A DNA stretch of 64,000 bases from Centroscyllium fabricii. Lineage: Eukaryota. Made by a program: the position numbers and the translations under genes. Under the pieces are notes generated by a model, which saw only the letters and a program-made list of their open reading frames with translations, did no database searches and was not told the DNA's origin. Location of the stretch: NCBI GenBank assembly GCA_051313645.2, contig JBNRSN020000058.1, positions 1,116,001 through 1,180,000 on the forward strand, read 5' to 3'. This document shows, one piece after another, positions 1 through 64,000 of the stretch; position 1 is the first letter of the stretch; every line of letters starts with the position of its first letter.

Positions 1-1436
1 GAGATAAAGTGCCATTTCATTGAGACACACATTAACTAACTTGCAAATGCAGAGAAAGTTTAAATCTTGCTGAAAGGTTAATTTGTGCTAAATATTTGGC
101 AAATTTTACAAATTTTAAGCTGCCATGATGAGGCATAGAAATGGAAATGACATCATTTAATCAGTTACTGCTCACAACTGCAGAGCCAGGACATGTGCCT
201 TGTCTCATCAAGAGTTTTTCGTCCCCTTGCCCCATAACTGCGGACAATGCCTAACGTAACAGGTTTGGTGGCAGTTTTGCGGCACACACCACATTTTTCT
301 GATAATGTTAAATTGTGATGAATTATAGATACACTAGTATAGCAGCCAACAGTTCCTTTCAGATCTGCTGTGTAATATCGATCAGAATTGTTTTGAACAG
401 CATTTATGGTACTGGTCTTAGTCATTTTATTCCCCCCCGTTTAAATGTGTTGGGGGAAGGGGGACGGGGTGATTAGCCATTCGCAGGAATACTGCCCTCT
501 GTAACTTAAGAGTGAGAGAACAGCGAAAGAATAAACCAGCAATGACGAGAGAGAAAACATCTATTCATTTCATCTCAGATGCAGAACAACATGGTACAGG
601 GGGTTCAACAATAGCAAAATGTACAGACTCAAAGCATTTGTTTCAAATCACCATAGGCAACACTGAGGTTTACTGAGGCGCTAACAAAAATGAAAGTTAG
701 TCGGTCAGAAAAATCCAAGTGGTTACCCTGGCCAACTGTATTCTTAGCAATCACTAGGTGGTCAAACCACACTGCTGTGTTTATAATGTTGACTCATATC
801 CACTCGGGGCCTTTTCTCAAGTAACCAGCTAATCTGCTGTGTACAGTTATACATGCCACAGCTCCCCACTCAATTTCCTTCTGAAGCTAGCGAGCACTGT
901 TTCACCGTTGGAGGGCACAGGCATTTTTGATTCATATTTTTAAAATATGGTAGACTTATTTTAAATATGTATATGATTTCAGCACTGCCCAGTCTCTTAT
1001 TTCTCACAGGAGTCTCCCACATTTTTTCTTAGATGATCTAATAGGAACCAATGACTATATCTCCATTTCCCCTCCTTCATTAATCTCCTGCATGAAAATC
1101 CTCGAAGCGTGGCAGCTCTGTGACTTGTACTTTTATTATTTTCTGTAATGCTCTATATTTTAAATACTGATACAGAGCGAAACACCTGCTGTTCAAGAAA
1201 TAAGGTTCATGTGCTGCAGGTGAATGGAACAGAGGGTTTATGGGTCATTAAAATAATTAAATGTTCAGTTTGCAACATTTAATCCCCAGCAAAATTAAAC
1301 TTTAAAAAGGCAGATTCTGAACAAAAACACATAAATTTCACTGAGAATGGAAATGGACAGAATAGCAGCAAATAATCCAGTTGTAAGGAACTGTTGAAGT
1401 TGAACAGCTGAAAGTAATGGACATTCCAGAGGAAGT

Positions 1437-2020
1437 GATCTGCCCTGTCGGGCGGCGATCTGCCCTGTCGGGCGGCGATCTGCCCTGTCGGGCGGCGATC
1501 TGCCCTGTCTGGCTGCGATCTGCCCTGTCTGGCTGCGATCTGCCCTGTCTGGCTGCGATCTGCCCTGTCTGGCTGCGATCTGCCCTGTCTGGCTGCGATC
1601 TGCCCTGTCTGGCTGCGATCTGCCCTGTCTGGCGGCGATCTGCCCTGTCTGACGGCGATCTGCCCTGTCTGACGGCGATCTGCCCTGTCGGACGGCGATC
1701 TGCCCTGTCGGACGGCGATCTGCCCTGTCGGACGGCGATCTGCCCTGTCGGACGGCGATCTGCCCTGTCTGGCTGCGATCTGCCCTGTCTGGCTGCGATC
1801 TGCCCTGTCTGGCTGCGATCTGCCCTGTCGGGCTGCGATCTGCCCTGTCGGGCTGCGATCTGCCCTGTCTGGCGGCGATCTGCCCTGTCGGACGGCGATC
1901 TGCCCTGTCTGGCGGCGATCTGCCCTGTCGGACGGCGATCTGCCCTGTCGGACGGCGATCTGCCCTGTCGGACGGCGATCTGCCCTGTCTGACGGCGATC
2001 TGCCCTGTCTGACGGTGATC
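1437..2020. repeat. GC-rich 20-bp minisatellite (GATCTGCCCTGTCKGRCKGC, ~29 copies) in NFIA intron 2
   Basis: Exact 20-bp periodicity is directly visible, with a few alternating variant positions. It explains the three repetitive ORFs at 1279-2068. Confidence 0.97.
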
Positions 2021-2767
2021 CTGCTTAGGTCCCAGTACCTCTTGCAGGTGCATGTCAAATTCTAACACAAGCTCTTGTGTAATGGCTCCTTCAATTGCAA
2101 TTGGAAAAGGGCAAATTAATTACAGCTTTAATTATCTAATTTACGTATTTCTTTCAACAACACTACAATTTTAAAAGGATAGTGGTATTTTTATAATGGG
2201 ATTCAGAGTACATAGTTGTTGACATAACAAATATTTTGTCTTTCTTTAAAGATGCTCCCATATAGAAGTACAGAACCCCCTTTGAAGCATATTTTTTCTT
2301 GCCTGAACTTAATGGAATTTATTATTTATGAAATAAACAGATGTTAATTTTAGCAGTATTACTGAATTACTAAACCAATTATTACAGTGAATTTCTTTCC
2401 ATTAAACAAGAACAAGTGAGCTCTTGGAATACAAAACTGACAATGTCTTCCAACTTGCATCCAAAAATTGCTATTTAAAAAAAAAGTTTAGTCTAGCCCT
2501 GATTTAGGCTGAGATTACACTACACGGTGCACAAGAAGAAGGGAGCAAGAAAGGAGATAATATACCCTTGTATTATTTGGGAAGGTATGAAAGGGAACTG
2601 CCTCCTAATGGGTGGGTCATTGTGCTAACTGGGCCGTGGTATTTTGGTGTGTGTAGTAAACAGTTAAATAAAAAGTCAACTTTTATTTGGAATAAGTGAG
2701 GAAAGAATTTATCAAACAGGCTAAAATTTCCATTGTTTTCTGTGGAACAGCTAATTTTATTAAATTT

Positions 2768-3388
2768 GGTGAGGAATTTAATCTCCAGTCCTTGATGGTT
2801 GAAAAAGGCGGGTTGAGAGCGGGGATGGGGGGGGTCTCCAGGGCAGTGGCACTAGGCCGCAGAGAGGAGGGATCTTGTGGGGGGGCAGCCAGAGGAGCGG
2901 GGGGTAGAAACCAATCTGGGAGACGGGAGCAGCACAGCGGAGGGGTTGAGTGAAGATATGGGGCCAGGGTTGATCAGGGTGATCGGAAGCCTGGGGCTGG
3001 AAGAAATTGGAGGACTCCTGGGAGATCTCCGATCACGGGGGAGATCTCCGATCACAGGGGAGTGGGTTAGGCGGGGACGCCGAATCCAGGAGGTAAGTGT
3101 AAAGGCACTTACCTCCTGCTTCCAGCAATCCACGCCTTGCATTAGCTGGCAGATTTCATGAGGCCTGCAAAACCCGACCAGCTAAAGTTAAATTCAAATG
3201 GAGGTAAAAATGCCTCATTATAATATTTAAATAGATGACCCACTCCTGGGAGCGGGTTGGTCCCTGCCCTTCCGTCCCACTTCTGTTAAAACTCGAAGCG
3301 GGTGGATTCTAGTCGAGATTTAGATTTTTAACACTTTATCTTCCCACATGGCTCCAACCCACCTGTTTTTTAGGTTAAACTTCCCCCC
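2768..3388. mobile_element. Degenerate non-autonomous TIR element (MITE-like, family C)
   Basis: GC-rich island in AT-rich intron. Imperfect inverted ends GGTGAGGAATTTAATC ... GGTTAAACTTCCCCCC. Internal duplicated palindrome GGAGATCTCC and a 13-bp perfect hairpin at 3087-3118. Confidence 0.6.
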
Positions 3389-4990
3389 TTAGTGAGAGAA
3401 TGCAAATCCCCATTTGGTTTTTCTACAAGCAATAATACCCTTTATGAGGGATGTACTTTTATTGGAACCAAGTCTAGTTGTTCAATATTTTGTCTCCCTT
3501 CTAAGGCATACTTTGTAGTTACATTTTTAAAAATTTAAGTTTTTGGAGCATTCATTCAAAATACAAGAGCCATCATTGTCGTGTACTATGACAGCAGCCA
3601 CACTGGACACATTCTGTCCATCCATTTTAATAGTGTTAAGTTACAAGTACCCTAAATCCTTCAAAACAATCGCTCTGTGGGGCCAACTTGCAACAGTGCA
3701 ATAAGGTATTTAGGAAGAAAATGCAAAATATCAACACTGTAAAGCTGTGTTATATTAACTGTAAAAGCAAACAGCAACTTTTCTGAATTAAAGAGACACC
3801 ATTAAATTGTCAGTAATCAGTGATGTCAATCTGTTTACACATTACCCAGAAAAGTTCAGAGACATCCGTTTCCAAGGATGCATTTTGTGGCACTAATTAC
3901 AGCTCGTTCAAACTTACATCCTTTACAACAGAGATTAAGAGAATGTGTTAACATTCTAAAAGAGGTGGGGATGAAGGGCTACTCTGGGTACAGAAAAATA
4001 ATGAAAATCAGTTTCATAACATCTCGCTTGAAGGCGGTGGAAAAAATAGCAACACAACTCTTCATCTAATAACACTGTCTCAATTCAAAGATTTTTCTAT
4101 CAGCTTTCAAGTTCTTTGCGTAGGTAGCAATATTAAATGTAAAATCAACAGAATATCGCTGTTATTTGGCCTGGTCAATAACACTTTTGCCAAAAAATGA
4201 TACAATATGTCAAATTAACAAACCAGTGCCAAATTTTAGCCATGATACTGGACACACTGACAAATATTCTACAACTCATTGTTTTCGCCCTTTTTATATT
4301 CCAGATAATGCTGCCACTGGAGCTTGCAATCGGCTTGACTACAGCACTGAAACTTTTATTTGCTCTCTTGGTCTCTACTGGAATTGTGCCAGGTGGACAT
4401 GATGAACATCAGCAAGGACAGCAATTGTCTTTAGCATTTACAAGATATGGTCTGTCCTAACTGCACATGTCCAATTTACATCTGCATCCTTAATAGAACA
4501 AAGAAGGAGCTTAAAAGGTTTCCAAATTCCGAGAGGCAAACGAGCAAGAGTGTTAGTTCTGAGATCAAACACATGCAGCTTAAGTCCCGCATTTTATTTG
4601 GAACCAAAAAAAAAGCAAAATAGAAAAAAATATACTTCTGTATTTTACTGCCATTTGTGAAAATGTCAAAGTTATTTTAATGGCCGACTCTACAGCTAAC
4701 CACTATGAAACACCGAAACCCACAGGAGCAGGCCTGCATACTTCAAAAGCCGAGATTTAACCACAGAAGACAATGGCTAACAAAAAGTATTACTTTCATC
4801 CTACCCACATCTTTCTGACTACAAAGAACACTCCCAATGACTACACTCTATAGGTTTTTGCTATGCAAGAATAATCTGCGACAGTAACATTTAGCAGCTG
4901 AACACTGGAAGCACTCCTGGTGTTGAGGGACAGTGAAAAAACAGGCGCAATCATACAGCTGTTCAATAAAGCTCTTGCAGTTTGTCACTG

Positions 4991-5145
4991 TGATGTGGAG
5001 GTGCCGGTGGTGTTGGACTGGGGTGGACACATGCAAGAAGTCACACAACACCAGGTTATAGTCCAACAGTTTTATTTTAAAATTTTGCTTATTAAAATTT
5101 AAAATAAAACTGTTGGACTATAACCTGGTGTTGTGTGACTTCTTG
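4991..5145 (-). mobile_element. Penelope-like element 3'-end remnant with inverted (foldback) duplication
   Basis: ~45-bp perfect inverted arms (5034-5078 / 5101-5145). Flanked by the 12-bp direct repeat AGTTTGTCACTG (4979-4990, 5146-5157). Same sequence recurs at 28790 and 31910. Confidence 0.75.
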
Positions 5146-8100
5146 AGTTTGTCACTGGACTAATTCTTTTTACTATTTGCATAAAGTTGGCCATAAACAA
5201 ATCTGTGAATTGTGCATGTCCCAGAGAGCTGGTGCTCAGCTACGACAACACCTAACCTTCATTATTTTTTGGAGAAGGCTGTCCGTGTGGTTAGAAAACA
5301 TTTTAGGTCCTATGAGCAAGTTACTTGTTCAAGAAACATTTTGCTCAGATACAATGGTTTTATATCTTTGTTTTTAAAGAAAAATTTTAATGTTGAGTTT
5401 AAAGAGTAACACCCGTTGTTTTCTCACTCCTTATTGAATTTTCACTTCCTTGATGTCACCCACACAAGTAGCACAAGGAAGCAAGAGTACTTTTTTGAGA
5501 TTTTTCTCTTTTCACATTGCACCAAGGGTACTTTTTACAGTACTCCCACTGGGGCCAGATTTACTTATTTTGAAGTGGTGACCCTTATCAGACATCAGTG
5601 ACAGAGTGATCTCCATCCCCAATCCCTGGGGGTCAGATTCAAATACTGCTCTCCATGGCAACCGCTCAGCCTCAGTACACCAATACACCCCTGAAAGAAC
5701 ATGACAGATTCAATGGATGGACATAGCAAACTTTAGTTGTGTCTTCTACCCCCCAAACTCCAACCACAGCCCCCACCATCCGCCCCAGTCTGGAGATTTT
5801 CTATTTTTTCTCACTGAAGAGAGATTTTCCATTGCTTAATCCTTACTAAACCCAGAGACCTCAAAACAGCTAGTAAAGCTTCTTTGCACTATCCAGCTAA
5901 TGGGGTGGGTTGTTAATTAATTAAGTGCTTTTAAAACAGCTAATAAGGTCTAAATGTTTGAAAGCATTAATGAAAAAATGCCCTGATTTTTGTATTTGTC
6001 AGAGTCTTGGAAATGGTGCATTTTTGTTATTAAACAAATGGTGAATGATGCAACAAGGATACGTTACTGATATTGCAAAGGGGAAGAAAACTTGTACAGG
6101 GTATTATAATCTTTCCGTAATCGTCATTGAAGCATTTTTATTGCCGATTCCTGGTGAGACCACAAGATGGAGCAACTAATAGATAGGGGCTTCCTGTGTA
6201 ATGGGGGGTAGTGGTGGGAGCTAGCGATGTAGGGTAGGGGAAAGCAGAAGTTATTTCCCGTCCATTAATTGTGAAGGAGCATTTATAGCGACCACAGAAA
6301 ATTCCAGTACCCTAAATACTACATGCCAACAACTGGAGAAAGAACCATAGTTGAACATCACAGCAATCAGGGCGTAATTGGAATGATGGAAAAAGAGAGA
6401 GACAGACAAAGAGAGAGGGGAAGAGCGTGGACGTTGAAGCACAAGTGAAAATAAATCCCCGTTTAATATTTCACCTGGTGCTAGCAAGAGCTCCACTGAT
6501 AGGAGGAATGAAACTCAAAAGTTGCTCGATGAATCCTTGAACTACTTTGCTGAACCCAGTGAGTTAGTAAAAATGAGGTCCGTTTGCTCGATACAGAAAT
6601 TGTCTTTCACATCTTTCTATTTAATTACAGGGTACATGTTTCACTGACTGATTTTGAATGCCAGTCATTGCTGCATTTTTTTCTCTAGGAGTGTCAACAT
6701 TTAGCAAACCCAGAAGCTTTAAACCATATTGTTCCCACCAGCATTTACAGCTTGACTACCTAGAGCTTCAGTTTGCCAAGAAAGGATTGAGGGAGTTTTT
6801 TTTTAATGTTGGCTATGTAGTCGGTCACACAAAAGAGTAAAGTCAGGATGTGTCAATGCATGAACATGCCACTGCAACTAACTATTTTTTTAAAAAAAAA
6901 CAAGAATGCGTTCCTAATTACATTAATTTTGTTTTAAATAATGGCTTTATAATAGAGAAAAGTAAACCTTCAGCACTTAGCACTGCTTTTATGGTCTTTA
7001 ACCAGCAAATAAGAGTTATCCAAGTTTTCAGTTTTAAGTATTTGAATGGGCACTATGATATTTATCAATTTGCAGTGGTTATAGTCAAATCCTGCATCAT
7101 AACAGAGCACCAACATATAGTATGATATGGTTCAGATAAATTTGGTAAAATCTACATTCGTTCACAATGCAAAATGAGATATTTAATTGGCTGACTTACA
7201 CATCATCTACAATTTGTTGTAATTTTAAACTTTTTTCTATTTATTATTGTTGTGTTTTTCTAAAAACAATTATGATTCCTGGTGAAATCATCAAGGGAAT
7301 TGGTTCTGAGGAGTTACCAATCGAGGACATTAGCATTGCTTGATGTATAGCCATTAACCCAGGTTACCTCACGCATCGTATCATTTTAACGGTACAGATT
7401 AATTTAGCTCCCTTGCACTGACGTCGCAACCAGTTCCTCGACAAGGTCATTGAGCACCTATTATTTACTCAAACTTTAAAAAAATGAACAGAACTAAATG
7501 AAAGTAAACAAATAATCAAAAATGGATGTTAAACATTAATAATAATTAGTTTTAACAACGTAGTCTTTAAGAACAGAAATGGGGATATTCCCTCTTTAAA
7601 ATATCTCCTCTCATCTCTGAGGAAGGGGGTTCAATCACTGCCCAAGATTTTGATCTTGCTTTTTTTAAATTAAGAAAATCAAGGCTTTTTTTTTAAAGTG
7701 CTCGAGGTACATGAAAGGCCACAGAATGGAAATAAAGTTTTTGATTACTATGTATGCAACCCAACAAAAGAGATTTTGTCTCTATAAAAAGAAACAGTAT
7801 CCATTTTGTAGTCTTACAAGAGATACATTTAATACCAGTCAGCCATCACGTAGACACACTTTACACAGAGTTCTCAAGGCTTCTAATAAAAGTCAAAGCA
7901 GATAATGCCAAAACTGCAAAGATTGTATTTTACTGGCCCGTAAAAATATACTTGAAAAAACATTAAAAAGGAGATTTTGTTAAAGAATCTTTGTTTAGTA
8001 TTTTTAAAGGACGAGGGTGGTTTGATCTTTAGTTTTAAATAATAATTGCCGTTGGCCAAATAAAAGAGATACTGTCGCTAAAATAGTCTGCAAACCAATT

Positions 8101-9482
8101 TCTCACTTTGTTCTCTTTCTTGCTCTCTTTTGTTCACTCCAGCAGTTTTTTAAAAATCCATCAAGAGGATTTCCAAATTAACTGCCTTGTGTGGGTGTAC
8201 AGACTAACCAGACATAATCTTCAGAAAGTGGGTCAGCCTGAAGCAGCAGAAGGCGTGTCAGGTGAATAAAGTTTCAACATGTTGGATATAGGAGAGTTTG
8301 GCACAAGCTACCTTTCAGGACAGAGTTTAACGCCAAGGAATTTATTCTGAAAGAAGCATCTGCACCATTTGTTCAATTAACACCTTTGCACTCCCCCCCA
8401 ACCCCCACCCACACAGACTCAGAAAAAAAGAGGAAACAAAATTAAGTTACATGAGTCCATTAAGCAAAAAAAAGTATCTTTCTGTTGGAATAAACTGGTT
8501 GAACTTTAAAAACTGCAAGAAAAATCTAAACTATAAAACATGCCCCCTTTCATGTATCTCATTCCTACTCAAAAGGACCAATATAGCCATAATAAATTTA
8601 GTCAAACATGTTGATACATTAGATTACAAGATTAAAAAACTGTATTCATTTAAAGACATGAAAAACATTGTATACAAAGTGAAATTAGAAAGGGAAGCTA
8701 GACTTTTGAAAAGGCTGGGAAATGCAACAAAGAAGGTTGCATTGCTATAACGGGTAAAAAAAATACTATTGCAGAAGTTGAAAGAATTAATGCCAGGTTC
8801 TCTGTCGAACAGCTTCCAAAAACAAACTATAACAGGCAGCAGAAGTGAATTAGAGCCGATGTCAAAATATGCACCAATCCAAATGGCTGGGGTCTCCCAG
8901 CAGTGAAACCAAGGCTCTAACCAAGTGAAACATTCAGCCCTGCTGTGTACTGCACTGACCACAACAAAGATTGTGGTTTCTACCACACTCACCCTAAATA
9001 GCTGAAAATTATTGTTATTCATCATGGCATGGAAAGAAAGGGAAATGTAAAACTGCTGCCGTTCATTCGTGGTGGAAATTGCCCTTGTGATATTCAAGGC
9101 TTTGTTACCACCAGATAAACCTGTGGCTGCTGATGGCTTACAGACGAAGGACCTTTAGGGATTCCAGCAATTTGCATTTGTGGGTTTAAAAAAGAAATTA
9201 AATGATCATTACCACAATTTGCTGCAATCATATATCATAAGTTTGTGCTCTACTATAAATAATTATTTTGAAGTTGGGTAGTTCAAACATTTTAAAGTTT
9301 AAAGAGTTCATGCTTGCAAATATTTGTTTTGTTTTGAATTACTGGAATTATCAGAATGCTATTTGTATCTCAATCTTAAAGAGAGATATATTGCCATGGA
9401 ATTAGCATAGTATTTTCTTATAAATAATGCAATGATATTATTGCAGTTTTAATTGAGATATGATTTACAATTACACACAAAG

Positions 9483-9780
9483 GAACATAAAGTACAGGAC
9501 TGGAAAAGACTCTGGTCTATCTAGCTTGTCCCAAAAATGAATACACCTCACTCACTCCCTCCCTCAAATGTTTATCCAATTCTTCCTTAATTTTTTTTTA
9601 CATACTATCTATCTCCACAGGCAGCTTGCTTCACACACTCTGCATAAATAAGTTAAACCTAAACTGTCAGTGCATCTTTTAATCCTGAGCCCGTGTCCCC
9701 TAGATCTACAGTTTGTGGCAACCTCTAACATATTATTCCAGGGTAAATTCTACGTTTAGTATAGATTATATAAAGGATTA
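9483..9780 (-). mobile_element. Highly eroded CR1-like 3' fragment
   Basis: Patchy similarity, in the same order, to the younger CR1 3' ends in this window (GAACATAA tail; TCCAATTCTTCCTTAA; TGTCCCCTAGATCTA). Right boundary approximate. Confidence 0.4.
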
Positions 9781-10736
9781 TGTCAATAGTTGGGCAGACA
9801 GCGCCTTGTTTTCTTGATTTTGATTGTCCCTAATAATTCAAAGCACATTTCTGCTTACTTCTGTAACTCTCGTGGCAGTAACTTTAGTCCTGCAGTCCTT
9901 CACGGTAATCAATGTTTTGTGTACCATAGGAATGCTAATTGTGAATGTGGAAAGCTAGGTCTAGAAATAATTTCTGAATATAATAGGCTAGCTTTTCTGA
10001 TCAGCATATTTTAACACTGGTAGTAATGCATTACTGTCGACATTAAAATAACACTGATCAGAAATACTAGGCTAATGTCTTTTATTGAAGAGAACAGATG
10101 CAAAAGGGATTAGGAAACACATTCATGTTCTGCAAAGAAAGTTTTGTAACAGAATGGTTAACAGACCCAGTAAAAAAAATTAAAAGGTTATTTAATTAAA
10201 AGGGTAATTTTGATTTATGCAGCTCTTTGTTCAGCTTTGATCCAGTTTACAGATCTTACTGTTGGTCATCAGGGTAAAGAATTTGACAGGGGTCTATGGA
10301 GTACACTGGAGCAACATTTCATCAGACTCCAAACCAAACACTACATTAAAATGAGTTACAATGAAGGTAAGTAGCCCACATTTGATGATTACATCTTTAA
10401 AAAGAATTCCTACTGGTAATGGAGATCTAAAAGCACTTTTTTTGTAGGTTGCTTTTATTCCACTTACTGGGAGAGAAAAAATAAAAGGCGACGCATGGGG
10501 CAAAAAAATCTTTAAAAAAGGAACTTCTAAATGAAAACCAGCCAATCCTGGGTCTAAAATCTCATTCCACTTAAACTTGACTGTGAAGGATTCCCTCAAC
10601 TCTTGGACTCTATTTCAACCCAGTTTCCCTTTCCACAAACTGTTTGCATAGGCAGTGGGTCACAACAATACTGACGAGCTGAAGACAGCACTCGCATGAG
10701 TGCCCACTAATAAGCAAAGATCACCGTTTATCTAAG

Positions 10737-10829
10737 AGGTCAAATGCCTGGTGGCTAGGGTCACGACCTAAACAACTTATGTCATGACCCTTACACGTGC
10801 CTGGACTGATGCTATTCTGACTTGGGTCA
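10737..10829. promoter_or_regulatory. Cluster of nuclear-receptor half-sites plus an E-box (candidate intronic enhancer)
   Basis: AGGTCA 10737; GGGTCA-CGACCT 10758-10769; ATGTCA-TGACCC 10779-10790; CACGTG 10794; TGACTT-GGGTCA 10818-10829. Motif evidence only. Confidence 0.3.
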
Positions 10830-13748
10830 GCTGCTAATGGTGCAGACCATAAATTAGATTGTGCCTCACACTTTTTCAAAAGAAAGTTTGTCTTCCTCCA
10901 ATGCAGTATCATTCGAAGTTGTCACTTGATGCCTGTGTGGGGCGTTGGACTGACAAAGGGAATCAATGGTTACAAAGAGTTTATCTATTAACTTGCAAAC
11001 TAAATGAAAAGATAACTAGATCATTTAGGACTGTTCAATCCTACTTCATTAATGCATTGTAATTCTCTAGGTTTTTTTTTACAAGAAAGGGTTTAGCAAA
11101 ACCTATTGAGTATTGTTAAGAATTTAGTGAACACTAGACTACAATTTGCCATTACTGAACTTCTAAAATCTGAATGATTTTAATCTTGGTAAGATGTACT
11201 TGATAGCTATAACACTTTTAGTTATCAATTGTCCTGCATAACCACAATGGCCTTTTTCATCTAAAGGCTGGCCTGCTAACATTGCTGATAATTTTCAATT
11301 ATACCCTGCGTAATCTTCCCAAATGGCACTACAACTCTGGAATAATCTGAAGTATAGAAAAAATGTCACATTTTTTTTCCCCTTAGCTGCTGTGCCGTGG
11401 TCATTATTTCACTTCCACACTTATTCCACAAAGGGAGTGTTCGTTAGAATAGGCTTTGAATGTTCTCCTGCTGGTCTATAACTAAACGCTTAACATGCTA
11501 AACAAACAGAAACTCGGAACAGTTGGCATTACTTTAGTCACTGATGCTTTCTATATTATGGATCTTTAGAGCAATATTAACTTAAATCAACTGAAGGCAA
11601 ACAATCCCTGAATTCAGGCCCTAACACACTCTAAAGCAATAAGTGTTACAGTACATGTCAAGAGAAAACAATAAAACCAAAGTGCAATATTGATCACAGC
11701 TTCATATATTTGTTTAAAAAAATTATGTATCCTTCCATTATACCATGAGTACCTTGTGGCCTTCCAGCAATTGCTAAATCAGTTTTCACAACTGCACTAG
11801 GTCTATTAACTAATATTCACAGCAAAATATTTCCACACTTCAAACTGTTGCTTATTAGCAGCAATTAGTGGCCTTGTTTTTTATACAGCTTTGTGTTATT
11901 TTCAAAAGACTGATGCATTGCTGAATAGTTATTTAAATTTATTTAGACAAAAGATTGAGAGAGAATATTATTTAATCACTCAACGCATTGAGCACTTGTT
12001 GAAAAGTTCAATTATCTACACTAAATATCCAAACCAAAAACACCCCTTTTCAGTTTTAGAAGAAAATTGTTTGATTTAATAAAAACCCATCGGCGATATA
12101 ATCGCTGTTCCCTAAAACATGGCGCTTCAGATCAGACTACAGGAAAGAGCCGAGCGTCAGCGAAAAAAAGTGGCCACGTATTCCCATGTTGGCTTTGGCA
12201 TGTTGGACAAAGCACTTTTTAGAGTTCATGCTTTCTGCCAACACTGGCAGCTGCTCAGTCCATTGAAAACTCCGGAACCTTCCAAGCAGGCCAAAAACGA
12301 ATCCAGTAGATTTTCTACACACAACTCTGCGAGCATCCAATTTTAAAATACATATTGTTTAAGAGTACTGTGTGTTTCGTTCCATTTATTTCAGTGAACA
12401 TGCGACTGTGAGTACAGTATATTTGCAGAATTAAACACTTTTGTTCTTTGTGTCTAATCCTGATCCGTCCCTCCCCACTTCGTAGTTTTAATAAAATGTA
12501 GTATGCAATGTGGGGAATGGAATAGAATTGACTTTCCAATGTATTTTGACTGCTTTGACACGTCAACCTTTAGCAGTTATCTCTGTATTATTTCCAGAGC
12601 CAATGGCCACAAAGCTGACTAAAGTTTCTAATCTGCCAAAGCACTGTTGGTTTAGGACAAACAAAACAACCAAAGGTGGCAGCAACAATCACAAAAAAAT
12701 ACCTAAACACAAAATGTTTCAGAAAAAAATAAAGCTATTAAACGGTAAAAGATTGTCATTTAAAAAAATGATTAACATTTTTTTTTTAAAAGATAAAAAC
12801 AAAGCTTGCTTGGGGCTTATCCCAAATGCTTGATATTCTGAAGCTCAGTCATTTGCAGTGACAGGTTGCAACAGGAAAAAGTGCAAGGCTTTATCATTGT
12901 ACAACACTGGTGTATATTAATAGTGACCAACACAAGCAATAAAACCCAAAGTGTACAAGAGAATCAGATGGCTGGATCGTTTCTGCATTCATTTTATTCA
13001 ATGACCACCACCTGCATTTACCACATAAACATACCCCTAGTCTCATGATGCACCTGTAAATATAAGAATGTCTGAAAAAGAACACAAGATCTTTATCAAG
13101 GAGACTGGTGAAGAACAGTCACATACTGCATTGCCTTGCTACTAAGCAGAGAGTGGAATCCAGAGTTTGTCACCTTAGTTGGGCAGCAGACAAGCCACAG
13201 TACAAGACTCCTTCGCTCCTAGTTGCAGAATGCCACTGCTATTCCCAAGCTATTGTGCCAACGCTCTGGGGTATTGGGTGACCCAAATTTTCAAATCTAT
13301 GATGATGCTTTTTCAGTTGTATGTGTTTTGTGTATTGCACATTCCCACTAAAATTGTAGGGTGTTTTTTTTTTTTTACACACACACGTAAACAAAATGTA
13401 CTTCCTGCAGGAATGTTCATCTTCCACCGTAAGCTGTGAAGGGTGGGGTGGGGGGGGGGGGGGGGGGGGGGGGGCGGGGAAGAGAGAATGCTGGTTTGAT
13501 CCTGAGGAAAAACTATATTAATAAGTGCATGAGAAACACAACTGGAAAGTTTAACAGCAGTTTGCAGATCCGGCCTGTAATGACCATTTGTGACTATTAT
13601 ACAAAAAAACTAAAATGCTGTTTAATATCATAGATTGTTTTACCAAGTTTAGGCTGCACTTTGCAACAGGACAGGATCTAAATTATCTATAAGAGCATGC
13701 AGTAGAAAGTTACCTTTACAGAAATGTATGTACACAAGACAACCATTA

Positions 13749-14429
<681 letters not shown>

Positions 14430-17400
14430 TTAACAAAAGAAGTAACATCGCACTTGAACCTTCATCAGAATTCTTTTCCTATTAAGCAAACAAATGAAAG
14501 AAATTTGAAAATTCAAGAGACATTTCACGTAAATAACAGATTTAATTAAATACCATTGTATACTCAGACCAGCGCAGTATTTTGTTCGAAGCTTGACTTA
14601 GAAAATTTTATGCCATGTACAGTGAGTATTCTTTGTGTGGAACAGTCAGAAAGATGCCGACGGCGTAACTGAAAGCACCCATGTAGGTAACGTCCAAAAC
14701 ACTTGCCAATATTCAAGACGCTCCCTGCGTGTGCTCGGTTTGTTTATGAAGAGCTTTCCCAAAACAGTAGAGAGAAGGATCCCTCGACTAAAGCATGGGT
14801 GCTTTCATTAACCTTCGCCAGCTTTAAAAAAAATGCAGATCTCTTCACTCTCCGTCCCCAACCCCTTTGCATGTGGTGTAGCCAGCATGAGCCCGCCTAT
14901 TTGGCAAATTCCACACACTAGAATGCCAATCAACGGCTCGTACGAGGGGGCTTTGTGCAAAGCAAGGGAGGATAACCCCCCCCCCCACCTCCACAAGATG
15001 GTTTCAAACACAGCAAGTCTGTACAGTCAGAAAAATCTGCATACTCTTCATTGTGAATTCATGCTATTTTCTCAAGAAATGTCACATTGAGCTGTGCCCT
15101 TGTGAAAAAAAATAAAAACACTCTTACACATTATTAGGTGCTCTATCCAGATGATGCCAAATAGGACATACTGGATACTTTATTAATAAGTAGTTTGTTT
15201 GCAATCCTTATTCAGTGATGTGATAAAACAAATCCCCCCCCCCCCCCAATAAATGTAAATTCAGACAGGGAACTGTGATTGTTATCAACCTTTGAAATAC
15301 AGTTTTCAATCAATAATATCAAAGTGACTGAGGCAAACTGATATTTAACTACTCACAGTGATTACAGCATAAACAACAACAAAGCAAGTAGCCCCAGCTG
15401 ATTGTACACTGTTAAATACTTATTTTTATATATTGCATATCATGTTATTTTACATTTACAATTAACTAGTCAAAGCCAAACATGCTGATAAACTGTAAAT
15501 TGAAAATAACAAAACACACGTATACATAAAAACCTACAAAAAAGAAAAAAAAATTCTGAGCACAAATGCCATCTGTCTTTTTCTTTTGTTTAAACCAAAT
15601 GCTGCATAAAGTGTTTTTAAACAAAACAAGGTAGCATCACTTTTACGATGACAAGCACACAAAGTTTAATTTAACGGCAGAAAAATCTCTTTTTGAAATG
15701 GGGTGCATTTGACATTCGCTATGCTGAATAAAGTTGGGCATTTCCATTGTATAAACGAGGCCATAGTTGTACAGGCTGGAAGGGATTTTGCTTAATGAAA
15801 TAAATTAATGAAAAAATGTTGCATTGGTGGGAACATTTAGAGGATTTTTAGATTAAAGTGAATTTTCATTTACCAACCTTTCTCCAGCCACACGACATCT
15901 GGCCTGTAATTCTTCAAGCTTAACTGAATTCCTCTACTACAATCATCTACACGTAGGTAACAATCTGTCCTGTAAAGGAGATTTTCAAACTGCCAAAACA
16001 AATAATGAAGCTCAAATTTATTAAGTGTCTACCCTAAGCAGATATATGCTTCTTCCTATAGTATCTCAAAGACTGGGGAGAGAAAGGACAGGACAATCCA
16101 TTTCTTCTGGAGCATCATTTAAAATCAATTGACTCATTTTAACAAATTATTTTCGAAGTTTTAAAGAGTTAATGTAGCTGTTTCTTTTTTGCATCAGTCT
16201 AAACTTTTTGTTCTAAAATTCCTTAAGTTAACCTCTACCATATGATTTAACTTGGATAAAGTATAATAAAATAGCATGGAGATAAAAATCTCTACAGATA
16301 TAGTTTCATCTTATGCCATTTTAGTCTAGTGAATTCAGATTAATTCGATTCCGCACTAAAATGCCGATTGCAAATATGGCACAAATCGCCAACTCTAGCA
16401 TTAATTCCAAGGTAAAGACTCACTCCTGACAGAAGTGCGTTTATGGAGTGAACATGGACATAGTAGAGCTGTGGATGAAAAGCTAGAGTCAGTATTTGAC
16501 CTTGGCTGCGTGTATGCTTGGAACAAGGGATGCCAGTGTGGTGATACTATGTCACCACATTGGTGTCCTTTGCTGTGGCCTCCAGATGCCACAAGTTCAG
16601 ATCTGATCTCTGTTGCGTTGTATCTGCAACAGAACTCAGACCCATAAACCCACTTGCAGTGGGGAGGGGTAAAATAAAACATTTGCTAAATAAAAATCTC
16701 AGCAGCAACTTTGAAAAATATGAATTATTACTTAAAAGTTTTAAATATAGCTGCTGATTGACTTAAGGAAATTTACTGTGAGGATTATTGTAAGATTTAA
16801 ACATTCTGAGCAAGGTACTCTATAATGTTTTGCAATCTTTTGCACATGTGCATTTATGTTTTAATCCAGTCAGAAGCCGACTAATTTCATAGATTCTTGC
16901 ATCGACTTTATATTGGAAATCATCCAATGTACAGTTTCCCTGCTCTACCTCAGAGCTAATTCAGAAAAGAAGCTTTAATCTACTTTAACCCAGTGTCAGC
17001 GTCAATCCTAAATCTTACACATCGCCCGACAGCTTTCCTTCTCAAATCTCAACGTGGAATTAAGATACTTAACTTTTGCTGCAAAAATCAAATCAAAACT
17101 GATAAGTTATAGTAAGCTGAACTCTGCAGTAATAAGAAAAGTGCACAGGCTGAGAGTTTTAGATGTCATTGGTATATTTACTCTGCTGCAGTCACTCCTT
17201 ATATCTACAAATCAAACAGCCATGAAAAGATTGGGGTATTAAATGCCTGTAGCAGTTAAATTACATTCTGTAAATTGAAGCTAGTTTCCATTACAGGAAC
17301 CTACAACACTGAGGTGCAGAATGTGTGGAGCTGCAGTTTTTTTGCTAATTAAATGATCAAAAAATCAATTATATTTTCTCCTGGTTAAAGTCTGTTTTCC

Positions 17401-20056
17401 CCTTTGCATTTTTTTTTAATGAAGGCCCCAAGTTTGAGCGGATTTCTAAATATTTGACACATTTGGAGGCCAAACCACTTAGTTCCTTAAGTGACAATCA
17501 GTGAAGTTGTGGTTTTGTTGTGGGTCTATTTTCATATAAACCTCAGCACTTCACTCCAGTGCAGCAAGCACGTCCTTCTTTTGGCACTGCTACATCAATT
17601 AGTGTATACTGTATAAAATGAAGAAGCAAACAGAATAAGCACCAATTTTCCTTTAAGTGATTGAAAACTTTGCATACTTACATTATGGCTCTGATAATTA
17701 GACTATTTTATTGTTTACAAACAACAGTCTCTCTGAGCGCTGAAAATCAAATTCTCGACTCAGCGCCATTTAACCTTCATGTTTTTCCACATTTTTTTTG
17801 CCATTAATTTATTAAAACAATCTAGTGCATTTTTAGATCTTTCTATGCAGTTCTTATTCTTTTGCATGTGTGATTTTAAAAAAATATTTAATTGGTTCTG
17901 CCAAGGTAACAGTAAACAGAATCCATTTAAAAAGTCTGTAGAGTTAAATTGTAAAAATATTATTGACAGCGATTCAAACTTACATATTACTGGCACCTAT
18001 GTTTTTTTCTTACTGAAATATCCTGTCAAAATATGTAGACCAATTGACCCGTCCTTTTCTGTTCTGTGCTGTGTAATGATGATCGCACTAAATGTCTCTT
18101 AATTTAAAAGAATTCAAATAAAATTTCAATTTAAATTTCCTTCTCATGGAGATTTAAAAAAATTATAAAGCAGATTCTGCAAAGTATTTGTTATTAAAAT
18201 AACTGAGTGTGGTTGGGGAGAGGGTTGCGGAGGGGCTCTATAACTAAATTACTTGCAGTTAACTACTCCATTGTTCAAAATGATATAAAGCCAGAAACTA
18301 TGCTGAAACGTAATAACAATGTGTATAACATTAGAAATGAGGGATTTCTTACCATTAAACGGATACAAAAAATACAAAATGCTTTATACACACAGCTTAT
18401 TGAAGATTCAGTAGAACTTATATTAAACTTTTATTTCAATTTAAAAATATTGACTAACTAACTTGCTAAGTGCAAAACATAGAATAATTTAATGTGTTTT
18501 TGTGTCCTTTAAAGCCAACTTTAGAAATCTAAAGACCAACCGTTACATCAAGGTGATCACAATGGATTGACTTTGTGTTGCCGTTGCTGTAAAAAAGTCA
18601 GCTAAACACAATCCGAACCTTTTCTCTAGGCAGTTTAATAGCTTGAAATAAAAAAGTTTCTGTAAAGATCTTGATGCTGCCCTCTCACCCACACAAAGAA
18701 AGTTATGAATTGATATTAAAATAGATTCACAGAAACATTGCACAGATTGGCCATTGCTGATGAAGCTTTAAAACTTTTTTTTAAAAAGCACTTGCACGTG
18801 ATTTTAAAGCAGACTAGCTAGCAAAGGTTCATTAAAAAAAACTGTTGTAGTGATATTATCGGAAACAACGTTATTTTGAAAAAGAATTTCTCTCAGTCAG
18901 TTGTATACATATATAAAATCAGCGATCCTCAATCTACGTTGTGATTTTTTTTTAACCGAATGTGTTGAGTTATCCTGGGTTAAATATCCTACGGTATATA
19001 GAAGTATAACATAAAGCAGATTTCAAAGCAATGTGGAAACTTGAGTGAAAAACAGGAGAAACACGGCCCGCCAGCAGACAGCGCTTCCAGGGGGGGGGGG
19101 GGGGAGCCCGACTTTTTAAGCACTCTTAGAAGTAGCGACAATAAAACCACACTCAAAAATATAAACCTTTACGGTCGCTGAGAGAAGGGGAACAACTTGC
19201 CGAGAGCACTGACATTGCTGAGGAGTGGTGTGGTGGGGTGGGGGGAACAAATCGAGATCATTAGGAACTGGAAAAGGAAGCCGATCACGTCCCAAACCAC
19301 AATGCCCGCAGCCCATCTGCTCGCAGGGTTTTGCAGGACTGCTGCAGAAAGTTGCAGCTTTTCGCCCTCCCAGGGAAAAAAAAAGTCACTTGACGCGAGG
19401 ACACTCCACACCTGGCGGCATCGCAGTGCCCGGCAACAACAACAACAACAAACTCTGCCTTCAAATACACCTCAGCTTGAAATAAAAATCAGAATTTAAA
19501 AATAAATAAAGCCAGCAAAGCGAGCGGGGAATACTTGCCGAAATCAGTGGGAAGGCGGTGCAATATGGTGAGGAAGCATCCGCGGAATTGTTATCAAAAA
19601 TATTAAAATCAAACTTCCGCGCACCGCTGTTGTGAGTAAACTCCATACCTTACAGTCATAACAAAAGCGTGATTCCCCATCGCTCGTCTCCCCCCCCCCC
19701 CCAACTCCCTCCCTCCCCCCTCAAAAAAAACAGCAGCGATCGCGACACTTTGCTGGCTTGCAAAAGTCTGAAGAAATGCACCGCACCTCTTTCAAAAGCC
19801 GCTTCTTGGAAAATAGGGGTTTTTTTGTTGCAAAATTATAAAAAAAATTACAGTCAAAAAAAAAATAATAAATATTAATACGTATCCGCCATTAGCCATG
19901 TGCCTCAATGGGGCAGCTCGCTGAGCCCAGGCACTCTGAGCTGAGAGACACCAGCGGGCATGAGGAGAAAAAAAAACACACAGGGGGGAAAAAAAGTTTA
20001 ATAAAAAACCAGGACGGGCTCTAAAGGGATACAAATGTTGCAAGAATGTATCCTAC

Positions 20057-20083
20057 CTGGGTGAGACAGAGCGGAGAGTACAT
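20057..20083 (-). CDS. NFIA: NFIA coding exon 1 (MYSPLCLTQ)
   Basis: Minus strand reads ATGTACTCTCCGCTCTGTCTCACCCAG|GTAGGA: 27 nt, phase 0, joins exon 2 in frame and gives the known NFIA N-terminus MYSPLCLTQDEFHPF. Confidence 0.96.
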
Positions 20084-20166
20084 TATTGTGGCGGTGCTGG
20101 TGGTGGTGAGAGGAAAAGCCGGCTTTCACATTTCAGTCTCCAACTGAAGCCAGCTCGCTTCTCCAT
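20083..20166 (-). promoter_or_regulatory. Candidate upstream ORF (27 aa) whose TAA overlaps the NFIA ATG
   Basis: agcATGg start, MEKRAGFSWRLKCESRLFLSPPPAPPQ*, ending in CAA TAA TG. It matters only if the TSS lies upstream of 20166. Confidence 0.55.
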
Positions 20167-21193
20167 GCTGAACTTTAACCCCGCCTATAGTTACTATATA
20201 GTCAACATCCCAACTCTCCCTCTCTGACACTCGGGGCGCCGCTCCTCGCACACCTTCTCCTCCCTCCCTCACTCACACCTTTTATTTTTTGCCGCCCGCT
20301 CTTGGGTTGCTTTTTACAGCTGCAATCTCTCTCGATATATAATATAAAAACAAAGTAAGTCAGCCTCCCGGTCTGTCAATGAGCGAGCCCCCCGGTCCTG
20401 CGCTAGTTTTCTCCCACCGATTACAGGACTACACCCCTCTCTGTCGCTGCGCCGCTCTCACGGCCACAGGAGCACCGCTTCCCCCACCCCCCCCCCCCGC
20501 GCCCGCCTCTCTCTCTCTCTTGTTTTACAAACAACCCCCGGCTAAAGCTGCATCCACCATCCTTGGAAAAAATTCAGCTTCCCCCTTTCCCCAGCAAAAC
20601 GGCTCTGCGTCAACACACGAATGCAGCAGGGAAGTCTGGCTGGAAGCGGCGGCTGGTCTGGGTGCCCACAATGAACTTGGACTTGGACGTGTGAAAGGCT
20701 GAGCTAATTTTATTTCTCGTCGCCCTTTCAGGAAAAGAAATCCTTCTCAGTCGCCGCGAATTTTATTTAAAAAAAAGTTAAAGTCAGTGTGCAACTTTGT
20801 TCTACATAAATTATGGAGTGATTTTTAAAAAACTGCATTAAACAAATCAGCAATATATTTAATTGTTTCCTTGCACCAAAGTTAGTTGGGGGGAAATGAA
20901 TTGGTATTTCCCCCCCCCCCCCCCCCCCCCATCCCCATCAAGTCCGTTTGAAAAATCCATGAAGATGATTTGTGGCACATCGGGCTTTGGCGCCTTTTTT
21001 TAACAACAGTAAATACATAACTAAGAATCATGTGGCTGTGTATTGGGGGGGGGGGGGGGGTGTAATCGCGTCACCTAGTCGAATGTCACGTCCACGATTC
21101 CTCCGCCCGGCTGTCGCTCATTGTTTGACATTTTCTTTGCCTGCGCTAGTGACCCATATGTAACAGAGTGAATAGTGAACGATCGGCCGGCCA

Positions 21194-21237
21194 GCGCGCA
21201 TGCACCCTGACTGCAGCGCACTCTGGGCCTTGTAGTC
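21194..21237 (-). promoter_or_regulatory. NRF1-like site and ZNF143/THAP11 (SBS) motif
   Basis: GCGCGCATGCAC at ~21194-21205; minus-strand ACTACAAGGCCCAGAGTGC at 21236-21218. Confidence 0.5.
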
Positions 21238-23010
21238 TTTGTCCTGTCCACTGCGCAACTCCACTTAAGAGCAATAGATGAGGCAGTAGATCATATCACA
21301 ACTTGGGGAAAACAGCACATTTTAGTGCCACGTGTTGTGAGCTTTTCTGTTCACCTACATATCCATATCTCTCTACAGAAATATACATGCTTTGTGAAGT
21401 GTGTTTTCTTCCATGTGCAATATATATATATATTAGTCTCAAGGTATTTCATCTGTTAAAAAAGGGGGGCTTAGCATCATGGTGAAATTGTCAAGAATGG
21501 ATTGGGTGCAACTCTGAATTAAAATCACAAATCGAAACCAGAATTGAAATACAGGAGTGAAAACAGATGACACAAGGTTAGGAGCTCATCACAATGCACA
21601 ATATTCCAACATGTTGCAACCATAACCATACTTGTTATCCTTTAAACTTTTCACTATGTTAGCAACTTAGCAATAACTTGAAAACACAGCACGGATAAGT
21701 TAATGTTATCGTGAGGTTTCAAGACTCCCCATTCAAAAGTTATCATATACTAATTTTAAATATTTTGAATTTGATAGGCCAATACGTGTATTGTATCTTC
21801 AAAGAACATTGGTAGGACGTCCACATATAAGTTTTATTCTAGTGACACTTAGAAACTCAATACTCAACATAAATATATATATATAAATATATACATACAT
21901 ACAGTATATATTTATATAGTGAATATACTGCATTTCTACAATGTTAAGATAATGCAAAGCACAGTACGGGACGGCCAGTAGAATGGAATATGGCTGCTCT
22001 CCAGCAATGGAGAAAGCGGCATGTACAAAGCGTTTTATTTCAGTGAATTCACACCACCTTCCTTTACAAAGAGAAATTCATAATACCAATCATTTCCACG
22101 CTTGAAGCATATCAAACATATACAAGTCGACGTAAAACAGACACATCATTCTTCTACACTATGAATTACTTCTCCACTGCACTTTAAAGGTGAATCATTC
22201 CGAGGACGACTTGTTTCCCAATTCTTGAGTTCACTTGCTGCAGAAATTCCTCTGGCTACTGGCGCGTTTTTGAGCGTCATAACTTAGAACCTCACAAAAT
22301 CGTTTTATCTAAAAATATGCAACATTGCAGCAGTTCTCATCCAAACATTTCAAAGATTTCCACTGCCCCATGCCTGGCGGGACCCCTCCCTCTGAACGCA
22401 GAGAAATATATTTACAGTCTTGTTTGCCGATCAAAATCCCTGATGAGACTTTCAGATACAGGAGCGCTGCAAATTACTGGCCTTTTAAAGCCCATCAACG
22501 TATGGGCAACATTCGCACGAGATTACTAGAGGGGATATTGGCAAATCGTTTAATTACATATTACGTATAATTGCAAACGTTATATATACAATTAAATGTC
22601 AGCTTTTACCACTGTGCAACGTTTGTACTTCTGGATTGCTTTTGAGAAAGTTTTATGATACTTCAAGAAACGTTTAGATAAATAAATGATCCTTCGAAAA
22701 TAGATTCAATATATCCTAGAATTTAGATTCAATTTTACATAATATCCAGATTTAAAGAAATATCATTACGGCTAGTTGTCTTAAAAACATTTATTCCGTG
22801 AAAAATCTCACCTCGTTTAGCATAATTACAGTTAAAAAGCATTCTTAACTTTTGCAAGGATGAACCCTTTATATAAAAGGCATGCCAGTGTGTTTTTGTC
22901 ACATAATGTATATATTGCAATATTGTATAAAAGTATAAAATGGTATGCACTTTATATACTATTTGTTCTTAGTAAATATTCATTGATCCAGCGATACTGT
23001 ACATAGCTGA

Positions 23011-23145
23011 ACTACAGTTCCCAAGATACCCTTCCAAAATCTCCGATTGCATTTACACCTAACTTGATAGCGGAAGCCTCGCCTTTCTACGCACTGATTG
23101 GCGCAGTGCAGCGTCGAGGAGGCCAATGAAAGTTTCGATTGGTAG
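23011..23145 (+). promoter_or_regulatory. Housekeeping-type promoter module (ZNF143 SBS, ETS, three CCAAT boxes)
   Basis: ACTACAGTTCCCAAGA at 23011, GCGGAAG ~23070, CTGATTGGC ~23094, GCCAATGA ~23122 and GATTGG ~23137, inside a CpG-rich stretch extending to ~24030. Confidence 0.55.
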
Positions 23146-24869
23146 AACGAGCTGCCTATCATGTCGGGTCAAGTTCACGTCTCCAGTTCGGCTGACCGTT
23201 GGAGAAAAGGTTTTTGAGACCGAGTCACACGTCTCGACAGAGCGAGCGCGCAACGTTATATATTTTTTTGCCTTCCCTTGGATCAGGCAAGTGACGGGGG
23301 AAATTTGCCAAGCTCAGCGCTTTCCAAGCTAAAAGCAGCAACCCAGTCTTGGCGCAATAAATTGACATATTCCACATGGACACAAACTGGAACCGGCGTG
23401 AATAAAAAGAAGACATCCTGTCATCAATTACCAGGCTGAAACATTATTAAATGTACTTTAAATATAATATATCCCTATTAAATCTTATTTTGCATTCAAG
23501 TTGTATCTATTAAAATCATAATAAAAAAATAAAGTTCATTATGTATCACGTACCATTGCCATGTAAAGAGTACGTGAGCAACTTTAAATTGTTCAGACGT
23601 TTAGCTTCATTTGTTGTCGCCTTTTTTGTTGCTATTTTTTGGTTTTAATATATAAACTGGGAACCGTTGCAAACCGGAAGCGAAACCATGCAAAAAAAAA
23701 GTCGGCGAGTGATGCCTGAGGTTTTTTGTTTCCAAAGAAGAAGCCCCTTTGAAAGCGTTCCAAGATCGCTCCCAGCTCTCTGGCTCTGTGTTGGTAGCGA
23801 AAGAGCACTTTTGTGGAGCGCCCTAAGAAGTTGCAATCGATTTGCAGTCGTTACTGTTTATTTCCGCATCGGTATTTGCATAGAAACCACGCACACAGGC
23901 GACCGCACGTCCGACCAATCGGCTGTCAGAATCCCGGGAGACGTGAGTCGCGCGAGCGTCTGGCCTGGGGTTCCATTCCCGGGCGAAGGTTCTGCTCCAG
24001 CACCGACACGGTCCGGACGGTGTGAAGCTTCTTTCATTTTATATTATATACAGAAGGCATTTGTAATCTGCTGTGATTTTTTTTTTGAATAGCAAGCGTA
24101 GGTAAGCACATATTGAAAGACGATTGTTTTCTTTGTAAAGTGCAGGATTTGTGTGTATTCCTCCATCCGGTCATTTGCTTGTGCGGTTCAACAGATCTCG
24201 TCCTTTTTCTGTTTAACTTATTTTACAACAAAAATGGTCCATATACGCTTTATCCATATGCATAAAGTGGTTTTTAAACATATGTATTATTGCAAATAAA
24301 AATAAGCAATCTGCTAACCTAGAAAAGTAGGTATGGGCCGAAGAATACTGCTGGTATATACGCTTTGTGAAGGAGCTTTTATGAAAAAGAGCATTTACCA
24401 GAGCTGATGTACTCAAATGACAAGTTACAGTACTACAGAAGCACTATAGAAAAAAAGCACTATAACTTTAAATGCCTTTTTTACAAGGTTGAAACTGATA
24501 CTTAAGAGGATGAGAGTTTTCTGAATTTGAAATAAACTGCCTTTTCTCTACCTTGGCGCGGTTTATGTGTGAACACATTTGTTTTGGGAACATAATTATT
24601 AAACAACATTTTAACCTTAGTGTGGTAACTTCAACATGGTGTATTCTATGAAATTATTCAATAAAGATTGTGTTTCAAAGAATGTTGTCTTTTTTTGTAC
24701 TATTTCTATTAGGTAGCAAACACTCACATTCCGCTGCTTAATTTGTTATTTGAAACAGGCCTTGTATTATTCACGTATATATTAATATGTCTTTTGCTTT
24801 TATGAATACACCTGAATTTTTTTTTAAATTTTACTGAGATTATCATTAAAGATAAAAAATGTTTTAAAG

Positions 24870-24874
<5 letters not shown>

Positions 24875-24900
<26 letters not shown>
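24875..24900. repeat. (TA)n microsatellite
   Basis: Directly visible. Confidence 0.9.
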
Positions 24901-27900
24901 AATGTGGTAGGTTAGATAATCAACGTGAATCAAATACTCTGTTTTGAGTCGATGATCATATATAAACACATTTTAATAATGTAATTGCACACCGACTGAA
25001 TGAAATAGACGTGGTCGTAACTCGTATCACCAATTTCCGTCTCTTCTAATTAACCCTATGAACAACATCATGGTAGTGCAGGCTTGCTAAGTTTATTTTA
25101 AATTCTGCGTTATCATAACCTGTGAGATTCTGCTTTCGTTCGACACAGTCATGGATCGACAGCAAATTGGCAAAAAGAAGCATGAAAAGATAATCATATA
25201 CAGTACTTCAAACCTGTTCAGGAATGCACCGATTTATTTTTAATCGTCATTTTCTGGTAAATGTATTACCCGCCTGGATATATGTGTACAGATCATATGC
25301 TGTGTTCGACCAATAAAATGCTTGCACTAATGGTATAAGGCGTGTGGGAACTGAAGGCACCGTGCGGCCGAACACATTTTCGGGTATGCTACAAGTAATA
25401 CATATGGAAATACATAGCGGCAAAGGATGCTCATGAACGTCTGTAACATTTAAAACATTTTAAACATGGGCGTGCGAGCTTTTTGTAATTTAATTTTTTT
25501 AACTTTAAATTGAGAGATTGAATATATTGACATAGATTAATAGCATATACAAAACAATAGACACTGAAATTAGACTCATTGCATTCAGCTGCAATCAAAT
25601 AGCATATACATCCTGAACAACCTAATTGCACCAATCATATTCCAAACCCTAATCAATCTCAGTTTGTGTATTGATTTACTGAAGAAAGGCACAAATTTTT
25701 ATGCACATCATATGGAGGTACCACAAAAAAACAGACCTAATGCAGTGTTATATTTGACACATTTGCTTTCATCGCTGCACTTGTTAAAGCAGTTGCTGGT
25801 AAACGTTATTGATTTTCCCATAGATTTTTATTTACATTTCGGAACAGTTTCACAAACGTGTAAAAATGAAAGGTATACTTGTTTCCCTCTTGCCGGTTAC
25901 AAGTCAATCCAGCCACAATTGCGGCACTCAGGAATACATTTGATCCGTTGTCTAGCGTCTTTAAAAAGGTTCCCACTGCAGATACACTGCAGACTCGATC
26001 AACAACAGCAGCAGCCAGCAAGCACCCAGAGGAACTTCGGAAAATACAGTATATCGACCACCGTCATTATGCTGATTTATGAAGACAAGGCTCTCAGGGG
26101 TTCCACCGCTCCTTGTTTCAGCAGTGCCATGTCGGCATTAATCAGATATCTGATTTTTTTTTTAAATTGAATAATCTCTGACGCCGAGGCGATTGCGGTG
26201 TATAAGAAAATGATCCGGCTCGTTATTAACCAGGCAGTGTTAAGTGGAAAATAAAGTCTCAACAAAACTAGACGCCGCGACAGCACGTACAAAGCGAGCT
26301 GACGTTTACTGAAAGTGATCACAATGCAAAATCTGCCTGGTATTTAAAAAAAAACCAAACACAACATTGATTCATCCTAATGCAAGGAATCGGCGCATTT
26401 TTCCTAATTTATATGAATACATGTCACTTGCGGAAATGTCCGTATAGATTTGGCGCTGGAGATAATGATCTGAAGACATTCCACAACAGGGAGTGAGAAA
26501 GAGAAAGTCTTTGTATATTTTTTTCTGCCGGTCTTTGCAAAACCTTAATGCTAAGATCCCAGATCTGGTGTTAACGCAGTGCAGGACCACAACTAGAGGG
26601 CTCTAACGGCAACAACAAAGAAGTGATTTACTGATTTTGGAAAATGTTGCGAGAGTTGAATGCCCTCCCCCAGTTACAATGGTGCACTCCACCGTGTCGC
26701 GATATTTTTTTTGTCCTTTACTGTCGCAACGTTTTGCTTTACTCCTGAAATAGTGAACTTAAAACTAGAATCACTGCTTTTCTGAGGCAACGGTTGAAAA
26801 AAAGACTACATTAAAAAAAAGTTCTTGAATATGTGCGTCCTTCTTTCTCACTCTTGCAGCACCCGTATGGAGCGCATTCGAGCGATTTCTTGCTAAAATG
26901 GAGTCGAGAGCTCAATAAACATTCACAAATTCCCTCTCATTCTCATTTAGATTTTGAAATATATCACCACGATAATGACAGACATGAAGCTGTTTACAAT
27001 CATAAGGCGATTTACTGACGCAAATAAGGGATATGTATATATATAGATTCCTGAAGAGGAGGATTGCACCATTAATTTAAATGTTAGCCAGCAAGTTCAA
27101 CATTTTCACTGTGGTGTGTAAATTGTAATTCGGCACCAGTTGTCGACAAAACTACCGGGATTATTATAATTTAACAATACAATAACACCAAGAAGAGTTT
27201 TTTTTTAAATCTGGCTGCAAAATAGGAAAACACATCTGTTAAGGAAGGAGAAAGAGACCAAACTTTTCTTTGACTTTTAAGTTCAAGTCGCAGTTTTTAA
27301 AGTTGCCTTCTGTGGAAAGTCTCCACCGCTCGGTTTATTGCCGTGCAATGATTATCGATCGTATATTTAAGACGATGAATTTAGGATCAGACACTCCGAT
27401 ATGTCGCTTGTTATCTGGTGTAAAGTGTCGCAGATTCATTGGAACTTCCTCACTTTTACGTACTTTTGTTTTACTATTGTGCAGCAATTGCTGCATGTTT
27501 ATATGTGTTCTGTGTAGTGTTGCTCGGGCAGATTCACAAGTTTAAACTACCTATTTCACTTAAAATATTAAATATTATAACTCTTTTGAACAAACCAATA
27601 TCGCAACACAGAAAAAGGTTTAATCTCCCTTTGGTTATGATAACTACGTAAAATATATCCTGCCGTTATTTTGTCACAGGTACACAATTAAACCAAGTGA
27701 AGTTAGATTTCAAAATAATATTTAAATTGTATTCATCTTTGAGCTCAGGGTTTAGTTACTATGCTCCAGCGCCTGCATCGTTATATATTCTTAAATTAAA
27801 TGATTTACGACAACAGATTTCTGTAAATGTTTCCATTTCTTATTTAATTTTACCACTTTCTTTGAAGAATCGACTCCACTTTCTAGCTTAGTAATTATAA

Positions 27901-28789
27901 ATTGACATTTAAACAATTTAGTTCTTTCAAGGTGCTGGCAACATGTGAAATTATTTTGTGTAAATAAAAAGTTAACCATTTCTGTGCACGTGAAGTTCCA
28001 CAATGGAGTGCGATATCAGGCATGCTGTGAAAAGCAACCTATTTTATATTATCTTCTCCATAGATTAGAAAATCGACACCAACTTGATATGCAAATCCTG
28101 GACTAAATGGAGATCAAATATATCTAATACCGATTACTCGCAGCATTCCGAGTGTCTGCTGAAATAAGAACCTATGACTTCCGTTTTGATCTTAAACAAG
28201 ACAATGATCTTAAATAACCTAAAACGTGCCTTTGTTAATTATATATCAAGCACAAAAAATCAATTAATTCTCAAATTATACGTCAAATAATAATATTGGA
28301 TCTCACTAATTACTCGTGGCTAACTTTAGCACACATGATATTACAAACAATTCTAAACAACTAGCTCCCAAAAAGAAAATATCTTCGTCTATTTCAGGAC
28401 ATTTCAACACATGTAAACTTAACCAGTGACTCCTGTGCCAATATGATCGGTTTGTCAAGGAGTCAAATCCAGCAATTAAATGTAAATTACATTTCAAAGA
28501 AAAAGCACCGTTTAAATTGAGACATTATATTCAACAGTTTCAACACAGGAAAAATGATAGATTGGGAAAATATTAAAAGTGAATTGTTACCCTTTATTAC
28601 TTATAATTCGGAAATTAATATTTTAACAATATATGACAATCCATAAAATAAGTTAAACTGTGCGATCCTTTTTTGTTAGTTAAATATTAATGATACGAAA
28701 TATAATTTGCATGCAAACGATAAGGCATTCCCATTTTGTTTATAGATTACGGGAAAGTTTGAAGACTCGATCTAGATCTGGATTAATTA

Positions 28790-28871
28790 TGACGTGAAGG
28801 TGCCGGTGTTGGACTGGGGTGGACAAATGCAAGAACTGTTGGACTATAACCTGGTGTTGTGTGACTTCTTG
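28790..28871 (-). mobile_element. Short Penelope-like 3'-end remnant
   Basis: Same end as the 4991 copy (TGAYGTG.AGGTGCCGGTGTTGGACTGGGGTGGAC) joined to an inverted arm. Flanked by the direct repeat GATTAATTA (28781-28789, 28872-28880). Confidence 0.7.
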
Positions 28872-31800
28872 GATTAATTATGTGCAGGATTACGTTCAGA
28901 AATTAAAAAAAAACTTTTATATTAAATCTGTAATGTGCATATGCCATGACTTGTTTATTTGGAAGATTAAAGAATTGTAATCACTGCTCATCAGTGGCAA
29001 ATCTATGATTACAGTGTACACAGACGATGGACATACTTGCATATGTTTAATAATACATAATACTCGGGGCTGCCATCATTAAACTTTCACCAATGATACG
29101 ACCCTTTCATTTCACCAGTGGCCACAAAACTAAAAGCACACATTTAAAACTCTGGGTGCAATTCGTGACTTCGTGTGCTGTATGGAAAGCCTCTATTTAT
29201 TTCTATGACAATTTACCGCGTTTAGTCTGTGTTACATTTTTTGAAAGACTTCATAAGAACGAAGTAATTTCTAGTTCTTTTTTTTCTTTTCAGAACAATT
29301 TCCTGCTTAAAAATATCAATTTCAAAAGTGGGCTACGAAGCAACGATTGAAAACTAATCTCCAAATTCAATATATGACCACATTTTATTTACTTTCTTTT
29401 GCTTGTATAACAAATCAGGCAAAGCACTACATGCCAACAGGTTAAAAACAAGCAGAGTAATATTGACAATTAGGATATTTGTTCATATGTAAGGTAGTAT
29501 CGACATGAATAACAAAGTCCGAATAATATGCTGAACGAACGAATTTTACATCAGTAAATAGTATCCCAAAAGAATTATGAGGATTAACATATTGCTTCAA
29601 AATTAGATGAACAACTGAAGAATCCTATCTGCTACATCAATTCTTTGAAACTAGGGTCATTATGGGAAACTGGGAGACAATGAAAAATTGAGGAACTAGT
29701 TTAAAAGTGCAATATCAAAACAAGTTGAAGGTGTAAACACCTTTAAGGTTTTAGTTGTAAAACGTATCCAGTTACACTTCAGAAATATGCAAAAACATAA
29801 AAATATAAATGTTTATTTTGGTTCATTCAGAAACATATTTTAAAGTAATCAGTTCATATAACTGTAAGGAACTTGGGGGATACATAGAACCAATTGGAGT
29901 TTTACGACAACACTCAACGTTGGCGCTTTTAAGACAACTCGGAGTTCAATGTATTCATCCACATACATCACTTTGGCAGCTTTATAATGATAGATCTAAT
30001 AAGTGCACAAAAGGCATTCAAAATGTTACGATGCTCAAAGGTGCTTGCTTTGCAAAAATACTACAAGTAATCTTTGTTAGTTAATCTAAAGTATGCAGCC
30101 TCGCACTACATTCAAATAGTTTCTTAAAGTAACGTTCTGAACATCCGGGTTAACTGAGAAATCAACAGCTGAGTTGCAATTATCGATATTTATTTTCCTC
30201 ATATTTTTGTAACAATCGCAGAATTAAAATTAAATCCAGTTAGACTACACATTTTAATTCACCTAGTTAAAGGGATGTAGGGATTCTCCATGCAATATTT
30301 TGGTCTGCAGCAGTATTGGCATTGCAATTTTTATAACTAGCTTTATTATTAATGAATTATTAATTGTCCATTTTGGCGCTGATTCCTTTGTTTATTTTTC
30401 TCCATTTTCCTTAGAACGTAGATAACATATATTAAAAAACAAGAATATCAAAGTGACTGTATTTATCTGAGTTTATATTTAGGTTGAGCGACAGACTCCA
30501 TGCTTCCAAGTTAGGTTCTATTATTAAATTCCTTCGTCATTCTTGTTAATATTTTCCTCGTTTGAATGCGACTGTTATGCGCTTGGAGGTGAAAAGTTGC
30601 CAAACTGCAGATTAGTCCGTGATTACCATTGCATTGATAATTTTGTTGCCATTATTCTCTCTTTTCTCCTGTCTACACTGCTCACATTGGAAATTAATAA
30701 CCATGTGCCTCTACCTGCCTATACTATAATCAGGTTTAAAGTAATTCTTGCATTGTGGGAAGAAGGTTCTTTTTTTGCTTTATTTTATTCACGAAACGAA
30801 ATGGGAACCGATAGAGTTAGACAGCTTGAAGAATCAGCAGCTAAGGTGATGTAGCAAACAAACATGAACGTTTATGGCACACAGGATTTAATGCATTTGT
30901 AGTAGTTAAATACAGAATGGGACGATAGAAGAACATTTCAGACACATTAACAGGAACTTGTTACGGACTGTATCCCCCTTTTCTAGAAATAGTCAGGTAT
31001 TAGGTAAATTACATCGATTACTTTGAACATCACTAAATGTAAATATGGTTTTGCGGAAGGAGTGCACAGCCACGCATTATTCGTTAACATTACTATAGTG
31101 GATACATTTCCATAATAATCATATCTTGTTAAATGTTTTCATTGAAGAAATTCCGATTACTGTTACAGTTAGCCCCACAATTGAATACGATGGAATCAAA
31201 TAATAGTTTCTGACTAACTACTATTTATTTTTCATCGGTCGGTAGAAATAAACGTTTGCGCATACTTATAAGTAAAAAAAAGATAGAAAGAAAGGCGGCC
31301 AACACGCAGAATAATGCACAGGTAACAGCAAAAGACATTCAGTTAAAACCCTGAAGCACCAACATCCTAGTTTGATTTGGCCCTTTTAAGGCTGTAATGC
31401 TAATATATAACTTGTAATTTTAAAAAGTAGTTTCTTATCTAAATATTGCATAATATAGTCTGTAAATTATTTTTCTCAACTATCTCGTTTATTTTGTAAT
31501 ATCCGGATAGTGTTCTGCAATGTTATAATAGTCTACAAGGAATATTATTTATAGCTCTTAATATTAACCATATTGTAAATGAAATATAGCATCTGGTTGC
31601 TTTGGGAGAAATGAGGGAGCACCAAATACAGTACATGTTGCAGGCCAGCATAACTGCAAAGTAAATGTTTTGCAACACTTGCATTTTAAAAATACCAAAA
31701 TAAAAGCAAATTGTGTCATATCAAATATTGTAACTAAGATTGTAATCACTGAATACTACGCTACTAAGCTTGGCAATGCTTTATATACAGTGAGATGTAT

Positions 31801-31909
31801 GCTAATTTGAAGATTAAGTATAACTTTAAAATTATTTAATAACATTCTAATACATAATATTATTTACTTAAATATCTTTGGTCACATTGACCAAACTGCA
31901 ATACAGCTA

Positions 31910-32105
31910 AATGTAAGAAGTCACACGACACCAGGTTATAGTCCAACAGTTTTATTTGAAATCACAAGCTTTCGGAGCGCTGCTCTGAGGAAGGAGCTAC
32001 CCTCCGAAAGCTTGTGATTTCAAATAAAACTGTTGGACTATAACCTGGTGTTGTGCGACTTTACATTTGTCCACCCCAGTCCAACACCGGCACCTCCACA
32101 TCACA
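31910..32105 (+). mobile_element. Penelope-like foldback remnant containing a hammerhead-ribozyme-like core
   Basis: ~65-bp inverted arms; 12-bp TSD GCAATACAGCTA (31898-31909, 32106-32117); CTGAGGA-a-GGAG-ctacc-CTCC-GAAA at 31985-32009, followed by AATAAA. Confidence 0.8.
31985..32021 (+). ncRNA. Minimal type I hammerhead ribozyme motif (5'-truncated, probably inactive here)
   Basis: CUGANGA box, 4-bp stem II, GAAA box and a short stem III region, as in PLE-associated minimal hammerheads. The stem I 5' arm coincides with the inversion junction. Confidence 0.5.
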
Positions 32106-33758
32106 GCAATACAGCTAGATCGATTTAATGGAAATTATGTTCAACAACCTTCAAAATGAAACTTCATTAACTGGAAAACCATAAAGACAAATTGTGATAT
32201 TATTTGCTTCAAAGCTGTGATAAATTCGAAGTGTCTCCCGTTTTTGTGCGATCACAATTAGCACTTAGGTTCATCTTTGGATGTTGTATCTCAATGTTTA
32301 CTTTAAAAAACCTACTAGACACATGTGCAAGTGATCTCCAGTGCGGAGGTGTTTCAGAACACTGCGCACAAGGCGCTTTTACTAGAACTTATCTGTGTAA
32401 TACGCAGTTGGTGCCATTTGTTGAGTTGCTATTAATGGTCTGATTTAATCAGCTTTTGTATGAGATTTAAATGTCACTCTTCACACTTCCGCCAGTAAAA
32501 ATACCCACATTAAAATCTAAATTAAAAACTGTACATGCTGTCTCCACAAAACTTCAAATGCAAGCCTGCGCCGTGCAATTTAAATTTGCGTAATAACGTC
32601 AGCATTAATAATTAATATGTTGGCAACTCACCTTTAATATCACAGCTATTCTAGTAAATGAACTCTAACAACACGGTATGACTTTTGACAAATTTCTCCA
32701 CATCTGAGATGATTTTACGTAATTAAATTCAGCCTAAATAGCATAACATTTCTGTAATCGATTTAAAGGTAAATGACAAGAAAACATAAAAATAAAAATT
32801 AGAGTGCACCAAAAATATAGCCGGACGTTTAAAAAACCCTCAAAGTGCCAATGCCCCCCTTTTTAATTGGGCAGAGAAATAGTATATGGTAAAGTATCTT
32901 GAGTAAGAGGTAAAAACAGGTATTATGGTGAATCATCTGGATCTTTGCATGACAAATTGTCTGAATTAACGGATACACGTAGTATATTTTAAATAGAGGG
33001 TATGGACAAAATATATAGTAAATGATCTAAATTACTGGTACATACAGGGCATATCCTAAAACACCTTAGCTAGTAGATACACATGTGGTAAATGGTAAAA
33101 CATTAGCCAGTGGGTACACAGATGGTAACTCTTTGAAATTATGCATACGGGCTGATATACAGTGAAACAACTTTAGATCGCGTCGACATAGCCCACATTT
33201 TTAGGAATCCTCGCCCAGTTTATTTTGCTGCAGAGAAGGAATGGTTTCATTCATTTATATTTGAATAACGGAGCTCTTACTTCATATATATTTTTAGTAA
33301 GTTATTAAATGGTATTTATTCTGTTTCTTGTAAGTTTTTGACAGTAAAATGCTCTGTTAAGTTTTGGGGGTGGATTGATCGGTGATCGTCATGTTGGACA
33401 TTTAAGTTGTTTAATAACAGAAATGACGTTTGCTTTTCTTCACTGTTTTAATTGTTGCATTTCCGATCTCCGGGAGTTATTCTGTAGGTATGATACGTGT
33501 GTCTATGAGATTTTGCGGATGTAACTTCAGAGAGTGGCAGTGAATGGGATCGGTGAAATTGTTCAAAGACTCTTTGCTAACACGAGAGCCAGAGCGCCAC
33601 TAAGAGGCAGGGACAGATTCGCACTACCGCATGATTTTGGTACTTTGTGTGCCTACAAGCGCATGGTGGGAGCAGGATGGAGACCGAGAGCATACAGTAC
33701 TTATGTTTGTCAGAGTGAGTGTGTGGGCAGGAGCAATGTGCGCTGATGTGCGAGAGGC

Positions 33759-33780
33759 TGTGTGTGTGTGTGTGTGTGTG
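33759..33780. repeat. (TG)n microsatellite within a TG-rich low-complexity tract
   Basis: Directly visible. Confidence 0.9.
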
Positions 33781-34079
33781 AATGCGAGAATGTATGTGTG
33801 AGCGGAGCGAAGACATGTTTGCATCTGTGTGTTTGAGAGTGTGTGGGGGAGAGGGAATGTTTGTTGGATGTGTGCGTATGAGAGAGAAATGGGTATGACA
33901 GAACATCTTGTGAATGTGCAATGAGGTACGCGCGCACTCGTGTCCACGAGTGAATGCATTTTTAGGAATGTATGTGACTGTGAGTTAGTGAAAGAATTTC
34001 TATGAGTTTGAGAATGTCTGTAACTGAAGCTGACTATCAAAGTGCGTATCAATGAGAGCTACTGAGTGAAGAAGTAAAG

Positions 34080-34185
34080 AACACAAGACTTGCATTTCTA
34101 TAGCGCCTTTCACGACCACCGGACGTCTCAAAGCGCTTTACAGTCAATGAAACCCTTTTGAAGTGGAGTCATTGTTGTAATGTAA
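34080..34185 (-). mobile_element. L2-type LINE/SINE 3' tail fragment
   Basis: Reverse complement of ...TAAAGCGCTTTGAGACGTCC...GAAAGGCGCTATAGAAATGCAAG. Related copies at ~44066-44175 (+), ~47783-47850 (+), ~53820-53877 (+) and ~57073-57180 (-). Confidence 0.7.
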
Positions 34186-37100
34186 TAGGAAAGAGTGTAT
34201 TTGTAGTGTGAAAGTGTGAACATGAGTGAGTGGATGTCAGTCCGTATGAATGAGTGTCTGAGTGAGTGAGTGTGGGAACTTCTGTCGCTGTGCGATATTG
34301 TGGGTATCTGTCAGGCTGCAGTTACACGGCAACTTCCGGCTTCAGTAGTGTCTGCGGGCGCGGAGGCGTGCGCTTGAATGCACACACACAACCCCGCTCC
34401 CTTCGACGCTATTTTCAATGTTAGAAGAGCAGGGGTGGCAGCGCCACTGTGTTACATTAAAATAATCTATCAAAGTTTTGAAAGTTTCCAAAAGGTCTGA
34501 TGTCGCTTGGCTGGTGGTGTGCTCTGGAGTCAGATCCCGATCCGAGCGCTAAGTTACACTGCCTTCTCTATCAATGCACACCTTGACGGAAATATGGGAG
34601 AGTGGTGTGCCAGTGATATTGGGTGAACGTGTCTATTGTGAGTACACATGCATTTGCCTAAGGACGCAGTAATTGTGGGGCAAGGCGAAACTGCTCTCGC
34701 TATGTATCCCTATCATTTGAGATTCAGCATCTGACCTAACCCCAGAGTGCAGTGAATTCAAGCTGTGTGGCTGTCCCCCCAGGAGATCCTCTTACACCAG
34801 TTAGTTCGCACTGGGTACAGTATAATCCTAACCCAAATGCAAAGTCTTGTTTTAAAAATGTCAATTCAGTCATCCGGCATTTTATAAATTTACTTTCATT
34901 TTTTTTAAGTCATGCCCGCTCTTTCCTGACATTAATATGAGCGGAACGCGCAGAGTTCCTTTGTTGTCGGCTGAACGAGTCATAGTTGTCAGTACAACTA
35001 AAGTCTGATGACATCTCAGCACACTGGACAGATACGGGAGCAACACCTGTTAGCTGTAATATAACTGCAGCTGCATAAATATTTGTGAGTGTGTGTGTGA
35101 CTATGTATGTATGGATGTGTTAGTATTTAAGAACATAAGAAATAGGAGCAGGAGTAGGCCAATCAGCCCCTCAAACCTGCTCGCCATTCAATAAGATCAT
35201 GGCTGATCTGATCCTAGCCTCAAATGTACTTTCACTCTCCATCCCACCCAAACCCATGTGATCTCCCGGGAGAGGCGAAAAACCAGATTAAAAAAAACCA
35301 ATGGCCAATTTGTGTGAAAACAATCTGGAATATTCCTCTCTGACCCATCTAGGCGATCGAAACTCATCCAGGAGATCACTCAGGCCCTGAATTTCCTACA
35401 GAACCTATCCTCTGTAAGAGGTGACCAGGCCACATGGCCCCCGGGCCCGCTCCGCCACCCACATGGCCGATCCGAACCTAGACTCATGTCCACTTACCTG
35501 CCCACTCACTGTAACCCCTAATTCCCTTTACTTCTAGGAAACTGTCTATCTCTGTTTTAAATGTATTTAATGTTGTAGCTTCCACAGCTCTCTGAGGCAG
35601 CAAATTCCACAAACCTACCACCCTGTGAGTGAAGAAGTTTCTCCTCATCTCAGCTTTGAAAGGGTAGCCCCTTATTTTAAGATGATGCCCCCTAGTTCTA
35701 GTTTCACCCACCATTGGGAACATCCTCACTGCATCCACCCGATCAAGCCCCTTCACAATCTTATATGTTTCAATAAAATTGCCTCTCATTCTTCTGAACT
35801 CCAACGAGTAGAGGCCCAATCTACTCAACCTCCCCTCACATGTCAACTCCCTCATCCCCAGGATTAACCGAGTGAACCTTCTTTGTACTGCCTCGAGAGC
35901 AAGTATGTCTTTTCTTAAATATGGACACCAGAACTGTATGCAGTATTCCAGGTGTGGTCTCACCAATACCCTGCACAACTGCAGCAAGAACTCTCTGTTT
36001 TTATACTCCATCCCCTTAGCAATAAAAGCCAACACTCCATTGGCCTTCCTGATCACCTGCTGCACCTGCATTCTAACGTTTTGTGTTTTGTGCTCCAGGA
36101 CCCCCAAATCCCTCTGTACTGTAGTACATTCCAGTTTCTTTCCATTTAGATAATAACTTGCTCTATGATTTTTCCTGCTAAAGTGCATAACCTCACACTT
36201 TCCAGTATTATATTCCATCTGCCAAATCTCTGCCCACTCACTTAGCCTGTCTATGTCTCTTTGCAGGTTTTTTTATGTCCTCCTCACTCGCCACTTTCCC
36301 TCCCATCTTTGTATCATCTGCAAACTTTGATGTTGCATTTGGTCCCTTCCTCCAAATTGTTAATATAGATTGTAAAGAGTTGGGGTCCCAGCACTGACTC
36401 CTGCGGAACACCACTGGTCACTGATTGCCAGTCTGAGAATGAACCATTTATCCCAACCCTCTGCTTTCTGTTAGATAGCCAATCCTCCACCCATGCCAGA
36501 ATATTACCCCCAATCCCGTGATTTTTTATCTTGAGCAATAATCTTTTGTGTGGCACCTTGTCAAATGCCTTTTGAAAGTCTGAATACACTACATCCACTG
36601 GTTCCCCTTTATCCACCCTGTATGTTACATCTTCAAAGAACTCTAGCAAATTTGACATACATGACTTCCCCTTTGTAAAACCATGCTGACTTTGTCCTAT
36701 TAAATTATGTTTATCTAAATGTCCTTTTACTGTTTCCTTAATAATGGACTCTAACATTTTACTAACCACAGATGTTAGGCTAACTGGTCTATAGTTTCCA
36801 ACCTTCTGTCTACTATCCCTTTTAAATAAGGGCGTTACATTAGCAGTTTTCCAATCTGCCGGGACCTTTGCTGAGTCCAGGGAGGTTTTGAAAATTATTA
36901 CCAATACATCCACAATCCCTACCGCCACTTCCCTCAAGACCCTAGGATGTAAGCCATCAAGTCCAGGGGATTTATCCGCCTTAAGTTCCATTATTTTACT
37001 GAGAACCACTTCCTTAGTGATTTTAATTGTATTTAGCTCCTCTGCCCCTAAAGCCTCCTGTTTGTCCAATGTTGGGATATTCTTAGTGTCTTCTACTGTA

Positions 37101-37509
37101 AAGACTGATACAAAATATTTGTTCAGCGTTTTTACCATCTCCATGTTCCCCACCATTAATTTCCCGGTCTCATCCTCTAAGGGACCAACATTTACTTTAG
37201 CCATCCTTTTTCTTTTTATATAACTATAGAAACTCTTGCTATCTGCTTTTATATTTTTTGCTAATTTACTTTCATAATCTATCTTCCCTTTCTTAATCAA
37301 TCTTTTAGTTATTTTTTGCTGTCTTTTAAATGCTTCCCAATCTTCTATCCTCCCACTAGATTTGGCTACCTTATATGCCCTTGTTTTTAGTCGGATACTA
37401 TCCTTTATTACTTTACTTAGCCACGGATGGCTGTCTTTTCTTTTACACCCGTTTTTCATCAGTGGAATATATTTTTCTTGAAAGTTGTAAAATAACTCCT
37501 TGAATGTAC

Positions 37510-37731
37510 ACCACCCAAAGACATGCAGGTTAGGTCAATTGGAGATACTAAAAATTGCCTATGAATATGTGTGTGAGATAAAGTTCTTAGAGTTGGGGGT
37601 GTCGGGGGATATGGGGAGAGGGCAGGAGGGGAGTGCTGGGTTTGGATGATCAGCCATGATCTCGTCAAAATGGTGGAGCAGGCTCAAAGGGCCAAATGGC
37701 CTACTCTTGCTCCTATCTTCTGTGTGTTTCT
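37510..37731 (+). mobile_element. 5'-truncated SINE (V-domain end plus CR1 tail) inserted in CR1 ORF2
   Basis: CCAAAGACATGCAGGTTAGGT resembles the V-domain of the 38441 SINE. Ends in GATCAGCCATGATCTC...ATGGCCTACTCTTGCTCCTAT, the CR1 tail seen at 45160 and 63564. Confidence 0.75.
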
Positions 37732-38440
37732 GTGGTCATGTACTGTCTTATCCTTTAATCTATTTCCCCAGTCCACTCTAATCAATTCTGCTCTCATACC
37801 TTCATAGTCTCCTTTATTTAAGCTCAGTACGCTTGTTTGAGATCCAACCCTCTCACCCTCTAATTGAATTTGGAATTCAACCATGTTATGATCACTCATT
37901 CCAAGGGGATCTTTTACTTGGACATTTTTTATTAATCCTGTCACATTACACAGGACCAGATCTAAGATTGCTTGCCCCCTGGTTGGTTCAGTTACATACT
38001 GCTCAAGGAACCCATCCCTAATACACTCAATGAACTCTTCCTCAAGGCTGCCCTGCCAAATTTGACTTGTCCAGTTAATATGAAAGTTAAAATCCCCCAT
38101 AATTATAGCTGTTCCCTTATTACAAGCCCCAACTATTTCCTGATTTATACTCTGACCAACAGAGTTGCAACTGTTAGGAGGCCTATAGACTATGCCCACT
38201 AGTGTTTTCTTCCCCTTATTATTCCTTATCTCTACCCAAACTGTTTCACTATCCTGATCCTTTGACCCAATATAATTTCTCTGTATTGCAGTGATTCCAT
38301 CCTTTATTAATATAGCCACCCCACCTCCCCTTCCTTCTTGTCTGTCCTTCCTGATTGTTAAATACCCTTGTATGTTTAATTCCCAGTCATGGTCACCTTG
38401 CAGCCATGATTCTGTAATGGCCACAAGATCATGCCCATAT

Positions 38441-38757
38441 CATAGAATCATGGAATCCCTACAGTGCAGATAGAGGCCATTTCGGCCCATCGAGCCTGCA
38501 CCAACACATATCCCACCCTATCCCCGTAACCCCACATATTTAATCCCCCTAACACTAAGGGTCAATTTATCCTGGCCAATCAACCTAACCCGCACATCTT
38601 TGGACTGTAGGAGGAAACCGGAGCACCCGGAGGAAACCCATGCAGACACGGGGAGAATGTGCAAACTCCACACAGACAGTCACCCAAGGCCAAATTTGAA
38701 CCTGGGTCTCTAGCGCTGTGAGGCAACAGTGCTAACCACTATGCCACCGTGCCGCCC
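38441..38757 (-). mobile_element. Full-length tRNA-derived V-SINE (HE1-like)
   Basis: Head GGGCGGCACGGTGGCATAGTGG (A box) ... GGTTCAAATT (B box); V-domain GTGTGGAGTTTGCACATTCTCCCCGTGTCTGC...GGTTTCCTCC; CR1-type tail ending in ATTCTATG. Confidence 0.9.
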
Positions 38758-38981
38758 AAATATGTAGTTATTTGTACTGTCAACTCATCTATTTTGTTAC
38801 AAATGCTATGTTCATTCAGATAAAGAATTTTCAAGTATGTTTTGTGACAATTAATTCCTATTTTTCCCCTTTTACGACTGTACCTTTATCTCCATACATT
38901 CTGTCCCTTCCTGCCAAACTCTGGTTTTTAATTCCCCCACTGCTACCTAGGTCTATTACCTTCTCCGTTGTCAATTTTATT

Positions 38982-39843
38982 GGGCCAGAAATTCCAGTGT
39001 GCCGGTTTGTGCGGGTGCAAGGACCCAGCGGACACCTATAGCACCGCACCATCATCTCACTTTTTTAACGTCCAGACCTTCCTGTTGGCTCCGCCCCATT
39101 CCTGCGCTGTGTGGCAGTCCAGCCACGCTAGGAGCGCAGTATATGCGCTGCCGTCGTGCGTGCGTAGCAGTGATGCCCCGCCCACAGATCCCTAATTTAA
39201 ATAAAAAACGCCCCCTGCTTCACAGTCGGACTTCTGAGAGAGCAGGGACGTGAGGCCGTTATTAGGACCACGCCCACTGCTGCACCCACAGACTCGGCAG
39301 TGTGCACCACGGCCAGAGCAGCTTTTCAATGTCGGTAAGTCTTAGAGATGTTTTCTCTTAGTTTTTTAAATTAAGGAAAGAGTTAAAAATTTCTGAACTT
39401 TAAATTTAAAAATAAGCGATTTGGAATAGGTATAGCAATTGAAATTTGGATTTTTAATTAAAAAAAAAAAACTTTAACAGCAAAATTTAATGATAGCGAT
39501 CAGGCCACATTACTCCAAAACACTTAAAAAAATTAAAATTAAGGGTAAAAACGTCCATTACCTGTGTTTAGGAACGCACTGCTCTCACCAACGCACAGGT
39601 TACGACTCCTATTTTCTCGTGCAGCCCCAGGCCCAGTTGCCCACAGATTCACGCACAGAATCACACCCCAAAACATCGGGATTTTTGGGTGCAATTCTTT
39701 TGTGCGTTCCATGCTGAGGCCTCTTCTCCCTCAGCATCGGAAAGCTCCGATCCATGGGCATGCCCCGTGCGATCATCGCACGGGGTATATTGGCACCCCT
39801 CCGTGCGGTTGCAGCTACTCCCAGGCACCCGAATTTCTGGCCC
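38982..39843 (+). mobile_element. Non-autonomous TIR element (MITE, family A copy 1)
   Basis: TIRs GGGCCAGAAATTC / GAATTTCTGGCCC; ATT on both flanks (3-bp TSD); interrupts CR1, which resumes on both sides; near-collinear copy at 43123. Confidence 0.9.
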
Positions 39844-39973
39844 ATTATTTGCTCTCTAGAAACCACCCCCACTAATTAGTTAAAAGCCCTTTCTACAGCC
39901 CTAGTTATATGATTCGCCAGGATGCTGGTCCCAGCCCGGTTCAGGTGGAGCCCGTCCTAATGGAACAGCTCTC

Positions 39974-42900
39974 TTGTGAGTGTATGTGTGACTAAGTATG
40001 TATGGATGTGTTAGTATTTATGAGTGTATGTGTGACTAATTATGTGTGGATGTGTTAGTATTTGTGAGTGTGTGTGTGACTATGTATGGATGTGTTAGTA
40101 TTTGCGAGTGTGTGTGTGACTAAGTATGTATGGATGTGTTAGTATTTATGAGTGTGTGTGTGATTAGGTATGTATGGATGTGTCAGTATTTGTGAGTGTG
40201 TGTGTGACTATGTATGGATGTGTTAGTATTTATGAGGGTGTGCATGACTAATTATGGATGTGTTAGTATTTGTGAGTGTGTGTGTGACTAAGTATGGATG
40301 TGTTAGTATTTATGAGTGTGTGTGTGACTAAGTATGTGTGGATGTGTTAGTATTTGTGAGTGTGTGTGTGACTAAGTATGTACGTGTTAGTATTTATAAG
40401 TGTGTGTGTGTGACTATGTATGTATGTGTTAGTATTTATGAGTGTGTGTGACTAAGTATGTATGGATGTGTTAGTATTTGTGAGTGTGTGTGTGACTATG
40501 TATGGATATGTTAGTATTTATGAGTGTGTGCGTGACTATGTATGGATGTGTTCGTATTTGTGAGTGTGTTTGTGACTAAGTATGTGTGGATGTGTTAGTA
40601 TTTGTGAGTGCGTGTGTGACTATGTATGGATGTGTTAGTATTTGTGAGTGTGTGTGTGACTAAGTATGGATGTGTTCGTATTTCTGAGTGTGTGTGTGAC
40701 TAAGTATGTGTGGATGTGTTAGTATTTGTGAGTGTGTGTGTGACTAAATATGTATGTGTTAGTATTTATGAGTGTGTGTGTGACTATGTATGTATGTGTT
40801 AGAATTTGTGAGTGTGTGTGTGACTAAGTATGTATGTGTTAGTATTTATGAGTGTGTGTGTGACTAAGTATGTATGGATGTGTCAGTATTTGTGAGTGTG
40901 TGTGTGACTATGTATGGATGTGTTAGTATTTATGAGTGTGTGCGTGACTATGTATGGATGTGTTAGTATTTGTGAGTGTGTGTGTGACTAAGTATGTATG
41001 TGTTTGTATTTATGAGTGTGTGTGACTATGTATGGATGTGTTAGTATTTTTGAGTGTGTGTGTGACTATGTATGTATGTGTTAGTATTCATGAGTGTGTG
41101 TGTGACTATGTATGGATGTGTTAGTATTTGTGAGTGTGACTAAGTATGTATGTGTTAGTATTTGTGAGTGTGTGTGTGACTATGTATGGATGTGTCAGTA
41201 TTTATGAGTGTCTGTGTGACAATGTATGTATGGATGTGTTAGTATTTGTGAGTGTGTCTGTGGCTATGTATGGATGTGTTAGTATTTGTGAGTGTGACTA
41301 AGTATGTATGGATGTGTTAGTATTTGTGAGTGTGTGTGTGGCTATGTATGCACGTGTTAGTATTTGTGAGTGTGACTAAGTATGTATGGATGTGTTAGTA
41401 TTTGTGAGTGTGTGTGTGGCTATGTATGGATGTGTTAGTATTTGTGAGTGTGACTAAGTATGTATGTGTTAGTATTTGTGAGTGTGTGTGTGACTATGTA
41501 TGGATGTGTCAGTATTTCTGAGTGTCTGTGTGACAATGTATGTATGGGTTAGTATTTATAAGTGTGTGTGTGTGACTACGTATGTATGGATGTGTTAGTA
41601 TTTGTGAGTGTGTGTGTGACTATGTATGGATGTGTTATTATTTATGAGTGTGTGTGTGACTAAGTATGTATGTATGTGTTAGTATTTGTGAGTGTGTGTG
41701 TGACTATGTATGTATGTGTTAGTATTTATGAGTGTGTGTGTGACTATGTATGGATATGTTAGTATTTGAGTGTGTGTGTGACTAAGTATGTATGTATGTG
41801 TTAGTATTTGTGAGTGTGACTATGTATGTATGTGTTAGTATTTATGAGTGTGTGTGTGACTATGTATGGATATGTTAGTATTTGAGTGTGTGTGTGACTC
41901 AGTATGTGTGGATGTGTTAGTATTTGTGAGTGTGTGTGTAACTATCTATGGATGTGTTAGTATTTGTGAGTGTGTGTGTGACTAAGTATGTATGTATGTG
42001 TTAGTATTTGTGAGTGTGTGACTAATTCTGCATGTGTTAGTATTTATGAGTGTGTGTGTGACTATGTAATGATGTGTTAGTATTTGTGAGTGTGTGTGAC
42101 TGAGTATGTATGGATGTGTTAGTATTTGTGAATGTGTGTTTGACTATGTATGGATGTGTTACTATTTGTGAGTGTGTGTGTGACTAAGTATGTGTTAGTA
42201 TTTATGAGTGTGTGTGTGACTATGTAATGATGTGTTAGTATTTGTGAGTGTGTGTGTGACTATGTATGTATGGATGTGTTAGTATTTGTGAATGTGTGTT
42301 TGACTATGTATGGATATGTTAGTATTTGAGTGTGTGTGTGACTATGTATGTATGTATTAGTATTTGTGAGTGTGTGTGTGACAAAGTATGTGTTAGTATT
42401 TATGAGTGTGTGTGTGACTATGTATAGATTTGTTAGTATTTGTGAGTGTGCGTGTGACTGTATGTATGTGTTACTATTTGTGAGTGCGTGTGTGACTATG
42501 TATGTATGTGTCAGTATTTGTGTGTGTGTGTGACTAAGTATGTATGGATGTGTCAGTATTTGTGAGTGTGTGTGACTATGTATGGATGTGTTAGTATTTG
42601 TGAGTGTGTGTGACTATGTATGTATGGATGTGTTAGTATTTGAGTGTGTGTGTGACTATGTATGGATGTGTTAGTATTTGTGAGTGTGTGTGACTAAGTA
42701 TGTATGGATGTGTTAGTATTTGTGAGTGTGTGTGACTATGTATGGATGTGTTAGTATTTGAGTGTGTGTGTGACTATGTATGTATGGATGTGTTAGTATT
42801 TGTGAGTGTGTGTGACTATGTATGGATGTGTTAGTATTTGTGAGTGTGTGTGACTATGTATGGATGTGTTAGTATTTGTGAGTGTGTGTGACTATGTATG

Positions 42901-43087
42901 GATGTGTTAGTATTTGTGAGTGTGTGTGATTAAGTATGTATGGATGTGTTAGTATTTGTGAGTGTGTGTGACTAAGTATGTATGTATGTGTTAGTATTTG
43001 TGAGTGTGTGTGACTAAGTATGTATGGATGTGTTAGTATTTATGAGTGTGTGTGACTAAATATGTATGGATGTGTCAGTATTTGTGA
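39974..43087. repeat. ~3.1-kb GT-rich compound satellite (unit ~36-44 bp: GAG(TG)nACTA(AG)TATGTATGGATGTGTTAGTATTTRT)
   Basis: Directly visible. Unit length varies through its TG and TATG sub-repeats. One orphan unit lies at ~35081-35128. Confidence 0.97.
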
Positions 43088-43122
43088 ATCAACGTTGGAG
43101 TTTACCTTCCATTCACTTTATT

Positions 43123-43951
43123 GGGCCAGAAATTCGGGTGTGCCGGTTGGTGCGGGTGCAAGGACCCTGCAGACACCTATAGCACCGCACCAACATCGCA
43201 CTTTTTTTACGTCCAGACCTTCCAGTTGGCTCCGCCCCGTTCCTGCGCTGCGTGGCAGTCCTGCCACGCTAGGAGCGCAGTATATGCGCTGCCGCGTGCG
43301 TGCGTAGCAGTGATGCCCCGCCCACAGATCCCTAATTTAAATAAAAAACGCCCCCTGTTTCAGAGTCGGACCTCTTAGAGAGCAGGGACGTGAGGCGCTG
43401 CACCCACAGACTCGGCAGTGAGCAGCGCGGCCAGAGCAGCTTTTCACTCGAGGTAAGTCTCAGCCATTTTTTCTCTTAGTTTTTTAACTTAACTAAATAG
43501 TTAAAAATTTCAGAACTTAAAATTTAAAAATTAACGATTTGGAATAGGTATAACAATTGAAATTCGGATTTTTAAATTAAAAAAAACACTTTAACAGCAA
43601 AATTTAATGTTAGAGATCTGGCCACGTTACTCCAAAAAATTGATAAATACTTAAAATTTAAATTAAAAAAGTCATTTTCCTTGTTTAGGAATGCACTGCT
43701 CTCACCAACGCACGGGTTATGACTCCTTTTTTCCCATGCAGCTCAGAGCCCATTTGCCCACAGATGAATGCACAGAATCACACCCAAAAACATCGGGATT
43801 TTTGGGTGCAATTCTTTTGTGCGTTCCATGCTTCTCCCTCAGCATCAGAAAGCTCCGATCCATGGGCATGCCCCTTGCGATCATCGCACGGGGCATATTG
43901 GCCCCCCTCCGTGCGGGTGCAACTGGTGCGAGGCACCCGAATTTCTGGCCC
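43123..43951 (+). mobile_element. Non-autonomous TIR element (MITE, family A copy 2)
   Basis: Perfect 18-bp TIRs GGGCCAGAAATTCGGGTG / CACCCGAATTTCTGGCCC; ATT TSD (43120-43122, 43952-43954). Confidence 0.92.
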
Positions 43952-44431
43952 ATTATATAACAATACTTTGTTACTCTTAGCATGATTGTATTAATAATAG
44001 AGAACGATTATGATGGTAAGGGGCACTTTAACACAATACTTTGGCGATGGGGTAAGATCTTGATCCTGCATTACAGCAGTGACGACACTTCAAAAGTATT
44101 TAATTGGCTGGAAATCGCTTTGAAACGTCATCAGGTCGTTATAGGTGCTATATAAATGCAATCTTGTCTTTCTTTTTCTTCTGTTGATAAGGCAAACTTT
44201 AGCTCAGTTGAATTTTGCCGGACACTGATAACAACGAAACGCACAGATAGACGACATGTAGCCCTGGATGATTACATTGGAGCATACAGACCGAGCGTGG
44301 TCTCGCTTTACAGAAACGATGGCATTGCCTGCCTGCATTTTGGTGAACCGAAGGTTACATGGCACACTACCAAAGGTTGCCATGGCATTCCTCGGTAATT
44401 TCCCTCAGGGTACATTTTTGTTTGAAGAGGT

Positions 44432-45252
44432 TTGAAATGTGAGGTTATCCACTTTGGGGGCAAAAACAGGAGGGCAGATTACTACTTAAATGGCAATAGA
44501 TTGGGAGATGGGGAGGTGCAGAGAGACCTGGGTGTTCTTGTGCACCAGTCGCTGAAGGCGAGCACGCAGGTGCAGCAGGCGGTTGGGAAGGCAAATGGTA
44601 TGTTGGCCTTCATATCAAGAGGGTTCGAGTATCGGAATAAGGATACCTTACTGCAGCTGTACAAGGCACTGGTGAGACCACACCTCGAGTATTGTGTACA
44701 GTTCTGGTCGCCTCGCCTGAGGAAGGATGTTCTTGCCATGGAAGGAGTGCAGCGGCGTTTCACCAGGCTGATTCCTGGAATGGCAGGAATGACCTACGAG
44801 GAGAGATTGTGTAGTCTGGGCTTGTACTCGTTGGAGTTTAGAAGATTGAGAGGCGATCTCATTGAGACGTATAAAATTCTGAAAGGTCTGGACAGGTTAG
44901 ATTCAGAGAGAATGTTTCCAATGGCGGGGGAGTCCAGAACCAGGGGCCACAGTCTAAGGATAAGGGGTAAACCATTTAGGACAGACATGAGGAAGAATTT
45001 CTTCACTCAGAGAGTGGTGGGCCTGTGGAATTCCCTGCCACAGAGGGCGGTGGAGGCCAGTTCATTAAACATATTCAAGAGGGAATTGGATATATTTCTT
45101 CAAGCTAAAGGGATTAAAGGTTATGGAGAAAAGGCGGGGACGGGGTACTAGCTTGCTAAAGATCAGCCATGATCTCATTGAATGGCGGAGCAGGCTGAAG
45201 GGCTGAATGGCCTACTCCTGCTCCTATCTTCTATGATTCTATGATTCTATGA
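44432..45252 (+). mobile_element. CR1 LINE 3' fragment (young, open ORF2 C-terminus)
   Basis: KCEVIHFG...LVRPHLEYCVQFWSP...RGDLIETYKIL...GIKGYGEKAG*, short 3' UTR and (ATTCTATG)n tail. Confidence 0.95.
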
Positions 45253-47088
45253 GCCCTCTCGATTTTTAAATTGCCGTCAGTATGTGAGGATCTGAACCCC
45301 ACCCAAAACACTTTCAATTATAAAGGTGTTCACAGCAAAGCTGTTTGCGTTACAGGTATGAACTATCGGGCCTACTTTGATGGACCAATAAGAGTGACAC
45401 TAAGTTGCCCCAGTGCAACCTAACAAGAACCAGCGCAAAAAGTGTCCTTATTAGGGCAGCACTAATATAATCAACAGACATATGATCCAATCAAACTAAA
45501 CTTTGTCAAAAATAAGCAACAAAGTCCCAACAGAACCAAAAGGAATTTCACCAACTAAACCATAATTAGCAGTGTCTCTGTACCCTGTGGTGCCAGCGGT
45601 CACCTCAGGCTCAAGCGTTCCCGGAATCTCGGGGTTTCAATGGTCATGGAATCATCCCATTTTCCGGTGTCCCTAACTGAGTGAATTCACGAATTTTGCA
45701 ATTCCTGGAGTGAAATGGCGAACTTGCGACGTTCAGCGCTCGCACGGTCTCGTTTATTGTTTTAGTAAAATAATGTTTTGATAACACAATTGAGTTGGCA
45801 GAACCCGGTGACACTGTGCTAACACAATTAATTCTGGGCAATCAAGAACGTTAAATAAAAATTCGATACAACAACATTTATCTAAATAAACATAGAGCAC
45901 ACACCCGAAAGTTATATAAATAAGCCTAGAACTTGGCCGAAAAAATTACCTTAATAAATAAACAGCAAGTACTCCAAAGCAGGAAACTAGAATTTAAGCA
46001 ATATATCTTAAATCGGCATTACCCAGAGAAAACCTATCATAAATTAGATTTAGATGATTGCGTTTCTATCGTGTAATGTCCTACATCGACATCTAATCAT
46101 GTTTATTTAAATCATACCATGTCCAAGTCAATGATTATAGTTTTTTCAACAATTAAATGCGTATTTTGTAATTGTCCAGTCCAGGCGACAGTAAGTTGTT
46201 GCGCTACACTTTGTATCTGAGTTTTGGTTCATTTTTCTCCTTCCCCGACACACTATTCTCTCACTCTTTTCAAAACGACACCAACTCTTTGGTAATGAAA
46301 GGAAAGAAAACGACTAATTAGAGAAGCGTTTAATGTGCCCACTTGTTGCTCATTACAATAGAGAAGCAACGCTAACTCGTTTATTTATACCCTTACTTGG
46401 AGCACATTTGAAGCCTCCACATTTTCAAATACACAACATTCGTGTAATTACACAAAATATAAAAAAGCAGGTTTTCTGATATGTTGCATCAAGTGTTCCC
46501 ATCAATATTGTCAGATCAGGCAGCAATAACGGGAATGAGAGAAAGGAAACTCCGTTTGGCAGAGTCTGTTCTTGTGCTCTTAAAATACAACAAATCCCAG
46601 GTGCACCACAACGTTTTATACTAACGCTGTTATAAGGCTGCTTATCACAATTTATAGATAATGCATCAATTCTAATTTGTTTTTCTCTGAATTAAACTGT
46701 CCTTTGCAATATTACCACCTGGAACATTGCTGGATACGGAACAGTTGCTACGAGCCTCCTTTAATCGCGCACCAGAAAAAAATACAAAACTGAAGGCATA
46801 TTATTAATGGATTATACTAATGAGCTGGCGTCTTCCTTTCTTTTCTTGAACAATTTGAAACTTTTCATAAACCGATTGTCACAATCCCACCTATTTGTCA
46901 ATTTCAAGCCAAATAATAACTTTCAGCATGAATATTTCTTTTAATGTTGCGGTTGATGACATAATAACTGTTAAACATTAAACTAGAAATTCCTTATCAT
47001 TAGTGACGAATAATTAAAAGGAAGAGCGATGGAGCATATTTCAAATGCGTTTGAAACTGAGTGTGCAAGATTGCTGTTTATTCCAAGG

Positions 47089-47107
47089 CAGTCAGTAGGG
47101 GGCGCTC
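47089..47107 (+). promoter_or_regulatory. CTCF-like motif
   Basis: CAGTCAGTAGGGGGCGCTC is close to the CCASYAGRKGGCRC consensus. Motif evidence only. Confidence 0.4.
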
Positions 47108-48218
47108 TCTTAACACTGCTGTGAACTATCTCCGCTCCAGCGAACAGCCATCTGGAAAAGATAGGCTCGTGGGACATATGGTTTGGGATAAATGCAACCA
47201 ACAAAAAGGAAATATATCCTGGCCTTTATGACAGATACGAAAAACTGACGTTCTGTTTAACTTATTTATCATCAGCTGTTTATCTTAAGTTGTTGATTTT
47301 GCAAAAATATTGATGGAAAGCAAATTGCACAACTTTTTTAGGCCAATTTAAGCAGTGCACTCTAGCAATCAAACAGAACTTTGTTTAGAGAAAATTATTG
47401 ATGGAAAAAAATTGCCCGGTAGCAGAGCAATTGAGTCATTGACTTCACGCCTTTGTGGTTAAAGCATATGATACATAGACTAGCACAGACACATGACTTG
47501 CAATGGATGGAAAACAAGGACAATGAATCCTTGGGTATAGAGAACTCAGCAGTATTTGGCCACGTAAGTCCTCAGGTATTGAAGGTGGCTTTGTAGGAAA
47601 AACATGGGAAAATAGAGACTGCGATGTATCGAAGCTTGATTAATGCTAGTTTAATAGTGAGGCCTGTTGTTATGCTAATTACTAGAAACCAATCTAATTT
47701 TTCAAAATATGCTTGTAATTTCTTTCCTTTTATCATCTCAAAAGTGATTTGCTCCAACTTTTTATGACAATCAAAGTAGTTTCCTACATTACAACAGTGA
47801 CTACATTTCAAAATGACTTCATTGGTTATAAAGCGCTTTGGGACAACCTTAGATCGTGCATCATCTGTTTGGTGCTTCCGCACAGTTACACGACAAAGGG
47901 ATTGCTACCGCAAACCCACATGCTACCAATTGATGGCACAGTATGTTGGCATGGTCCCATAGTAACTCTAAGAGTATTGCCTCACCCATACCTCCTATCA
48001 TAGAGTCAGTCTACTAAGGATGAGGGGCGTGATATGTATATATTCATAACCTTGTATTTATTCAGAAGTTACTATGCTTCATAGTTGGTGTGTCTTAAGC
48101 TTGAGGATGTGTCATCATCTGTTGGGTTAAAATTATACCCCCAAATCCTTATTGTAACCCCATTGTGGATCCTGGAAAATATGTTAAATGCCTCCCTCAG
48201 AAATTCATGATACCTAGC

Positions 48219-49282
48219 AACATCAATGGGAATTGGGGGGAAAACTCTCCACTGGCTGGAGTCATACCTAGCACAAAGGAAGATGGTTGTAGTGATTGAA
48301 GGTCAATCATCTCAGCCTCAGGACATCGCTGCAGGAGTTCCTCAGGGCAGTGTCTTAGCCCCAACCATCTTCAGCTGCTTCATCAATGACCTTCCCTCCA
48401 ACATAAGGTCAGAAATGGGGATGTTCGTTGATGACTGCATAGTGTTCAGTGCCATTCACAAATTCTCAGGTATTGAAGCAGTCCATGCCCACATGCAACA
48501 GGACCTGGATGATGTTCAGACTTGGGCTGATAAGTGACAATTAACATTCAGACCACTGAAGTGCGAGGCAATGACTATCTCCAACAGGCAAGAGTTTAAC
48601 CACCACCCCATGACATTCAACGGCATTACGATCACCGAATCCTCCATCATCAACATCCTGGAGGTCACCATTGACCAGAAACTTAACTGGACCAGCCACA
48701 TAAATACTGTGGCAACAAGAGCAGGTCAGAGGCTAGGTATTCTGCAGTGAGTGTCTCACTACCTGACTCCCCAAAGCCTTTCTACCATCTTCAAGACACA
48801 AGTAAGGAGTGTGATGGAATACTCTCCATTTGCCTGGATGAGTGCAGCTCGAACAATCCAGGACAAAGCAGCCTGCTTGACTCATCCACCACCTTAAACA
48901 TTCACTTCCTCCACCACTGGCGTACCGTGGCTGCAGTGTGTACCATCTACAAGATGCACTGCAGCAACTCACCAAGGCTTCTTCGGCAGCACCTCCCAAA
49001 CCCGTGACCTCTTCCACCTAGAAGGACAAGGGCAGCAGGCACATGGGAACACCACCACCTCCACATTCTCCTCCAAGTCACATGCCATCCTGACTTAGAA
49101 GTATATCGCCGATCCTTCATCGTCACTGGGTCAAAATCCTGGAACTCCCTCCCTAACAGCACTGTGTGAGTACCTTCAGCACACGGACTGCAGCGGTTCA
49201 AGAAGGCGGCTCACCACCACCTTCTCAAGGGCAATGAGGTGTGGGCAATAAATGCTTGCCTTGCCAGCGACGCCCACATCCC
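48219..49282 (+). mobile_element. Degenerate CR1-group LINE 3' part (second family)
   Basis: GKTLHWLESYLAQRKMVVV...AGVPQGSVLAPTIFSCFINDL...FVDD, with stops and frameshifts. Its 3' tail is shared with the SINE at 57797. Confidence 0.9.
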
Positions 49283-50185
49283 ATAAACGAATAATAAAAA
49301 AACCTATTTCTTTAAGACTTGTTCCTTTACAGTTTGAAAGGATGAATTGACGTCACTTCCATTTCCAATAACTGCAGCATCAAGAATTTAAATAAGTTCA
49401 ATGAAAAGATTGTTTCTTTTATGAATTCTCTATCATGATGGTAAATATTCATACAAGGCAAATATACCATCGGAATAAATATTCTGGGTGCAAATAATAT
49501 CCACCTTCCTCCATTTCCTTCAATTTTTTATACAATCAGGAAATTGATGATGCCCAATTTGTTTCCTTATGAATAATAGAAATCATCCCTTTATGTTGAT
49601 ATACTTCTCTTAAACCTGATATGCTATTTACAAAATTAAACTGCAGTGTCTCTAACTCAACCAAATCCAAATCTGAATAAAGAGCAAAACCTTTCCGATA
49701 TGTTACCAGGTGGGGTTGGAGTACTGATGACCACCTGTGAAAAGTCAGTATGTCAGAGACTTAGTTAATACACTTGGGCATATCACTTAAATTCAGTAAA
49801 CTGGAACCAATAGCATTTCTGGTTAAATATGTGCACTTGATCTTTTTTTCCAACACAACAAAAAATGAATACAACCCTAACTTTTTTCCCTCAAGTTCTA
49901 CCTGTGGTCTTTCTGGAATTGTTTTCTTGTGGTCCACGTCAGTTGAGAACTTTTTGAAAGCATTTGACCCATCATTCGATCTTGCTTCTTCTGAAATTAA
50001 AGCCAACCCATTCTTACTTTTACTGGAAGACAGGGTGATACCGAATTTCTCCCCCTTTGTCTTTCTTGGCCGAAAGAAGCTTTGTTATTTTGCATACAGT
50101 CTTGATTTCTCTCTCTTTGCTGATGGTTCCACTTCTACTGTATATCCAGTTTTTTTGACATTTCTTGTACTACCTTTAACTTCCT

Positions 50186-51125
50186 TCAATTCAATTCAAT
50201 TCAATTCAATTTATTGTCATTGTAAAGTGAACATACACAAAACAACGAAATGCAAACATGCAATCTCCCAAATTATCAAAATGTCCGTTAGTCCCAGTCT
50301 GATCCATTCCATCCCACCAGGACCACCCGGCGCTGCAGCCACGATGCGCCCGGTGCCCAGCCACGCAGGCCCTGGCGCTCCGGCCACGCAGCTCCCGGCC
50401 TCAAACGGCCTCGCAGCTCCCGGCCCCCGACGGCCTCGCAGCTCTCAGCGCCCGACGGCCTCGCAGCTCCCGGCCCCCGACGGCCTCGCAGCTCTCAGCG
50501 CCCGACGGCCTCGCAGCTCCCGGCCCCCGATGGCCACGCAGTTCCCGGCCCACGATGGCCTCGCAGCTCCCGGCCCCAAACGGCCTCGCAGCTCCCGGCC
50601 CCCGACGGCCTCGCAGCTCTCGGTGCCCGACGGCCTCGCAGCTCCCGGCCCCCGACGACCTCGCAGCTCTCAGCGCCCAACGGCCTCGCAGCTCCCGGCC
50701 CCCGACGGCCTCGCAGCTCTCAGCGCCCGACGGCCTCGCAGCTCCCGGCCCCCGACGGCCTCGCAGCTCTCAGCGCCCGATGGCCTCGCAGCTCCCGGCC
50801 CCCGACGGCCTCGCAGCTCCCGGCCCCCGACGGCCTTGCAGCTCCCGGCCCCCGACGACCTCGCAGCTCCCGGCCCCCGACGGCCTCGGAGGTCTCAGCG
50901 CCCGACGGCCTCGCAGCTCCCGGCCCTCGACGGCCTCGCAGCTCTCAGCACCCCAGCGCTCCGACCACGACGGCTTGGTGAGTCAACACCAGTGCTCCGA
51001 TTGAGGAGCACCAGTGCTCTACTCCACTGACCCCGCCGTCCTCTCCAGGAACAGTGCGGGAACCAGGGACACCATCACTTCGGGAGACGCAAAGCCGCTG
51101 CGTCTATGCGCGCCGCCATCTTGTC
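50186..51125 (-). mobile_element. Non-autonomous Rex/Babar-like retroposon carrying an internal minisatellite
   Basis: (TTGAA)n tail after AATAAA at the left end; CAAGATGGCGGCG-type head at the right end; GC-rich body; no RT coding sequence. Confidence 0.55.
50380..50955. repeat. 25-bp GC-rich minisatellite (CGGCCTCGCAGCTCCCGGCCCCCGA and variant ...CTCTCAGCGCCCGA), ~23 copies
   Basis: 25-bp period is visible (50406, 50431, 50456...). It accounts for the repetitive part of ORF 49774-51030. Confidence 0.95.
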
Positions 51126-51229
51126 TCCGCATCTTATTCTTATTCCTCTGTACCTTTTCCATTCTTTATGGATCCTGCCATCATTCAGGTTCAATCTTTA
51201 ATTTCTTTTACCTGCTTCCATGTTCTGCC

Positions 51230-52940
51230 ATTCAGGACCTTAAACCCTTTTCTCCTGCCCCATCTTTCCTCACCTCCAACAACAAGTGCGACAAGTTCAG
51301 GGATTTCTTTGCCATTAAGATTGAAACCATCCATTCTGTTATTTCTGCTGCATCGCTCCCTTCCCCAAGCCCACCAAGCCAAGCTTCCCCCTCGGTTCTT
51401 CCGTGCTGAGCCCTGAACGCGCAGCTTTCTCTAGTTTCGCTCCTATCTTCCCTCATACACTCACCAAGTTCATCTTCTCCATGAGACTCACCTTCTTCTT
51501 TATCACCCCTATTCCCACAAAACTGCTGACCACCCAACTTTCCTTCCTGGCCCCCATGCTAGCTGATATTGTAAATGGTGCCCTCTCATCGGGTACTATA
51601 CCCCTCCCTTTCAAATCTGCCGTCATCACCTCCCTCCTCCAAAAACCCACTCTTGCCCCCTCAGTCCTTGCAAGCTACCACCACATCTCCAACCTCCCTT
51701 TCCTCTCTAATGTTATTGAATGTGTTGTCGCCTCCCAAATCTGTGCTCATCTTTCCTGCAACTCCGTGTTTGAACCCCTCCAATCAGATTTCTGCCCCGC
51801 CGCAGCACGGAAACGGCCCTAATCATAGTCACAAATGACATGCTCTGTGACTGTGACTGTACTGAACTGTCCCTCTCTGCAGCCTTTGCCACGGTTGAAC
51901 ACACCATCCTTCTCCAATGCTCCAATGTTGCCCAGCTGAGTGGGACTGCCCTTGCCATTTTCACTCTTCCCAATCCAGTCATTGCCAAAGAATCTCCTGC
52001 AATGGCTTCTATTCCTGCCCCCACACTGTTACTTTCAGAGTATTCCAAGGCTCTATCATTAGCCCCCTCCTATTATCTATATTATGCCCCTTGGCAACAT
52101 CATCCGAAGACATGAAGTCAGGTTCCACATGTATGCTTATGACACCCAGCTCTATCTCATCACCAACTCTCTTGACCCCCTCTACTGCCTCTATGTTGTC
52201 AGACTGCTTATCCAACATCCAGTCATTGATGAGCCACAATTTCCTCCAATTAAACATTGGGAAGAACAAAGCCATTGTCTTTGGTCTTCACCACAAACTC
52301 CGTTCCCTTGCCATCAATTCCACCCCCTCTCTGGCCACAGTCTCAGGCTGACCTAGACTCTTCAAAACATTGGTGTCCTATTTGACGCTGAACTGAGCTT
52401 CTGACCCCATATCCTCTCCATTACGAAGACCAATTACTTCCACCTCCATAATATTACCTGTCTCTGCCCCTACCTCAGCATATCTGCAACTGAAACCCTC
52501 ATCCATGCTTTTGTTATCTCCAGAGTCATTCTAATGATCTCCTGGCCAGCCTCTCATCTTCCATCCTCCACAAACTTGAGCTCATCCACAATTCTGCTGC
52601 CCATATCCTAACCCACATCCATCAGCCCTGTGCTTGTTGACATACATTGGCCATTAATGCCTTGATTTTAAAATTCTCATCCTTGTGTTGAAATCCCTCC
52701 ACGACCTCACTCCTCCCTATCTCTGTAAACACCTTCAGCCCTGATAAACTCCAAGTGCTCCGCATTCCTCCAACTTTGGCTTCTTGTGCATCACCCACTC
52801 TCTTCACCCCATCATTGGTGGCTGTGCCTTAATTTCTAGAATTCTCTTCTTAAAATCTCTCCAGATTGCCACTTTTCTCTCCTCCTTTAAGACTCTTTGT
52901 AAAACCTACCTCTGTGACCAACCTTATACTCATCCATCCT
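51230..52940 (+). mobile_element. Degenerate L2-type LINE (RT region and 3' end)
   Basis: Fragments PIPTKLL, ASYHHISNLPFLS, LSAAFATVEH, VFQGSIISPLL, FHMYAYDTQLY, NFLQLNIGK spread across frames; pyrimidine-rich sense strand. The tail appears to continue at 53772-53877 after the MITE. Confidence 0.88.
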
Positions 52941-52943
52941 CAT

Positions 52944-53771
52944 GGGCCAGAATTTCCTCTGCTCCAGAGGAGCTGCACATGCACGGAGGGGGGTCCGAAA
53001 TGCCCTGTGGGTGTGCAGCACGGGGGATGCCCACGAATGGGAATTTCCTCTGCTGAGGGAGAAGGGCCCTCAGCATCAAACGCAGGAGTGAGTTGCACCC
53101 AGAATTTGCAATCCAAAAGGGTGATTTTTGGAGAGTGATTCTGTGAGCAACTGGCCCACAAGCTGCACCCGGGAAAACCAGTAGTAAACTCGTGCATGAG
53201 GGACAAGATTTAGTTACTAAAGCAGGTAAGTTAATTTTTTAACTTTAATTTTAATTTTTTACAGTTTTGGGGAGTAATGTGGCCAGATTGGTAGTGTAAA
53301 ATTTTTGTTAAAGTTTTAAAAAAAAATTTACAAATCCGATTTTAAGTTAATTTACCTGTTTCAAATCGCTAATTTTTAAAGTTAAATTTCTGAAATTTTT
53401 AACTATCTAGCTATTAAAAAATCTAAGAGGAAAAAATGGCAGACTTACCTTGCGTTTCTTCCTCTGAGAAGCTGCTCTGCCCGCGCTGCTCCCCGCCGAG
53501 TCTGTGAGTGCACTTCCCTGCTCTCACAAAGGTCCGACTCGGGATCTGTGCGCATTTTTAAATTTAAATTAGCGATCTGGGGGCGTTTTTAATTTAAATT
53601 TGGGATCTGTGGGCGGAGCATACACTGCGCACCTAGCGTGGCTGGACTGCCACGCAGCGCAGGAACGGGGAGGAAAGTCAGGGAGCAACTTCTGTGCGAT
53701 GTTGGTGCGTGCGATAGGTGTCCGCAGGGTCCTAGCGCACGCACCAACCTGCACAGAGGAAAACCTGGCCC
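52944..53771 (-). mobile_element. Non-autonomous TIR element (family A relative, inverted orientation)
   Basis: Ends GGGCCAGAATTTCCTCTG / CAGAGGAAAACCTGGCCC; internal blocks match the 38982/43123 copies on the opposite strand; flanks CAT / ATT (imperfect TSD). Confidence 0.85.
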
Positions 53772-54173
53772 ATTAAATATCTTCATTGGTTCAGTGTCAA
53801 TTTTTGTCAGATTGCACTCCTGTGAAGCGCCTTGGGACATTTTCCTATGTTAAAGGTGCTATATAAATGCAAGTTGTTGGTGCCAGTGACCCATTTTTCT
53901 TCTTTCCATTTTCTGCAGTGAAGAGCTCTCTCAGCTTATTACTCAGCTTAAAATAAAGGTATTTTATTCCCACAACAAAACTACTACTCAATTCTGGGTC
54001 TCTCATTAGCAAATTGCCACCTATTTTGCTATTTCTGCTTGCATGCACTGTATTTTACTTTCAGTATTATTAGACAGTGGCCACTTCCAATATCTGCATC
54101 TCTGTATCATCTGACATTGTTCATAGCTTTTTCCCATCCCCTGTTTACTGCAATGTAACCAATCAGTTTCTTG

Positions 54174-54495
54174 ATTCAAGATTCAAGATTCAAGATTATT
54201 TCATTGCCATATGTAACTGGTACAATGGAATGCTTACTCCCCACTCACTCCCACAATATAAGCATAAGCATAAAAAGCAAAAGTAAAAAACAAGTATAAA
54301 TATAGAAAAATAATAAGCGAATAAGCGAACAAGTGCGGTTAGCAGTTAAGTAGGCGCACTACCTGTGGGTAGAAACTGTTTTTGAACCTGGTGGTCCTGG
54401 TCCGGATGCTGCAGTACCGACGGCCGGACTGCAGGAGGGAGAACAGATCGTGCCCAGGGTGATTGGTGTCCTTGATGATGATACTACTGTGCGAT
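54174..54495 (-). mobile_element. Rex1/Babar LINE 3' fragment
   Basis: IIKDTNHPGHDLFSLLQSGRRYCSIRTRTTRFKNSFYPQVVRLLN C-terminal signature and (TCTTGAA)n tail. Confidence 0.85.
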
Positions 54496-54602
54496 TTCCA
54501 TATCATAGTATGTGCATAAAGTGTACCTCCTGTCACTAGGTTTGTGCATGGTATGAAACTGGGCAAAATGCTCCCCAGCTTCATTAATTGTATCTAAACC
54601 TT

Positions 54603-55051
54603 ACATAGAAATATAGACACTTAGAAGATAGGAGCAGGAGTAGGCCATTCGGCCCCTCGAGCCTGCTCTGCCATTCGATGAGGTCATGGCTGATCATCCA
54701 AATTTAGTACCCCGGACCTGCCTTCTCCCCATATCCCTTGATACCTTTCAGCTCTAAGAAATATATCTAACTCCTTTTTGAATATATTCAATGACTTGGC
54801 CTCAACTACATTCTGTGGTAGAGAATTCCACAGGTTCACCACTCTCTGGGTGAAGACATTCTTCCTCATCTCTGTCCTAAATGGCTTACCCCTTCTTAGA
54901 CTATGACCCCTGGTTCTGGACTATCCGACCATCGGGAACATTCTTCCTGCATCTAGTTTGTCCAGACCTGTCAGAATTTCATAAGTTTCGATGAGATCCC
55001 CTCTCATTCTTCTAAACTCCAGCGAGTATATGCCCAGTCGACCCAATCTCT
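54603..55051 (-). mobile_element. CR1 LINE 3' fragment
   Basis: MRKNVFTQRVVNLWNSLPQ...; 3' UTR matches the other CR1 copies in the window. Confidence 0.92.
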
Positions 55052-57796
55052 TGAATATGATTGGTCATATTTCTTTCAAGTATACTTTCCAGTTGTCATT
55101 TTCATATCATTCCAAGTTAAAGTAAGATTTTTAATATATTATATATTGATATCCTGTGGTTGCACCCAGTAAATCATGAGCAGTATTACATGATGTTTTG
55201 GAAGATTATTCATGGTGCCTTGTAACATAAAATATGCCATTTCCTCTTCTTCATTTCCTTCTGTAGGTGCAAACATTATACTATTGTCATCTTTGCATGG
55301 TAAGTCTTGACTCTCATAGTGTGAAGTCTACCTGACTGTGTTCCATTCTCTAATTGTTGCTGCACCTGGTAATGAGGCAGAGTCATACTTTGTCTATCAT
55401 TTCTGTCAGAATACAATATTTAATGTTGTCATTTTTTGCTCCTGGTTAGTGTATTTTACTTATGCCAAGGATGGTAGATCTACACCCTCTCTTTCACTGG
55501 TTAATTCACTTTTGAAGGATATAAGCATTCCTGCACATGATTTGAAAGTCATACATTGTGTTGTAGGAGTCTGTGATCTCCTAACAAATAAATCAGCCAA
55601 CTCGGAGGAGTAACTGCAAAACTGATCTTTTTATTTCAAACTCCAAAAACATTCCAACAACAAAAGCCTGCGTAATGCGCAATGACATCACCAACTGGTC
55701 TGTTTTCCCTCCCTCTTAAAGGGGAGGGGAAACCTGTAAGTTAAAGGGGAGTTTATATGCAATTATTATGTACGGTCATTTATTCCCCGATGTGGAAATG
55801 CCACAGTGTCTTTAATTTTATATAATACTTCAGTATTATATTATATATACTTATTTAGGAAAACTTACAACAATTTGGAAAGCAGAGAAGTAGTGTTGAT
55901 TGGAGTGTACAGTTTCTCTGCAGTACATGCTGATAAGCTGGAATTTGCCAAACTGGGGCACTATAGTACCACCTCTGGTGGGAGGGTGTAATTACAGTGT
56001 GACATATTTACATAGGTAATCTCAATTATAAATGTGGTCATTGGATTTTATAGAGAGAAAAAGATGACAGGAAATGTAAGTTAAAGTAAGATTTTTAATA
56101 TATTATATATTGATATCCTGTGGTTGCACCCAGTAAATCAGACAATATGGTCTCTCTGTTACCTGACTGCTGTATTTGTGTTGATGTTTTTTCTCTCTCT
56201 CTTCTCTGGTTCTGTCTAGCTTTTCTTTCCTGCTTTTGTTCCCTTAGCTCTTCATTTTGCCTCTCTCTCTGTCTTTTCCTTTTCTTTTGTTTGGGGTGGG
56301 AGATGATGCTTAGTTTAAAGTAATGTAGCAGGGGAAGGATCCACCAACAGCTGCTGGCTGCATTTAAGGAGGGGATTGTTTGAAAAATGCAGCTGACAGT
56401 GGCTCCATTCCCATTCCCTCCTCCAATCACGAACCCTTCATTCTCATTGTGTCCCATATTCATTTACCTTCTCACTATCCATTTCTCTTCCTACCACACC
56501 GTCACTCCCATCACTATCCTTACCTCCTCCATTTAAATGACCCACTCAACCCCTGTATTCTCCACTCCTTTTTGTTTTGTTCTACAACTCACTCCCCCCT
56601 CAACCCCGCCTTAAGCCACGTGTTCCACTCTTACTCACTCTCTCCAAGGGCAAGTGTTGAGACTCTAGTGGGCCCCTCACCTTCAACCAGTTTCTCTCTC
56701 CATTTCCTCTTCTCATCACATCCTTCCTTCCTATCTGTTTTCCTCAGAGGTTTTGTTTACTTTCAAAGTTCAACTACTTTTAAAGAAATCAAATCGGAAT
56801 GAGGAAAGAAACTGCCTGTATGCCTGCCATGTTTTCGACTTGTGTCCTTCTCTCTATCCCTTTGTCTCATAACTGTTAGACATTAGAATCTCTGCCACAC
56901 AAGTGCCATTAGCATTGAGCTTTACTAACTGTCAACAACAACAGCACAGGTAAAGGTAATTAGCAAAATTCAACTGCCAATTTTATTGAGTTGAAGTAAC
57001 GGCACCTGAAGAAAGGCATGCTTACTCCACCTGCCCCAGTTTCTTTTTCATTTTCTAAAGTTTAATCAATGAAACAAAGAAAAACTTGCATTTATAGAGC
57101 AGCTTACACCATCTCAGGACACCTCAAAATGCTTTACAGCCAATTAAGTACTTCTGAAGTGTCATCATTGTTGTTATGTTGTAATTACATTATGCACACA
57201 AAAGAAAGGCTACAACAGGTAAGTAACCAGAATCCTGTCATTTTTATCTTTCTCTCTCACACACAACCTCTCTGTGTATTTAAAAAAAATGCTTGATTTT
57301 GAATTTTATCTCAGTAAAACTTTTGATGTTTGTCCTCTAGGACTTCTTCAAATAATGCTGTAAACCTTTTGAACAGAAACTGCTAGAAGCTAAAGAAAAA
57401 GCATTCTTCAGTATGGCCGACTGAATGGTACCCCTGGGAAATTATGTGCACTGCATATTGCTCAGTCTGCACAATCCAAGTTCAACTGCAAGCCCAGGGG
57501 TTTGGGAGAGGCTGAGACCTTCAAGCAGAAATGCTAATTTAGGATTAAAGGACACAAATGACAACTCAATGGATTAATCATGTTTTTGTGAAATATGTAA
57601 TTACATTTTTATTTTTTATTTTGGTCAAATCCTTATTTTGGATATTAGAAATTTCAACTGCTGAGAAGAAAAAAAGGCAATGGAAAAATATATTTTCAGA
57701 AGTACTTTGAGAGAATTCTGGGAATCCAGTATACATAGGAAAAAGTTAACAATTGGAAGGGGCTCAATCTCCTGGGGCTCTGCAATCTTCAGACTA

Positions 57797-59010
57797 TTAT
57801 TCATTCATGGGCTGTGGATGTTGCTGGCATGGCCAGCATTTATTGCCCATCCCGAATTGCCCTTGAGAAGGTGGTTGTGAGCTGCCTTCCTGAACCGCTG
57901 CAGTCATGAGGTGAAGGCTTATTGGGCCAGAAATTTGGGTTGGAGGCTTCCTGCGAGTGTAAGCCTCCAACCTGCACTTACCTGGCGCCGGCCGTTGAGC
58001 TGTGGGCCCGCATGGAATTCCGATGTGGGGTCTTCCTGAACTACCGGTGCGCCGCGCTCCTGTATTCCAGCAGCGAAGATAATGCGAGGGATCGTGCGGG
58101 ATCACGTGGGCTACGGAGAGCCAATCGGAGCACAGAATGCTCCATTGATAAGTTTGACAGGAAGACCTGTCAAACGTATGAATACTACAAGCCCCAAAAC
58201 CTCAGTAAATCTTCAAATAAATTTTAGAAAAAAATCAAATTTTTTAAAATAACTATCCACATAAATTAGCTATTTTAAACAAAAATTAAAATTTTTGAGA
58301 AAAATAGTTAAAGTTTTTAAAGGGGCTAAAAATAAACTTACCTTTCTTTAAAGTATTTAAATATAAAAAAAACCTGTGGAAAAATGTATTAAATTGAATT
58401 AATTCACCACTTACCTTCTGAAAACCAGTCTTTGCACATGAAAATAGGAGCCGTATCTTTTTCCATACTTACCCGCACACAGACCTGTAAATAAAAATCG
58501 GAAGTGCATTGCACACGCGCTGCCACGCACGCGTTCTGACCCCTGACCCCTTCTGTCAGGGGATCGGAAGTGCCGGTTTCGCGTGCATGCGCTGTGCATG
58601 CACAAAACTGGCATTTCGGATGGGCCTACGGGTGAGTACCCAGCACGTACTCACGCGTTGGGGCCGGAATTTCTGGGCCAATATTGTTTTTCCTAGCAGT
58701 TTGATACAACTGGGTGGCTTGCTTGGCCATTTCAGAGGGCAGTTAAGAGTCAACCACATTGCTGTGGGTCCAGAGTCACATATAGGCCAGACCAGGTAAG
58801 ATTTCCTGAAAGGATATTAGTGAACCAGATGAGGTTTTATGACAATCATGGTCACCATCACTAATACTAGCTCTTTATTCTAGATTTATTTAATTAACTT
58901 AATTTAAATTCCCCAGCTGCCCCGGTGGGATTTGAACTCATGTCTCCGGGTCATAAGTTCAGCCCTCTGAATTACTAGCCCAGTAACATAACCACTACGC
59001 TACTGTACCC
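57797..59010 (-). mobile_element. tRNA-headed SINE with CR1-group tail, split by a MITE
   Basis: Head at 59010: GGGTACAGTAGCGTAGTGG (A box) ... GAGTTCAAATCCC (B box). Tail at 57797-57903 matches 49190-49272 of the LINE. Interrupted at 57924-58679. Confidence 0.8.
57924..58679. mobile_element. Non-autonomous TIR element (MITE, family B)
   Basis: Ends GGGCCAGAAATTTGG / CCGGAATTTCTGGGCC; flanks ATT / AAT; GC-rich arms around an AT-rich core. Interior is not visibly alignable to family A. Confidence 0.8.
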
Positions 59011-59575
59011 TAAGATGAAGCAGGTTTAGAGGCTGGACCAGGTAAGGATCAGTTCTCATTTTGTAGTAATATATTCTTTGCTTACTTTCATATTTCCATT
59101 ATGAATTCCTACATCCACATTTATAATTAAAATTGCATATGTTAGCGCGTCATGCTCCTGCCATGAATAGCCTCACTCCTCCCCTGGCAATCATCCCTGG
59201 GAGAGGACAGAGATAAAAGCAACCCTTTTATTTAGGAGAAAAGAACCTGTGAAATTACTCCCCAACCCCTTACGCAGACAATTCTGTAAGCTCCTGGAGA
59301 CCACAGTGACTGGCATCACCATCACTGTTAATCCAGCTAGCTTCTATAATGTGCGAAGATATATATTACTGATATATAGATGCATGAATCAATTAGCCCT
59401 TCGTCTCCTGTTTAGAGTCAACAGTATTAATCAAAGCCACTTTTCTTATTTAAATTGTCTTAAGAGTTTATAGAATCAAGAACACATCCAATCCAGTTTT
59501 TGGTTTCACAATTGAAAAGATACATCTCTCAAACAAAATAATATAAGTAACATTTTTGACCTTTTAACAGGAAAC

Positions 59576-59822
59576 TGTGGCGGCACGCCCACTGGGACAC
59601 CGAATCCGCCACGGGAACTCCGCGGAGCAGAGCCCCGCTCATCCGGGTGACGCGACGACGTCACCACGTCTGCCTATGTGATGACGTCACCAACGGCGGG
59701 CAGTTTAAATAAGCTTGTTGCGAGTGGTTCACTCTCTTTCCTGTTTAACTCTTATGCATTAAACAAGTGTTTTCTCTAGCTCTCTGGCTCACGCGTGGTC
59801 TCTAGGCCTTGCTGGCGCTACA
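59576..59822 (+). mobile_element. 5' LTR of Gypsy element (247 bp, TG...CA)
   Basis: TGTGG...CTACA; TATA-like TTTAAATAA ~59704; ATTAAA ~59758; followed by PBS TGGTGACCCCGA (59824-59835), complementary to the tRNA-Trp 3' end. Confidence 0.88.
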
Positions 59823-59913
59823 GTGGTGACCCCGAATTGGAACGACTTCCAAGGAAAAAAAGCTGCCACAGGATCAAGGATCACCAGCCAAAGAACATTT
59901 TAAAACACAAAAC

Positions 59914-61721
59914 ATGGCAAGAGCAAGGAACCAAGCTCCACGAACCCAAGAACTTGGCCAGAACTTCGGACACAGACTAACTCTACCGGAGTTCTGGGAG
60001 CAATGGCCAGCGGCCTGGTTTATGTGCATCGAAACCAGCTGCCGCACACATGGCATCCAGGGGGATGACCGCTACGACCTGGTGTTCTCAGCCCTACCGC
60101 AATCGACGATCGATCGGATGTGGTCAAAAATACAGCGTGTGCCCACTACAGGCAGGTACGAATCCCTTAAGGCCGCGCTCATAATTTTTTTTACCCCCTC
60201 TCAATTCGAGCGCGACTGCCAGCTCCTTGACCTCCCCGAACTCGGGGACGCAGACCCATCGGACCTTTTAGGTCAGATGCAAGCGCTCACCGCCAATCCC
60301 GCCTCCCTGTTCCGCACCGTTTTCCTCCTCAAACTACCCCGCTCCATCAGGCCGGCCTTGGCGGCCCTCGGCCAGCGGAGCGACGACGATCTCGCTGAGG
60401 AGGCCGACAGGCTCATGGAGGCAGAGCGCACCCGCTCAACCACGTGCGACCCTAACTCTGCATCTATAGAGCGCAACCAATCGCCCCCCAGGCCTAACTT
60501 CATGCCTGAACCTAGGGCCCCGCGCCCACCCAGGCAACCACATCCCTCTAGCACCGGCTGGTGCTACTACCACACGCGGTTCGATAGTAAAGCGCACCGC
60601 TGCGTCCAGCCATGCGCATTCAAGCCACGGCCCAACTCAGCCCCCACTATGTCTGTAGGGCACACAGGAGCACTGCTCTTTGTTACAGACAGCGGCACAG
60701 GCCTCCAATTCCTCTGCGACACAGGCGCACAGCACAGCATCGTGCCAGCCTCCCCTGCAGAAACCAAACAAGGCACCCGGGGCCCGCCACTCGCAGCGGC
60801 CAACGGCTCCAATATCAAAACGTACGGCACCCGCAAGCTCACGATTATGCTCGCAAGCCACACGTACACCTGGGACTTTGTCACAGCCCAGGTCACTTCA
60901 CCCCTCCTCGGAGCAGATTTCCTCTGCGCCTACGGCCTGCTGGTCGATATGACCCGGCGCCGCTTGGTCAACATGAATAACATGTCGACCATCCCATGCT
61001 TCACAGGGCCCGCACTCCTGGTCCACGCGGCCGCCCAATGCCGTTCTCAGAACTCCGATGCCTACGGCACACTCCTAGCAGAGTTCCCCGCCCTAACCAA
61101 CCCCACGTTCACCGCCCGCCGGGCCAAACACGGGGTAGAGCATTTTATAACTACCACAGGCCCTCCCGTCCATGCCCACGCCCGTAGGCTCGACCCGGCC
61201 AAACAGGAGATCGCGCGCACCGAGTTCCGCACCATGGAGCAACTCGGTATAATCCGCCGCTCCAACAGCCCCTGGGCCTCTCCTCTCCACATAGCCCCCA
61301 AGCCGGATGGGGGTTGGCGCCCTGCAGCGAATACCGCCGCCTAAACAACGCCACTACCCCGGATAGGTACCCCGTACCCCACATCCAGGATTTTTCCGCC
61401 AGATTAGCGGGCTGCCCGATCTTCTCCAAGATCGACCTGGTGCGTGGCTACCACCAGGTTCCGGTGCACCCGGCGGACATCCCCAAAACGGCCGTTATCA
61501 CTCCCTTTGGACTCTTCGAGTTTCTCAGGATGCCCTTCGGCCTTAAAAACGCGGCCCAGGCCTTCCAGCGCCTCATGGACTCAGTCCTACGGGACTTGAA
61601 GTTCATTTTCGTCTACTTAGACGACATCCTCGTGGCCAGCACCTCCCCCCAGGAACACCTCCTGCACCTCAGGACCCTGTTCCAGTGCCTGGTCGAACAC
61701 GGCCTAATATTAAGCCCTACC
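59914..61721 (+). mobile_element. Gypsy (CsRn1-clade-like) gag-protease-RT, one frameshift, interrupted by another LTR
   Basis: Gag with Cx2Hx9Cx3C (CYYHTRFDSKAHRCVQPC); protease FLCDTGA; RT SPWASPL, YRRLN, FSKIDL, MPFGLKNA, YLDD (61614-61625). 1-nt frameshift near 61320. Coding sequence ends abruptly at 61721. Confidence 0.93.
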
Positions 61722-62024
61722 TGTCATAGATGGAATTCTCCTTTAAGGATTCCCCTTTAAATTCTGTGGCCTTTTCTCTCTTAAGGATTGAATGTACCTC
61801 ATTTACTAGTGCACATACCTGAGTGTACCTCGTTTACTATTACATGCACTGGATTGGATAGCCCTAATCAATCAAGTTAGCTTGAGCTGCTTATAAGCTT
61901 GGAGCTGGCACCAGCAAGGGGCCGGATCGTTGATGCTGATTACTATGATGTAGGTGTTCTGTTCCTGGCTGGCTGGGCCAGTCGAATTGTGTGAAGGCCC
62001 TGCTTGCAGAGGAATACTTGCTCT

Positions 62025-62595
62025 GTTCCTAAACTCTCTGATGAAGTAGTCGTTGTAAAGGGGTTCTACTCACAGAAGAATAACTTGTTCCAGTTCCTAA
62101 CTCTCTGATGAAGTAGTCGTTGTAAAGGGTTCTACTCACAGATGAATAACTTGTTCCAGTTCCTAACTCTCTGATGAAGCAGTCGTTGTAAAGGGTCCTG
62201 CTCACAGATGGATAGCTTGTTCCAGTTCCTAAACTCTCTGATGAAGTAGTCATTGTAAAGGGTTCTACTCACAGATGAATAACTTGTTCCAGTTCCTAAC
62301 TCTCTGATGAAGCAGTCGTTGTAAAGGGTCCTGCTCACAGATGAATAGCTTGTTCCAGTTCCTAAACTCTCTGATGAAGTAGTCGTTGTAAAGGGTTCTA
62401 CTCACAGATGAATAACTTGTTCCAGTTCCTAACTCTCTGATGAAGCAGTCGTTGTAAAGGGTCCTGCTCACAGATGAATAGCTTGTTCCAGTTCCTAAAG
62501 TCTCTGATGAAGTAGTCGTTGTAAAGGGTTCTACTCACAGATTGAATAGCTTGTTCCAGTTCCTAACTCTCTGATGAAGTAGTCGTTGTAAAGGG
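62025..62595. repeat. 66/67-bp tandem array with a 133-bp A/B higher-order unit (left part)
   Basis: CTGATGA recurs at 62038, 62105, 62171, 62238, 62304, 62371, 62437, 62504 and 62571. Confidence 0.95.
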
Positions 62596-63651
62596 CTCAT
62601 TTTCTGAATGGCAGGCAGTAACAAGTGGGGTACCTCAGGGATCTGACCTGGGTCCCCAGCTGTTCACAATTTATATTAATGACCTAGATCAGGGAATCGG
62701 ATGCAGCATCTCCAAATTCGCAGACGACACTAAACTAGGAGGGGGGGTAGGCTCAGAGGAGGGGATCAGGAAGCTCCTGAGCGATTTGGACAAATTGGGG
62801 GACTGGGCAGATACATGGCAAATGCAATATAATGTGGACAAGTGTGAAGTTATCCACCTTGGGGGCAAAAATGGGAGGGCAAATTATTATTTAAATGGCA
62901 ATAGATTGGGAGATGGGGAAGTACAGAGAGACCTGGGTGTTCTTGTGCACCAGTCATTGAAGGCGAGCATGCAGGTGCAACAGGCGGTCAGGAAGGCAAA
63001 TGGTATGCTGGCCTTCATATCAAAAGGGTTAGAATACAGGAACAAGGACACCTTACTACAGCTGTACAGGGCACTGGTGAGACCACACCTCGAGTACTGT
63101 GTGCAGTTTTGGTCGCCTCATCTGAGGAAGGATGTTCTTGCCATGGAAGGAGTGCAGCGGCGATTCACCAGGCTGATACCAGGAATGGCAGGAATGACCT
63201 ATGAGGAGAGACTATGTAGTTTGGGGATGTACACACTGGAGTTTAGAAGATTGAGAGGGGATCTCATAGAAACATATAAAATTCTGACAGGCCTGGACAG
63301 ACTAGATGCAGAAGGAATGTTTCCGATGGCAGGAGAGTACAGAACTAGGGGACACAGTTTAAGGATAAGGGCTAAACCATTTAGGACAGAGATGAGGAGG
63401 AATTTCTTCACCCAGAGAGTGGTGAACCTGTGGAACTCACTGCCACAGAGGGCAGTGGACGCCAGCTCATTAAATATATTTAAGAGGGAATTAGATATAT
63501 TTCTGCAGGCAAAAGGGGTTAAAGGTTACGGAGAGAAGGCAGGGACGGGATACTGAACTGAAGGATCAGCCATGATCTCATTGAATGGCGGAGCAGGCTC
63601 GAAGGGCCGAATGGCCTACTCCTGCTCCTATCATCTATGTATCTATCTATG
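62596..63651 (+). mobile_element. CR1 LINE 3' fragment (young) inserted in the tandem array
   Basis: SFSEWQAVTSGVPQGS...KFADD...LVRPHLEYC...GYGEKAGTGY*, with a TATC tail. Same subfamily as the 44432 copy. Confidence 0.95.
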
Positions 63652-63761
63652 TACTCACAGATGAATAACTTGTTCCAGTTCCTAACTCTCTGATGAAGCA
63701 GTTGTTGTAAAGGGTCCTGCTCACAGATAAATAACTTGTTCCAGTTCCTAACTCTCTGATG
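63652..63761. repeat. Continuation of the 66/67-bp tandem array
   Basis: Resumes in register (TACTCACAGATGAATAAC...) after the CR1 tail. Confidence 0.93.
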
Positions 63762-64000
63762 CTCTTCGCTGAGTGTTCTGGGGGACTGAAGCGTATTATG
63801 AATGTCCTGCTCGCAGAGGTTTTAGATTCTCCTTCTAGAGCTCTGTGTTGGAATTATCTTCTATTACCTAAACTCTGTTTAAGAATTGTTGATCTCTGTA
63901 TTATAGTATTTGACTTTATGTATATATATTGTTTAGCTACTTAGAAATAAAGGGAATCTTAGTTCTAGATTGACTTCCGGTGTCTTGCATTTGGGCCCCA

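Follow-up and report, generated by a model that had tools for sequence, protein, structure and literature searches.

The closest described systems are the non-autonomous, Tourist-like MITEs of PIF/Harbinger type, such as mPing, Harbinger3N_DR, the short Harbinger-Snek variants and Harbinger-N12A_XT, which are described in the available sections of PMC2836001, PMC8437027 and PMC12676858 as short-repeat, non-coding elements whose partners carry a transposase gene and one of Myb-like type. For vertebrate PIF/Harbinger elements, the available sections of PMC2836001 further report an extended target preference of ~15 bp and binding of the Myb protein to the element ends. Inward splice donors in the arms are not mentioned for known Harbinger MITEs in the available sections of PMC9179366, PMC8437027 and PMC12676858; the string 'splic' occurs 0 times in the first two of these texts and once in the third. 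More generally, no description of the architecture presented below was found among the titles and abstract openings searched, and Repbase or Dfam entries may cover the parental introns. The Xenopus T2-MITEs are likewise old non-autonomous lineages that are still mobile, but they belong to the Kolobok superfamily and not to PIF/Harbinger (PMC6004289, available sections).

The locus analyzed here, a window of 64,000 nucleotides from Centroscyllium fabricii (the whole stretch under study), contains five elements of three families, A, B and C (Table 1). Judged by their sequence, all are non-autonomous PIF/Harbinger transposons, which have in common with the known systems short terminal repeats, a 3-bp duplication, the absence of coding sequence, and partners with transposase and Myb-like genes. 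This assignment, proposed in an earlier note on the same DNA, was borne out by the ends that the elements share with autonomous partners. In the 7.2-Gb genome, a first look returned 72,583 Harbinger-transposase and 50,745 Myb/SANT domain candidates (these are not copy numbers), and full-length elements of 4.8-6.1 kb with ends matching those in the window were found in six of 20 stretches sampled around transposase matches. All six carry GG(G/C)C(C)A(G/A)AAAT-type ends at both sides, with Pfam DDE_Tnp_4 and Myb_DNA-bind_5 encoded on opposite strands by two convergent genes. For PIF/Harbinger elements in general, mobilization takes both proteins, and excision is precise. Autonomous partners (DDE transposase plus Myb/SANT) sharing ends were recovered for A and B, and for C the transposase-side arm of the partner is clear and the Myb-side arm weak. 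Short terminal inverted repeats starting GGG/GGC are present, the left end of the window copy of C being degenerate. The flanks are of A(A/T)T type, with 3-bp target site duplications; among copies with both ends found, flanking 3-mers were identical in 14/26 (A1), 4/16 (B), 5/15 (A3) and 6/12 (D), many of the non-identical ones differing at the middle base alone. Flanks, ends and partners agree with the PIF/Harbinger features given in the available sections of PMC2836001.

Table 1. Transposon features and gene context within the window.
Feature	Position	Strand	Remarks
C, older element	2768..3388	+	in an intron of an NFI gene; left boundary putative
GTAAGT + ACTTAC of C	3093..3112	.	the arms of a single ~21-bp local palindrome
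Large coding exon of nuclear factor I	13850..14381	-	context; its end is a genuine donor, G|GTAAGT (13844)
A1, non-autonomous Harbinger	38982..39843	+	862 bp; ATT on both flanks; left arm, Myb gene 5' end; right arm, transposase gene 5' end
A1 inward donor G|GTAAGT	39335..39340	+	matches likely 5'-UTR intron donor of Myb gene
A1 inward donor CAG|GTAATG	39556..39561	-	matches likely transposase 5'-UTR intron donor
A2	43123..43951	+	87% to A1; transposase-side donor decayed
A2 inward Myb-side donor GAG|GTAAGT	43453..43458	+	
A3, inverted, second subfamily	52944..53771	-	69-71% to A1/A2
A3 inward transposase-side donor CAG|GTAAGT	53226..53231	+	intact in 21/21 copies
A3 inward Myb-side donor AAG|GTAAGT	53443..53448	-	intact in 20/21 copies
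B	57924..58679	+	756 bp; homologous in both arms to autonomous Harbingers of L073 type
B outward-pointing GTAAGT	57976..57981	-	within subterminal GCACTTAC[C/G] motif
B three inward donors (58467, 58409, 58336)	58336..58472	-	transposase-side arm and core

The earlier note had drawn attention to nine perfect GGTAAGT words in these elements, on both strands. All nine coordinates proved correct, as did the CAG|GTAATG of A1, and a tenth word (ACTTACC at 57976 in element B) had been overlooked. The ten words in 3,896 bp compare with 0.28 on average in 300 dinucleotide shuffles, none of which had more than 3, confirming the suspected enrichment; elsewhere in the window, 60 kb hold five. Over the genome at large (396 kb, in 40 evenly placed stretches of 9.9 kb), 39 occurrences were observed against 38.5, 36.2 and 25.1 expected under Markov models of order 1, 2 and 3, respectively, which confines the excess to the elements. 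The ten motifs are real, but they are not ten independent events. A1, A2 and A3 form one family, A3 being inverted, so that family A contributes two sites, and the pair in C is a single palindrome. In B, all four words lie on one strand. Nor are the three families as distinct as had been supposed, A and B being related via ends common to one autonomous group.

When one representative was taken per MITE clade (eight clades), GGTAAGT occurred 10 times against 0.51 expected and was present in four of the eight; this sample is not unbiased, because the window supplied three clades, and D initially came to notice in surveys that displayed the motif. Automatic catalogues of TIR pairs were either over-strict (67 matches) or noisy (174), so the clades were curated by hand and their counts do not constitute an unbiased census. 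Inward donors of consensus strength occur in five clades (A-E), 200-550 nt inside the element ends. Introners are DNA transposons with splice signals at their ends, and they are spliced out whole. The window MITEs resemble them as DNA transposons that bear splice signals, but the position of the donors well inside the ends does not fit removal of the whole element: in contrast to introners, the arms would stay in the RNA after splicing.

In family A, the arms are 68-79% identical to both autonomous ends. The proposal that arm, donor and core correspond to an exon-like part, a splice donor and an intron-like part holds for this family. On the transposase side, G|GT(A/G)A stands at the aligned place in nine of the ten autonomous copies with a located arm (none was located in nine further copies). 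In the four copies measured, this donor is followed by an AT-rich segment of 617-686 nt with 8-19 upstream ATGs, closing with a pyrimidine tract and CAG ahead of the start codon. Such a segment has the anatomy of a 5'-UTR intron and is presumably spliced. Alignment anchored at the donor to the autonomous element L063 exceeded 1000 of 1000 shuffles on both the exon and the intron side.

On the Myb side, the score of the intron start against L063 was reached by 0/1000 shuffles; no significant match was obtained with a second element, L070 (92/1000 shuffles). In a four-sequence alignment of this side the donors did not fall in one column, their placement being gap-dependent. The corresponding word also varies among family-I Myb ends (n = 20), which carry GTAAGT in seven copies, GTACGT in one, TTAAGT in five and GGACGG in seven, so that GT is lost in 12 of the 20. 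Autonomous Myb ends with GTAAGT contain 3-11 upstream ATGs (seven copies) and those with TTAAGT 1-3 (four measured), which fits splicing of the segment, lost in some lineages. Family A and its parents display the features of 5' splice sites, namely the consensus, variation between GTAAG and GTGAG, and an acceptor downstream in the parent, and the donor-like nature ascribed to the motif was upheld by the match of the family A sites to likely parental intron donors. Both inward donors of family A are thus likely inherited from putative 5'-UTR introns of the parental genes. Family A is thus not a Pack-type element with an interior taken from a host gene, its arms and both intron starts matching its own autonomous relatives. 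Four sequencing runs covered the introns and ends of L063 alike, and GT..AG ends were seen at none of the 15 joints listed of 53; these reads were treated as DNA and speak neither for nor against splicing. For the A3 subfamily, genome matches with 94-96% identity number at least 35.

Tracing is less firm for family B. Both of its arms score above 200/200 shuffles against L073-type elements, and its first two inward donors lie ~207 and ~265 nt from the end, L073 having GTAAGT at 201 and 279. Anchored to L073 at the first donor, the upstream side reached a score matched by 18/1000 shuffles and the downstream side by 793/1000; the third, innermost donor has no counterpart in L073. The first two donors may nevertheless have been inherited in the same manner as those of family A.

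We consider it probable, with moderate confidence, that these MITEs are the two ends of a convergent two-gene parent, in which the inward donors are likely leftovers of first introns. The transposase and Myb/SANT genes converge in the autonomous elements, and each end of the parent would contribute a presumed promoter and an untranslated first exon, closed by a GTAAGT word that is likely its splice donor. Loss of the middle of the parent would leave the order arm, donor, core, donor, arm. With two convergent genes in the parent, the donors face inward from both ends, and the two-strand symmetry needs no special function. An ordinary origin at intron boundaries of a parental gene, which the earlier note had set against its own proposal, applies to A, weakly to B, and not to C, D and E.

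Landed copies would be passengers that decay. When 130 copies from five families were aligned, the donor hexamers showed 31 private substitutions against 31.0 expected, and a pooled deficit (63 vs 87.5) was gone once private changes alone were counted. Any constraint on the donors acts on the mobile masters, not on landed copies. The per-site conservation that the note had proposed to look for is correspondingly absent after insertion and modest across subfamilies: B's three inward donors are intact in 7/9 subfamilies and D's main donor, AGGTAAGT, in 5/5, at a mean identity of 68-69% (68-71% over all subfamilies compared). Conservation ranks of the whole words (top 2-4%) shrank under a non-CpG control, in which the nine inward sites, themselves non-independent, ranked in the top 3-58% (combined p ~0.013).

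Inheritance in this plain form does not predict that the MITEs keep a perfect word while 12/20 family-I Myb ends have lost GT, and in C, D and E inward donors stand where the nearest autonomous kin have none, the likely donors of these kin being weaker and placed elsewhere. In C, genome matches begin only around query base 220-300, although the left end at 2768 is plausible; over ~275 nt the right arm shares homology with the transposase-side arm of a different autonomous family. The 30-copy consensus of that nearest family has no GT donor at the aligned place; it has a likely GC donor, AAG|GCGAGT, with an acceptor ~95 nt on, and the perfect donor of C lies ~23 nt further in, its palindrome sitting in a GC-rich setting without an AT-rich core. 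Clade D, found elsewhere in the genome, carries inward-pointing donors on both strands. The only such word in its autonomous kin is CAG|GTAGTT (16/30), nearer the end and with a 101-nt intron-like segment; their 30-copy consensus shows no Myb-side donor. In four of five D subfamilies, donor, branch-like word, pyrimidine tract and CAG follow within 64-65 nt as an intron-like unit, whose reverse-strand donor doubles as branch-like word and pyrimidine tract. Clade E contains inward donor words, and a donor-like word was present in one of 22 related autonomous upstream regions.

Beyond inheritance, and compatible with it, we tentatively entertain the possibility that selection on mobile masters favored the retention or acquisition of a strong promoter-proximal U1 site, or of a small intron. 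In the germ line, such a site would maintain transcription out of the arms, leave the arms open and turn these copies into better transposase substrates, landed copies decaying neutrally. The consensus-strength donors of five clades, the sites in C, D and E that are missing from related autonomous arms or upstream regions, the GTAAG/GTGAG swaps in D and E that follow the splice consensus, the intact donors across B and D subfamilies, the small intron-like unit of D, and a shortage of shared substitutions in the donor hexamers (32, not independent of one another, vs 49.5 expected in the same 130 copies) all point in this direction. The conservation under the non-CpG control is modest, however, and clades G, H and I amplify although their representatives lack GGTAAGT. 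Moreover, C, D and E have cousins among the autonomous relatives (65-75% identity), and the actual parents may have escaped sampling or died out.

The MITEs were also surveyed for promoter-type words. GC boxes number 16 against 7.3 expected in the eight MITE representatives, TGACAG and TGACGT words are in excess, and CCAAT and ETS words are not enriched. In the available part of the work on the Puffin model of human promoters (10.1101/2023.06.27.546584), the U1/5' splice-site word is a strand-specific motif downstream of promoters. As here, it follows GC-box-rich DNA; the present words differ in lying in transposon arms, on both strands, with no CCAAT or ETS enrichment. Evasion of HUSH by splice sites alone, a further route by which a U1 site might be of benefit, is unlikely, since stuffer DNA with splice sites around it was not protected from HUSH in human cells (PMC8770142, available sections).

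One of the two explanations proposed in the note, that the Myb/SANT partner or the transposase has its DNA site in the motif and the likeness to a donor is fortuitous, is distinctly improbable. Myb protein binding to element ends (PMC2836001, available sections) would suit such a role, and the outward site of B at 57976 lies within a subterminal word, GCACTTAC[C/G]CAGCGCAC, common to the Myb-side ends of autonomous elements. A transposase/Myb site may account for this one occurrence, where GTAAGT is probably coincidental. The inward donors are another matter: the arms of three autonomous families have no such sites, GT is frequently lost from family-I Myb ends, and the inward sites stand at variable distances from the ends and vary as GT(A/G)AG.

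The other explanation holds that the donors make up a cassette, independent of orientation, which host-level selection maintains since bound U1 renders intronic insertions tolerable or exonisable. It is very improbable: A, C and D have donors in both directions and the AT-rich cores hold AATAAA (6 vs 3.4 expected, not significant), but private donor mutations at the background rate argue against it, the sites of B are confined to one strand, and strong donors added to introns would normally be harmful.

The elements are ordinary Harbinger MITEs with a layout that is undescribed yet largely explicable. On the inheritance reading, the gene layout of the parent explains the striking donor pattern, and thousands of insertions would have spread promoter-plus-donor stubs through the genome in both orientations, as raw material for novel first exons. 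It is possible, but rather doubtful, that the MITEs repeatedly gained or sharpened U1 sites, and even small two-way introns, that are missing in their coding relatives, transcription keeping the copies mobile. If so, a splicing signal would contribute in cis to the fitness of an element that moves by cut-and-paste and has no RNA stage. This would explain, in a form open to testing, why certain MITEs amplify beyond their parents, and would supply Harbinger vectors with a simple rule of design.

Upstream of the nuclear factor I gene exon lies a long CpG-rich region (window 19000-35000) that is almost devoid of repeats detectable by self-comparison. Elsewhere in the window, translations of 35484-38439, 44426-45240, 59830-61760 and 62567-63650 gave what we take to be LINE reverse-transcriptase fragments and one LTR-retrotransposon gag-pol-like stretch. 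The eight MITE representatives, one per clade, contain 12 TGACAG palindromes, against 2.8 expected; this word is presumably that of TALE homeodomains.

Features located in the window and at other loci (L-numbers) of the same genome
Feature	Position	Strand
Nuclear factor I gene exon	window 13850-14381	-
Tandem array, 20 bp units	window 1337-2136	
Tandem array, about 40 bp units	window 39900-43090	
Tandem array, 25 bp units	window 50256-51080	
Tandem array, 66-67 bp units	window 62000-62600	
Short palindromic repeat family, arms 60-68 bp	window 4988-5153, 28767-28874, 31909-32123	
TGACAG palindromes, clades B, D, E	window 58140-58180 (B); L228:3546-4376; L250:2718-3504	

Among the autonomous Harbingers, the 5' splice-site donor of the Myb 5' UTR has been lost across entire subgroups, being replaced by TTAAGT or GGACGG (L064, L073, L074, L196, L206; L156-L169), and in the TTAAGT-type elements the UTR is shorter and contains fewer upstream ATGs. 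In one autonomous family (L281-L310), the 5' UTR of the transposase gene likely contains a GC-AG intron of approximately 95 nt. A compact Harbinger of the autonomous type, of approximately 2.45 kb and with both genes present, was found at L321:372-2822.

Target-site flanks were compared at loci L001-L030, L081-L110 and L331-L350, and at window 58680-58682, adjoining the family B element. A(A/T)T adjoins both ends of 37 copies; in 20 of these the middle base was mismatched between the two flanks (ATT vs AAT), even where family divergence is only 3-4%. These mismatches suggest that 3-nt overhangs from the donor site of transposition may be carried on the element ends and mismatch-repaired at insertion.
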